Shown: in pieces, positions 1-40,966 of the stretch | Layout of the letters: each line of letters opens with the position of its first letter | How positions within the stretch are numbered: position 1 is the first letter of the stretch | Source of the DNA: a virus | Taxonomy: Duplodnaviria > Caudoviricetes | Reading direction: 5' to 3' (one strand) | Length of the DNA stretch: 40,966 bases | Virus record (IMG/VR): IMGVR_UViG_3300032320_000653 | Span: 1 to 40,966 of that record | Notes under the pieces: generated by a model | Database searches by the model: none | What the model was told of the DNA's origin: nothing | Seen by the model: the letters and a program-made list of their open reading frames with translations, nothing else | Position numbers and translations under genes: made by a program

Positions 1-368
1 ATATCACTACGTCTCAATCACCTGCCATTACTACTTCTTCGGTTACGGCGCTTACTACTTCTCAAGCGGCTGGTAATACTGGTGGAGGGACGACAACCGC
101 CCCGGCAACGCCAAAGAAACCTACTCCGGCAGAATTTGCCAAAGCCTTACAAGGTGCTACACCCGCCCCCGGTCCTACGACGGCCACTCCGGTCCAAACA
201 CCGCTAGCAAACATTGAATATATCTATGATTGGAGTAGCATATTCGGCAATCCGAAGAAGCTCAAAGAAGCCGAGGAAAAGCAGGTCTACGCCCGGGGTG
301 GCGCTATTGATTTCAACCCACCTGAGTATGGCTCGGTGGAAGACTTAATGCGAATTTTGAGGAAATAA
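1..368 (+). CDS. 3' end of a Thr/Pro/Ala-rich putative internal virion protein (5'-truncated by window)
   Basis: Frame 3 is open from nt 3 to TAA at 366-368 (...IEYIYDWSSIFGNPKKLKEAEEKQVYARGGAIDF...LMRILRK*); next ATG follows 2 nt later; not in the ORF track. Confidence 0.75.
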   Translation, partial: ITTSQSPAITTSSVTALTTSQAAGNTGGGTTTAPATPKKPTPAEFAKALQGATPAPGPTTATPVQTPLANIEYIYDWSSIFGNPKKLKEAEEKQVYARGGAIDFNPPEYGSVEDLMRILRK

Positions 369-370
369 TC

Positions 371-1339
371 ATGAGTGATTTCTCAGATCCGACTAACGAA
401 GCCGGGGATAGCTTTACTATTTCTTCGTCTTACCAACTCCCAGACGGTTCGTATCTATATGCAAACTCAGAAGGAGATATTGTTGGGTCCTCCCTTGATA
501 CTTCTATTGGGCAGTACAGTGGCTTAGGGGTTCCAACTCTTGGGCAAGAAATATCTTCTATAGCTAGTAAACTCGGTAAAGATGCTTTCAATGCGCTTAA
601 AGGAGCATTTACAAAAACAGATGGTACGACCGACTGGGGAAAACTACTCGGTGCCGCCGGAGGTCTTGCTGCCGGTATGGGGATGTTTGGCTCCGATGAC
701 AAACCTAAAGGTTACCAAGGGAAAATCCCTGACCTTGACGTAGTTCGTCAGCAAGTTCCTAACACCTATGATCTTAATCGGCGTCCCGGTAGTAGCGGGT
801 TGCGATATTTCACGGACACGCAGTACGTACCCCCAAAAGATACGGCTGGCTTGGCAGCGGCACAAACTGCGGCGGGTACTCAGGCTACTGGACTTGCTTC
901 ACTAAACGCAGCGAATCCGGCACGGCAAGCAACTGCCCCTCTAACTTTTGCTCCGCTTCCCGCTACTCCTACCGCAGCCGCCCCGGCTACGACTTCCCCT
1001 CCTGCCGCTGCCCGTCCCGCTTCTGACGTAATAAAGAACCTACCCGCCCCCACATACAACAGGGGTGGGATTGCTACATTGGCTCATGGGAAGTATTTAG
1101 ATGGACCGACTGACGGTATGGCTGATAAACTACCGGCTAACATAGACGGTAAACAAGAAGCTCGGCTCAGTCACGGGGAGTTCGTTATTCCTGCCGATGT
1201 CGTCAGCCATCTTGGCAACGGTAACTCTTCCGCTGGTGCGGAACGCTTGTATTCAATGATGGATCGAATTCGTCAAGCCCGAACCGGCACGAAGAAGCAG
1301 GGCAAGCAGATTAACCCCAACAAATACGTCCCCGCGTAA
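371..1339 (+). CDS. Putative internal virion protein with C-terminal 'GPTDGMAD...ARLSHGEFV' domain resembling tape-measure C-terminal motifs
   Basis: 322-aa ORF, SD GAGG upstream; low-complexity linker followed by YNRGG...DGPTDGMADKLPA...RLSHGEFVIPADVVS. Confidence 0.65.
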   Translation: MSDFSDPTNEAGDSFTISSSYQLPDGSYLYANSEGDIVGSSLDTSIGQYSGLGVPTLGQEISSIASKLGKDAFNALKGAFTKTDGTTDWGKLLGAAGGLAAGMGMFGSDDKPKGYQGKIPDLDVVRQQVPNTYDLNRRPGSSGLRYFTDTQYVPPKDTAGLAAAQTAAGTQATGLASLNAANPARQATAPLTFAPLPATPTAAAPATTSPPAAARPASDVIKNLPAPTYNRGGIATLAHGKYLDGPTDGMADKLPANIDGKQEARLSHGEFVIPADVVSHLGNGNSSAGAERLYSMMDRIRQARTGTKKQGKQINPNKYVPA

Positions 1340-1348
1340 GGAAAGATT

Positions 1349-2284
1349 ATGGCTACCACTACCCCCGGCACGACGGGTTCCACGGGAACTACAACTGTTC
1401 CTACTGATCCGCTTGCAGGTAAGCAAGTAGGTACGGAATCAAACCTATCCAACTGGGCTGGTGATTATGTCACTAACATGTTGGGTAAAGGGCAAGCCCT
1501 ATCTAATCAACCATATCAAGCCTACTCCGGGCCATTGACGGCGGGAACGTCTCAGCTTCAGCAAAATGCCTTTCAAGGTTTAGCTAATTTAGCTATTCCA
1601 ACTGATAAAATGGGAGCATTTGCCCCCCAGACGTTTGGTGCAACCCAAGCGCAGCAGTACATGAACCCGTATCTAATGGCAGCGTTGCAGCCACAGATCG
1701 ATGAAGCTAGGCGTCAGTCACAAATTACGCAGATGATGAACAATGCCCAGCTTACTAAGGCGGGTGCGTATGGTGGTGGGCGTCAAGCTATTATGAATGC
1801 GGAAACTCAGCGTAATCTGGGAACCAATTTATCTAACATCACCGGGACCGGCTACGCAAGTGCCTACGATAAAGCCATGCAGCAGTTTAATACTGAGCAA
1901 GGCCGAGGCATGGAAGCCCAGAAAATGCTCAATGAGTACGGCATGGGTACTCTTGCTGCACAGCAACAAGCAGGTGCAATTCAACGTCAGATCGAGCAAG
2001 AAGGTCTTACGGCTGACAAAACTGCGTTTGAACAAGAGCGCGATTATCCGTACAAACAGGTTCAGTACCAGCAGTCATTGCTCCAAGGGTTACCACTGCA
2101 AACACAGACATATTCGTACCAGCAACCTAGTGCTTTGAGTTCAGCGATGGGTACAACCTCTGGGATCATGAGCCTTTACGATCAGCTTTTTGGTACACCA
2201 AAAACTACTACGCCAGCTACTACGCCAGCTACTACGCCAGCCACTACGCCAGCCACTACGCCAGCTACTACGCCAATAAGGTAA
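1349..2284 (+). CDS. Putative internal virion/ejection (DNA pilot-like) protein
   Basis: 311 aa, Gln/Ala/Gly-rich, YMNPY and AGAYGGGRQA motifs that I associate with podophage ejection proteins; lies upstream of the giant virion protein. Confidence 0.6.
   Translation: MATTTPGTTGSTGTTTVPTDPLAGKQVGTESNLSNWAGDYVTNMLGKGQALSNQPYQAYSGPLTAGTSQLQQNAFQGLANLAIPTDKMGAFAPQTFGATQAQQYMNPYLMAALQPQIDEARRQSQITQMMNNAQLTKAGAYGGGRQAIMNAETQRNLGTNLSNITGTGYASAYDKAMQQFNTEQGRGMEAQKMLNEYGMGTLAAQQQAGAIQRQIEQEGLTADKTAFEQERDYPYKQVQYQQSLLQGLPLQTQTYSYQQPSALSSAMGTTSGIMSLYDQLFGTPKTTTPATTPATTPATTPATTPATTPIR
2207..2275 (+). repeat. 12-bp tandem repeat (ACTACGCCAGCY) x5.75 encoding (TTPA)n
   Basis: Units start at 2207, 2219, 2231, 2243, 2255, with a partial unit at 2267. 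Confidence 0.95.
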
Positions 2285-2293
2285 GGAACGACC

Positions 2294-4267
2294 ATGCTTG
2301 ATCAAGATGTGCAAAGCCGCGTAGATGCTTATCGGGGTAACCCCCAAGCACTCCAGCAGAAGTACTCGGTCAGCAAAGACTTGCTCGACCTCATGGCGTT
2401 GCAGAAGCTGACAAAAGAAAAGGAATCCGCTGCGCGTGAGTTGCAGATGGCTATGGCCGCGCAACAAGGTCAAGGAGCCGGGACGATTCGGGATCAACTC
2501 CAGCAGAAAGCGTTGGGGATGACAAAGCAGGAGCTTCAGAAACAACAGATGGAATTGCTGCAACAGAAGCAGCAGCAACAGCAACAGAATCTTCAGCAGC
2601 TAGCCCAGACCGGTATTGCCCAAAACCCTGCACCTAACATGGAAGCCGCTCCCGGTTTTGCTTCGGGTGGGATTATTGCGTTTGCTGGGCCAACAGGTAG
2701 TGAAGTACCTTTTGCCAATCCAATCTCTGATGTTAACGTCGCTAGAGAAAAAGTTCGTCGCGGAGAACCACTTACCGAACGCGAAGAAAAGGCGCTTCGG
2801 GCTGCTGAACAGGCAAGGATCAGAGCATTCGGTGCAGACGAAAACGTAATACGCCCACCAACACAAGCTCCTACTCCACTACCAGCCGATCTTGCTAGAC
2901 AGGCCGAGAAAAAACTCCCCATACAAGAAGCACAAGGAATTGTTGGTAATGCGGGTAATGCTTCTGCTCCCGGTTACGCTGGGCCGAATCCGCTTGATCA
3001 GCAACGTGCTTTAGAACGTGGTGCAGTTATTCCACAGCAAGCTGCTCCAGCAGCTAAGTACCAAGGTACACCAAGCGACGTTATTAGAGAAGCGGCTGAA
3101 CGTGCTGGAATTCTTGCTCCGTTTAGACAACCCACAGTTTCTGCTCCTCCTCCTGCTCCTTCTCGTGGTGGTGGTGGCGGTGGCGGTGGGCAGCAAGCTG
3201 GATTAGGTGCGCTTACTTCTACAAAAGTTGACCTTAGCAACCCACCCCAACCAGTTGATATTCGTCGGTTTTCTCCAGAAGAAGAAGCAGATACGGCGTT
3301 TCGGGGCAGCGTGCGGTCTGCCGCCATGAATGCGTCCCAACAAGATCTCGCTGCAATTGAACGCGCACGTGCATTAGCAAAAACCGAACTGTCGCTTACT
3401 CCAGATGAGCGAGCAAAAATGGAAGCTAACTTGGCTGCTCGGGAAGCAATGACTCGGGAGCAAATGGACCCGGAACGGCTTGCTCGTAGCCGACTAATTC
3501 AGAGTCTTGCAGGTGGCGCTTACGGTAGTACTCCGGGGTTGGGCCTAGCCGGTTTTGCACTTGCTGGTGAAAACGTAGCCTCAAGGCAAGCGGATGCTCG
3601 TCGCGCTCAAATGATAGAAAACCAAGGCTATGGTGAAAAAATTCTGGGCCTTGATATGGCTGCACGTAAAGGTGCGCTTGAAGTGTCTGACAAAGAAGCA
3701 CAACGCCAGAGTGAAATGGCGCGAACCGGTATCTCTGCTCTAGGCAATTTAGGTTCGGCAACGGAAGGCAGACGCGCACAAGAAATTGCTTCCGCTAGTT
3801 CTTATCAATCCGCTCGTCTGACAGACTGGAATAACGTGAAAGTCAACGAAGCCAAGATGGCAAATGACTTTATGCTTCATAAACTGGACGCAGATAAAGC
3901 TATTCAGGTAGCTCGTATTTCCGCTGAAGGCCACGCCGAATTGGCTAGGGCTACTAGAGAAGCTACTACTGAAAGTAAACGACAAGAAGCAATAGCTAGA
4001 TTTATGAAGGTTCAAACTGAAGCGGAAAAAGTTCTTGATAGCCGTTATGCCGTACAAATTAGGGAAGTAGAAAAGCGAAAAGCAAACTTAGAAATGATGA
4101 AACAGCCTACGGCTAGGGCTGATGCTGAACTTGATATGCTTATTGCAGGGCGTGAACGCGACCGTCAAGCTATGATTAAACAGACCCAAAACGCCCTTAT
4201 GCAAGTGGGCGGTGCAGATAGCGGTTCGGGTAATTGGGGTCAAATGACCACGCGGCCTAGTAAATAA
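2294..4267 (+). CDS. Putative internal virion/ejection protein (coiled-coil, Gln/Ala-rich)
   Basis: 657 aa, SD AAGGA, poly-Q and poly-G tracts, FASGGII motif, helical C-terminal half. Confidence 0.6.
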   Translation: MLDQDVQSRVDAYRGNPQALQQKYSVSKDLLDLMALQKLTKEKESAARELQMAMAAQQGQGAGTIRDQLQQKALGMTKQELQKQQMELLQQKQQQQQQNLQQLAQTGIAQNPAPNMEAAPGFASGGIIAFAGPTGSEVPFANPISDVNVAREKVRRGEPLTEREEKALRAAEQARIRAFGADENVIRPPTQAPTPLPADLARQAEKKLPIQEAQGIVGNAGNASAPGYAGPNPLDQQRALERGAVIPQQAAPAAKYQGTPSDVIREAAERAGILAPFRQPTVSAPPPAPSRGGGGGGGGQQAGLGALTSTKVDLSNPPQPVDIRRFSPEEEADTAFRGSVRSAAMNASQQDLAAIERARALAKTELSLTPDERAKMEANLAAREAMTREQMDPERLARSRLIQSLAGGAYGSTPGLGLAGFALAGENVASRQADARRAQMIENQGYGEKILGLDMAARKGALEVSDKEAQRQSEMARTGISALGNLGSATEGRRAQEIASASSYQSARLTDWNNVKVNEAKMANDFMLHKLDADKAIQVARISAEGHAELARATREATTESKRQEAIARFMKVQTEAEKVLDSRYAVQIREVEKRKANLEMMKQPTARADAELDMLIAGRERDRQAMIKQTQNALMQVGGADSGSGNWGQMTTRPSK

Positions 4268-4278
4268 AGAGCTTACGT

Positions 4279-7200
4279 ATGCCAATCTATTCGATCCAAG
4301 CTCCAGACGGTAAAACCTACGATATTGAAGGGCCGGAAGGCGCAACACGTAACCAAGTTATTGCTGCTGTACAACGGCAACTTAGGCAGCAGCAACCTGA
4401 CCGTGGGATGGAAGAAGCCAATCGGCGGTATGCCGAGGCGCAACGTAGGCTAGCCGAACTTAGCCGCCCACAAGTTGAACCACCAAAGACAACACTTTTT
4501 GGTGCAGGTAAAGAACTCATCAAGGGCTTAGTTCCCGGCGCAGTCGGACTAGGTGAAAGTGCAGCTACCGGACTAGCTGCATTGCTTCCCGATGAACAAG
4601 AGCGAGCCGTTCGTAGCGCGGTGTCAGGTGCGGCTGCACCTGTTAAAGAATTTTTTAAACCCGCCCCCGGCTACGAAGAGTCAGTCTCTCGCAAGTTTAG
4701 TGAAGCCCTTGGTTCCACCCTTCCGTTCCTTGCCGCCGCTCCGTTTACTGGTGGCGCTAGTCTTTTAGGCTTAGGCGCAAGAGCCGGTATTGCAGGACTT
4801 GGAGCCGCTGCTGGTGCTGGTGAAGCTAGACAGATGGCGGAAGCATCTGGGGCAACTAAAGATGAACGCGCTATAGCTACGCTATTAGGCGCACCGGTCG
4901 GTCTTCTTGACATGCTGTTGCCTGAACTCCGGTACGGCAAGACCATGATTACCCGAGCCGCTGTTAGTGGTGGTGTCGAAGGTGCAACTGAAGCCGCTCA
5001 AAGAATTGCTCAGAACGCTATTGCTAAGTATGGGTATAACCCTAATCAGGCGCTGCTTGAAGGTTCCGGCGAAGAAGGTGCGTATGGTGCTGGTGTTGGT
5101 GCAGTTGCTAGTCTGCTTATGGATGCCGCCCTTGGCCGTAAAGGTAAAGGTGCAAAACCAGCCGCAGAGGAAGAGGAAAAGAAGAAGCCGGAAACACTGC
5201 TTCTTGGTAATAAACCAACGCCGTTTACGCCGGTCGTGTTCCCCGATGGTAGTGTTGCTACCTCACCCGAAGACGTAGCAGCTTACGAAAAAGAGCACCT
5301 CAAGAATAAGTTTTCTGCGGCAGCAAATCAACCCGCCGCGCCGGGGATTGCTGGTCTGCTTGAGAACAAACCATTTAAGCCTGTCGTAACTCCTGATGGT
5401 TCGGTTATTACTACACCGGAAGGAGTTAAAGCGTACGAAGAAGAAAAGTACCATGCCCGTAGGCAGCAGGAAGAAGAGGCCAAGCAGCAAGAAGAACAAG
5501 CGTTCAGAAGCAAGTACGCACCCGTAATAAACCAACCCGGACCTGCTGGGCTTCTTGAGAACAAACCGTTTACGCCAATTGTGTACCCTGACGGGTCAGT
5601 TGCTACTACGCCTGAACAAGCTAGACAGCTTGACGAGGGTGCCTACCATCAAGGTAGACAACAAGAAGAAGAGGCCAAGCAACGTGAAGAAGAAGCGTTT
5701 AGAAGTAAATATGCACCTGTAATAAACCAGCCACCGTCTGGAATTGCTGGGCTTCTTGAAGATAAACCAGCCACGCCGTTTAGGCCGGTCGTGTTCCCTG
5801 ACGGGTCGGTTGCTACTACACCAGAGCAACTTGCACAATACGAAGCGCAAACTAAACAGCGCGAAGAAGAGCAGTTTAGGCAGCAGTACGCTCCGCAACC
5901 ATCCGATCAGGCTTTGGCAAACCAAGCTGAAGCGCAACGTCTCGCAGCCGCCGGTCGTGGTCCCAGAGCTACAGGGCAACCGGAACTGCCACTACAAGGT
6001 GGTCAAGTTGCACAGCCTCGGCAAGCTCCTCCGGTTCTTCCGAAGAGAACAGGGTCACAAGGCGTCTTGTTCCCGCAAACTGCGGCTGAACTTGCCCGTG
6101 CTAAGGAAATACCCGCACGTGAACGGCAATCGCTTTCATTCCGTATCAACGATGCGCTGATTAAGTTAACCAGAAACATCCCTTTATCTACCGAAGAAAT
6201 CGCGCTGCTTACACAATACGGAGAAGAGTACAACGTCTCCCCTGAGCAACTACTTACAGCCCGGGTAGCAGGACTGGAACCCGCAGGAGCTAGAAATGCA
6301 GCACCTAATACACCTGTCGCTCCAGCAACTGGAGCTAGCACTAGCGTACCTAGCAAACCCCAAGCAAACGCGGCCCCCGCTGGAACTAGCGCACCTGCAT
6401 CCAGCGCAGTGGCGACACCTGCAACTCCTGCTGGACCAACTGGAACTGGAGCGACAGCACAGCCCAATCCACTAAGTACAGACGCGGAGACTTTGGCAGC
6501 GTTAAAAGCACTTGTACCAGCAGACTTACACAGTAAGTTGGATGCGGCTAACGCTGAAACTTTTGCTCCTCCTAAAGCTCCTAAAGCACCTAAAGTTCCT
6601 AAAGCCCCCGCCGCTACCGAAACCGCTGCGCCTAAACCCGAAGCTAAGAAGGGAACGCCGGAGGCAGAAGCTAAGACGGAAGCCAAGACGGAAGCGCCAA
6701 AGGTAGAAAAAATTGAAACTCGTAGGGATGCGTTTACGTATGGAAGCCCCTCAAACCGAACGGGCACGTATACTTTTGTCGTTTTGTCTGACGGTAGCAA
6801 ACATGCCATAGGTAGAAAAACTGCACAAGACGGGGAGATGGCTGGTTGGCATGTCCTAGACGGTTCTCTTCTTGAGGCTATACAGAACGATCCATACGAC
6901 GTATCCACTTGGTTAGGCGATAATAGAGAAGCTGCCCTCAAAGAGTTACCGGAAGAATATCAACGTCGGGTACTCAATAGAGCTAAACCGGAAACTAAAA
7001 CCGCCACCGCGCCTAAAACTCCTGCTGCTCCTGCTGCTCCTGCTGCTACCGCGCCTAGACCTAGAACTGCCAAAGCACAAGCTAAAGCCAATCTTGACGC
7101 TGCACTATCTGACCTTGGGGACATTCTTGGGTTTACTACAGCACCTGCTACAGACACCACAACTACGCCAACTGGCAAAGGTGACCTCAAGAAATTTGAT

Positions 7201-10200
7201 CAGGCGCAGAAAGCCAAACTGATTCCTACGCTTGTTAAGTTGTTTGATGCGGCGTTGGATATGGGCATGGTTACCTTTAAGGAATCAGTCCTGCACGTAA
7301 AGCAAGCAATCAACGCACGCTTTGGTCGTGACGCCGTTCGGGCTATCTTTGAACAAGAAGGAAGTCAGGCACTGATTCGGGAAGCCTACGATCTGCATCA
7401 GGAACAACGGCAAGAACGGGAAACAGCGGAAGCTCCCGAAGCCGAAGCGCGTCAAGAAATCGAGGAAGAAGAAACTACTGGTGAAGAAGAAGCAGTAAGC
7501 GCGTGGCAAGAACTAGCTACTCCTAGTGCTCGGGCCTTCCACGATCAAATCAGTCATGCGTACAGGATGTATGACGCTAAGGAAGTAGGGGACGAAACAT
7601 CACAAAAAGCTGACCGTGCCAAGGTCCAAGGGTTGCTACGTAAAAACCGGGACAACCCACAGACAAACTACTTCTCCAAGATGCAGCGGCTGGTGGATAA
7701 CCTTCGTAACATTGCATTTGACATAGCATTCCCATTTGGTGATCGGCGAGCCGAAACCAAAGAAGGTCAGATTGGGGAGATAATAGAAGTACTTGGCCGA
7801 TACAAGCGGTCGGTCGGTGAAACTACGCCTGAAGCTAACTTCTTCAGCGGTATGGGGCACGATGCTGCTAAGAAAGCAGCGGAATGGGTTTACGGCAACC
7901 TCAGCCTACCCGCCCAAGTCAAGCTGCAAAAGATGATTGCCGAATACACGGCACAGAATACTGCTGTAGGTCAAGCCCACTTCATTCAGACAATTCTGGA
8001 TCGCGGTCGTGGTCGGGCAGACAACGCCAAAGACGAGCAAAAGTTTCAAGAGGGAGTGCTTGAGGCGAAGAAGGATGAAGATATCGACGAGGCATTGGCT
8101 AAGGTCGAACGCAGCCGTGATATTAGAGCCGCTGAAGCACGTATAAAGGAAGAAAACCGTAAGGCAAATGAGTTAGAGCAGTTGCGGGAAAAAGTAGAAC
8201 GCGAAAAGAAGAAACGGAAAACCGAGGACGAAGTTCTCGACGCGATCTTTGGCCCCGCTGGTGCTTTTATCAAGAAGTTCTCGCAAGACATGAGCGCCCG
8301 TCTGGGCTTGCCATTGCATCCGGCAGTGCAAGGTATGTTGATGGATGGCAACCTCAAGGGTGCGCTTGATCATCTCGCCGTTAACAATGGAAATGTTACG
8401 GGCAAGATTGCTGGTTTCCTGAGCCGCACAACAGGCACGACCAAGGTTGAAGTTACTGACAATCTGGTCGATGAGGCAGGTAAGGCGATCCCCGGTTACT
8501 TCGATCCCGAAACCAACACGGTTCATCTTGACTCGGTTCGGGGGATGAACGCTCACGTGCTATTGCATGAAGTAACGCACTCGGCCTTGTCTCACGAACT
8601 AGACAACCCGTCCAGCCCACACACCCGTCAAATCACCAAGTTGTTCAATGATCTCAAGCCTTTGCTTGGTGATCTTTATGCCGCCCAAGACGTACATGAG
8701 TTCACGTCTGAAGCGTGGAGCAACATGGCGTTCCGGCAACGTCTTAACTCCATCACCGTTTCCGGTGAGAAACAAACCGCGTGGGATCGGTTTACCAACA
8801 AGGTTGGAAACTGGCTTCGTTCTAAGGTTGGGTTGGAAACCAAACCGTTGGAAGAGACTGCGTTGTCAGCAGCAGACCGATTGATTGAAACAATCATGTC
8901 GCCCTCGCCAGAAACTCGCAACGTAGGTGTGCTGTACAAAGCGGCTGCTACTGGCACAGGGGCTAAAGTTGTAGCTAAAGCGTTCGGTGATTACGGTAAG
9001 TTCTCGACCAGACGCCCCGGCGCAGCGCGTAACGCCATGCAGTTCTACCAGAGTGCCAAGGAAGGATTCTTCAACGGCTTGTATCGGTTTGCTGACCTGC
9101 AAACTCTGGTCGATGTTGCTAAGGGTAAAGTCCCAGAAGCACAAAAAGTACTCGACACGATCCGGGCCAAGGCTCGCTACCAAGACGAATCAATACGTGC
9201 GTTAAAACCCGTAGTTAGTAAAGCTGCTAACTGGGCCAAAGGCGCATCCGCCGAAACCTACGAGCGTTTCAATAAAGTTGTTTACGGTAGCACCCTGTCG
9301 CAAGTCGATCCAACTAACCCACGCAGTACGTACGAGAAAAGCTCGGACCCAAAGAAAGCAAAAAACTTTGATCCGGAAAAACTGAAAGAGTACGACCGGA
9401 TTAAACCCGACTACGATGCGCTTAAAGACAGCGGCGGTCAGGAAATCTACAAGCTGATGCGTAATGCGTACCGGGAGTTGTACAAGAAGATCGAAGACGA
9501 GATCGGTAACCGTATTGACGACGCGGTGAAAGACAAGGATGCCGCTAAAAAACTTAAAGAGAACATCTTTAAGAAGCTGGTTGATCGTGGTGGGCTTGAG
9601 CCTTACTTCCCCCTAGTACGTAAGGGTAAATACCGGTTGTCGTACAACGCGGACGGGGAAGTCTACATCGAGCACTTTGAAAATAAGGCTGACCGTGACG
9701 CTGCAATAAAAGAACTAAACGAGATGGGTGCTACGGAGATCTCCCCGTTCCTAAGCATATCCGAAAAAACGTACAGGAAAGCCCCGCCATCTTCATTCGT
9801 CAATCAGATCCTTACGACGATGGAAGCCCAGAAGGTTGATCCTGCTGTCATTGAAAGCGTGATTGATTTGTACCTCAACACGATGCCGGAAACGTCATTT
9901 GCTCGGGCGTTCCATGCTCGGCAAGGCACGCTGGGCTTTAAGCAGGATGCAGTTGCGGCTATGCAGGAGAAGGTGTTCAGTACCTCCGCGCAGATTGCCA
10001 ATATTAAGTATTCCTCTATTCTCGGCAAACTAGACACAGAGTTACAGGAGTCGCTCAAGAAAAAGCAGACCGACGAAGATGCGGTGTATTTGGGTCAACA
10101 GCTTCGGGATCACATCTCTGAAAGCATGAACCCAACTCAACTATCTACCGCCTCCCGCCTTGCTGCCGGTGCAACTTACGCTTATACGCTTGGGTTTAAC

Positions 10201-11781
10201 ATATCTTCCGCACTGATTCAGGTCGCGCAGCTACCGATTGTCGTGTACACCAATTTTGGTGGGAAGTACGGCTACGCCCAAACGGCTATTGAGATGACCA
10301 AGGCAATCGCTACCTTCTCATCCACAGGGTTTAGCCGTAAGGCAAGTACCACCGTGCCGCTGAATGGCTCGACGTTGAAAGAAGGCGAGAAAGGCGAGTC
10401 GATTACTATCCGTGGGTTGCCGTCCTTGGACAACGTGGACTTCGACAAGGTTCCAAAAGGTTCCCCGCTTAAATCGCTTGAAACACTAGCCCGAGTTGCA
10501 CGTAGCCAAAATGCTCTAGCGCGTTCTGGCTTGTATGATATTTTTGATGCGGGTCGCTCTGACGGAATAGTTGCACAGATGTCAGGTCTAGCCGGTCTGC
10601 CATTCCATATGATGGAGCGATTCAATCGACAGGTGTCGATGATCACCGCATACAACCTAGAGTTGAAGCGGCTCGATTCGGACAAGGCTACCGACGCCGA
10701 AAAGAAAATGTCTCAGCAGGAAAAGGAAGAGTTTGCAGCTAACCAAGCAATCTACCTGTCTGACTTGACCAACGGTGGCAACGGGCAAGAGACTGCATCA
10801 CTACTGTCCCGGCAAAGTGAGATCGGCCATGTCACGACAATGTACAAACGCTATGGCGCGTCCATGTACAGGTATTTGTTTAAGACGATGAAAACTGCAT
10901 ATGCGGATGCAGACCCACAAGAGCGTGCAATTGCCCAGAAACAGATCGTGGGTGTTGTCGGCATGTCTGCGTTGCTAGCCGGTGTGCAGGGTGTTCCGAT
11001 GTTTGACATCGCCGCTGCCGCTTACAACATGCTCAAAGATCCAGATGATGATGACTTTGAAACGGAAGTCCGCAAGGCTATCGGTGAGGCTTACTACAAG
11101 GGACTGCTTACTCACCTGACTGGTTCCGAGATCGGTTCGCGGATCGGCTTTAATGGGTTGCTGTATCGCGCTCCACGGTTTGCTCAGTGGTCCGATGATC
11201 CTATTAAAGCAGCGGTTGAGAGTCTGGGTGGTCCGGCCTTTGGTGTTGCCCAACGTATTTTTGATGGCGCTAAGAAAGTAGCGGAAGGGGAAGTCGAGCG
11301 TGGTATTGAGCAGATGCTGCCAACCTTCCTTTCTAACTTATTAAAAGCTAACCGCTACGCTACGGAAGGCTTTAAGACCCTGCGTGGTGACGAGGTATCC
11401 AAGCAAGCAAATGGGTACGAGGTCGCCATGCAGATGATCGGCTTCGCTCCGCAAAGTTATATGGAGCAGATTCAGCAAAACACCGCGCTTAAAGCCAAAG
11501 ACAAGTACGTCACAACGGAAAAGACAAGGTTGTTGCGGCAGCTATACGTAGCGATGCGCGAAAGTGATCAGCGTGAGTACGACGAGGTGATGGAGAAGTT
11601 ACTGAAACTCGGGGAGAAACATCCCGGCACTGTTACTGCTGACACAATCATCAGTTCGCTAAAGGCCAACGCCAAGACTTCGGCTGAGATGTTCCACGGT
11701 ATTACCTTAAGTAAGGCAATGCGTGCCGAGCTTATGGAAGATGCTTCGGAGTACAGCTTCTCTGATGACGAGCTAGATTAA
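4279..11781 (+). CDS. Giant internal virion / large polyvalent protein (zincin-like HExxH domain, PLxRFG-like C-terminal region)
   Basis: 2500 aa; Gly/Ala hydrophobic N-terminal helices, internal repeats, GYFDP...LLHEVTH...HEF (8566-8580) and YFPLVRKGKY (about 9604-9633); last gene of the + strand structural arm. Confidence 0.7.
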   Translation: MPIYSIQAPDGKTYDIEGPEGATRNQVIAAVQRQLRQQQPDRGMEEANRRYAEAQRRLAELSRPQVEPPKTTLFGAGKELIKGLVPGAVGLGESAATGLAALLPDEQERAVRSAVSGAAAPVKEFFKPAPGYEESVSRKFSEALGSTLPFLAAAPFTGGASLLGLGARAGIAGLGAAAGAGEARQMAEASGATKDERAIATLLGAPVGLLDMLLPELRYGKTMITRAAVSGGVEGATEAAQRIAQNAIAKYGYNPNQALLEGSGEEGAYGAGVGAVASLLMDAALGRKGKGAKPAAEEEEKKKPETLLLGNKPTPFTPVVFPDGSVATSPEDVAAYEKEHLKNKFSAAANQPAAPGIAGLLENKPFKPVVTPDGSVITTPEGVKAYEEEKYHARRQQEEEAKQQEEQAFRSKYAPVINQPGPAGLLENKPFTPIVYPDGSVATTPEQARQLDEGAYHQGRQQEEEAKQREEEAFRSKYAPVINQPPSGIAGLLEDKPATPFRPVVFPDGSVATTPEQLAQYEAQTKQREEEQFRQQYAPQPSDQALANQAEAQRLAAAGRGPRATGQPELPLQGGQVAQPRQAPPVLPKRTGSQGVLFPQTAAELARAKEIPARERQSLSFRINDALIKLTRNIPLSTEEIALLTQYGEEYNVSPEQLLTARVAGLEPAGARNAAPNTPVAPATGASTSVPSKPQANAAPAGTSAPASSAVATPATPAGPTGTGATAQPNPLSTDAETLAALKALVPADLHSKLDAANAETFAPPKAPKAPKVPKAPAATETAAPKPEAKKGTPEAEAKTEAKTEAPKVEKIETRRDAFTYGSPSNRTGTYTFVVLSDGSKHAIGRKTAQDGEMAGWHVLDGSLLEAIQNDPYDVSTWLGDNREAALKELPEEYQRRVLNRAKPETKTATAPKTPAAPAAPAATAPRPRTAKAQAKANLDAALSDLGDILGFTTAPATDTTTTPTGKGDLKKFDQAQKAKLIPTLVKLFDAALDMGMVTFKESVLHVKQAINARFGRDAVRAIFEQEGSQALIREAYDLHQEQRQERETAEAPEAEARQEIEEEETTGEEEAVSAWQELATPSARAFHDQISHAYRMYDAKEVGDETSQKADRAKVQGLLRKNRDNPQTNYFSKMQRLVDNLRNIAFDIAFPFGDRRAETKEGQIGEIIEVLGRYKRSVGETTPEANFFSGMGHDAAKKAAEWVYGNLSLPAQVKLQKMIAEYTAQNTAVGQAHFIQTILDRGRGRADNAKDEQKFQEGVLEAKKDEDIDEALAKVERSRDIRAAEARIKEENRKANELEQLREKVEREKKKRKTEDEVLDAIFGPAGAFIKKFSQDMSARLGLPLHPAVQGMLMDGNLKGALDHLAVNNGNVTGKIAGFLSRTTGTTKVEVTDNLVDEAGKAIPGYFDPETNTVHLDSVRGMNAHVLLHEVTHSALSHELDNPSSPHTRQITKLFNDLKPLLGDLYAAQDVHEFTSEAWSNMAFRQRLNSITVSGEKQTAWDRFTNKVGNWLRSKVGLETKPLEETALSAADRLIETIMSPSPETRNVGVLYKAAATGTGAKVVAKAFGDYGKFSTRRPGAARNAMQFYQSAKEGFFNGLYRFADLQTLVDVAKGKVPEAQKVLDTIRAKARYQDESIRALKPVVSKAANWAKGASAETYERFNKVVYGSTLSQVDPTNPRSTYEKSSDPKKAKNFDPEKLKEYDRIKPDYDALKDSGGQEIYKLMRNAYRELYKKIEDEIGNRIDDAVKDKDAAKKLKENIFKKLVDRGGLEPYFPLVRKGKYRLSYNADGEVYIEHFENKADRDAAIKELNEMGATEISPFLSISEKTYRKAPPSSFVNQILTTMEAQKVDPAVIESVIDLYLNTMPETSFARAFHARQGTLGFKQDAVAAMQEKVFSTSAQIANIKYSSILGKLDTELQESLKKKQTDEDAVYLGQQLRDHISESMNPTQLSTASRLAAGATYAYTLGFNISSALIQVAQLPIVVYTNFGGKYGYAQTAIEMTKAIATFSSTGFSRKASTTVPLNGSTLKEGEKGESITIRGLPSLDNVDFDKVPKGSPLKSLETLARVARSQNALARSGLYDIFDAGRSDGIVAQMSGLAGLPFHMMERFNRQVSMITAYNLELKRLDSDKATDAEKKMSQQEKEEFAANQAIYLSDLTNGGNGQETASLLSRQSEIGHVTTMYKRYGASMYRYLFKTMKTAYADADPQERAIAQKQIVGVVGMSALLAGVQGVPMFDIAAAAYNMLKDPDDDDFETEVRKAIGEAYYKGLLTHLTGSEIGSRIGFNGLLYRAPRFAQWSDDPIKAAVESLGGPAFGVAQRIFDGAKKVAEGEVERGIEQMLPTFLSNLLKANRYATEGFKTLRGDEVSKQANGYEVAMQMIGFAPQSYMEQIQQNTALKAKDKYVTTEKTRLLRQLYVAMRESDQREYDEVMEKLLKLGEKHPGTVTADTIISSLKANAKTSAEMFHGITLSKAMRAELMEDASEYSFSDDELD
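5197..5900 (+). repeat. Four imperfect ~50-67-aa repeats (LLENKPFxPVVxPDGSVATTPE...FRSKYAP) within the giant protein
   Basis: PDGSV(A/I)T(S/T)PE occurs four times in the translation with conserved flanks. Confidence 0.9.
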
Positions 11782-11785
11782 GGGC

Positions 11786-11823
11786 AAAAAAATCCCCCGA
11801 AGGCGTGGCCGCACAGTCGGGGG
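11786..11823 (-). terminator. Intrinsic terminator ending the minus-strand arm
   Basis: CCCCCGA (11794-11800) / TCGGGGG (11817-11823) stem, with A7 at 11786-11792 giving a U-tract on the - strand; lies between convergent arms. Confidence 0.75.
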
Positions 11824-11850
11824 TAATACCTTGGAGGAGACACACGAACA
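11786..11850 (-). ncRNA. Candidate ~65-nt small RNA with seed UCUCCUCCAAGGUA complementary to the shared early-gene leader ACCUUGGAG
   Basis: - strand reads ...GTGTGTCTCCTCCAAGGTATTA followed by the terminator hairpin; promoter-like elements upstream; no start codon follows the GGAGGAG on the + strand. Confidence 0.5.
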
Positions 11851-11856
11851 GGTTTC

Positions 11857-11885
11857 ACTGTATCACAGTTTTCTCCAGATGCGAA
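11857..11885 (-). promoter_or_regulatory. Putative sigma70 promoter for the candidate sRNA
   Basis: TTCGCA (11885-11880), 17 bp, TACAGT (11862-11857), preceded by extended -10 TGn. Confidence 0.45.
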
Positions 11886-12099
11886 GCCCTAAAATTTTGC
11901 CCTCGACCCGACGCCGCGTCTCTACTTCCCACTTCTTACGTTTGGCGATATCAAGGATCTGCTCCTTGAGCTTTAAGTGATTGATTGCTGGTACAAAAAT
12001 AGACGATCCAACAATAAACTTATCCCATTCGACCTTGATAACAAGGCCGTCTGGATCTAAATCGTCAAGCCAAAATCTACCCTGCGCCACTGCCGCCAT
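11863..12099 (-). CDS. Small hypothetical protein downstream of the primase
   Basis: 78 aa, overlaps the primase 3' end; basic C-terminus ending LGLRIWRKL. Confidence 0.65.
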   Translation of the reverse strand: MAAVAQGRFWLDDLDPDGLVIKVEWDKFIVGSSIFVPAINHLKLKEQILDIAKRKKWEVETRRRVEGKILGLRIWRKL

Positions 12100-14920
12100 C
12101 CATAAATGGGCAAAGTAAAGTCCACACGTCTGCGGCTGGCATGTTCATATGGGTGCCTCTACCCAGCCGAATCTTCTCCTTCTTGGCCTTAGTCCTACCA
12201 GACTTCAGTGCGTCTAGGATGTTAGAGTAGTCGATCTGCTGCTTCACGCACCACAGCTTGAACGGTTTAGGTAGTAAGTACAGCTTCTTAATATCGTATT
12301 CGTAACGGGCAACCAACGACATCCTTGGCGTGGCGTCAGGCAAGATCAAATGGTCCAATCCAGTTGACTGTTTACGTGCATCATCCGTGCTCTTGATGCG
12401 AAGGATGTTGTTGTAGTTCTCGGCCATGTAGTCAGACAGCAACTGTTCCGCGTTCAAGTCAAAATCAAAATTATTTTCCTTGGACTTGGCTAGTTCACCG
12501 AGGATGAACTGAGTCAGCGTCTTAACGTCATAGTTAATCAGCCCTGCCTTTCGGGCAATGACTACACCAGCAATAGTACAAGCACACATGGATGACCAGA
12601 ACCTCTCATCCGCTTGCAGGTTTGCCGCTTCATCAATCTTCTTGCGGACAAACGCCAGTACTTTTTTGCATTCCTCTACGTTGTTAAGCATGTACTGCAC
12701 AAAAACCGGCCCCGCATGACCAAAGTTATTCTGGATACCTGCGTAGAAATTATCCTGTTCTTCCTTGGTTAGATTCGCCAGATTGTCAGGTACACGTATC
12801 TCAATAATACGTAGGGCTTCGGCTTTTGGCAGCGACTTGTACAGTCCGATCCGTTGGATCATGCTTGTGTTGCCGGTGCTAGCAGCTAACAGCTTCCAAG
12901 GCTTACCGCGATACCGCTCTTTATTCCCACTAGAAGACATGCGGTTCTTTTGACTCCCGCTCGGCACAGCGTAAGCGTAAGTACTCAAGTCAGCCGGAGA
13001 TGTATTTGTCATCTCATCCAGAAGAAACGCTAGGTTCTTGTAGACCTCGGCCCGATTCATCTTGGAGTTAAAGGTATCTTTGTCATCCAAAACAACGCGC
13101 ATGGGGTCACCCCAAAGGGATGCTGCTAGGTACAAACCCGTACTCTTACCCTTGCCTGACTTGCCGGTGAAGTGGAATGTGCCCCCGTTATGTGCAGTCA
13201 ACTCCATGAGGAGTGAGCCGAATCCGACGCTGAACATGAACTGATGTAATACGTACTCGGGTCTATTCCAGACTTCTGCTAACTCCTTCCATTTCTCTAA
13301 CGTGCCTTGTGGCTCAAATAGTGGGGCTAGCCCTGCCGTCGATACAGATGGGGGGCTGATATCAACCCTGTCTGGGAATATTTCAATTGACCCGACAACG
13401 AAGGACTGTAAGGGATTCTCCTTATCTCCGACCCAACCGAACTGTCTTCTAGCTTCGTAAGCTACCGCTGTGTTTTGCAACTGATTTACCCATGAAGTTG
13501 TGTAGTGCATGAGGTGCTCCGGGTTAATGACGGCAACGCCGTTTAACGACATCACCTTTCTAAATTCATCACGTGATGTGACGGCTGTAAGTGCTACGGT
13601 AAAGTCTCGTACCCCATCTTTTGGTAGATGCAAGCGCATCATTACGGACTCACCGGCTTCTGGATCTCGTATCCTACGGACTACATATAAGTCATTGTGG
13701 TAGACCAAGATCTCTTTGGGGTCACCGTCCTTGTCTTTGTCTCTCCGGTAGATGCCACCGTTAGCCCCACGGAAATAGGGGAACGGGTATTTTGGAATAG
13801 AGTAACTTGCCGCCCTCTTTGTCTGTACTACGCCGCCGTCTTCATCTTCCTCGGCTTCTGCTTCTTCTGCTCCTTCTGCTTCTTCTGCTTCTTTAATCTC
13901 CCGACCAAGAACAATCGGTGACTTGATCTGCTTCCAGTGCTGACAGTCCTCGCATACACCCGGGTTGAGTGTGTTAAAAGTTTCGCAGGTGTAAGGACCG
14001 TGTATCTTGTCGGCTTTCTCTATCGTCTCTTCGGGACTGTATTGCGGATGCTTGTCTGATATCTTGTGGATAGCAATGTCCCGATCCATGCAATGTGCCG
14101 CGATTGACAAACCCGCCCTCCACAGCGGTTCCGGCGTCGTATCTTGCTCTGTCGCAACCTTCTTGATCTGAGCGCACCCCTTACCCTGACCGCTTTTTAT
14201 CAGGATAGTCTTAAATTTATGCTGATAGTTGCTTATTAAGTTTTGTGTAAGCGGGTCATATTCCGCTTTGGCTTTGGCGTTTCCTTCCGGTGTAGGTATA
14301 ACACCGATGATGTCCTTGAAGTCTTCAAACCGGATCGGGGCTGCAACTTCCCCGACTACCGTAACAACTCTAGGTGTGCCATTTTTGTAGTTATGCGTAC
14401 CCGGAGTGCGTAAGATCCGGGCCGAATCCGATGTGGAAGTTTGATCGCACTTCATCCCCTGCTTGTTAACTACCTGCTTGAACCGCTTCGCGGCGGCAAG
14501 CCATTCGTCAGCCGGGACTTGCTCAGTCAGTCTCCAGTAAATGTGTAAGCCATAACCAGAATTGACGATGGTTGGCTTAGGTAATGCAATCGCCTTACAA
14601 AAGGACTTGAGGGCAACTAACGCCTCGGCCTGTGTAGGGAAATCCTTCTTCGGTCCATCACCACAATCGATGTCTAGGTAAAACGATTTTAAATATTTTG
14701 CATTTTCTTGCTTCCGGTTCTTGTCAGTCTCAAACGTAGCTTGCGCGTGGTAGGCGTTGAAACCCTGCGCGTCCAGTCTGAATACTTCATCAACAGCATC
14801 ATCAAGATTGTCAAACAGCCGCTGGACTCGGGTTACGTTATCCTTCGGACCCTTCAACCCCACTGTGCAATAGAACCCGTCTGATCCTAAGACGGACTCT
14901 AGGAATTCCTTCGCTTGCAT
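12077..14920 (-). CDS. Primase-helicase: RepB-like AEP primase + Cys-rich domain + DUF927-type helicase
   Basis: AEP motifs LDID, SGYGLHIYW, RILRTPG; Cys cluster YTC...CEDCQH; Walker A GKSGKGKST and Walker B LLDE. Confidence 0.85.
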   Translation of the reverse strand: MQAKEFLESVLGSDGFYCTVGLKGPKDNVTRVQRLFDNLDDAVDEVFRLDAQGFNAYHAQATFETDKNRKQENAKYLKSFYLDIDCGDGPKKDFPTQAEALVALKSFCKAIALPKPTIVNSGYGLHIYWRLTEQVPADEWLAAAKRFKQVVNKQGMKCDQTSTSDSARILRTPGTHNYKNGTPRVVTVVGEVAAPIRFEDFKDIIGVIPTPEGNAKAKAEYDPLTQNLISNYQHKFKTILIKSGQGKGCAQIKKVATEQDTTPEPLWRAGLSIAAHCMDRDIAIHKISDKHPQYSPEETIEKADKIHGPYTCETFNTLNPGVCEDCQHWKQIKSPIVLGREIKEAEEAEGAEEAEAEEDEDGGVVQTKRAASYSIPKYPFPYFRGANGGIYRRDKDKDGDPKEILVYHNDLYVVRRIRDPEAGESVMMRLHLPKDGVRDFTVALTAVTSRDEFRKVMSLNGVAVINPEHLMHYTTSWVNQLQNTAVAYEARRQFGWVGDKENPLQSFVVGSIEIFPDRVDISPPSVSTAGLAPLFEPQGTLEKWKELAEVWNRPEYVLHQFMFSVGFGSLLMELTAHNGGTFHFTGKSGKGKSTGLYLAASLWGDPMRVVLDDKDTFNSKMNRAEVYKNLAFLLDEMTNTSPADLSTYAYAVPSGSQKNRMSSSGNKERYRGKPWKLLAASTGNTSMIQRIGLYKSLPKAEALRIIEIRVPDNLANLTKEEQDNFYAGIQNNFGHAGPVFVQYMLNNVEECKKVLAFVRKKIDEAANLQADERFWSSMCACTIAGVVIARKAGLINYDVKTLTQFILGELAKSKENNFDFDLNAEQLLSDYMAENYNNILRIKSTDDARKQSTGLDHLILPDATPRMSLVARYEYDIKKLYLLPKPFKLWCVKQQIDYSNILDALKSGRTKAKKEKIRLGRGTHMNMPAADVWTLLCPFMDGGSGAG

Positions 14921-14937
14921 CTTCGCCCCATACGAAG

Positions 14938-14974
14938 AAAAAAATAGCGGCTAGGGTACGCATACCCCAACCGC
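14938..14974 (-). terminator. Intrinsic terminator between the SSB-like gene and the primase
   Basis: - strand GCGGUUGGGGUA-UGCG-UACCCUAGCCGC (12 bp including 2 G.U pairs) followed by UAUUUUUUU. Confidence 0.8.
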
Positions 14975-14995
14975 CACCGCCTGAAGACTACGCGA

Positions 14996-15925
14996 TCAAT
15001 CGTCCCAATCGCCTACGATATCACTCATATCAATAGCTTCCGCTTGGGGGGCGGTGCTAGTCTTCTTGCTAACAACCTTCTTGGGTTCTTCAACCTCTTC
15101 GTCTTCCTCAACCTTTGGCTTGGCCTTTGTCTTGGGTTCCGGCTTAGTTTCCGGCTTAGGTTCAGCATTGTTGAACAACGAGGGAGTCGGCTCAGGAATG
15201 ACTTTATCCATCTGCGATACATTGAGCTTCAGGTACCGCTGAGTCTCAGGAGCGTCCCGCAACTCCAACGCAATATCTAACTCGGCATCATCCAATGGAC
15301 GCACCGGCTTGAATACCAGCTTAGGCGTAGGGCTGTTGCTATCAAAACGCATCTCGGTCACGATACCAATCGCCTTCTCACCGTGAGCTTTGAGATGACG
15401 GGCATACGCTTGCAACGGCATTTTGCCGCCATGCTCAGATGGGTCGCCAAAAATACTTGTTGGCGGAAGAGTCAACTGATAGACCTCACGATTCTCAATT
15501 GCACCTTCAAAGATAATAGCAATGCGCTGTTGGGGCTTACATGCTTTGCTTTCATTCTGACCCGAACCCTTGATTGCTTGGCGGCAATCCATACAACGAG
15601 CAGACTGCTTCTGATCATCCGGCACTGACTGATCTGGGACTTGCGAATCTGAAGACCAGCAAGTGGGCTTTACCGGCTTGCCTTTGACATACGCTTCGGC
15701 AAAGTACATCTTGGAAATAGGAGCGGCGTTAATAATAACTACGTTAGTAGCACGCTCCTCGTTGACCCGGACTTCCTTGCCGTTAATGACTTCACGGAAC
15801 AAGTTACCTTCAAGACTGATGCGTCGGTTGACGTTGCCAGCATTTACATTGTCAGTGATGGCATCCGCAACATCAGCGAGGCGGGCAGAGGAGCGGCGAT
15901 TTCCGAATAGGGATAGTTCGTTCAT
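14996..15925 (-). CDS. Putative single-stranded DNA-binding protein
   Basis: 309 aa, beta-rich core with CWS...CMDC...CK cysteines, Lys/Glu/Pro linker and acidic tail (DIVGDWDD); lies in the replication module; SD GAGG. Confidence 0.6.
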   Translation of the reverse strand: MNELSLFGNRRSSARLADVADAITDNVNAGNVNRRISLEGNLFREVINGKEVRVNEERATNVVIINAAPISKMYFAEAYVKGKPVKPTCWSSDSQVPDQSVPDDQKQSARCMDCRQAIKGSGQNESKACKPQQRIAIIFEGAIENREVYQLTLPPTSIFGDPSEHGGKMPLQAYARHLKAHGEKAIGIVTEMRFDSNSPTPKLVFKPVRPLDDAELDIALELRDAPETQRYLKLNVSQMDKVIPEPTPSLFNNAEPKPETKPEPKTKAKPKVEEDEEVEEPKKVVSKKTSTAPQAEAIDMSDIVGDWDD

Positions 15926-15932
15926 GGTTACC

Positions 15933-16226
15933 TCAAAGGTTTACGTCAACATTATCTTCAGCAAAAAAATCAAGTACAAGCTGTTCCATCTCAGGACTAA
16001 GCTCGGCCTTGGGCGGGGGCGGGGGCGGCAAGGGATCGGGTTCCGGTACTGACTTCTGTGGTTTGAAGTGGTTGATGATCGCGTCCTTGTCGAATCGGTA
16101 AGTATTGCCGATCTTAACGTATGTGTCACCCGGAATAAGTCCTGTCCGAACCCAACTCCTTACCGTCGTAACCGACACGGTGAGCGTCCGTGCTAGATCT
16201 TCGATTGGTACAAATCGCAACGTCAT
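15933..16226 (-). CDS. Excisionase/MerR-like helix-turn-helix protein
   Basis: IEDLARTLTVSVTTVRSWVRTGLIP...KIGNTYRF matches the Xis/HTH_17 pattern. Confidence 0.8.
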   Translation of the reverse strand: MTLRFVPIEDLARTLTVSVTTVRSWVRTGLIPGDTYVKIGNTYRFDKDAIINHFKPQKSVPEPDPLPPPPPPKAELSPEMEQLVLDFFAEDNVDVNL

Positions 16227-16630
16227 TGTTTGTTTCTCCTAACAGTGATTGAGTACTCGGTCATAGCGTTCAGCCCGGGCGGCAGAAGCTCCGGGTTCTC
16301 TTCTAAAAATTGCTTCAAGTTTCCTTGGTGTATCCGCTTCTCCAAAAGCTCAGGGCATTGGTGCTCGACGATGAACTTGCCCATTGACTCCCAGTCGTTA
16401 GTGAAGTAGGTCTTCTGCGTCGTGCGATAGAACATGCCCTCTGCCGTTTTCACGGACTCGACGTTATGGTCCTTGCAATGTTGCAGGAGAACTCGTTTCA
16501 CCTTGTCAGCTTGAGACTTGATCTTGTCGTCTGCCTCTCTGAAGTCTGCGGCTAGCTTCTCACGAGCCTCCTTCATCTTGAGGTAGATACGCACTAACTT
16601 CTCAGGCGTAAGATCAGTGGGTTGTGTCAT
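16223..16630 (-). CDS. Phage replication-module protein (coiled coil plus beta region; Gam/DUF7173-like)
   Basis: Start moved to ATG 16630 (SD GGAG/GAGG); LVRIYLKMK...SVKTAEG...DW...LLEKRI...PPGL pattern. Confidence 0.55.
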   Translation of the reverse strand: MTQPTDLTPEKLVRIYLKMKEAREKLAADFREADDKIKSQADKVKRVLLQHCKDHNVESVKTAEGMFYRTTQKTYFTNDWESMGKFIVEHQCPELLEKRIHQGNLKQFLEENPELLPPGLNAMTEYSITVRRNKQ

Positions 16631-16889
16631 TTGCCTCTCCATGCTTACATTTTGCTTGGTAGAGGGACGCCAAATTATTGACTAAAGGTTCAAGTGGAAT
16701 TTCGTGCCCCACAGCGGTTTCAACTGCACAAGCAAGAAGCGCGAATGTTTCTTCATACGGTCCATACTTGTTGCTCAACTTTTCTCGCAGCGTTTTTGAC
16801 GCAAATTGAAACGTATTTATAGCTACAAATACTCTGCTTGAGGAAGCAGCAAAGTCGTCGTTGGTGTCTTCAGATTCTTCGGGGTGCAT
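16614..16889 (-). CDS. Hypothetical protein
   Basis: 91-aa ORF with SD AAGGAG, directly downstream of a promoter. Confidence 0.6.
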   Translation of the reverse strand: MHPEESEDTNDDFAASSSRVFVAINTFQFASKTLREKLSNKYGPYEETFALLACAVETAVGHEIPLEPLVNNLASLYQAKCKHGEANDTTH

Positions 16890-16916
16890 GATAGCTCCTT
16901 GGTAAAAGGGAAGTGT

Positions 16917-16945
16917 AGTTTAACAGGGTTTGCGTTGCTACGCAA
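16917..16945 (-). promoter_or_regulatory. Putative sigma70 promoter for the downstream replication genes
   Basis: TTGCGT (16945-16940), 17 bp, TAAACT (16922-16917) with extended TGn; at the only intergenic gap in this part of the operon. Confidence 0.6.
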
Positions 16946-18476
16946 GCAGATCGTCGTATAAGTCTATGATCTTTGCGTGAACGTCTATTTTATTATCTAG
17001 TAGCTTATAAACGTGACTCTCAACTGCTGCGCCAGCAAGCTGTACAACTGTTGAAGGATGCCTTTGTCCTGCACGATGGACTCGTGCATTAGCTTGGGCG
17101 TACGTTTCGAGCGAGGCAGTCGGCCCCCACCATACTACGGTGTTTGCCGCTGTTAGGGTCACCCCATGTGCTGCTGACTGGGGTTGAATAATTAGTACCT
17201 TCGGTTCCGGTGTTTCTTGGAACCTGCGGAAGATGTCCGTACGTTTGTTAACAGGCACGTCACCACGAATAACCTCGTTTGAGATACGGTCAACCGTTAG
17301 TTTTTCAGATACAAGGTCAATCGCATTCTTAAACGGCACGAAGACCAGCACCTTCTGACTCGCTTCCTCGATGACTTCCTTGAGGACAGCATATCGGTTC
17401 TTGATATCAAACTCGATGACCTCACCGTTGTCGGTGTAGACAGCACCACATGCTACTTGTAGCAACTTAGACATTGCCACTGCCGCGTTGACTGCTGTGA
17501 TCTGCTCACCGCCCGCTTGGACAACCAGCTTGTCTTTAAGTAGCTTGTAGTATTTTTTCTGCTGTGCAGTCAACTCGACCCGACGCCGTACGTAGGTCAT
17601 TTCAGGTAAATCAAGACAATCTTCTTTACTGAACCGGATCGCCGGTTGCAATACACGATGCACAATAGTCGTAGCTTCTGGCCTTGGTATCCACCGGAAC
17701 TGCGAAATCTTTAGTAGCACCATCTCCTTGAACGAAGACGCGAAGCGCGGTACTGAGTTTGGATTGATTAGTTTAGCCAGACCATACGCATCTACTGGAG
17801 ATTGTGCGGCAGGTGTACCAGTCAGCATCCACAGCCACGTGCGGGGGCCAACCAAGCGGTTCAAGCATTTCCAGCGTTTGGTCTGAGTGTTCTTGTAGGC
17901 GTTGGCTTCATCGACAACAATCAGGTCAAAGCCGCCCCGGTCGATCTCCTGCTCAACAGTCTCGACCCCATCGTAGTTGATGATGACGAACTCGGCATCG
18001 CCGTTGATGATTGCCTTGCGTTTATCTACGCTACCGTATGCGATATCTACCGTACGGTGCATGGCAAACTTAAACAGGTCTGCTCGCCACGCCGAATCCA
18101 TAATTGATAAGGGGCAGATCACTAGCACTCGCCGGATTCGGCCTATGCTCAACAAGTAATCAGCGGCCCAGATGACGCTACCCGTCTTGCCCGTACCTTG
18201 CTCGTTCAGGCATAGAGCTTTTTGGTTCAGCGTAAGGAATGATGCCGTTGTCTTTTGGTGATCAAACGGTTTGTACATCCCCGGCCATTTGTATTGTCCC
18301 AAGATGGGACTAGGCACGTTACGGATATTTAGTTGGCGTAAAGCCCGGGCTTCGTCCAGCCCCCAGTTAACTAGCACTTGATTGTTCCCTATGTCCTTGC
18401 TCTTCGGTATCTGGCTCGTGACCTTCGTTGGGTCACGTAGCTGTAGTAATAAGTCTTTGTTGTTGACGATCTGCAT
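16938..18476 (-). CDS. SNF2-family (SF2) helicase
   Basis: EQGTGKT, VVDEA, LTGTP, HGVTLTAA and QANARVHRAGQ motifs. Confidence 0.92.
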   Translation of the reverse strand: MQIVNNKDLLLQLRDPTKVTSQIPKSKDIGNNQVLVNWGLDEARALRQLNIRNVPSPILGQYKWPGMYKPFDHQKTTASFLTLNQKALCLNEQGTGKTGSVIWAADYLLSIGRIRRVLVICPLSIMDSAWRADLFKFAMHRTVDIAYGSVDKRKAIINGDAEFVIINYDGVETVEQEIDRGGFDLIVVDEANAYKNTQTKRWKCLNRLVGPRTWLWMLTGTPAAQSPVDAYGLAKLINPNSVPRFASSFKEMVLLKISQFRWIPRPEATTIVHRVLQPAIRFSKEDCLDLPEMTYVRRRVELTAQQKKYYKLLKDKLVVQAGGEQITAVNAAVAMSKLLQVACGAVYTDNGEVIEFDIKNRYAVLKEVIEEASQKVLVFVPFKNAIDLVSEKLTVDRISNEVIRGDVPVNKRTDIFRRFQETPEPKVLIIQPQSAAHGVTLTAANTVVWWGPTASLETYAQANARVHRAGQRHPSTVVQLAGAAVESHVYKLLDNKIDVHAKIIDLYDDLLA

Positions 18477-18715
18477 TACTTACCGTTTCGGCTACGATTT
18501 TTGTGCGGTGTGGTGAGTCGCAGATTACTTTTGTCGTTGCTCCCGCCTTTACTTAACAAAACTTTGTGGTCTATGTCCTTACCTTTTCGTTCGATCCCCT
18601 CGGCGTCATACATCCGACGTGCCTTCTGACGTTCCATCCGCAGGGGGTGCTCGCCCCGCTCCTTCTGTTGCGCGTACTCTTTCTTGTACGGACGTGGCTT
18701 ATTAACGTAAGGCAT
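18476..18715 (-). CDS. Small HNH endonuclease-like protein
   Basis: DIDHKVLLSKGGSNDKSNLRL...NRSRN; start at ATG 18715 (SD AAGGAG). Confidence 0.8.
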   Translation of the reverse strand: MPYVNKPRPYKKEYAQQKERGEHPLRMERQKARRMYDAEGIERKGKDIDHKVLLSKGGSNDKSNLRLTTPHKNRSRNGK

Positions 18716-18717
18716 TA

Positions 18718-19389
18718 CTAACTCCTTCCATTGTGGGGACAAGATAAAACTACGCAGTGGTTACGACACAGCCCGCTCGGCCTTGCGTTCCATACATCGT
18801 TGGTATAGGACGCCGCCATGCGCTTGCGATCTGCAATCCATTTACTCCAGCGAACATCTTGCTGGTCTATGTGGTAGTTATCTTTAAGGAAAGCGTTAGC
18901 CACTACAAATAACAAACCACCCTTAACCTTCTTAATCTCGGGGAAGTGCTTGAAGATAGCCAGTGCCATTAGTTCAAGCTGACCCTTGTCGGCATACTTT
19001 GTTGACTTGCCGGTCTTGTAGTCCACCACCCGTGCTTCTGCATTGTCACGATCAAGGATAACCAAGTCGGCAATACCCCGCCACCATACGTTCTCGTCTT
19101 TGAACCCGCAAGGTTGCAGGTCTTCGGTCAAACCCATCTCATATTCGCACAGCTTTTCTCCCGGCATCCGGTTGAAGTTGTCTAGTACTGACTTCGCATA
19201 GTTAAAGTGTGGGGGTAGGGGTGTTCCATCCCTGATATACAACTCGGCTGCTTCATGAAACTGCGACCCATACAGGGTCGCTTCCGTGGCCGACTCCTCG
19301 TAGTCCTTTACTACCTTGAGGTGGTAAAACTTTCTGGGGCATTGTTCATATGCCTTAATACTACTAAAGGACCACGGGGGTAGCTTCAC
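18718..19389 (-). CDS. PD-(D/E)XK nuclease (Cas4/RecB-like exonuclease)
   Basis: WSFSSIK..EQCP, G..H, GIADL, VVDYKTGKS, QLELMA and C-terminal CxxxC...CPH cysteines. Confidence 0.88.
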   Translation of the reverse strand: MKLPPWSFSSIKAYEQCPRKFYHLKVVKDYEESATEATLYGSQFHEAAELYIRDGTPLPPHFNYAKSVLDNFNRMPGEKLCEYEMGLTEDLQPCGFKDENVWWRGIADLVILDRDNAEARVVDYKTGKSTKYADKGQLELMALAIFKHFPEIKKVKGGLLFVVANAFLKDNYHIDQQDVRWSKWIADRKRMAASYTNDVWNARPSGLCRNHCVVLSCPHNGRS

Positions 19390-21207
19390 TCAACAATCTC
19401 CGTATCTACGGGAAAACCCTGCTTCACAGTTTAGCGGCAAACCTCTTGCCCACTTGGGAGTCCACCGCATACACTCCATGACGTACGCCATAGCTTCTTG
19501 AGCTTCTGCCTCGGGTGCTATACATGCGATGGCATCATGAACTGTCATGACAACACGGTACCTCTTAGCAATCCGCAACATTTGCTCTCCAATTATACAC
19601 CTCGCAACCGCTTGGCACACGTTCTCAATGACCTTGCCGCCGTAGATATATGTGAACCCCTTGCGAGTGCGATACATAAAAGACGGCCCCTTCTCTCCCG
19701 GCTCGACCTTTAGCTCGTCGTATCGCATGAGTAACCCGGAAGGTAACTTGATGGACGTGTTAGATACTCTGAGCACACCCTCTCGACCTAGCTGAGTCTC
19801 CTCACCATTGACCATGCCCTTGAGCGTTGCCTGAGCTTGTTGCCATAGGGCTACGATCTTGTCGTTAGTGGCGCGATACACGTTGATGATATGGCGTGCC
19901 TCGTCCAAGGTAATCTCAACCCCGGTAGTCTTTAGTGCCGATTGAAACTTAGCCGCACCCATGCCGTACCCTGCGCCGAGAATCGTAGTCTTACCGACGA
20001 ACCGCTCGGCCTTCGTAACCTCTTCGATGGGCTTCATATAGATAGCGGAGGCCATGATTTTGTACACGTCCTCGCCACGTGTAAAAGCAGTTAACAAGTC
20101 ATCCTGACCAGATAACCATGCCAACGTCCTCGCCTCAATCTGCGAAGAGTCAGAGTCGATCATCACGTACCCTTCAGGCGCGAGGATGCCTCGCTTGATC
20201 TTGCCACCATGCTCGCCCCGGCTTGGCAGATTCTGCATGTTGATCTTGTCGTCCCCACCCCACCGTCCCGTGTGAGCGGCGTAGTACCGTAGCGGAATCG
20301 GCAATGCCCCTCGACTGCTGATCTCTAGAAACCGCTCAGTCCTTGTCTCTTCCAACGTAGACTTAGTGCCTAGCCGCGCAGCTACAAGAGCTTGCACTCG
20401 CACGTCCGGGTGTTCCGCTAGTGCCTTGAACTCCTCGTCGTTCTTAGCTAGTGCGAGCGTCTCCTTACCTGTGGTTGGGCTTATCTTAGTAGGAGGAATG
20501 ACTCCAAACTCTTTAAGAAGGGCCGCGAACTTTGGGTTAGATAGCAACTCGGCTTTCTCCGCCCCAGTGTTATTTAATAGCTCCTGCTTTGCTAGTTGGA
20601 TATCCCGCAGGTGGTCGCGCATCAAGTCCTCGTCTACTTCTAGCACGGGGTCGATGAACATCCGCAATGTCAGATCAATCAGGCGCAACTCATCCCGTGG
20701 AAAGGACGGAGCCATAAGACCAAACAGGTTATAAGTTATGTCTACGTCATTGAGGCAGTAATCCCCATAGCGTGACAACTCCTCATCGCTGAAGTCTACC
20801 CGTCGCTTGCCCTTGGCATGAATAACTTCATCACCCTTAGCGCCTACCCCGTACCGCTCGGCTAATGCTTTTAACGAAGCACCTACCTCGACTCCGTGGA
20901 TAGCGCGTCCCATGCACAGGGTGTCTGCCCATATCTTCGCATCTATACCAAAGTGCCATTTGAGAATGGCCCCGTCAAACATTGTGTTGTGGGCAACCAC
21001 CATAGACTCGGCAAACGGAAACTGCTTGAGCCACTGACCCAACTCTTTCCTCGGCCCGCTGGCCCACTGCGTAGGCTCGTTGTCTACCTTTACACCTACT
21101 CCAATAACCTCAAACTGCGAGCTACGAACATACTCCTCCGTAGTTATCTTAGATAAGCTGAAGTCCTGATCGTAGTATGTCTCAAAATCAACAGTGATCA
21201 ATTTCAC
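19390..21207 (-). CDS. polA: Family A DNA polymerase with 3'-5' exonuclease domain
   Basis: Exonuclease motifs DFET, HNTMFD, YCLND; polymerase motifs HTGRWGG/NMQN, A (DSSQIEAR), B (RFVGKTTILGAGYG), C (VHDA). Confidence 0.95.
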   Translation of the reverse strand: MKLITVDFETYYDQDFSLSKITTEEYVRSSQFEVIGVGVKVDNEPTQWASGPRKELGQWLKQFPFAESMVVAHNTMFDGAILKWHFGIDAKIWADTLCMGRAIHGVEVGASLKALAERYGVGAKGDEVIHAKGKRRVDFSDEELSRYGDYCLNDVDITYNLFGLMAPSFPRDELRLIDLTLRMFIDPVLEVDEDLMRDHLRDIQLAKQELLNNTGAEKAELLSNPKFAALLKEFGVIPPTKISPTTGKETLALAKNDEEFKALAEHPDVRVQALVAARLGTKSTLEETRTERFLEISSRGALPIPLRYYAAHTGRWGGDDKINMQNLPSRGEHGGKIKRGILAPEGYVMIDSDSSQIEARTLAWLSGQDDLLTAFTRGEDVYKIMASAIYMKPIEEVTKAERFVGKTTILGAGYGMGAAKFQSALKTTGVEITLDEARHIINVYRATNDKIVALWQQAQATLKGMVNGEETQLGREGVLRVSNTSIKLPSGLLMRYDELKVEPGEKGPSFMYRTRKGFTYIYGGKVIENVCQAVARCIIGEQMLRIAKRYRVVMTVHDAIACIAPEAEAQEAMAYVMECMRWTPKWARGLPLNCEAGFSRRYGDC

Positions 21208-21424
21208 CTTGTACCTCTTTTAATTTGGCGGCGTAGTGTAGTGCCTTCTCGGCATCGTCAGTCGATCCGGCCTTGCGTCCCTGACGCATCGAGTACTTAA
21301 TGATGTTGCCCTTGAGAAACCCTACGAATTCCTCGTAAGTTAATATTGCTTGCATCGCATCCCACGGTGGAAACTCCATCTCTTTATAGTGGTTACCACC
21401 AACATGGATATCATCTGCCGTCAT
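21188..21424 (-). CDS. DUF3310 (SaV-like / T7 gp1.7-related) protein
   Basis: VGGNHY...PWD...FLKGNIIKYSMR...K...D.EKALHY pattern. Confidence 0.85.
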   Translation of the reverse strand: MTADDIHVGGNHYKEMEFPPWDAMQAILTYEEFVGFLKGNIIKYSMRQGRKAGSTDDAEKALHYAAKLKEVQGEIDHC

Positions 21425-21433
21425 TTCTATCCT

Positions 21434-21991
21434 TTAAATCATCAGTGGGCCGTTGAGCCACAAAGTTGCTGAGTACCTTACACCTCGTGTGACAGGTGTA
21501 ACCTTGTGCATTAGTTCGCTAGGAAATGCGACTATAGACCCCCGTTTGCGTGAAGCAGGGATTTTTTGTGTAAAGTCCAGTATCAAATCCCCACCCTCGT
21601 AATCGTCAGGGTTAGATAATTGCATGACAACCGATACCTTGCGGTGTTTGCCTTTCTCTTTGTTAAAAAACTCTTCGTCTCTATGCCAGTCGTAATGCCC
21701 ACCAATTAAGTATTCGCCAACCTGTGTTTGTTCAGATGTCTCAATGTCAAAACCCCAAACACCCTTAAAGTTAGCAATTAGTCCGTGCGTAAAAAGAAGT
21801 AATGTAATTGACGCTTGTTCTGGAATCCAACATAATCTTGCTTTACGGTGCTCATGTATAACTTGATTTGTGATATCGCCAATCTTTGCGTCCATTACAT
21901 TGGTTGAATTACGGAAATGATCAATAATTTCTTGGCATTTATCGGATTGAATGCACTGATCAAACTGCCATATCCTGGATTTGTATTTCAT
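21434..21991 (-). CDS. 2OG-Fe(II) oxygenase (prolyl-hydroxylase/PKHD-like)
   Basis: YDWHRD, RKVSVVMQL, YEGGDL, FPS..MHKVTPVTRGVRYS; ATG at 21991 overlaps the upstream stop. Confidence 0.92.
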   Translation of the reverse strand: MKYKSRIWQFDQCIQSDKCQEIIDHFRNSTNVMDAKIGDITNQVIHEHRKARLCWIPEQASITLLLFTHGLIANFKGVWGFDIETSEQTQVGEYLIGGHYDWHRDEEFFNKEKGKHRKVSVVMQLSNPDDYEGGDLILDFTQKIPASRKRGSIVAFPSELMHKVTPVTRGVRYSATLWLNGPLMI

Positions 21992-22134
21992 CAAAATAAT
22001 CCTTCTGGTACGTTGGATATATCCAACTTGGGTTTACGTTTGCGCTTGATTTTCTGCACGATGTGCGGGTATGGCGGCATATGCCAGACCCACCGTACTA
22101 CATTGCCTTCGTCGTCAAGGATTCCGTATCTCAT
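21991..22134 (-). CDS. Small hypothetical protein (47 aa)
   Basis: Manually translated: MRYGILDDEGNVVRWVWHMPPYPHIVQKIKRKRKPKLDISNVPEGLF*; fills the gap and overlaps both neighbours. Confidence 0.65.
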   Translation of the reverse strand: MRYGILDDEGNVVRWVWHMPPYPHIVQKIKRKRKPKLDISNVPEGLF

Positions 22135-22297
22135 TGTCGCCCTCGTCATCCATGTCTTTAATCATTTGATTCAGCGCAAACATCTGTTTCATTTTTTCCA
22201 TACTTTGCGCGTGAAGAATGTCCATTACTTCACTTAAGGCTTCGTTCGCCCCGTACAATTCTTTAATTTCGTCTTTGATTTCTTCTTTGGTTTTCAT
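22115..22297 (-). CDS. Hypothetical coiled-coil protein
   Basis: 60 aa, SD AAGGAG, ATGA overlap with the upstream gene. Confidence 0.65.
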   Translation of the reverse strand: MKTKEEIKDEIKELYGANEALSEVMDILHAQSMEKMKQMFALNQMIKDMDDEGDNEIRNP

Positions 22298-22629
22298 GTG
22301 TTTTTCTCCTTTAGTTTAGTTTCAATTAGTCTTACATATTGAGGATCGCCAGCGTAAACATAGGCTGACAGTTCAGCCACTTCTTCATCCGTCAGCCCGA
22401 CCCACGGGCGAGGAGATTTGTAAAGGGGCGTTACACCTTCAAACGGGTCGTGCGTGACCATTCCGTGTTTGTCATACCACGCCACCGGCTCCTGCTCTGG
22501 TTGCGCCAGCCTCTCGCGCAATGCGGCAACAACATCCCTACCCTGCTTGTACTCAGCCGGTGACGGGTTAAACGTCAGAAGTCCTCCAAAAGCCTCTAGC
22601 GCCTGTTGCATAAGTTCGCGGTCAGTCAT
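22294..22629 (-). CDS. Hypothetical phage protein (QEPVAW...WVGLTDEE...KLKEKN family)
   Basis: Motifs MTDRELMQQALEA, EPVAW, PWVGLTDEE, IETKLKEKN; ATGA overlap. Confidence 0.75.
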   Translation of the reverse strand: MTDRELMQQALEAFGGLLTFNPSPAEYKQGRDVVAALRERLAQPEQEPVAWYDKHGMVTHDPFEGVTPLYKSPRPWVGLTDEEVAELSAYVYAGDPQYVRLIETKLKEKNT

Positions 22630-22829
22630 AGCCAACTCCCTTGCAAAACATATTTTTTCTTACCCTTTTCCCATACATCAATTTGCCGTTCTTTAAGCCT
22701 TAAACGCTTGGCGTAATACTTAGCTCGACCTAAATGTTTGGTTGCAATAAAGTTCCTGCCGCCACCCTTTGGATATTCAATCCAACGACAACATACGTAG
22801 TACAGTTTCTTGGACCAGCAATGCTTCAT
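22626..22829 (-). CDS. Hypothetical basic protein
   Basis: 67 aa, ATGA-coupled on both sides. Confidence 0.55.
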   Translation of the reverse strand: MKHCWSKKLYYVCCRWIEYPKGGGRNFIATKHLGRAKYYAKRLRLKERQIDVWEKGKKKYVLQGSWL

Positions 22830-23224
22830 TTTTCCCCCCTTACTTTTATAGCAATTTGTTTATAGCCCTCCCGGCTAGGATGTACGCCGTCGCTTACATG
22901 AGTAATAGGTACCACAGTATCGCCGTACTGACTAGCTATATCCCATACAATATTTTGTATATCAGGTTTAATGGCGGGCAATATCCAGAACACTCTACCA
23001 ACAACCCTTTCCCTAATAAAAACCAACTCTGCCTTAGTCTTGATGCCCTTGTAGTCGTTACTACCCAAACTGATAACAACCGTCTTGGCAGTTAGATCAT
23101 TCTTGAGATAGTCTCGATTCCACTGCGAACTATTCCACCCACCCCTACTTAATGACACACACTGAGGCATCTGCCTGTGTAGACCTACAGCAATGCTGTC
23201 TCCTAATATCAAGCATTCAGTCAT
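22826..23224 (-). CDS. Minimal SGNH/GDSL hydrolase
   Basis: Block I ILGDSIA, block III SLGSND, block V DGVHP. Confidence 0.85.
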   Translation of the reverse strand: MTECLILGDSIAVGLHRQMPQCVSLSRGGWNSSQWNRDYLKNDLTAKTVVISLGSNDYKGIKTKAELVFIRERVVGRVFWILPAIKPDIQNIVWDIASQYGDTVVPITHVSDGVHPSREGYKQIAIKVRGEK

Positions 23225-23376
23225 TTCGTAGCCCCGAGTATTCCTTCCATGGAATATTGTCGGATCTCCATAAGTTTCTTGAGTACCTCTTCTTCAGTAC
23301 CCTCCGCTGCTAAATTCTGAAGTTCGCGTGCAGCGTTGTATACGTTGACGATTGCTTCTGCTAGTTCTTGAGTCAT
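23221..23376 (-). CDS. Small hypothetical protein (51 aa)
   Basis: Manually translated: MTQELAEAIVNVYNAARELQ...GILGATK*; ATGA overlaps on both sides. Confidence 0.65.
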   Translation of the reverse strand: MTQELAEAIVNVYNAARELQNLAAEGTEEEVLKKLMEIRQYSMEGILGATK

Positions 23377-23519
23377 GCTATTTTGTCCTTGAATCCGCTT
23401 GTGTGTAATCGCTTAAAGCAAGCCTCGCATTTCCAGCGAAACCCTTTACCGCTCGATAGTGGAACTTTGTGTATCGCTGGGTTCACTCTGCACTGTTGGC
23501 AGTTTTGTTGTGGAGTCAT
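23373..23519 (-). CDS. Small CxxC...CxxC zinc-ribbon protein
   Basis: CQQC...WKCEAC; start at ATG 23519 overlapping the upstream stop. Confidence 0.65.
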   Translation of the reverse strand: MTPQQNCQQCRVNPAIHKVPLSSGKGFRWKCEACFKRLHTSGFKDKIA

Positions 23520-23752
23520 GCGTTTTCCATGTCTATTAGTTTGTCTGCCATGTCCCACGCTCTTGCCGCTATTACTTCTTTTGAAGCAGCATCGTAGTCT
23601 TCGTGTTTTTCTTTGCTTACCGTTAACAAAGACATCGCCGCGTAAAAATACCTAGAGTCATGTATGCCGTGTATTGCATTCTCAACATCATCTAAGCTAT
23701 CCGCAATCCGGGTAAGTACTTCATGCAACCGTCCAAATTGTTCGTCGTTCAT
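23516..23752 (-). CDS. Hypothetical protein
   Basis: Start ATG 23752 (SD GGAGG); SRYFYAAM...IAARAWDMADKL resembles a common small phage family. Confidence 0.65.
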   Translation of the reverse strand: MNDEQFGRLHEVLTRIADSLDDVENAIHGIHDSRYFYAAMSLLTVSKEKHEDYDAASKEVIAARAWDMADKLIDMENA

Positions 23753-24003
23753 TTCCAACTTCCTCCACGTGCGGTCATCTGACCAGCTAGAAATGCGGCT
23801 TTGTATGCGCCATCGTTGGTGTTAGCTCGCATAAGTTGTTCCTTAAGGTGGTTAATCTCAGCTTGAGATTGTTCGGTTGCTGCATCCCACGCTGCCGTGA
23901 ACGCGTCATAAATGTGTCCTTCCATCGGGTGATACCCACCCATAGGCATGTTCTGCCCGTGAGTCTCTTTCCACCACTTCTGCCATGCTTCACCTTTAGT
24001 CAC
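23749..24003 (-). CDS. Hypothetical protein
   Basis: GTG start at 24003 after SD GGAGG; 84 aa. Confidence 0.6.
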   Translation of the reverse strand: MTKGEAWQKWWKETHGQNMPMGGYHPMEGHIYDAFTAAWDAATEQSQAEINHLKEQLMRANTNDGAYKAAFLAGQMTARGGSWK

Positions 24004-24187
24004 GACCACCTCCAAAAAATATGTTAAGACGATCCCGTAATGATGGGCGCAACGGGCCACCCCACAGTAAATGAGTTTGTAGTCGCTCCATATCCCACGA
24101 AATGATTTGATTTTGCGGGGGCGGTACGTACGCCGAACTAATTTTATACTTGTCCCAATCCTTTACTATCTTACCGTTGATTATCAT
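23996..24187 (-). CDS. Hypothetical protein
   Basis: 63 aa; ATGA overlap upstream and 8-nt overlap downstream. Confidence 0.6.
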   Translation of the reverse strand: MIINGKIVKDWDKYKISSAYVPPPQNQIISWDMERLQTHLLWGGPLRPSLRDRLNIFFGGGRD

Positions 24188-24432
24188 CCCTTGTCCTTTT
24201 TGTCGGTCAATTGTTTTGTAAGGCCCAACGCTTCTAATACGTTAGATGTACCGGCGTCTTCGACTTCCCTAAAAAAGATTTGATCATGCAATTTCTGTAG
24301 GTCGTAAATACAGTCGGATAAGAAATCAAGTTGGGTGACTCGGTGAATGTTCTCAAAGCCTTCGGCAATCTTTAGTTCGCCTTCACCCTTGTTGTCGTCC
24401 CACTTCAAGCTAATCAATGTTCTCTTCCTCAT
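24184..24432 (-). CDS. Hypothetical protein
   Basis: 82 aa, SD GGAG, ATGA overlaps. Confidence 0.6.
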   Translation of the reverse strand: MRKRTLISLKWDDNKGEGELKIAEGFENIHRVTQLDFLSDCIYDLQKLHDQIFFREVEDAGTSNVLEALGLTKQLTDKKDKG

Positions 24433-24716
24433 TTCGTCTCCAATAGCATAGCTTTAAGTTCGTTTACGGAACACGGACGTTTCCGTTTCCTGAATATTTT
24501 TCTTGCGGTCCAACCCCGCATCCATAAATGTCTAAAGTCTGGTTCGGCTCCGAGAGCCATGAGTTCAACGGTTGTCTTAGTCTCTCCCCCATAACTAACC
24601 CATTTATGCTCATCCACATAGTGCGGTATGTACATTGCGTTGCCCAACATGAAGATTGGTTCAAACTCATAGTCGGGCAGTTCCGTTTCGGTTTTACTCA
24701 GCTTTTGTACGATCAT
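24429..24716 (-). CDS. Hypothetical protein
   Basis: 95 aa, SD GGAG, overlaps neighbours. Confidence 0.6.
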   Translation of the reverse strand: MIVQKLSKTETELPDYEFEPIFMLGNAMYIPHYVDEHKWVSYGGETKTTVELMALGAEPDFRHLWMRGWTARKIFRKRKRPCSVNELKAMLLETK

Positions 24717-25389
24717 GTTCGCTCCAAATGTTACTCAGGGAATCACGCATTAGACCTGCCGCACTAATCAATACTGATTGTGCTAGTGAGTTAATAGCAA
24801 CCCAGTCAGGTGGCGAGAATGCCGTTATCTTTTGTAGCTGTGATGCGTCACGAATGATCTGGACGATGTTGCTTGAAGCGTCTGGGGTAAGCATTTCTTT
24901 CATGGGTCTGTGGTCCTTTAAAAATTTAGGGCTGCTTGTATCGTAATAATCAGATAAGTAAAGTTCGGCAACAACCTGCTCACTACCCTTGGGCAGATCG
25001 CGTAGGGTTCTATAGTTATCGGGTTCTTGGGCCATGACTTCTTTAAAATCTGGGCTGGTTGGGGCTTTTTCTTTAGCGGGCTTACGTTTTTTGGGTATAG
25101 ATACAACGGACGGATCATTTGCATCTATGAAACGAGCGTCAATGTCTACGCTTGGTTCACGGTATACCCAGAACACCCTTCCTTTTGGTTTGTCCCGTAC
25201 TTGTCTACGTATCAACGTACCATCAGTGGCTAGCTGACGAAGGACTGTTTCGACGGTTGATGAAGTTAAGTCTTGATGACGCACTTCAACCATAGGCACT
25301 TCACGCTTGGCATTAACAACAAAGTTATAAATTAACTCGCGTGAGTTTCGATTTTGTTTTAGTTCGGATTTGGGTTTTGGTTTGGTCAT
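24694..25389 (-). CDS. Hypothetical protein with possible N-terminal winged helix-turn-helix
   Basis: SRELIYNFV...LTSSTVETVLRQLATDGTLIR...FWVY resembles a wHTH. Confidence 0.55.
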   Translation of the reverse strand: MTKPKPKSELKQNRNSRELIYNFVVNAKREVPMVEVRHQDLTSSTVETVLRQLATDGTLIRRQVRDKPKGRVFWVYREPSVDIDARFIDANDPSVVSIPKKRKPAKEKAPTSPDFKEVMAQEPDNYRTLRDLPKGSEQVVAELYLSDYYDTSSPKFLKDHRPMKEMLTPDASSNIVQIIRDASQLQKITAFSPPDWVAINSLAQSVLISAAGLMRDSLSNIWSEHDRTKAE

Positions 25390-25425
25390 GTGTGGTAGGT
25401 AACTGGCATCTAAATATGGATGGTG

Positions 25426-25713
25426 TTAGGGAGTCCCTAACAGGATTGAATAAACTGAATCGACGTTCTCCTCGTTAATAACTAGGGCTATCCCCCCAGT
25501 CAATATGATCTGCTCAAGATTAAGGGCCTGTAATGGGGTCGGCTTGTTGGTCCCGGCCTTGCACTCAATCCCAAAAAACTTTCCCTTGTAACAGCCTACT
25601 ATGTCAGGCACACCGGACCGGCCATACCCCCCGGTGACGGGGTAGAAGTAATAGGCGTCCAACAACTTTAATTGCTGGACTACCTTCTTCTTGACCTTAG
25701 CCTCGGGAGTCAT
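25426..25713 (-). CDS. VRR-NUC domain nuclease (putative Holliday junction resolvase)
   Basis: TPEAKVK, GVPDI, GIECKA, PTPLQ, GGIALVI. Confidence 0.9.
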   Translation of the reverse strand: MTPEAKVKKKVVQQLKLLDAYYFYPVTGGYGRSGVPDIVGCYKGKFFGIECKAGTNKPTPLQALNLEQIILTGGIALVINEENVDSVYSILLGTP

Positions 25714-26090
25714 ACACCTACGAAATCACGCACACGTTCCCATAACGTGAGCTTGCGAGGGGGAGAGGCTTGCTCCGTAACCGTAAACACATACGTAGGG
25801 GGGTGGGGGTATGGGTATGCGTTATGCGCGGGGTCGGGCAGTGGCACAAACGGAACTTGATCCGTCCCTACTACTTTCTTCTTCCTCAAGCTACCAATAC
25901 CCGCCGCTTTATTGTCTTGCCAGCGAACGTGATACACGTAGTTAGCTGATACCTTAGCCTTGGCCGCGATCTCGGCAACGGGCATACCCATACCCAATAA
26001 CTTACGCACTCTAGTCGCCTTGGTCTGGCGCTTGTATGCGCGCTTCGGCTTGGTTGCTACTACTTCTGTCTGTTCATTTGTCGTGTTCAT
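25710..26090 (-). CDS. Putative HTH DNA-binding protein
   Basis: KATRVRKLLGMGMPVAEIAAKAKVSANYVYHVR; start at ATG 26090. Confidence 0.6.
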   Translation of the reverse strand: MNTTNEQTEVVATKPKRAYKRQTKATRVRKLLGMGMPVAEIAAKAKVSANYVYHVRWQDNKAAGIGSLRKKKVVGTDQVPFVPLPDPAHNAYPYPHPPTYVFTVTEQASPPRKLTLWERVRDFVGV

Positions 26091-26326
26091 TTGTGTACCC
26101 AAAAAATATGTTCTTCGATTCGTCGTCCTAATCCTGCCACGTCTATTGTGGGTGGCTTAGATGAGAACGTGCTTAGTACGTGCAGCTTATCCTGCACCCA
26201 TTTCGGCAATGCTTCTATTGATTCATATACACCTTCCTGTAGTGGATCCATGTCAAGGGCATAACAAAGGGACTCCACGTGGGCATGTCCCTTGTCATCG
26301 AATTCAACTCGATAAGTTATTGTCAT
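26087..26326 (-). CDS. Hypothetical protein similar to the C-terminus of the upstream 353-aa protein
   Basis: LPKWVQDKLHVL...VAGLGRRIEEHIFWV; ATGA overlaps. Confidence 0.7.
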   Translation of the reverse strand: MTITYRVEFDDKGHAHVESLCYALDMDPLQEGVYESIEALPKWVQDKLHVLSTFSSKPPTIDVAGLGRRIEEHIFWVHK

Positions 26327-27384
26327 GTAGTGCTATCGCTCTCCAGTTCCTCAATGTAAAACAAATTATTTGCAACCTTGTACCCGATGTTTGGCACGTA
26401 CTGGTTAATGTCTAGCGTGTCAGCCACAGCCAACTTGCCAAGCAACCACGCCGGAACCTCGTGCTCTGCAATCCAAGTCGTAAGCGTCATGTTCTTGTCC
26501 TCCCACGTCGCATCCGGCATAGTCCACACACCGTTATGTTCAACATGTGGGATACGTGCCCCTTTATATGTAGGACCGCGCTCCTTTACTTGGACGTACA
26601 CGCACCACGTCACCTTACAACGATTTGCTGCTTGAGCGTATTCTTTTTTGCGTTCTGCCACCATTTTAATATTCTCGTACCACGTCACATCCTCGGGCTT
26701 GCGATCACTCTCGGCCTGTCCGTTCAAGTAAACTTCCAATGCGGGTAGCGTAGTAGATACTAGCTGGTCGGTGATGCGGTTCAGCTCCGAAACCTCTAGC
26801 CTGTTATAACCATGCTTACCAAACAAAGAGATTACCCGCGCCTCTCGCAAGTTATGATCTGCCAAGTCAACATCAACTTCTTGGTGTCTTATCAGACCCT
26901 CCCTGAAGTGCTTGCCCATCTCTAAGGCATTGTGCTGTAGCAGGTACGTGTTGGCATTTACAATTGCTACGTCTAACTTTTCTGTAGCAACCATTAGATG
27001 TTGGGCTTTGTCCTTGGTGAACTTGTTGTTGGCAATGCGACGGGACGCAATCGTATATCGGTTCCGGCCTTCCCCCTTCACTGATCCCCAAGCACCGTAG
27101 CCGATTACGCCACGTGCAAACGGTTCGCCCTCGTAGTACACGTATACGTACGCATAGGGACCATCTGATTTAGGGAAGTATGGGAGAAACTTCGCACTCT
27201 TACTCTGGCGTTTGAATGCACGGACGAATTCGCAGGTACGGGTGTGTGCGTTGAACGTACCAAGCTCAGTCGTTATCCAATGTCCGTCCATTGGTAATGC
27301 CGGTGTAGATGCAAAGTAGATCTTGGCTTGCCGCTCGATATCTTCCACTCTCATCCACAATGCTGCTTCTAATGCTGTCGTCAT
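26323..27384 (-). CDS. Hypothetical early protein
   Basis: 353-aa ORF preceded by the palindrome and the ACCTTGGAG leader. Confidence 0.8.
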   Translation of the reverse strand: MTTALEAALWMRVEDIERQAKIYFASTPALPMDGHWITTELGTFNAHTRTCEFVRAFKRQSKSAKFLPYFPKSDGPYAYVYVYYEGEPFARGVIGYGAWGSVKGEGRNRYTIASRRIANNKFTKDKAQHLMVATEKLDVAIVNANTYLLQHNALEMGKHFREGLIRHQEVDVDLADHNLREARVISLFGKHGYNRLEVSELNRITDQLVSTTLPALEVYLNGQAESDRKPEDVTWYENIKMVAERKKEYAQAANRCKVTWCVYVQVKERGPTYKGARIPHVEHNGVWTMPDATWEDKNMTLTTWIAEHEVPAWLLGKLAVADTLDINQYVPNIGYKVANNLFYIEELESDSTT

Positions 27385-27441
27385 GTCATTACTCCAAGGT
27401 TGTTAGGGACGCCCTAACAAGGCGTCCACTTATCTATTTAA

Positions 27442-27624
27442 TTACAACGTAACCGGCTCAGTCTGCTCGACCTCAATCACATAGCCCAATCGTTTGATCA
27501 AGTCGATGGTCATTGAAGTCAGGGTCGAATGCCCTGCAATACGGGCAAACAACTTAGCATCATCACACACAGGGTATACGGTACGGTTCCCGTATACGTT
27601 CCTCACTCTGACTACTATCTTCAT
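27442..27624 (-). CDS. Small hypothetical phage protein
   Basis: Start moved to ATG 27624 (SD GGAGG); VRNVYG...YPVC..AKLFA.IAG..TLT...IKRLGY. Confidence 0.75.
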   Translation of the reverse strand: MKIVVRVRNVYGNRTVYPVCDDAKLFARIAGHSTLTSMTIDLIKRLGYVIEVEQTEPVTL

Positions 27625-27625
27625 C

Positions 27626-27865
27626 TCATGGCCTCCCATCTTTGCCAACCCAACCCATGCCAACGTAATCACTAGGATCTTCGTGGTAGTGAGCATTCAA
27701 CACCATGTGTACGCTATAGGCGTTGCCGCTCCTACTCATACCCTGTGCTTCTGCATACGCATGGGCCTCCTTCTCGTCATCGAATAACCCGTACACCTGC
27801 ACGGGTTCGTGCTTGAAGAAATTTAAGATCACCCACTTGCCTGTTTCTTCACTGTTCTCGTTCAT
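27626..27865 (-). CDS. Hypothetical protein
   Basis: 79 aa, SD GGAGG. Confidence 0.65.
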   Translation of the reverse strand: MNENSEETGKWVILNFFKHEPVQVYGLFDDEKEAHAYAEAQGMSRSGNAYSVHMVLNAHYHEDPSDYVGMGWVGKDGRP

Positions 27866-27866
27866 C

Positions 27867-28019
27867 TCACACCTCCGTTGCGTCTAGTTCAGCAACCGCG
27901 TCCTTCACCATCTGCGGTGTCAGTGCGACTAGCCAGTCTGTTACCATGTCCAGATACGCTGGGTTCTCTATCAAGAACACCAACTCGTAACGTATTACTT
28001 TGCGTTTATCTTCGTCCAT
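27867..28019 (-). CDS. Small hypothetical protein (50 aa)
   Basis: Start at ATG 28019 after SD GGAGGT, 1 nt after the vWA gene stop. Confidence 0.6.
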   Translation of the reverse strand: MDEDKRKVIRYELVFLIENPAYLDMVTDWLVALTPQMVKDAVAELDATEV

Positions 28020-28020
28020 C

Positions 28021-29361
28021 TCACACCTCCACATGTACGGTGCGGCCCACGGTCGGAGTCGCACTCGGGTTATCTGCAATCGCCCACACCACGGGACAGG
28101 GCCACGTACCCCATCCGGCATAGAGATCACCATCTGTTAAGACAATCGCAACGTCGGGCTTGATCCCATACTGTTGCATGTACTGTGTTACGCAGTTCAC
28201 ATCCGTACCCCCGCCACCCTTGGGCTTAGTACACTTGACGATATCCTGCACCTCACTACCTCGATACACCTCCTCACTACATACCTCCGTGTCCCAGTAG
28301 ATGACACGTACTACTTCTGGCTTGATAGCTGCTGCAATCTTCGCCATTTCCCCCAGAAAGACAGACTGCAAGGAATCTCCGATACTGCCTGACATGTCAT
28401 TTGCAATGACCATCTCCTTGATGGTCTGACTGTACGTGCTAGGCATATACACGTCCTCCATCTCGCCATTGACCTCGACCTGCTGACCCATGAACCTACG
28501 GTTGGGACGCACCCACGTCTGATACTCAGTACCCGGACACATAGCCGTAAGGATCTCGCGCAACTCGTCTTCCCACCGGACCTTGGACTGCAAGATGTCC
28601 TTGATCACACGACTACCACCCGTCCCTGCTTTGCTAGCCATAAGCTCAGTCTCACGCAAGGCCGTGTCGATCTGCTCCGCTAGTTCCTCTTGCTCCTGCT
28701 TGGTTAGTTCTTGGGCACCTTCCCAATCGTGCTCGTCGAACCCTTGTTGCTTGTCCTTATGCTTGGGCTTGCTTGGTTTGCCTTGTCCGGGTTGTGTTTG
28801 CCCCCCGTCCTCGCCGTCCTCTCCATCCATGTCTTGCTCGCCATCGCTTGGCTTGCCGCTATCTTGTTCATTACTTGGAGTGCCTTCATCCGTCCCTTCG
28901 GCATCTTCTTGCTCCTGTTCTTGCTCCTTGCGAAGCAACTTGTAGATTTGCTTGCTGTTCAAGCCAGCGAACCGCTCGTCCAACATCCCGCCCTTGGGCA
29001 TCACGATCCACCCATCCGTACCGTAGTCGTTGGTCAACCACAAATTAAGATAGTAGTCACAAGCACGGTTGGCACAATCGGGGTCCTCCTCGTGAAGCTC
29101 TGACCAAGTAGTCAGATGTTGCAACATCTTGTGCCCCACCTCGTGCATGATCAGGAACCGCAACTCGGGATCGGACAGAGACTTGACGAACGCCCGCCCA
29201 TACCACTCGTCCCGGCCATTCGTTCGTGCAGTCGGGCAGTCCTCGACTACCTCCTTCTTACCGATCTGTAAGACACCACGGAACTCGGGTGCTTTCTCAA
29301 GGATGTCACCGCACGCCTTCTTGACGCGCTGCTCCTCAGTTAGTTTAGCGAAGATACTCAT
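28021..29361 (-). CDS. DUF2201-type HExxH metallopeptidase-like domain + vWA domain protein
   Basis: PTARTNG, HEVGH, NRACD, acidic linker, MIDAS DMSGS, GGGGTD, LTDG. Confidence 0.88.
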   Translation of the reverse strand: MSIFAKLTEEQRVKKACGDILEKAPEFRGVLQIGKKEVVEDCPTARTNGRDEWYGRAFVKSLSDPELRFLIMHEVGHKMLQHLTTWSELHEEDPDCANRACDYYLNLWLTNDYGTDGWIVMPKGGMLDERFAGLNSKQIYKLLRKEQEQEQEDAEGTDEGTPSNEQDSGKPSDGEQDMDGEDGEDGGQTQPGQGKPSKPKHKDKQQGFDEHDWEGAQELTKQEQEELAEQIDTALRETELMASKAGTGGSRVIKDILQSKVRWEDELREILTAMCPGTEYQTWVRPNRRFMGQQVEVNGEMEDVYMPSTYSQTIKEMVIANDMSGSIGDSLQSVFLGEMAKIAAAIKPEVVRVIYWDTEVCSEEVYRGSEVQDIVKCTKPKGGGGTDVNCVTQYMQQYGIKPDVAIVLTDGDLYAGWGTWPCPVVWAIADNPSATPTVGRTVHVEV

Positions 29362-29434
29362 GTCATTACTCCTTGGTTGTTAGGGATTCCCTAACTGGGT
29401 ATCCCTTCGTGTTGTTTAGTTTAGTCGTGTTCTG

Positions 29435-30541
29435 TTACTGATCCTTACGGAGCATGTAAGCATTCTTCAATGCCCATGCCGTATACCCGGGGCTTGTGAC
29501 CACGATTTGCTGCCGCTTCTCGTCATACGACTTGGCAGTCACACCCTTGCTGAACATCGCCTGCTCTTCCTCGGGCAAGCGTCCAAGGTATGTCATCCAA
29601 GGATCAATGAACTCACGGTCCACCATGCCCAACACTTTCGTGATGATCATGCACCGTACTGCCTGAGACGTAGGAACCTTGGCAGTCATTGGGTCTGCTT
29701 TAATGGATGCAATGGTCGGCATCTGCTGACTTGTCTTGTACCAAATCAGTAGGCCAGCGGCGGCATCGGGTCCGAAAGTGCCTGTCAACGCAGCAATAAG
29801 GGTTTGCTGATCGATAAGATCGGGGTTCTCCTCTGCTTCAATGAGGATGTCAGATGCAGCATGGATAGAGCGACCCGTACAGAACGATTCGCGTTGCTGT
29901 TTTGGGTGAAAGATATACGGGTTATCTTTCGGGTCCTTGACCTCATCGAAGTCGGCGAACACTTGGGGCGTCTCGTTTACCCACCTCGTAACAGCAGGGT
30001 GAATACCCGCATTGATTGCGAAGTGCTCGATCCACTCCTCTGCTGTAGAGGTGCGGGTTTCAATGATTATGATTCGATTCCTAGCATGGGCAGGAATCAA
30101 GTCACCGAGTCCTTCGCTTGCCTTGTTAGTGGTAGCAAACAAGATGGTGTCCTTGTGCAACTCGATACCACCCGGGCCGATACGCTCAAGCATCAGACGA
30201 AGCATGCCCTTGAGCACCCCCGGGTCGGCCTTGCCGAGTTCGTCGATCATGAGTATGAGGGGTTTACGCAAGTGGAGGCCAAGCTCCTCGTGAGGTACGA
30301 ACGTAACGTACCCTTGTGAGTCAATGCTTGCCATGCGAGGCATAGACAAGTCCCCGGGCATCTTGGTGGTGCAATCGAAATACACCATCAGGTGGTTGGG
30401 GTAACGCTTGCCAAGCGTTTTCAGGGTTGACGATTTGCCCGAACCCATCGGGCCGCGCAGGAGGACCGTGCGCTTCTTGCCCATTACGGCGATGAAGTTA
30501 GATGCTTGCAGAAGGGAGAGCTTGTTAGCGAAAGCGTTCAT
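29435..30541 (-). CDS. MoxR-like AAA+ ATPase
   Basis: Walker A GPMGSGKS, Walker B MIDE, sensor-1 ATTN, ARNR; start at ATG 30541 after CCTTGGAG; adjacent to the vWA gene. Confidence 0.88.
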   Translation of the reverse strand: MNAFANKLSLLQASNFIAVMGKKRTVLLRGPMGSGKSSTLKTLGKRYPNHLMVYFDCTTKMPGDLSMPRMASIDSQGYVTFVPHEELGLHLRKPLILMIDELGKADPGVLKGMLRLMLERIGPGGIELHKDTILFATTNKASEGLGDLIPAHARNRIIIIETRTSTAEEWIEHFAINAGIHPAVTRWVNETPQVFADFDEVKDPKDNPYIFHPKQQRESFCTGRSIHAASDILIEAEENPDLIDQQTLIAALTGTFGPDAAAGLLIWYKTSQQMPTIASIKADPMTAKVPTSQAVRCMIITKVLGMVDREFIDPWMTYLGRLPEEEQAMFSKGVTAKSYDEKRQQIVVTSPGYTAWALKNAYMLRKDQ

Positions 30542-30631
30542 GTGAAACTCCAAGGTAAAAATAAATATAAGTAAGCAAACAAGGAACAAACAGGGAGTTT
30601 GTTAGGGACTCCCTAACCCAAAACAAAACAA

Positions 30632-31549
30632 TCAATTAAAGTCAATGCTCGGCAGATCACGGATGATCTGATCGACACCACGCTTCACGTCATCACGCAC
30701 TAGCGGGTCGTGCTTCAACGCATCGACCGAAACACCATCGAGCATGTCCTCGATCTTGCGTCGCAAGCTCGCAATCTGGGAGTCTTCGCCTAGACCGAAG
30801 ATGTCAGCCATAGGCAGGATGTCCAAGACATTGGACAAGATGTTGCTGTGCATGCGCTTGCCGTTAGACTTCTCGCCCTCGGGTGCAGGGACAAGTTTGG
30901 ATGAGATGTTAGATAGAGCGGCGACAAGACGGTCCTTGAAGTCGCCTACCATGTTGCCGATAAGCTCCTGATAGTGCCGCTCGTACTGCTCCTTTTGCTC
31001 GACCAACGCTTGGTTGTTGATGTCGATGCGCCAGTCACCCGCTTCGGGCATGTTGCACGTACGAATCTCAATGCTGAACTTGCGACGCATCTCGTCCAAG
31101 CTGAAGTAGTCTGCCGCGTTGTACAGGTCACCGAGTTTGATCGGTGCTTGCGACAACTCCCACTCGTACACGTCGAAGAACGCTTCGCACAGGCGCTTGT
31201 GCTCGGCAAGCTCGGGGTCCATCTTGTCCATGTAACGTGTTAGCCCCATCGTAGGCATAGCGCGAAGCTCGCCCATCCAGTCGAACGTCAACTCGTAGTG
31301 CAACAAGCGAGCACGTGCAATGTGCTTCTTGATAGCGTCAAGCTCCGCGCAGTTGGGGAGCAACTTCTTGCTCACAGTTGCCGAACCGGTTTCGGCATTG
31401 TTTCTGGACGTTACGTCTGCCGTAGCAGACTTATCCTTGACAGTACCCTGCCAGTAGCTAGCCTTGAAGATCACCAACATCCCGCTCCGTGCGAGGGAAG
31501 GGAATTTAACGTCGGCGGGTTTCGCAAGGGTCATATTCAAACAGTTCAT
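30632..31549 (-). CDS. DUF3150-like protein
   Basis: MLV...SYWQG..KD...SKKLL pattern, helical C-terminus, position next to the MoxR/vWA pair; start at ATG 31549. Confidence 0.55.
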   Translation of the reverse strand: MNCLNMTLAKPADVKFPSLARSGMLVIFKASYWQGTVKDKSATADVTSRNNAETGSATVSKKLLPNCAELDAIKKHIARARLLHYELTFDWMGELRAMPTMGLTRYMDKMDPELAEHKRLCEAFFDVYEWELSQAPIKLGDLYNAADYFSLDEMRRKFSIEIRTCNMPEAGDWRIDINNQALVEQKEQYERHYQELIGNMVGDFKDRLVAALSNISSKLVPAPEGEKSNGKRMHSNILSNVLDILPMADIFGLGEDSQIASLRRKIEDMLDGVSVDALKHDPLVRDDVKRGVDQIIRDLPSIDFN

Positions 31550-31566
31550 ATCAAGCTCCAAGGTTT

Positions 31567-31670
31567 GTTAGGGTTTCCCTAACTTGATTTCGTTTCGTCG
31601 GTCTGTCCAGTGGGCGAATTCCCACTGAACATATATTATACCACAGTCTGTCGTGAAAGTCAATGTTTCC
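31567..31670 (-). repeat. ~100-bp promoter-hairpin-palindrome direct repeat, copy B
   Basis: 36-nt identity (31608-31643 vs 32153-32188), 16-nt identity (31655-31670 vs 32200-32215) and a shared palindrome. Confidence 0.92.
31635..31663 (-). promoter_or_regulatory. Strong sigma70-type early promoter (copy B)
   Basis: TTGACT (31663-31658), 17 bp, TATAAT (31640-31635) with extended TGn. Confidence 0.9.
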
Positions 31671-31813
31671 TAACGGATAGGTAAAAAGACACACTTACCC
31701 ACATCGCACCCACCGAGCAATCCTTCAAGGAACAGGATGCCCAACAGGGTGACGAGAGCGTAAGCGGCAGTTACTAGCACCAGCATCTTGGCGAACTCTT
31801 TCCATGTATTCAT
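31670..31813 (-). CDS. Small putative membrane protein (47 aa)
   Basis: Manually translated: MNTWKEFAKMLVLVTAAYALVTLLGILFLEGLLGGCDVGKCVFLPIR*; SD AGGAG; one hydrophobic helix. Confidence 0.7.
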   Translation of the reverse strand: MNTWKEFAKMLVLVTAAYALVTLLGILFLEGLLGGCDVGKCVFLPIR

Positions 31814-31849
31814 TGCGTTACTCCTAGTTGGTTAGATGGTTAGGGTGAA

Positions 31850-32086
31850 TTAAAGAGTGGGTATGAACTTGGGGTTGAGTTGCTTGAGCATGGTGCGGTC
31901 GCTGATAAGCATGTAGTTGGATTTGGACATCGGTGCGACCGTGAAATTCACGGCGTTCGCCAACTCCTCCCCGCATGGGAGGCAAGTGCGGTATCCGATT
32001 GCCTTGCGCTTGGGCGAGAAGTTGTCGCCGCATACACGGCAGACGGGACGGATTTTGAACTCGGTGTTCTTAACTGCGTTTTTCAT
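31850..32086 (-). CDS. C4 zinc-finger protein (loosely DksA/TraR-finger-like)
   Basis: CRVCG...R...CLPC (C-x2-C-x15-C-x2-C); ACCTTGGAG leader. Confidence 0.75.
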   Translation of the reverse strand: MKNAVKNTEFKIRPVCRVCGDNFSPKRKAIGYRTCLPCGEELANAVNFTVAPMSKSNYMLISDRTMLKQLNPKFIPTL

Positions 32087-32116
32087 AATTACTCCAAGGT
32101 TTGTGTTGCATGTCTT

Positions 32117-32215
32117 GTTAGGGATTCCCTAACTTGGTTTCGGTCGTTGTCTCAGTGGGCGAATTCCCACTGAACATATATTATACCATACTATGGTACG
32201 AAAGTCAATGTTTCC
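32117..32215 (-). repeat. ~100-bp promoter-hairpin-palindrome direct repeat, copy A
   Basis: Matches 31567-31670 as described for copy B. Confidence 0.92.
32180..32208 (-). promoter_or_regulatory. Strong sigma70-type early promoter (copy A)
   Basis: TTGACT (32208-32203), 17 bp, TATAAT (32185-32180) with extended TGn. Confidence 0.9.
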
Positions 32216-32376
32216 AGATGGGGTGTTCAGTTCTGTTATCAGGGGTGGTGTGGGTGTTGAGTTTCTTGAAGTACGTATGCACCTTTCGTGATTTGGGGTG
32301 GTAGCGGTGTGTGGTTTGGTGATAGCTATGTGGTGTCGGAGTAGACTGTTCCATACTGTTCCGTTGGGGGGGTCTG

Positions 32377-32389
32377 CAAGTCCTTGATT
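32377..32389 (-). promoter_or_regulatory. IHF consensus site
   Basis: - strand AATCAAGGACTTG fits WATCAANNNNTTR, with an A/T-rich 5' flank. Confidence 0.5.
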
Positions 32390-32704
32390 TTAAATATTGT
32401 TCCAATATCGCAAAAGTTCGTTTCATAGGAGCGGGATCTTGGGAAAAAGTTGTGGAGGGTGAAAAGCGAACATTGCCCGGGGGTGGGGGGCAGCGGCGTC
32501 CCGTAGTCAAAAGTACCTCTACGTCAAACCGAACTTTCAGTACAATATAGTTTAGTTTAGTTTATTATCTATTTATATTCAAAAAACGGGTGATTTCCTG
32601 CAATTCCCACACCACCACTAAGTCGGATTTGTCACGAAACATATTGTTCCTGATGTGTTCGTTTTTTGGTTTTGGAAACCGAACAGTTGCCGTGGTGGGC
32701 GACC

Positions 32705-32886
32705 CGCTGCTCTTGTAACTGGCTTCACTTTGTTAGGGCGTTCCCTAACAAAAAATGAAACAGCGTTCCACTTACACCTGACTGTCAGAAACCACATAAG
32801 CCATACCACATAGCTGTCACTAAACCACACATGGGCGGCACGCTGCTCTTGTAACTGGCTTCTTTTTTGTTAGGGAGTTACCTAAC
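32705..32886. repeat. Direct repeat CGCTGCTCTTGTAACTGGCTTC, each copy followed by a palindrome
   Basis: Exact 22-mer at 32705-32726 and 32841-32862. Confidence 0.92.
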
Positions 32887-32951
32887 ATAGTTAGTAGTAG
32901 GCTCGGCCCTGTTAGGGAATCCCTAACACGACATGCACAAAAGTGCAGACG

Positions 32952-32978
32952 AAAAAAAAACCCCGACCGAAGCCGGGG
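32952..32978 (-). terminator. Intrinsic terminator (second of a tandem pair)
   Basis: CCCCGGC-UUCG-GUCGGGG followed by U9. Confidence 0.9.
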
Positions 32979-32996
32979 TGTGCGAAAACGCGGACG

Positions 32997-33021
32997 AAAA
33001 AAAACCCGCCGAAGCGGGTTT
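32997..33021 (-). terminator. Intrinsic terminator (first of a tandem pair)
   Basis: CCCGC-UUCG-GCGGG followed by U8. Confidence 0.9.
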
Positions 33022-33040
33022 GAAGGTAGAGCGTAGGATG

Positions 33041-33253
33041 TTAGCTGCGTGCGGGTTTTTCAATTTTGATTTCGTCGTTTGATTTCCAAACTTGTGCCAC
33101 TAGTTTTTCGTCTGCGTCGTCAACGGTGACGGTGATAACCGGACCGGATGCGGTGAACCGAACCGAATACTTTCGTTCTGCGGTTCCGAATTTACTGACT
33201 GCGCGACTCATGAGTGTGACCAGATCGTCGGTGTGGCGGTGAATGTGATACAT
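33041..33253 (-). CDS. Small hypothetical early protein
   Basis: 70 aa, CCTTGGAG leader, followed by the double terminator. Confidence 0.7.
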   Translation of the reverse strand: MYHIHRHTDDLVTLMSRAVSKFGTAERKYSVRFTASGPVITVTVDDADEKLVAQVWKSNDEIKIEKPARS

Positions 33254-33268
33254 GTTAACTCCAAGGGT

Positions 33269-33295
33269 AAAAAACCCGGGACCACGTGGCCCCGG
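33269..33295 (-). terminator. Intrinsic terminator after the first early gene
   Basis: CCGGGGCC-ACGU-GGUCCCGG followed by GUUUUUU. Confidence 0.75.
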
Positions 33296-33320
33296 AGAAT
33301 GTTAGGGAATCCCTAACAGG

Positions 33321-33815
33321 TTAGATTGCGGACTTGGCGGACTTCAGACTTGCGACTGCTTTCGCAGGATCAGCGATCCCGTTTTCCGTTTTCTGGATCT
33401 GCTCGATCAGATCCTCGATCTTCTTGCGAAGCCGGTCTCCGACTGTTGTCGTCTGACGTGGTGTCGAGTCTTCGGCTTTTTCGCGCCGAACGAGAGCGGC
33501 TTTCAGATCCTTGATCTTCGATCCGATCTGTTGTTGCCAATAACGCTTGGTCATTTTCTTCCCTTCGTCGAGCGACTTGGTGTCAGTCGCAAGCAGGGTT
33601 TGAATCGTGGCGCTGAATCCGAGGATGATCGCGGGTTTCAATTCACCATCGTAGAAGGAACGATCAGCACCCTTAGCAGGGGCATCGAGCATTTCGGACG
33701 TGATAGCGTCGGCGCGAAGATTGTCGACGGCGCGAACCCGATCTCGATCATTCCCAACGGACGACGACACGAACTTGGTGACGGACTCGACGGACTTAGT
33801 GGACATGCGTGCCAT
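33321..33815 (-). CDS. First gene of the early arm, helical hypothetical protein
   Basis: Start moved to ATG 33815 after ACCTTGGAG; 164 aa; a palindrome lies on each side. Confidence 0.8.
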   Translation of the reverse strand: MARMSTKSVESVTKFVSSSVGNDRDRVRAVDNLRADAITSEMLDAPAKGADRSFYDGELKPAIILGFSATIQTLLATDTKSLDEGKKMTKRYWQQQIGSKIKDLKAALVRREKAEDSTPRQTTTVGDRLRKKIEDLIEQIQKTENGIADPAKAVASLKSAKSAI

Positions 33816-33865
33816 GATGGATTCTCCAAGGTTGGCATTAGATGTTAGGGGACTCCCTAACATCA

Positions 33866-33922
33866 GCAGACGTGCGTCGTCTGCATGTGATTAGTTATAC
33901 GGAAGACCGCCCACAATCGCAC
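33866..33922 (-). promoter_or_regulatory. Putative first early promoter with 5' hairpin
   Basis: -10-like TATAAC (33899-33894), weak -35 GTGCGA at 17 bp, then hairpin GCAGACG-N5-CGTCTGC (33866-33884), palindrome and leader; same order as promoters A and B. Confidence 0.45.
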
Positions 33923-33979
33923 CCCATTCAGCCGATTTATTTTTGTTCTACTTCACGGTACGATCCGTCCTCGGCGCTC

Positions 33980-34025
33980 GGCTGGTCGGGCTGGCTGGCT
34001 GGTCGGGCTGGCTGGCTGGTTGGCT
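33980..34025 (+). repeat. GGCT-rich tandem repeat (17-mer x2.7)
   Basis: GGCTGGTCGGGCTGGCT at 33980 and 33997, plus partial GGCTGGTTGGCT at 34014. Confidence 0.9.
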
Positions 34026-34180
34026 AGGGGGGCCGGTCGAGTCGAATGGGTAGGATGGCAGACCCACCGGAGTGGTATCACCCCCTTTACGATATAGGGT
34101 CCACCCCCCGCGCAGACGTACTATTTCAGAAGAACGAAGACCTACTTTTTGAAAACACCCCCCTACCAAAAAACATACCC

Positions 34181-34209
34181 TTGCAAAAAATTTTTTATTA
34201 TGTTATATC
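34181..34209 (+). promoter_or_regulatory. Possible promoter for the packaging/head operon
   Basis: TTGCAA, 17 bp AT-rich spacer, TGn-TATATC; the -10 lacks the conserved last T. Confidence 0.35.
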
Positions 34210-34238
34210 TGCGATACCGGCTGCTATAGCTTGCGATT

Positions 34239-34811
34239 ATGCTTATAACCCCTGACATCGGCGTAGAGATTACGCCCGAAATAAATTTTTCCAACCTGCA
34301 AGACCTTGCGGAATTCGGTGCTAACACCGCTGAATTGCTGCATAAGAATGGGTTGGAGCTAGATTCCAAGCCAGAGCACGCCGAGATAGCTGCTCAGATT
34401 GCTACTGCTTACGCCGCAGATCCTATGGGTACTGCCAAGCAGATCACCCCATCGCGTGCAGCATCCCTGCCCCCTGCTGTCTTAATACAAACACGCGACA
34501 TACTTGATACTTTTGGGCGTGCAGTTGTCAGACAAGCTATTGAAGTACGCCATCTTGTTACCAACAAGCTCATCCTTGAGTCGGAAAACCCTGATCCGAA
34601 GGTACGAATACGTGCATTAGAGTTGTTAGGGAAGATTTCGGATGTGGGTCTGTTTACTGAGCGTACTGAAATAACCGTAACCCACCAATCTACAGACGAT
34701 CTACGCACCAAACTGCGGGAGAAGTTCAATCGGCTCAAAGAAGTTGAGGACGCCAAGGTGGTTTCGCCCTTGGAACTAGAATTGGACGAGGAATTGGGCC
34801 TAAATGGGTGA
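34239..34811 (+). CDS. terS: Putative terminase small subunit
   Basis: 190 aa directly upstream of and overlapping terL; RIRALELLGK..DVGLFTER.E motif. Confidence 0.7.
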   Translation: MLITPDIGVEITPEINFSNLQDLAEFGANTAELLHKNGLELDSKPEHAEIAAQIATAYAADPMGTAKQITPSRAASLPPAVLIQTRDILDTFGRAVVRQAIEVRHLVTNKLILESENPDPKVRIRALELLGKISDVGLFTERTEITVTHQSTDDLRTKLREKFNRLKEVEDAKVVSPLELELDEELGLNG

Positions 34812-36351
34812 TCTTGCGTTCTCAGACGAGGAAGTTGACGAGCTTCTGGCGCGTTTAGACGAGTTTTCCGAAGAAGAACAGACCGAAATCCTGCAAATTG
34901 CGGACACACTAAGCACTCGCAAGCATGTGCAGTCGTGCTATGACGATCTGATTGAGTTCTGTAAGCATATGCAGCCCGACTATAAGGTTGGGAAACACCA
35001 CAGAATCCTTGCTAACCTGCTGATGCAGCTAGCAGATGGGTCAAAAGACCGTGTTTGCGTCAATATTCCGCCTCGCCACGGCAAAAGTCAGCTAGTTTCC
35101 ATCTACTTCCCGGCTTGGTTCATCGGTAGACAACCTAATAAGAAGGTGCTGATGGTGTCCCACACCACGGATCTTGCCGTGGACTTCGGTCGGAAGGTGC
35201 GAAATATTATTGATACGGATGCCTACCGGCAAATATTTCCTACAGTTAACCTCGCTGCGGATAGCAAGTCAGCAGGTAGATGGAATACTAACGTCGGGGG
35301 TGAGTACTTTGCTTGCGGTGTAGGTTCGGCCCTTGCAGGTCGCGGTGCTGACTTACTACTAGTTGACGATCCGCATAACGAGCAGGACATCATCAACGGC
35401 AACCTCGAAATCTTCGACAGAGCCTACGAGTGGTTCACTTTTGGTGCTAGAACGCGCCTGATGCCCGGGGGCCGTGTAGCTATTATACAAACCAGATGGC
35501 ATTTAGACGATTTAACGGGTCGTGTCGTACGGGACATGACGCAAAACAGCGGGGCAGATCAGTACGAAGTGGTCGAATTCCCGGCAATTCTGGAAGTCAA
35601 GAACAAAAAAACGGGTGAAATCAGCGAAAAAGCCCTGTGGCCTGAGTTTTTTGACATGCCAGCGTTGCTGCGAACGAAGGCTTCTATGCCTGTTTTCCAG
35701 TGGAACGCGCAGTTTCAGCAGAACCCAACAGCCGAAGAAGCTGCTCTTGTTAAGCGGGAATGGTGGAATACGTGGGAGAAAGAAGACCCGCCAAGCTGTT
35801 CTTACCTAATTATGTCGCTAGATAGCGCGGCGGAAACTAATAATCGTGCTGACTTTACCGCCCTTACTACGTGGGGTGTATTTATTAACAAGGAGACGGA
35901 CGCCCATAACATCATCCTGCTCAACTCAATCAAGAAGCGCGTTGAGTTCCCCGAGTTAAAAGAGTTGTGCTACCGGGAGTGGAAAGAATGGGAGCCGGAT
36001 GCGTTCATCGTAGAGAAAAAATCTAGCGGTACGCAGTTGTACCAAGAGATAAGACGTACGGGTTTACCTATACAAGAGTTCACTCCGCACCGTGGGACCG
36101 GCGACAAGATGGCGCGTCTAAACTCTGTAGCTGATATCATACGGTCAGGTTTAGTGTGGGTTCCTCAAACGCGCTGGGCGGAGGAATTAGTCGAAGAAGT
36201 CGCAGGTTTTCCGTTTGTTAGTAATGACGACTTGGTTGACTCCACCGTAATGGCACTGATGCGATTTAGGCAGGGCGGGTTTATACGTCTGCCATCCGAT
36301 GAGCAAGAAGAAGTTCGTTACTTTAAGTCCCGCCGTGGCGGCTATTATTAA
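34804..36351 (+). CDS. terL: Terminase large subunit
   Basis: Walker A IPPRHGKS, GRGADLLLVDDP, QTRWH, nuclease acidic motifs SLDSA, DFTA, DDLVDS. Confidence 0.96.
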   Translation: MGDLAFSDEEVDELLARLDEFSEEEQTEILQIADTLSTRKHVQSCYDDLIEFCKHMQPDYKVGKHHRILANLLMQLADGSKDRVCVNIPPRHGKSQLVSIYFPAWFIGRQPNKKVLMVSHTTDLAVDFGRKVRNIIDTDAYRQIFPTVNLAADSKSAGRWNTNVGGEYFACGVGSALAGRGADLLLVDDPHNEQDIINGNLEIFDRAYEWFTFGARTRLMPGGRVAIIQTRWHLDDLTGRVVRDMTQNSGADQYEVVEFPAILEVKNKKTGEISEKALWPEFFDMPALLRTKASMPVFQWNAQFQQNPTAEEAALVKREWWNTWEKEDPPSCSYLIMSLDSAAETNNRADFTALTTWGVFINKETDAHNIILLNSIKKRVEFPELKELCYREWKEWEPDAFIVEKKSSGTQLYQEIRRTGLPIQEFTPHRGTGDKMARLNSVADIIRSGLVWVPQTRWAEELVEEVAGFPFVSNDDLVDSTVMALMRFRQGGFIRLPSDEQEEVRYFKSRRGGYY

Positions 36352-36360
36352 AGGTAGGCT

Positions 36361-38874
36361 ATGCCAGTAGATTCAATTGACAAAGGACTATATGCAGCAC
36401 CTCAAGGTATTGAGGCTGAACTGGGAGGCATGGGGGGTATTTCCGATGACGATCTGGACAGCATGTTGGAGATTGAGATTGTCAATCCTGATATGGTTAC
36501 TCTTGATGATGGTAGCGTCGAAATTATCTTGACTGTCGGTGACGATACTGAAGAGGGCGGGTTTGACGAAAATCTGGCGGAAACCCTAGATGAAGGCGTG
36601 CAGCAAACGCTTGCATCCGAGCTAATTGAGTTAATTGATGCGGATATTAACAACCGCAAAGACTGGGCAGATACGTTCGTAAAAGGGTTAGATGTCCTTG
36701 GATTTAGGTACGAGGAGCGTACCGAGCCTTGGGAAGATGCGTGTGGCGCGTTCTCGTCTGTCCTTGCAGAAGCTGCGATTCGGTTCCAAGCTGAGGCTAT
36801 GTCGGAGACGTTCCCATCAATGGGTCCGGTCAAGACTAAGGTCATGGGTCAGATTACACGTGAAAAGGAAGAAGCAGCGGGACGTGTAAAAGAAGACATG
36901 AACTATCAGTTAACCGAGCGCATGGTTGAGTACCGCCCAGAACATGAGCGGATGCTGTATGCCTTGGGCCTTGCCGGTTCGGCTTTCAAGAAGATTTATG
37001 TTGATCCCGCGTTGGGTCGGCAGGTGGCTATCTTCATCCCAGCAGAAGATATGTTAGTGCCATACGGCGCTTCTAATCTTGAGTCAGCAGAGCGGATCAC
37101 GCACGTGATGCGTAAAACTGAGAATGAAATCAAGCGGTTACAAGCTAACGGGTTCTACCGCGAGGTGGACTTGGGTGAGCCGCAGTCATTCCCATCTGAC
37201 ATCGAGAAGAAGAAAGCCGAGGAAGGTGGGTATTCGCTGACCGATGACGACCGCTACACAATCTACGAGGTCCACGCTGACTTGGTGATTGAGGGCGTAG
37301 ACGAGGACGAGATTGAGGATGGTAGCGATATCGGGGACGACGAGAGCGAAGATACCAAACCTAAAGATTCCGAGCAGCTTGCCAAGCCTTACGTAGTAAC
37401 AATAGAGCGTGCCACCGAGAAGGTGCTATCTATTAGGCGTAACTGGGAGCCGAATGATCCCTTGCATCAGAAGCGTCAGCACTTTGTCCATTATGTCTAT
37501 GTCCCCGGTTTTGGATTTTATGGACTTGGCCTGATCCACATTATCGGTGGGTACTCGCGTGCGGGAACGTCACTGCTTCGTCAGCTTGTCGATGCGGGTA
37601 CGCTATCTAATCTACCGGGGGGCTTGAAGGCTCGTGGTATGCGGGTCAAGGGCGACGACACTCCGATTGGTCCGGGCGAGTTCCGTGACGTGGATATCCC
37701 GAGTGGCGCTATTAAAGATAACATCATGATGCTCCCATATAAGGAGCCAAGTCAGGTGTTGCTTGCGCTGATGACGCAGATCAACGAGGACGGTCGCAGA
37801 CTTGGTGCGATATCAGATATGAATATATCGGATATGAGCGCACAGGCCCCGGTCGGAACAACTCTGGCTTTGCTAGAGCGCACACTCAAGCCAATGGCGG
37901 CGGTGCAAGCGCGGGTTCATTACGCGATGAAGCAGGAGTTCAAGCTCCTGAAAGAACTCATCCGAGACTATACGCCCGAGGCGTATAGCTACGACCCACA
38001 AGATACGACTAACCGTCAGATCAAGCAGTCTGACTATGACATGGTAGAAGTAATACCCGTATCTGACCCCAACTCGTCCACGATGGCGCAGCGGGTAGTT
38101 CAGTATCAGGCAGTGCTCCAGATGGCACAGCAAGCCCCGCAGATTTATAACCTGCCACAACTACACCGTCAGATGATCGAGGTGTTAGGGGTTAAGAACG
38201 CTGACAAGCTGGTCCCCATCGAGGATGACCAGAAGCCGACAGATCCTGTATCCGAGAACATGAACGTGCTGATTGGCAAGCCGGTCAAAGCGTTTATTTA
38301 TCAGGATCACGACGCGCATATCGCTGCACATACTAGTTTTATGCAGGACCCGATGATCGCTCAGACAATCGGGCAGAATCCACAAGCACAGCAGCTTATG
38401 GCTGCGTTGCAAGCACATATCGCTGAACACTTAGGCTTCTCGTATCGCAAGCAGATCGAGGAAAGATTGGGCGCTCCGCTACCCGCACCCGGGGAAGAAC
38501 TGCCCGAAGAGATTGAGATTCAGTTGGCACGGCTTGTGGCCGAGGCCGGGAAACAGCTTGCTCAGGAACACATGCAGCAGGCAGCGCAGCAGCAAGCACA
38601 ACAGCAAGCTCAAGACCCGATGTTCCAGCTTCAACAAGGCGAACTCAAGGTCAAGCAAGCTGAAGTGGCTAGAAAGCAAGCCAAGGATCAGGCTGATCTC
38701 CAGCTTGACGAACAAAAACTTGCACTTGACCGAGAGCGTTTACAAATGGAAACCCAGCGTAACGCTAATCAAACGTCTTCTCAGGACAGACAAGCCCAAC
38801 AGAAGATGCGAGTGGATGTTATGAAACATGTAACACAACAGCCTCCCAATTCGGGGGGCCCACCACGGGGGTAA
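36361..38874 (+). CDS. Portal protein (P22-like, Gln-rich C-terminal coil)
   Basis: 837 aa after terL; GSAFKK, GFYGLG motifs; Q-rich tail. Confidence 0.88.
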   Translation: MPVDSIDKGLYAAPQGIEAELGGMGGISDDDLDSMLEIEIVNPDMVTLDDGSVEIILTVGDDTEEGGFDENLAETLDEGVQQTLASELIELIDADINNRKDWADTFVKGLDVLGFRYEERTEPWEDACGAFSSVLAEAAIRFQAEAMSETFPSMGPVKTKVMGQITREKEEAAGRVKEDMNYQLTERMVEYRPEHERMLYALGLAGSAFKKIYVDPALGRQVAIFIPAEDMLVPYGASNLESAERITHVMRKTENEIKRLQANGFYREVDLGEPQSFPSDIEKKKAEEGGYSLTDDDRYTIYEVHADLVIEGVDEDEIEDGSDIGDDESEDTKPKDSEQLAKPYVVTIERATEKVLSIRRNWEPNDPLHQKRQHFVHYVYVPGFGFYGLGLIHIIGGYSRAGTSLLRQLVDAGTLSNLPGGLKARGMRVKGDDTPIGPGEFRDVDIPSGAIKDNIMMLPYKEPSQVLLALMTQINEDGRRLGAISDMNISDMSAQAPVGTTLALLERTLKPMAAVQARVHYAMKQEFKLLKELIRDYTPEAYSYDPQDTTNRQIKQSDYDMVEVIPVSDPNSSTMAQRVVQYQAVLQMAQQAPQIYNLPQLHRQMIEVLGVKNADKLVPIEDDQKPTDPVSENMNVLIGKPVKAFIYQDHDAHIAAHTSFMQDPMIAQTIGQNPQAQQLMAALQAHIAEHLGFSYRKQIEERLGAPLPAPGEELPEEIEIQLARLVAEAGKQLAQEHMQQAAQQQAQQQAQDPMFQLQQGELKVKQAEVARKQAKDQADLQLDEQKLALDRERLQMETQRNANQTSSQDRQAQQKMRVDVMKHVTQQPPNSGGPPRG

Positions 38875-38880
38875 TAAATT

Positions 38881-39078
38881 GTGGCTAAAACCGTCTTTGA
38901 CGTGCTGATTGAAAAGATAGAAGCGCATAAAACCGCTGCTATGGAATCACTTGTATCCGGTGGAGCTAAAGACTTTGCCGAATATAAAGCGGCGTGCGGG
39001 ATCATTCGAGGTCTGTCCCTTGCACGTATGGAAATCCAAGACCTTTCGCGTACTTTTATGGATGACGATGATGAGTGA
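38881..39078 (+). CDS. Small head-region protein
   Basis: 65 aa, GTG start, G.AKDFAEYK..CGIIRGL; between portal and GroES-like gene. Confidence 0.75.
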   Translation: MAKTVFDVLIEKIEAHKTAAMESLVSGGAKDFAEYKAACGIIRGLSLARMEIQDLSRTFMDDDDE

Positions 39079-39439
39079 TAACTACACTGTGACTGACGAA
39101 GAATTGGAAGCTCAACTACCGGTTCCCGTTGGATACAAGCTGCTGATTGCCCTGCCGACTATTGAAGACACGTATGACTCAGGACTTGTCAAAGCCGAGA
39201 ATACGAAACATGTCGAACAAGTCTTATCAATGATTGGACTCGTATTGGACATGGGGCCACAAGCCTATTCTGATCCTGAGCGGTATCCGAACGGTCCTTG
39301 GTGTGAAGTCGGAGACTACGTATTGTTCCGCACTAATACTGGTACGCGGTTCCGTTTCAATGGCACGGAATACCGTCTTATGAACGACGACTCGATTGAG
39401 GCAGTTGTTTCCGATCCACAAGGCATTACAAGGGCTTAA
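39071..39439 (+). CDS. groES: GroES/Cpn10-like co-chaperonin
   Basis: PVGYKLLI, SGLV, VLDMGP, VGDYVLF, GTEYRLMNDDSIEAVV; true start is 39062, 39068 or 39071. Confidence 0.85.
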   Translation: MSDNYTVTDEELEAQLPVPVGYKLLIALPTIEDTYDSGLVKAENTKHVEQVLSMIGLVLDMGPQAYSDPERYPNGPWCEVGDYVLFRTNTGTRFRFNGTEYRLMNDDSIEAVVSDPQGITRA

Positions 39440-39441
39440 AA

Positions 39442-40341
39442 ATGGAAAGGGACGAATACAAATTCCCCGATGAGGTTGAATCGGAAGGTGTAACGGTCAC
39501 CGCGTCTGACGATGTGGATGTGGAGATTGAGGTTATTGACGATACGCCTGAGAAAGATCGGAATCGGAAGGCATCAGACCCACCGGAAGAGGTAACTGAT
39601 GACGAATTGCAGGACTATTCTGAAAAAGTTCGCAAGCGTATTCAGCACTTTAACAAGGGTTATCACGACGAAAGACGTGCTAAAGAAGCCGCTTTACGTG
39701 AAAAAGAAGAGCTTGAACGCCTTGCTCGTAAGCTAGTTGATGAGAACAACGAGCTAAAAGGTACGGTAAACAAGAATCAGGAAGTATTGCTTGAACAGGC
39801 TAAACGAGTTGCTGCTCAAGAATTGGACGAAGCTAAACGCAAGTACAAGCAAGCGTATGAGTCGGGCGATTCTGATGCAATGGTTGACGCGCAAGAGGAA
39901 TTGGTTACGGCTAAGGCTAAAACCGAGCGTGTTAGCAACTTCCGATTACCCCCTTTACAAGAGTCGGAAAATCCTGTACAAATACAACCTAACGCCCCAG
40001 TAGCGGCTGATCCAAAGGCTCATGAATGGCAACAAGCTAATTCGTGGTTTGGGTCGGACGATGAGATGACTAGCTTTGCATTGGGGTTGCATCAGAAGCT
40101 AGTAAAACAGGGGGTTGATCCCCGTAGCGACGACTACTACGAGAGAATTAACTCTCGTATGCGCGAAGTCTTCCCAGATCAGTTCAAGCAGCGCCGTAGA
40201 AGTAATGTAGTAGCTCCCGCTACGCGCAGCACCGCGCCTCGAAAAATCGTGCTGACTAGTAGTCAAGTTGCTATCGCTAAACGGCTAGGCGTGCCTCTTG
40301 AGGCATATGCTAAACAAGTTGCTCTGGATATGAGGAAATAA
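39442..40341 (+). CDS. Putative capsid scaffolding protein
   Basis: Acidic N-terminus, long coiled coil, C-terminal LTSSQVAIAKRLGVPLEAYAK; precedes the capsid genes. Confidence 0.7.
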   Translation: MERDEYKFPDEVESEGVTVTASDDVDVEIEVIDDTPEKDRNRKASDPPEEVTDDELQDYSEKVRKRIQHFNKGYHDERRAKEAALREKEELERLARKLVDENNELKGTVNKNQEVLLEQAKRVAAQELDEAKRKYKQAYESGDSDAMVDAQEELVTAKAKTERVSNFRLPPLQESENPVQIQPNAPVAADPKAHEWQQANSWFGSDDEMTSFALGLHQKLVKQGVDPRSDDYYERINSRMREVFPDQFKQRRRSNVVAPATRSTAPRKIVLTSSQVAIAKRLGVPLEAYAKQVALDMRK

Positions 40342-40343
40342 TC

Positions 40344-40793
40344 ATGGCTGAAAATCGATTGAATCGTGATCTTGAAACCCGCGAAACCGCGAAACGTAAA
40401 GTGACGTGGAAACCGCCGGAGACTCTGCCTAGTCCATTTGCTCAGGATGGGTACGACTTCCGTTGGGTTCGCATTAGCACGCTAGGCACGCCGGATGCTA
40501 TGAATACCTCATCTAAACTGCGGGAAGGTTATGAGCCTGTTCGGGCAGTTGATCACCCTGAAATCTTTTCGTCGCCCGCCGCTGATGAGCGATTTAAGGA
40601 TAACGTGGTAATTGGCGGCTTGATGCTCTGCAAGATTCCCCACGAGTTCACTGAAGCCCGGAATGAGTACTACCAAGGCCAGACCGAGGCTCAGATGAAG
40701 TCAGTGGACAATAGCTTCATGCGGGAAGGTGATCCGAGAATGCCGCTATTTGCGGATAAAAAATCTCAGGTTACTTTCGGTAAAGGTACTTAA
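40344..40793 (+). CDS. Head-region hypothetical protein
   Basis: 149 aa, SD GAGG; FRWVR, REGYEPV, GGLMLCK motifs. Confidence 0.75.
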   Translation: MAENRLNRDLETRETAKRKVTWKPPETLPSPFAQDGYDFRWVRISTLGTPDAMNTSSKLREGYEPVRAVDHPEIFSSPAADERFKDNVVIGGLMLCKIPHEFTEARNEYYQGQTEAQMKSVDNSFMREGDPRMPLFADKKSQVTFGKGT

Positions 40794-40809
40794 TTTTTAG
40801 GAGTCTTAA

Positions 40810-40966
40810 ATGGCTTATCCGATTGTCAATGGCCCATATGGGTTAGTGCCGGTCAACCTAATGGGCGGTATTCCGTTCGCTGGGTCTACCCGGATGATTC
40901 CGATTGCACAGAACTACGCGACAAACATCTTCAACGGTGACGTTGTTGGTCTGTCTGGTGGTAATG
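40810..40966 (+). CDS. 5' end of a putative capsid-associated (decoration) protein, truncated by window
   Basis: SD AGGAG, ATG 40810, MAYPIVNGPYGLVPVNLMGGIPFAGSTRMIPIAQNYATNIFNGDVVGLSGGN, open to the window end. Confidence 0.65.
   Translation, partial: MAYPIVNGPYGLVPVNLMGGIPFAGSTRMIPIAQNYATNIFNGDVVGLSGGN

Follow-up and report, generated by a model that had tools for sequence, protein, structure and literature searches.

The window, by which we mean the whole stretch of 40,966 nucleotides that was analysed (IMG/VR record IMGVR_UViG_3300032320_000653), is a 66%-complete virus record built of two convergent arms. The minus strand carries the early and replication genes, among them those for an AAA ATPase, a DUF2201 protein, a DNA polymerase, an exonuclease, a helicase, and a DUF927 primase, and the plus strand carries the structural genes, including terminase, portal, GroES, and a 2500-aa internal protein. 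The C-terminal part of this 2500-aa protein (4279-11781, plus strand) resembles DarB-type antirestriction families. Short tandem repeats of the GGCTGGCT/GGTC type lie at the point of divergence that precedes the terminase arm (33980-34030), and CTACGCCAGC-type tandem repeats lie at the end of a 311-aa structural gene (about 2230-2280).

No close cultured relative of the window was found; the best terminase match was to HTVC023P-type phages (44-46% identity), and the primase reached at most 28% identity over most of its length against cultured phages (phage Rollin). The layout of HTVC023P is different from that of the window, and Rollin has no gap between its convergent genes, which overlap. 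Metagenomes are rich in kin of the window, with contigs of up to about 66 kb, and we estimate that IMG/VR holds about 730 stretches with the junction pattern and about 3500 with the primase pattern. The link to a host comes from MAG binning only, which points to Methylopumilus, several alphaproteobacteria, and others.

The two arms meet at an 81-bp gap (11782-11862) between the stops of the 2500-aa plus-strand ORF (end 11781) and a 78-aa minus-strand ORF (end 11863) that matched no Pfam or PHROG family. The original prediction had read the minus strand of this region as TTCGCA, a 17-bp spacer, TACAGT, a seed, a GC stem, and U7, and every one of these elements was found in its place, with 17 bp separating TTCGCA (11885-11880) from TACAGT (11862-11857). 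These features and the leader words discussed below are collected in Table 1.

Table 1. Positions of the gap elements and of the complementary leader words in the window
Feature	Position	Strand	Remark
Weak -35 hexamer TTCGCA	11880..11885	-	Within the last codons of the 78-aa ORF
Extended -10 box TGTG-A-TACAGT	11857..11867	-	Contains the TGA stop of the 78-aa ORF
Predicted sRNA, about 65 nt	11786..11851	-	Start site placed from the -10 box
5' segment UGUUCGUGUG	11841..11850	-	Predicted to span the start codon in duplexes with the best targets
Seed UCUCCUCCAAGGUA	11827..11840	-	Anti-SD core plus lineage-specific flank
Intrinsic-terminator-like GC hairpin and U7	11786..11823	-	Stem 11823-11817 with 11800-11794; T7 at 11792-11786
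78-aa ORF	11863..12099	-	Final ORF in the replication arm, with the putative promoter embedded in its end
Target word	27392..27400	-	7 nt upstream of start 27384 (353-aa gene); duplex -22.3 kcal/mol
Target word, 10 bp	30548..30557	-	6 nt upstream of start 30541 (AAA ATPase gene)
Target word	31556..31564	-	6 nt upstream of start 31549 (305-aa gene); duplex -22.8 kcal/mol
Target word	32092..32100	-	5 nt upstream of start 32086 (a 78-aa gene); duplex -18.4 kcal/mol
8-bp target word	33259..33266	-	5 nt upstream of start 33253 (70-aa gene); duplex -17.7 kcal/mol
Target word	33824..33832	-	8 nt upstream of start 33815 (164-aa gene, the first of the early genes); duplex -19.8 kcal/mol
Possible extra target, imperfect pairing	15920..15940	-	Leader of the 309-aa replication-arm gene (start 15925)

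TTCGCA is the commonest hexamer at the -35 place in kin (20/70) and is partly fixed by the G-x-R codons of the protein. Boxes of the type TRTG-n-TAnnnT occur three times on the arm strand of the window, namely in two early promoters with a near-consensus -35 and in the gap, and the early promoters of kin are of the same type as the extended -10 box of the gap. The two early promoters of the window (32208-32180 and 31663-31635, minus strand) are strong and near-identical (TTGACT, 17 bp, extended TATAAT), and the same short hairpin lies downstream of both. A generic scanner called neither the gap promoter, which has 8 of 12 consensus matches at a cut-off of 9, nor the gap terminator, which has a 16-nt loop at a limit of 3-8.

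The terminator folded better than expected (z -3.0; 0/200 shuffles as good), and it alone exceeded the shuffles, the whole 75-nt RNA folding no better than they did (z -0.98). In the predicted window RNA, the seed had an unpaired probability of 0.74-0.79 and no stable 5' hairpin was formed. No minus-strand ORF of at least 45 aa was listed in the 81-bp gap.

Conservation of the unit at the junction

A protein search returned 109 loci; dropping 29 that lacked the ORF-end motif and 10 that were short or duplicated left 70 distinct loci, which include about a dozen close relatives of the window. The first base past the stop codon of the last small ORF was T in 63/70, the second was A in 66/70, and the base at +6 was T in 54/70, indicating that the core of the TRTG-n-TAnnnT box is conserved outside the coding sequence; the stop itself was TGA in 59/70. 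Together with the rarity of the extended -10 box on the arm strand of the window, this conservation upholds, at the sequence level, the earlier proposal that the RNA has its own promoter. TCTCC was present downstream in 53/70 loci (10.3 expected), and its complement GGAGA in 4/70. The full TAnnnT was absent from 17 of these 70 loci and TCTCC from 17, and some loci (L047, L060, L063, and L308) seem to be without the promoter-seed-terminator unit.

A second set was gathered with a pattern ending at the -10 box (120 loci, 111 of them distinct after nine short or duplicate ones had been dropped). A terminator was found in 104/111; among these 104 loci, 96 had a predicted 5' hairpin and 102 had CUCC, which was predicted to be unpaired in 93. 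The predicted length of the kin RNAs had a median of 71 nt (range, 55-115). An unpaired seed followed by a terminator, as originally proposed, is predicted in most of the kin loci as well as in the window.

Read on the other strand, the GGAG opposite the seed could be the ribosome-binding site of a small late-strand ORF running into the replication arm. The window has plus-strand ORFs of 49 and 54 aa over the gap, and 27/111 kin loci have a start codon 5-10 nt after GGAG with an ORF of at least 20 aa. However, such an ORF is missing from the other 84 loci, the frames are split 11/10/10, the plus-strand GGAGGAG of the window has no start codon downstream, and for late transcripts the site lies past the hairpin. 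We regard this reading as extremely improbable, in line with the earlier view that GGAGGAG is not a ribosome-binding site.

The gap is nearly unchanged in 12 close relatives, and 10 of them keep the seed; in L005 and L006, a CC-to-GA change in the seed leaves only bulged pairing. A leader matching this variant seed was found on none of four close early-arm contigs (0/4), which are not linked to L005 or L006. The variant seed is the exact complement of a leader word at 4212 in the distant genome G005, before a homologue of the 305-aa gene, a match that may reflect chance, exchange, or cross-targeting.

RNAalifold gave no real consensus fold on 30 kin RNAs because of misalignment. The named 5' helix reached 81% pairing and included one pair in which both sides changed; the rows had been selected for GACA, however, and shifting by +3 gave an equally high score. 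The terminator stem was invariant in alignment A3 and thus carries no covariation. In L115, L122, L192, L222, L103, and L165, the terminator has no clear U-run and is followed by a same-strand gene with its own ribosome-binding site, so that in these lineages the RNA may additionally serve as a leader or attenuator. A terminator-loop insert like GGTTTCGCACTGCAAC or TTTCCGAG recurs among otherwise different RNAs (L166, L170, L163, L180, and L188; L108, L157, and L129).

Leaders complementary to the seed in the window and in kin

The seed core CTCCAAGGT (11836-11828, minus strand) is the exact complement of ACCTTGGAG, a word with six exact matches on both strands of the window against 0.32 expected; 0/100 shuffles reached six. 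Five of the copies stand 5-8 nt before early start codons, and one lies reversed at 11828-11836. A leader word complementary to the seed had been claimed for six early genes, and all six carry it, five as ACCTTGGAG and the gene starting at 33253 as an 8-mer. The early leaders at 29361 and 31813 have mismatched versions of ACCTTGGAG.

Among the 46 leaders of the window, that of the AAA ATPase gene gave the strongest predicted duplex (-28.5 kcal/mol), and the six leaders named in the original prediction took ranks 1, 3, 4, 5, 8, and 9, whereas all 11 late leaders gave -14.2 kcal/mol or weaker. The second-best duplex (-22.9 kcal/mol) was that of the 309-aa gene, whose homologues match the cognate RNA over at least 9 nt in 6/23 cases. 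The best window duplexes are bipartite, with the seed over the SD and UGUUCGUGUG across the AUG, where the predicted pairing amounts to 9 bp at 30541 and 8 bp at 31549. UGUUCGUGUG is kept in close relatives; family-wide, cognate and non-cognate profiles showed no difference in AUG-spanning pairing.

The early region has further repeated elements. A 17-bp palindrome, GTTAGGG-N3-CCCTAAC, has eight sites in 25425-33317 (25425, 27402, 29379, 30601, 31567, 32117, 32911, and 33301) against 0.06 expected, mostly just upstream of early leaders, with looser copies near 32740, 32880, and 33850. Kin have lineage-specific palindromes of similar size, and the palindrome set is likely an operator array. Two tandem terminator-like hairpins with U-runs follow the 70-aa early gene (32950-33030, minus strand), and about 700 bp without a clear gene come next.

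For the analysis of co-variation, 30 kin records were rebuilt, genes were called by a simple script whose start caller rewards SD-like words equally in all gene classes, and every RNA was scored against the leaders of every genome. Twenty-five of 31 genomes were scored, after G010 (no junction) and the near-twins G006, G046, G029, G037, and G041 had been dropped. In permutation tests that treat genomes as exchangeable, relatedness being handled only by de-duplication and a pair test, the own RNA outscored other RNAs on early leaders (z 5.5, n = 21) and on replication-arm (middle) leaders (z 8.3, n = 25), and there was no signal on late leaders (z -0.1, n = 22). With early and middle leaders combined, z was 8.5, and the own RNA came first in 12/25 genomes and among the top three in 17/25. 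Duplex energies agreed with match scores in the own-versus-other matrix, and the control scores were z 2.1 (sense), 1.8 (reversed), and 1.0 (complement-only).

When the GGAG core was set aside, the two flanks still co-varied (z 4.3 and 5.8), and late leaders were not significant. In 12 disjoint nearest pairs, own exceeded cross in 10 (in one by only 0.04), one pair was tied, and one favoured cross. The result was replicated in independent loci found by protein search only (z 9.3, n = 24, first rank in 13/24); these 24 were what remained of 83 loci examined after 53 without a junction or 5 kb upstream and six duplicates had been dropped. Co-variation had been put forward as a check of the original prediction, and the seed does track each phage's own leaders, in the 25 genomes and in the 24 independent loci. 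The prediction had, however, limited the targets to an early regulon, switched off once replication genes are on, and this part is not supported as it stood: in kin, the match to the cognate RNA is at least as strong for replication-arm leaders as for early ones, and the predicted target set is therefore the non-structural arm.

Conspicuous matches between the RNA and own leaders span 15 nt in G035 and G002 and 13 nt in G012, G021, and G043. In L436 and L475, the seed is altered to GCUCCU and the own leaders read AGGAGCAA; in L435, L450, L466, and L303, the seed lies in the loop of a 5' hairpin and the own leaders read ACAGGAGAAU. GGAGA is present in 62/176 early, 158/397 middle, and 55/521 late leaders (35-40% versus 11%). 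A perfect match of at least 9 nt to the own RNA was present in only about 12% of arm leaders, against 4% for other RNAs. The recurrent targets in kin are the 133-aa and 288-aa replication genes, the helicase, the ATPase, and the 353-aa family, and the polymerase, exonuclease, and primase leaders seldom match the own RNA. Matches of at least 8 nt were scarce among the arm leaders of the weak genomes (G009, 0/26; G039, 1/26; G005, 1/29).

These data also bear on whether the gap is a bidirectional terminator only, the reversed word being a DNA-level site or a by-product of leader homogenisation without a functional RNA. Convergent arms need a terminator at the gap, and such a reading would account for the weak, partly protein-constrained -35, for the silence of the generic scanner on a promoter, and for a whole-RNA fold no better than that of shuffles. 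It would not account for the conserved -10 bases past the stop, nor for a word that always lies on one strand and in one place, is predicted to be unpaired, and in some lineages is held in a hairpin loop. Moreover, matches of 9-15 nt are short for recombination, which counts against homogenisation. A terminator alone is, in our judgement, a very unlikely explanation.

Proposed action of the predicted RNA

The unit is conserved among kin, complementary to leaders, and co-evolving with the early and replication leaders, unlike the late leaders. With a promoter, a terminator, an unpaired seed, and no conserved frame, it has at the level of sequence the features of the class of trans-acting SD-masking sRNAs. 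Our preferred reading, to which we assign a probability of roughly 0.7, is that the gap unit encodes a host-sigma70-driven trans-acting sRNA that would mask non-structural ribosome-binding sites and spare the structural genes. The predicted RNA likely switches off the phage's own non-structural genes by base pairing.

In the proposed mechanism, host sigma70 polymerase would transcribe the RNA from the extended -10 box, which is concealed where the last replication-arm gene ends, and read-through ending at the gap terminator could add to the RNA pool. The unpaired UCUCC core would nucleate on GGAG(A), and lineage-specific flanks would give preference for the own leaders, in the window through AAGGU on the upstream side of the SD and through another segment that spans the AUG. 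Loading of the 30S subunit would then be blocked, probably with the help of Hfq if the host is a proteobacterium. As genomes replicate, the RNA would build up and could act as an off-switch or damper of early and replication genes toward the late phase.

The same RNA might be a general anti-SD RNA whose main job is the shut-off of host translation, the matches to phage leaders being a side effect or collateral and the late genes avoiding GGAGA. The invariant part is indeed the SD-complementary core, GGAGA is scarce in late leaders, and the best sub-threshold Rfam match is a betaproteobacterial toxic sRNA, through UGUCUCCU and the terminator. AGGAGA stands before ATG 133 times in MAG G052 versus 46 in the control, mostly off the phage contig, suggesting that weak host targeting is possible. 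However, the flanks on either side of the core co-vary with the phage's own leaders, and the 11-nt extended word occurs four times in this 2.5-Mb MAG, whose link as a host rests on binning only, and all four are on the phage contig (4/4). We therefore consider host shut-off unlikely as the main job.

Pairing of the same kind could also serve immunity, as in the c4 RNA of P1 and P7, by keeping a resident genome quiet or by blocking incoming kin with matching leaders. The lineage-specific seed-leader pairs resemble heteroimmune c4 specificity as the available text of PMC12197685 presents it, a host-type promoter could fire without phage proteins, and the L005 and L006 seeds misfit the leaders of their closest kin. 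Against this, a scan for PF00589 (tyrosine integrase) and PF00239 (resolvase), with the large serine recombinase family outside it, was negative in all five near-complete kin genomes (0/5), so that a lytic stage switch is favoured over lysogenic immunity, with room left for exclusion of kin. In addition, kin with a primase of more than 30% identity were seen on phage-sized or short MAG contigs and not within long chromosomal contigs, and the sRNA gene is located where the replication arm ends, at its distal extremity. An immunity function thus appears improbable.

Accounts of stage switching in phages usually invoke transcription factors, sigma factors, and nucleases. If our preferred reading of an SD-masking sRNA is true, one co-evolving RNA would add a translational layer to stage switching in a large family without detected integrases, and the natural seed-leader pairs would form a ready matrix of cognate and non-cognate combinations.

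Comparison with known RNAs and leader words

An Rfam scan of the window gave no family at the gathering threshold, and the sub-threshold matches reflect the CUCC-plus-terminator shape. Like c4 (Rfam C4, RF01695), the window RNA is phage-encoded and predicted to pair at phage ribosome-binding sites. According to PMC12197685, the c4 RNA of P1 and P7 blocks translation of a phage mRNA by pairing close to its ribosome-binding site, and the specificity of c4 varies among related phages. In that account, c4 has a single target (ant) and belongs to temperate phages, whereas the window RNA matches many leaders 2-22 kb away over a whole arm, in a family of genomes with no detected integrase. Membership of C4 was rejected: there was no match at gathering in the window, none at E<=10 over 11700-11950, and none at E<=1 in 20 kin loci. 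Nor is the antirepressor mRNA of a temperate phage the predicted target, the candidate targets in the window being an AAA ATPase and unknown early genes, and PF00589 and PF00239 were found in none of the five near-complete kin.

The window RNA also resembles RF02278, the Betaproteobacteria toxic small RNAs, in its short length, in UGUCUCCU, and in a GC terminator that ends in a U-run. Membership was again rejected: the gathering score is 50 bits, and the window reached 24.5 bits and none of 20 kin loci more than 27.9. Following Kimelman in 2012, toxic small RNAs reportedly act by masking SD sequences. The RF02278 RNAs are chromosomal and have no co-varying set of phage targets, unlike the window RNA. 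The toxic sRNAs of Burkholderia are 57-92 nt long, have terminators, and are of unknown function, as stated in the accessible text of PMC4603805.

Among phage-encoded RNAs, VpdS (VP882) and PreS (lambda) are trans-acting, seed-based, multi-target, and Hfq-dependent (10.1101/2024.10.31.621285; PMC12197685, both in the portions available). As these portions have it, PreS acts mainly on host mRNAs and VpdS on host and phage mRNAs, and both come from temperate phages; unlike the window RNA, neither is described there as reading a shared leader word of its own phage's non-structural genes. A literature search, outside which lay subscription papers and the table of 38 unassigned phage sRNAs in PMC12197685, returned no description of this sRNA family.

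The closest likeness on the leader side is to the Cluster K phages of Pope et al. 2011 (PMC3203893). In the available text of that study, the SAS is a repeated asymmetric word that overlaps the SD 3-7 bp before starts, is limited to non-structural genes, and often has an upstream inverted repeat (ESAS); subcluster K1 has a single reversed copy away from gene starts, and whether the SAS partner is RNA or protein is left open. The window likewise has a repeated word overlapping the SD at non-structural starts, one reversed copy, and a palindrome array resembling the ESAS repeats. The window word differs from the 13-bp SAS consensus as given there, and the phages are unrelated, the terminase of the window being nearest to HTVC023P-type phages. 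In phage Angelica, we found 17 forward and one reversed SAS site in the 31.6 kb examined. The reversed site (L490:30635-30647) falls within gene 92 as annotated, and a terminator-like hairpin precedes it by about 170 nt; gene 92 may be a miscall and the reversed SAS a candidate anti-SAS RNA.

More broadly, and only tentatively, for we hold it to be possible but rather doubtful, the arrangement could be a general developmental switch in which a lineage-specific barcode surrounds the SD of non-structural genes, one co-evolving sRNA silences that arm, and the structural genes escape. If so, the family of the window would be the largest natural test set for such a switch, what reads the Cluster K SAS would be answered, the lone reversed copy being the RNA, and the Cluster K question would become directly testable.

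What the first reader, a model, noticed from the sequence alone, without database searches (positions are those of the whole stretch)
25425..33861. Eleven GTTAGGG-N3/4-CCCTAAC palindromes punctuate only the early arm
Seen: copies at 25425, 27402, 29379, 30601, 31567, 32117, 32732, 32869, 32911, 33301 and 33844. I noticed none elsewhere in the window. The arms are nearly invariant while the centre varies in sequence and length (AGT, ACG, ATT, ACT, TTT, ATT, CGTT, AGTT, AAT, AAT, GACT). Ten are intergenic, and six lie in 5' leaders upstream of an SD. Inference: tolerance of 3- or 4-nt centres fits a hairpin read in RNA or ssDNA (processing, stabilising or protein-loading site) better than a rigid dimeric operator. 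However, the invariant arm sequence implies sequence-specific recognition. Alternatives are operator sites, loading sites that protect or pull in the first-injected DNA, or cassette boundaries for gene shuffling.
Basis: partly seen in the sequence, partly recalled or inferred. Interest (0 to 1): 0.85.

Follow-up and report, generated by a model that had tools for sequence, protein, structure and literature searches.

The report
Swappable operator code of aquatic phages
Eleven copies of one short DNA palindrome mark only the early genes of an uncultured freshwater phage, and close relatives carry a different palindrome at the same places when their first early gene is of a different type, so the copies are likely docking sites for that gene's product, a small helical protein of no known family that would throttle early transcription.

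Summary
In detail: 10 exact copies plus one with a single mismatch, all within 25425-33861, none in 100 shuffles. The window is a 66%-complete phage distantly related to HTVC023P and MinM2. The array is a family trait: 36 of 47 early arms carry one, against 0 of 97 late arms. Its spelling is lineage-specific.

Centre bases that cannot pair in a hairpin are still symmetric (129 of 146), G-U is not preferred, and asymmetric centres face both ways.

Among close relatives the spelling follows one gene, the first early gene g1 (33321-33815): AUC 0.97 against 0.34-0.73 for eleven other genes. Phages 98-100% identical in ATPase and TerS differ in g1 and in their sites. g1 folds as a two-domain helical protein with no clear structural match.

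Site centres never fall on sigma-70 promoter cores (0 of 114), so I infer a stoperator-like roadblock. Binding, dimer formation and repression are untested. A residue-to-base code is suggested but not significant after tree control.

The parts
33844..33861 (.). Palindrome copy (4-nt centre) in the 5' leader of g1, between its putative -10 box and its SD
33894..33899 (-). Putative -10 box (TATAAC) of the g1 promoter; weak -35; inferred
   Evidence: same box in L182 and L184
33321..33815 (-). g1, first early gene, 164 aa, all-helical, hypervariable; proposed reader of the palindromes
33301..33317 (.). Palindrome copy 3 nt after the g1 stop codon
33275..33296 (-). Terminator-like hairpin after g1
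32960..33021 (-). Two further terminator-like hairpins (33021-33002, 32979-32960) separating g1 from the early promoters
32911..32927 (.). Palindrome copy in the gene-free stretch
32869..32886 (.). Palindrome copy with one mismatch and 4-nt centre; the same variant is kept in L182 and L183
32732..32749 (.). Palindrome copy (4-nt centre) in the gene-free stretch
32180..32208 (-). Near-consensus sigma-70 promoter (TTGACT-17-TATAAT)
32117..32133 (.). Palindrome copy about +41 to +57 from the inferred start of that promoter, upstream of the SD of 31850-32086
31635..31663 (-). Second near-consensus sigma-70 promoter, a near copy of the first cassette
31567..31583 (.). Palindrome copy downstream of the second promoter, upstream of 30632-31549
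30601..30617 (.). Palindrome copy between 30632-31549 and the MoxR-like ATPase gene; no promoter-like match nearby
29379..29395 (.). Palindrome copy between the ATPase and the DUF2201 VWA/metallopeptidase gene; removed by a 39-bp skip in contigs of three runs
27402..27418 (.). Palindrome copy upstream of 26323-27384
25425..25441 (.). Last palindrome copy, overlapping the stop codon of the VRR-NUC-like endonuclease gene
34239..34811 (+). Putative small terminase gene (assigned from its place before TerL), divergent from g1; bounds the array

Best explanation
The eleven palindromes are likely double-stranded DNA binding sites for the product of the phage's first early gene (g1, 33321-33815), which is predicted to bind as a dimer and would act as a roadblock that turns down host-RNA-polymerase transcription of the early arm. 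Shown: the array, its confinement to the early arm, its dyad symmetry, its lineage-specific spelling, the fixed place of a g1-family gene beside it, and the joint change of g1 type and site spelling among close relatives. Inferred: g1 is transcribed on its own from a sigma-70 promoter and stopped by the terminators behind it; the long helix 84-116 of the N-terminal domain reads each half-site; the C-terminal helical hairpin (125-163) joins two subunits through a flexible linker that allows 17- or 18-bp spacing; bound dimers just downstream of the strong early promoters and at gene junctions halt or slow elongation. Each g1 type would act only on its own site spelling. I put the g1-site pairing at about 0.8 and the roadblock function, given the pairing, at about 0.65.
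For: Family trait: 36 of 47 early arms vs 0 of 97 late arms hold 3 or more copies of one palindrome, and 42 of 47 have a g1-family ORF in the slot (some contigs repeat earlier ones); 55 of 71 in the first set. DNA dyad: complementary centre positions that a hairpin cannot pair, 129 of 146 (would leave a 2-nt loop), 64 of 125 (1-nt loop), 55 of 146 (no loop), against about 25% by chance; arm mismatches G-U 19 vs A-C 25; asymmetric centres in both orientations in 22 of 44 cases. Co-switching: over 100 pairs from four close groups (27 loci), identity separates same-site from different-site pairs with AUC 0.97 for g1 and 0.34-0.73 for eleven other genes. L206/L209 vs L207/L208: TerS 98-100%, ATPase 98-100%, g1 13-23%, unrelated sites; at one junction only a patch of about 50 bp is exchanged inside 93-99% identical flanks. 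L184 (TerL 99%, ATPase 88% to the window) has seven TTCGGG-type sites at matching places and a g1 of 21-26% identity. In 18 kb of L207 every other early gene has a 67-100% match in L206's genome, g1 none. g1 is flanked by sites (upstream 50 of 56, downstream 47 of 56). The columns most associated with site bases lie in helix 84-116; D/E103 goes with CC in 21 of 26 vs 3 of 30, K/R103 with G in 11 of 13 vs 9 of 43. Geometry: no site centre within -45..+15 of 34 g1 promoters or 80 internal promoters; 69 of 80 internal promoters have a site at +35 to +127.
Against: No binding or expression data. g1 has no clear match to a known DNA-binding fold: best Z 5.7; 13 of the top 50 rows are sigma-factor entries aligned to residues 47-112, which is only suggestive. 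Over all 52 loci site similarity correlates more with TerS (rho 0.41) than with g1 (0.31), and site classes need 29 changes on the g1 tree vs 30 on TerS or TerL trees, so the g1 signal comes from close pairs only. Those 100 pairs are not independent (about five separate switches) and I assigned site classes by hand. Exceptions: L184 vs L257 differ by one base per arm at 66% g1 identity; L189 vs L191/L193 share a site at 28%. The residue-103 rule was picked after a scan and is not significant under tree control (median p 0.06-1). g1 lies inside the array, so linkage contributes. Switch pairs were compared over 18-40 kb, not whole genomes. The site nearest g1 usually lies upstream of its promoter, and three window copies lie in a gene-free stretch, which a roadblock does not explain. 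No integrase or ParA in 5 of 5 near-complete relatives, so no lysogenic state is evident that would need a repressor.
Confidence: 0.55

Rival explanations
1. g1 binds the sites as DNA, but the job is not transcription control: it coats, loops or tags the first-entering part of the genome (protection from nucleases, organisation, replication or recombination start, self-marking among co-infecting phages).
For: Same co-switching evidence. Sites avoid promoter cores entirely, cluster in a gene-free stretch, and one lies upstream of the g1 promoter next to a G-rich tract. In the possible source run, contig depth is 66 over 32159-34568 against 40-46 on either side, a weak hint of a genome end here. 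The Cluster O authors also doubted a transcriptional role for their palindromes (PMC4351075).
Against: 69 of 80 internal promoters have a site 35-127 nt downstream and sites sit at gene junctions rather than at even intervals, which ties them to transcription units. The genome end is not mapped.
Confidence: 0.2
2. g1 is a positive regulator: bound upstream of its own promoter it activates, and at downstream sites it loads onto RNA polymerase as an antiterminator, like lambda N/nut or Q (recalled).
For: First early gene followed by three terminator-like hairpins; 30 sites lie -45 to -125 from g1 promoters; weak likeness to sigma region 4.
Against: No helical phasing of the upstream sites (R 0.18, p 0.37); the early promoters are already near consensus and lie downstream of the terminators; ten sites are more than a loading mechanism needs.
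Confidence: 0.1
3. The element acts as an RNA (or ssDNA) hairpin read by g1: processing site, 5' stabiliser or translational operator.
For: The palindrome folds as a stem in 5 of 7 window contexts folded, fully in 4; many copies lie 20-40 nt before a start codon.
Against: Symmetry in unpairable positions, no G-U bias, free orientation of the centre; in 2 of 7 contexts the best fold breaks the stem; in most relatives the first site lies upstream of the g1 promoter and would not be in its transcript; g1 has no invariant column; no Rfam match.
Confidence: 0.08
4. The copies are recombination or cassette boundaries (PeSL-like), spread by gene conversion, and g1 merely travels with them.
For: The two promoter cassettes are near copies; g1 is flanked by sites; recombination between palindromes is reported in Cluster O (PMC4351075).
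Against: Gene losses in L181 and L183 end at 28012/27876 and 28017/27628, away from any site. The same site persists between phages with 50% TerS identity when g1 stays related, and the sites change as small patches while the genes between them stay 92-100% identical, which points to selection for a matching set.
Confidence: 0.05
5. Host repeat or host-repressor site.
For: None found.
Against: 0 of 401 genomes from the order of a Methylopumilus MAG hold a match (control pattern 8); in that MAG its own phage's site occurs on the phage contig only; near-identical phages carry different spellings. The true host is unknown.
Confidence: 0.02

Closest known systems
Stoperators and immunity repressor of Cluster A mycobacteriophages (L5, TipsytheTRex; PMC9283540, PMC6550527)
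   Same: Many copies of a phage-specific site in short intergenic spaces; site motifs differ between lineages along with the repressor; proposed block of elongation.
   Different: Stoperators are 13-bp asymmetric, oriented with transcription, genome-wide, bound by a monomer with HTH domains, accompanied by operators on promoters, and serve lysogeny. Here the sites are 16-19-bp dyads, orientation-free, early-arm only, never centred on promoter cores, the candidate reader has no detected homology, and no integrase or ParA was found.
17-bp palindrome TGTTCGG-N3-CCGAACA of Cluster O mycobacteriophages (PMC4351075)
   Same: 7-3-7 dyad, invariant arms, no orientation, enriched between genes of one arm, mostly away from promoters, proposed site for a dimeric protein.
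   Different: 34 copies, many inside genes, one spelling in five close genomes, reader not identified. Here dozens of spellings occur and track one gene.
PeSL cassettes of T4-type phages (PMC2839356, abstract)
   Same: Repeated promoter plus stem-loop cassettes in a variable early region.
   Different: PeSL stem-loops are terminators and drive shuffling by recombination; these palindromes mostly lack a T run on the transcribed strand, keep exact sequence, and mapped gene losses do not end at them.
Lambdoid cI/Cro operator types (PMC9283540 introduction for cI; the rest recalled)
   Same: About 17-bp dyads read by a dimer with N-terminal reading and C-terminal oligomerisation domains; type-specific pairs.
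   Different: Lambdoid operators overlap promoters in two clusters; here about ten sites are spread over 8-15 kb and avoid promoter cores; g1 shows no cI-type HTH or peptidase domain in Pfam/PHROGs.

Membership tests
Cluster A stoperator system | Many sites in short intergenic spaces | tested here: met
   10 of 11 intergenic
Cluster A stoperator system | Asymmetric site oriented with transcription | tested here: not met
   Dyad sites; centres in both orientations in 22 of 44 cases
Cluster A stoperator system | Site motif varies with the repressor | tested here: met
   g1 AUC 0.97 in close pairs; not seen at deep distances
Cluster A stoperator system | Repressor of the L5 gp71 HTH type | tested here: inconclusive
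   No sequence match in Pfam, PHROGs or PDB; weak sigma-region-4-like rows, Z 4.1-5.7
Cluster A stoperator system | Temperate phage with integrase or ParAB | tested here: not met
   PF00589, PF00239, PF13614 absent from 5 of 5 relatives at 94-100% completeness; the window's own missing third not seen
Cluster A stoperator system | Repressor-dependent transcription stop | not testable with these tools
   Needs in vitro transcription or a reporter
Classical dimeric operator (cI/Cro type) | Dyad symmetry at DNA level | tested here: met
Classical dimeric operator (cI/Cro type) | Sites overlap the promoter core | tested here: not met
   0 of 34 and 0 of 80 predicted promoters have a site centre within -45..+15; nearest -45.5 and -48.5
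Classical dimeric operator (cI/Cro type) | Reader forms a homodimer | not tested
   The complex-prediction queue was full; no job ran
PeSL cassette | Stem-loop is an intrinsic terminator on the transcribed strand | tested here: not met
   No copy scored as terminator-like on the minus strand; two scored on the opposite strand
PeSL cassette | Gene gain/loss breakpoints at the repeats | tested here: inconclusive
   Two mapped losses are not at sites; no family-wide count made
Host REP / RAYT | Motif present in host chromosomes | tested here: inconclusive
   Not found in 401 genomes searched; host unknown
Host REP / RAYT | Flanked gene is an HUH transposase (recalled feature) | tested here: not met
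   g1 is all-helical with no invariant column and no conserved His

The most novel reading that the evidence does not exclude
A large family of aquatic phages without integrase carries a fast-diversifying identity code: a DNA-binding protein of a new fold and about ten matching sites that are rewritten together, so that each type silences only its own kind. It would give type-specific superinfection immunity or a repressed carrier state without integration, with several types coexisting in one lake population, and would supply hundreds of natural orthogonal protein-site pairs.
Probability: 0.3. Interest if true: 0.87.

Novelty: new variant of a known kind. Interest (0 to 1): 0.72.

Why it matters
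The family is large: about 1,900 stored stretches with a TerL relative estimated in IMG/VR and 697 g1-family clusters at 50% identity. How its early genes are controlled is not described in the papers I searched. Naming a candidate reader turns an unexplained repeat into a direct experiment, and natural pairs that differ only in g1 and its sites give built-in specificity controls. If type-specific silencing holds, it adds phage-versus-phage immunity types to a group that looks strictly lytic. It also shows ten dispersed sites being rewritten in step with one protein. A cultured distant relative, MinM2, has its own array.

Tried and rejected
No family or structure for g1: Pfam, PHROGs on 51 members, ESM Atlas (only unnamed viral clusters), PDB sequences, Foldseek on PDB and BFVD, VIA-align (best Z 6.4 and 5.7, within the range of common helical arrangements). 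A homodimer prediction could not be run because the queue was full, so there is no result either way. Searching viral contigs with g1 itself found nothing, and its alignment was too variable to search with. Rfam: one chance-level match. No RNA holder listed among public runs, so no transcript ends. Helical phasing of sites relative to promoters: none. Tree-controlled test of the residue-103 rule: right direction, not significant. Integron attC (GTTRRRY/RYYYAAC, recalled): rejected, because the boxes are in the opposite order, the element is too short, no tyrosine recombinase was found, and other lineages use unrelated spellings. Telomere-like TTAGGG: coincidence, for the same reason. No repeated palindrome in the stretches examined of HTVC023P (1-22000), CRP-901 (30000-53013) or DSL-LC04 (8000-30000); the rest of those genomes was not examined. 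MinM2's first early gene was not recognised by my g1 profile (E 0.78). Literature searches without a description of this element; PMC9599517 and PMC11288001 have no mention of palindromes or inverted repeats in the main text. Subscription journals and supplements were not seen.


Full report
Observation. Ten exact copies lie at the stated places, with none in 100 shuffles. The eleventh, at 32869, has one mismatch, and no other site with 0-1 mismatches exists in the window. The fuller consensus is (T)GTTAGGGA-N-TCCCTAAC(A).

Context. The window is a linear virus record, 66% complete. It encodes PolA, helicase, primase, exonuclease, TerL, portal, GroES and a 2,500-aa virion-type protein. Its portal is 38-45% identical to those of HTVC023P, HTVC027P, CRP-901, MinM2 and DSL-LC04. 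The sites span the minus-strand arm from the first gene next to the divergent terminase genes to the VRR-NUC-like gene. That arm holds two near-consensus sigma-70 promoters, and three terminator-like hairpins follow the first gene. 'Early' is inferred from this layout. The host is unknown; one relative (TerL 74%) is a 55-kb contig binned with a Methylopumilus MAG. Contigs from two freshwater runs align over the region.

Same motif elsewhere. A scan of viral contigs gave 206 matching stretches before it stopped. I examined 21 of the 176 loci, chosen for length or copy number; all 21 are relatives of this phage, with the sites in the same arm. In near-complete relatives the copies stay within one 2-15 kb stretch. 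None of 401 genomes from the candidate host order has a match.

Different spellings. Of 73 loci found with the ATPase, 4 carry the window's motif and many carry another repeated palindrome in the same arm, for example TTCGGGCA-N2-TGCCCGAA, TTTAGGGA-N2-TCCCTAAA, TTAGTC-N5-GACTAA and GTTATAGG-N2-CCTATAAC. In a TerL-anchored set, 47 of 157 loci had at least 2 kb of early arm: 36 of 47 hold three or more copies of one palindrome, against 0 of 97 late-arm stretches (some contigs repeat the first set). Cultured MinM2 has 14 copies of GGTTCAG-N-CTGAAC(C), 12 in its early arm and 2 on the late side.

DNA or RNA. In 46 de-replicated loci I defined sites by their outer arms only. Inner positions that a hairpin cannot pair are complementary in 129 of 146 (2-nt loop), 64 of 125 (1-nt loop) and 55 of 146 (no loop) cases, against about 25% expected; related genomes share centres, so these counts are not independent. 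Arm mismatches give G-U 19 times and A-C 25 times, and asymmetric centres occur in both orientations in 22 of 44 cases. The stem can fold in RNA, as any palindrome can, but the best fold breaks it in 2 of 7 window contexts. Among 29 loci with four or more GTTAGGG sites (several are the same contig), most use mainly one spacing with at most two of the other. I read the sites as DNA dyads.

The first ORF after the first site is hypervariable. After dropping 10 duplicates and 2 loci without an ORF from 83, an iterated profile joins 55 of 71 into one family, and 42 of 47 in the second set. For 100 pairs within four close groups, g1 identity separates same-site from different-site pairs with AUC 0.97; eleven other genes give 0.34-0.73. 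The clearest cases: L206/L209 vs L207/L208; L189 vs L195/L196 (TerL 97-99%, g1 24-26%); L190/L201 vs L191/L193/L202; L197/L218 vs L224; and the window vs L184/L257. Between L208 and L209 one site is exchanged as a patch of about 50 bp inside 93-99% identical DNA, and another is simply absent. Conversely, L001 and L014 share the window's site at 50% TerS identity and keep a g1 of 42-43%. Against this: over all 52 loci site similarity correlates better with TerS (0.41) than with g1 (0.31); tree-wide change counts do not favour g1 (29 vs 30); the pairs reduce to about five switches; classes were assigned by hand; and L184/L257 and L189/L191 are partial exceptions. The other candidates fail, and over 18 kb of L207 no other early gene lacks a close match in L206's genome. 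Whole genomes were not compared.

The protein. AlphaFold2 gives a confident all-helical model (pLDDT 90): a domain of residues 1-117 ending in a long basic helix (84-116), a lower-confidence linker, and a helical hairpin. No library names it, and fold searches give nothing clear. For the N-terminal domain, 13 of the top 50 rows are sigma-factor entries aligned to residues 47-112 at Z 4.1-5.7, which is inconclusive. In 56 de-replicated protein-site pairs (from 84, of which 73 passed the profile), the top columns by mutual information are 103, 98 and 100. D/E103 goes with CC in 21 of 26 vs 3 of 30, and K/R103 with G in 11 of 13 vs 9 of 43, which fits usual side-chain preferences (recalled). The rule was chosen after the scan, and independent-pair tests point the same way without reaching significance.

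What it does. No site centre falls within -45..+15 of 34 predicted g1 promoters or 80 internal promoters (start sites assumed). The site near g1 usually lies upstream of its promoter, without helical phase, whereas 69 of 80 internal promoters have one 35-127 nt downstream. In the window's own clade the site lies in the g1 leader, which suggests autoregulation there. g1 would thus be made freely while downstream early transcripts meet sites after their promoters and at junctions. I therefore favour a roadblock over promoter occlusion. No tyrosine or serine recombinase or ParA was found in five near-complete relatives, so the purpose may be timed shut-off of early genes, exclusion of a same-type superinfecting phage, or a carrier state; all are inferred. 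One freshwater run holds contigs with L184-type and L257-type sites beside window-like sequence, and three runs hold a form lacking the 29379 site, so types appear to coexist. Frequent recombination within genes plus selection for a matching g1 and site set would give the patchwork seen (inferred).

Literature seen. PMC4351075: passages and part 2 of 7 of section 3. PMC6550527: passages. PMC9283540: abstract and introduction. PMC2839356: abstract. PMC9599517 and PMC11288001: term searches of the main text. Others: listings only. No supplements were read; they could mention such repeats. Earlier notes of this scan (8 of 14 shown) describe similar lineage-specific arrays in other phage genomes, mostly without an identified reader. 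They are unchecked and add no evidence, but the phenomenon is not unique to this window.

Verdict. A real, family-wide feature. It works like a stoperator or operator array but fails membership on symmetry, promoter overlap and lifestyle, so it is a new variant of a known kind with a candidate reader from an undescribed family. Interest 0.72.

Noticed in passing
window 32709-32866 (minus strand, just downstream of the 32869 and 32732 sites): A second repeated motif, GAA(A/G)CCAGTT..., follows two sites in the gene-free stretch and recurs in 15 of 56 relatives whatever their palindrome spelling; possibly a host-factor, origin or packaging element.
   Followed up: partly
window 32159-34568: Contig depth 66 against 40-46 on either side in the possible source run: a weak hint of a terminal repeat or packaging start around g1. 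A G-rich tract precedes the first site in many relatives.
   Followed up: no
window 32115-32215 and 31545-31670: Two near-identical cassettes: sigma-70 promoter, 5' hairpin, palindrome, SD.
   Followed up: partly
window 28021-31549: Conserved early module of a 305-aa unknown, a MoxR-like AAA ATPase and a DUF2201 metallopeptidase/VWA protein; MinM2 has an annotated DUF3150, MoxR and VWA set in its early arm.
   Followed up: no
L184:12635: One leftover GTTAGGG-type site in a phage whose other seven sites are of the TTCGGG type, a likely trace of recent mosaic exchange.
   Followed up: no
L288 (MinM2, OQ594354.1 40000-65014): A cultured phage with its own 14-copy palindrome array and a 187-aa first early gene; two copies lie on the late side.
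   Followed up: partly
401 genomes: The motif is absent while the reversed control pattern occurs in 8 genomes; possibly general avoidance of palindromes.
   Followed up: no
window 4279-11781: 2,500-aa protein with a C-terminal match to a DarB-like antirestriction family and no Pfam domain.
   Followed up: no
window 15933-16226: Excisionase-like HTH conserved across the family although no integrase was found.
   Followed up: partly
window 21434-21994 and 38951-39439: 2OG-Fe(II) oxygenase and GroES-like genes.
   Followed up: no
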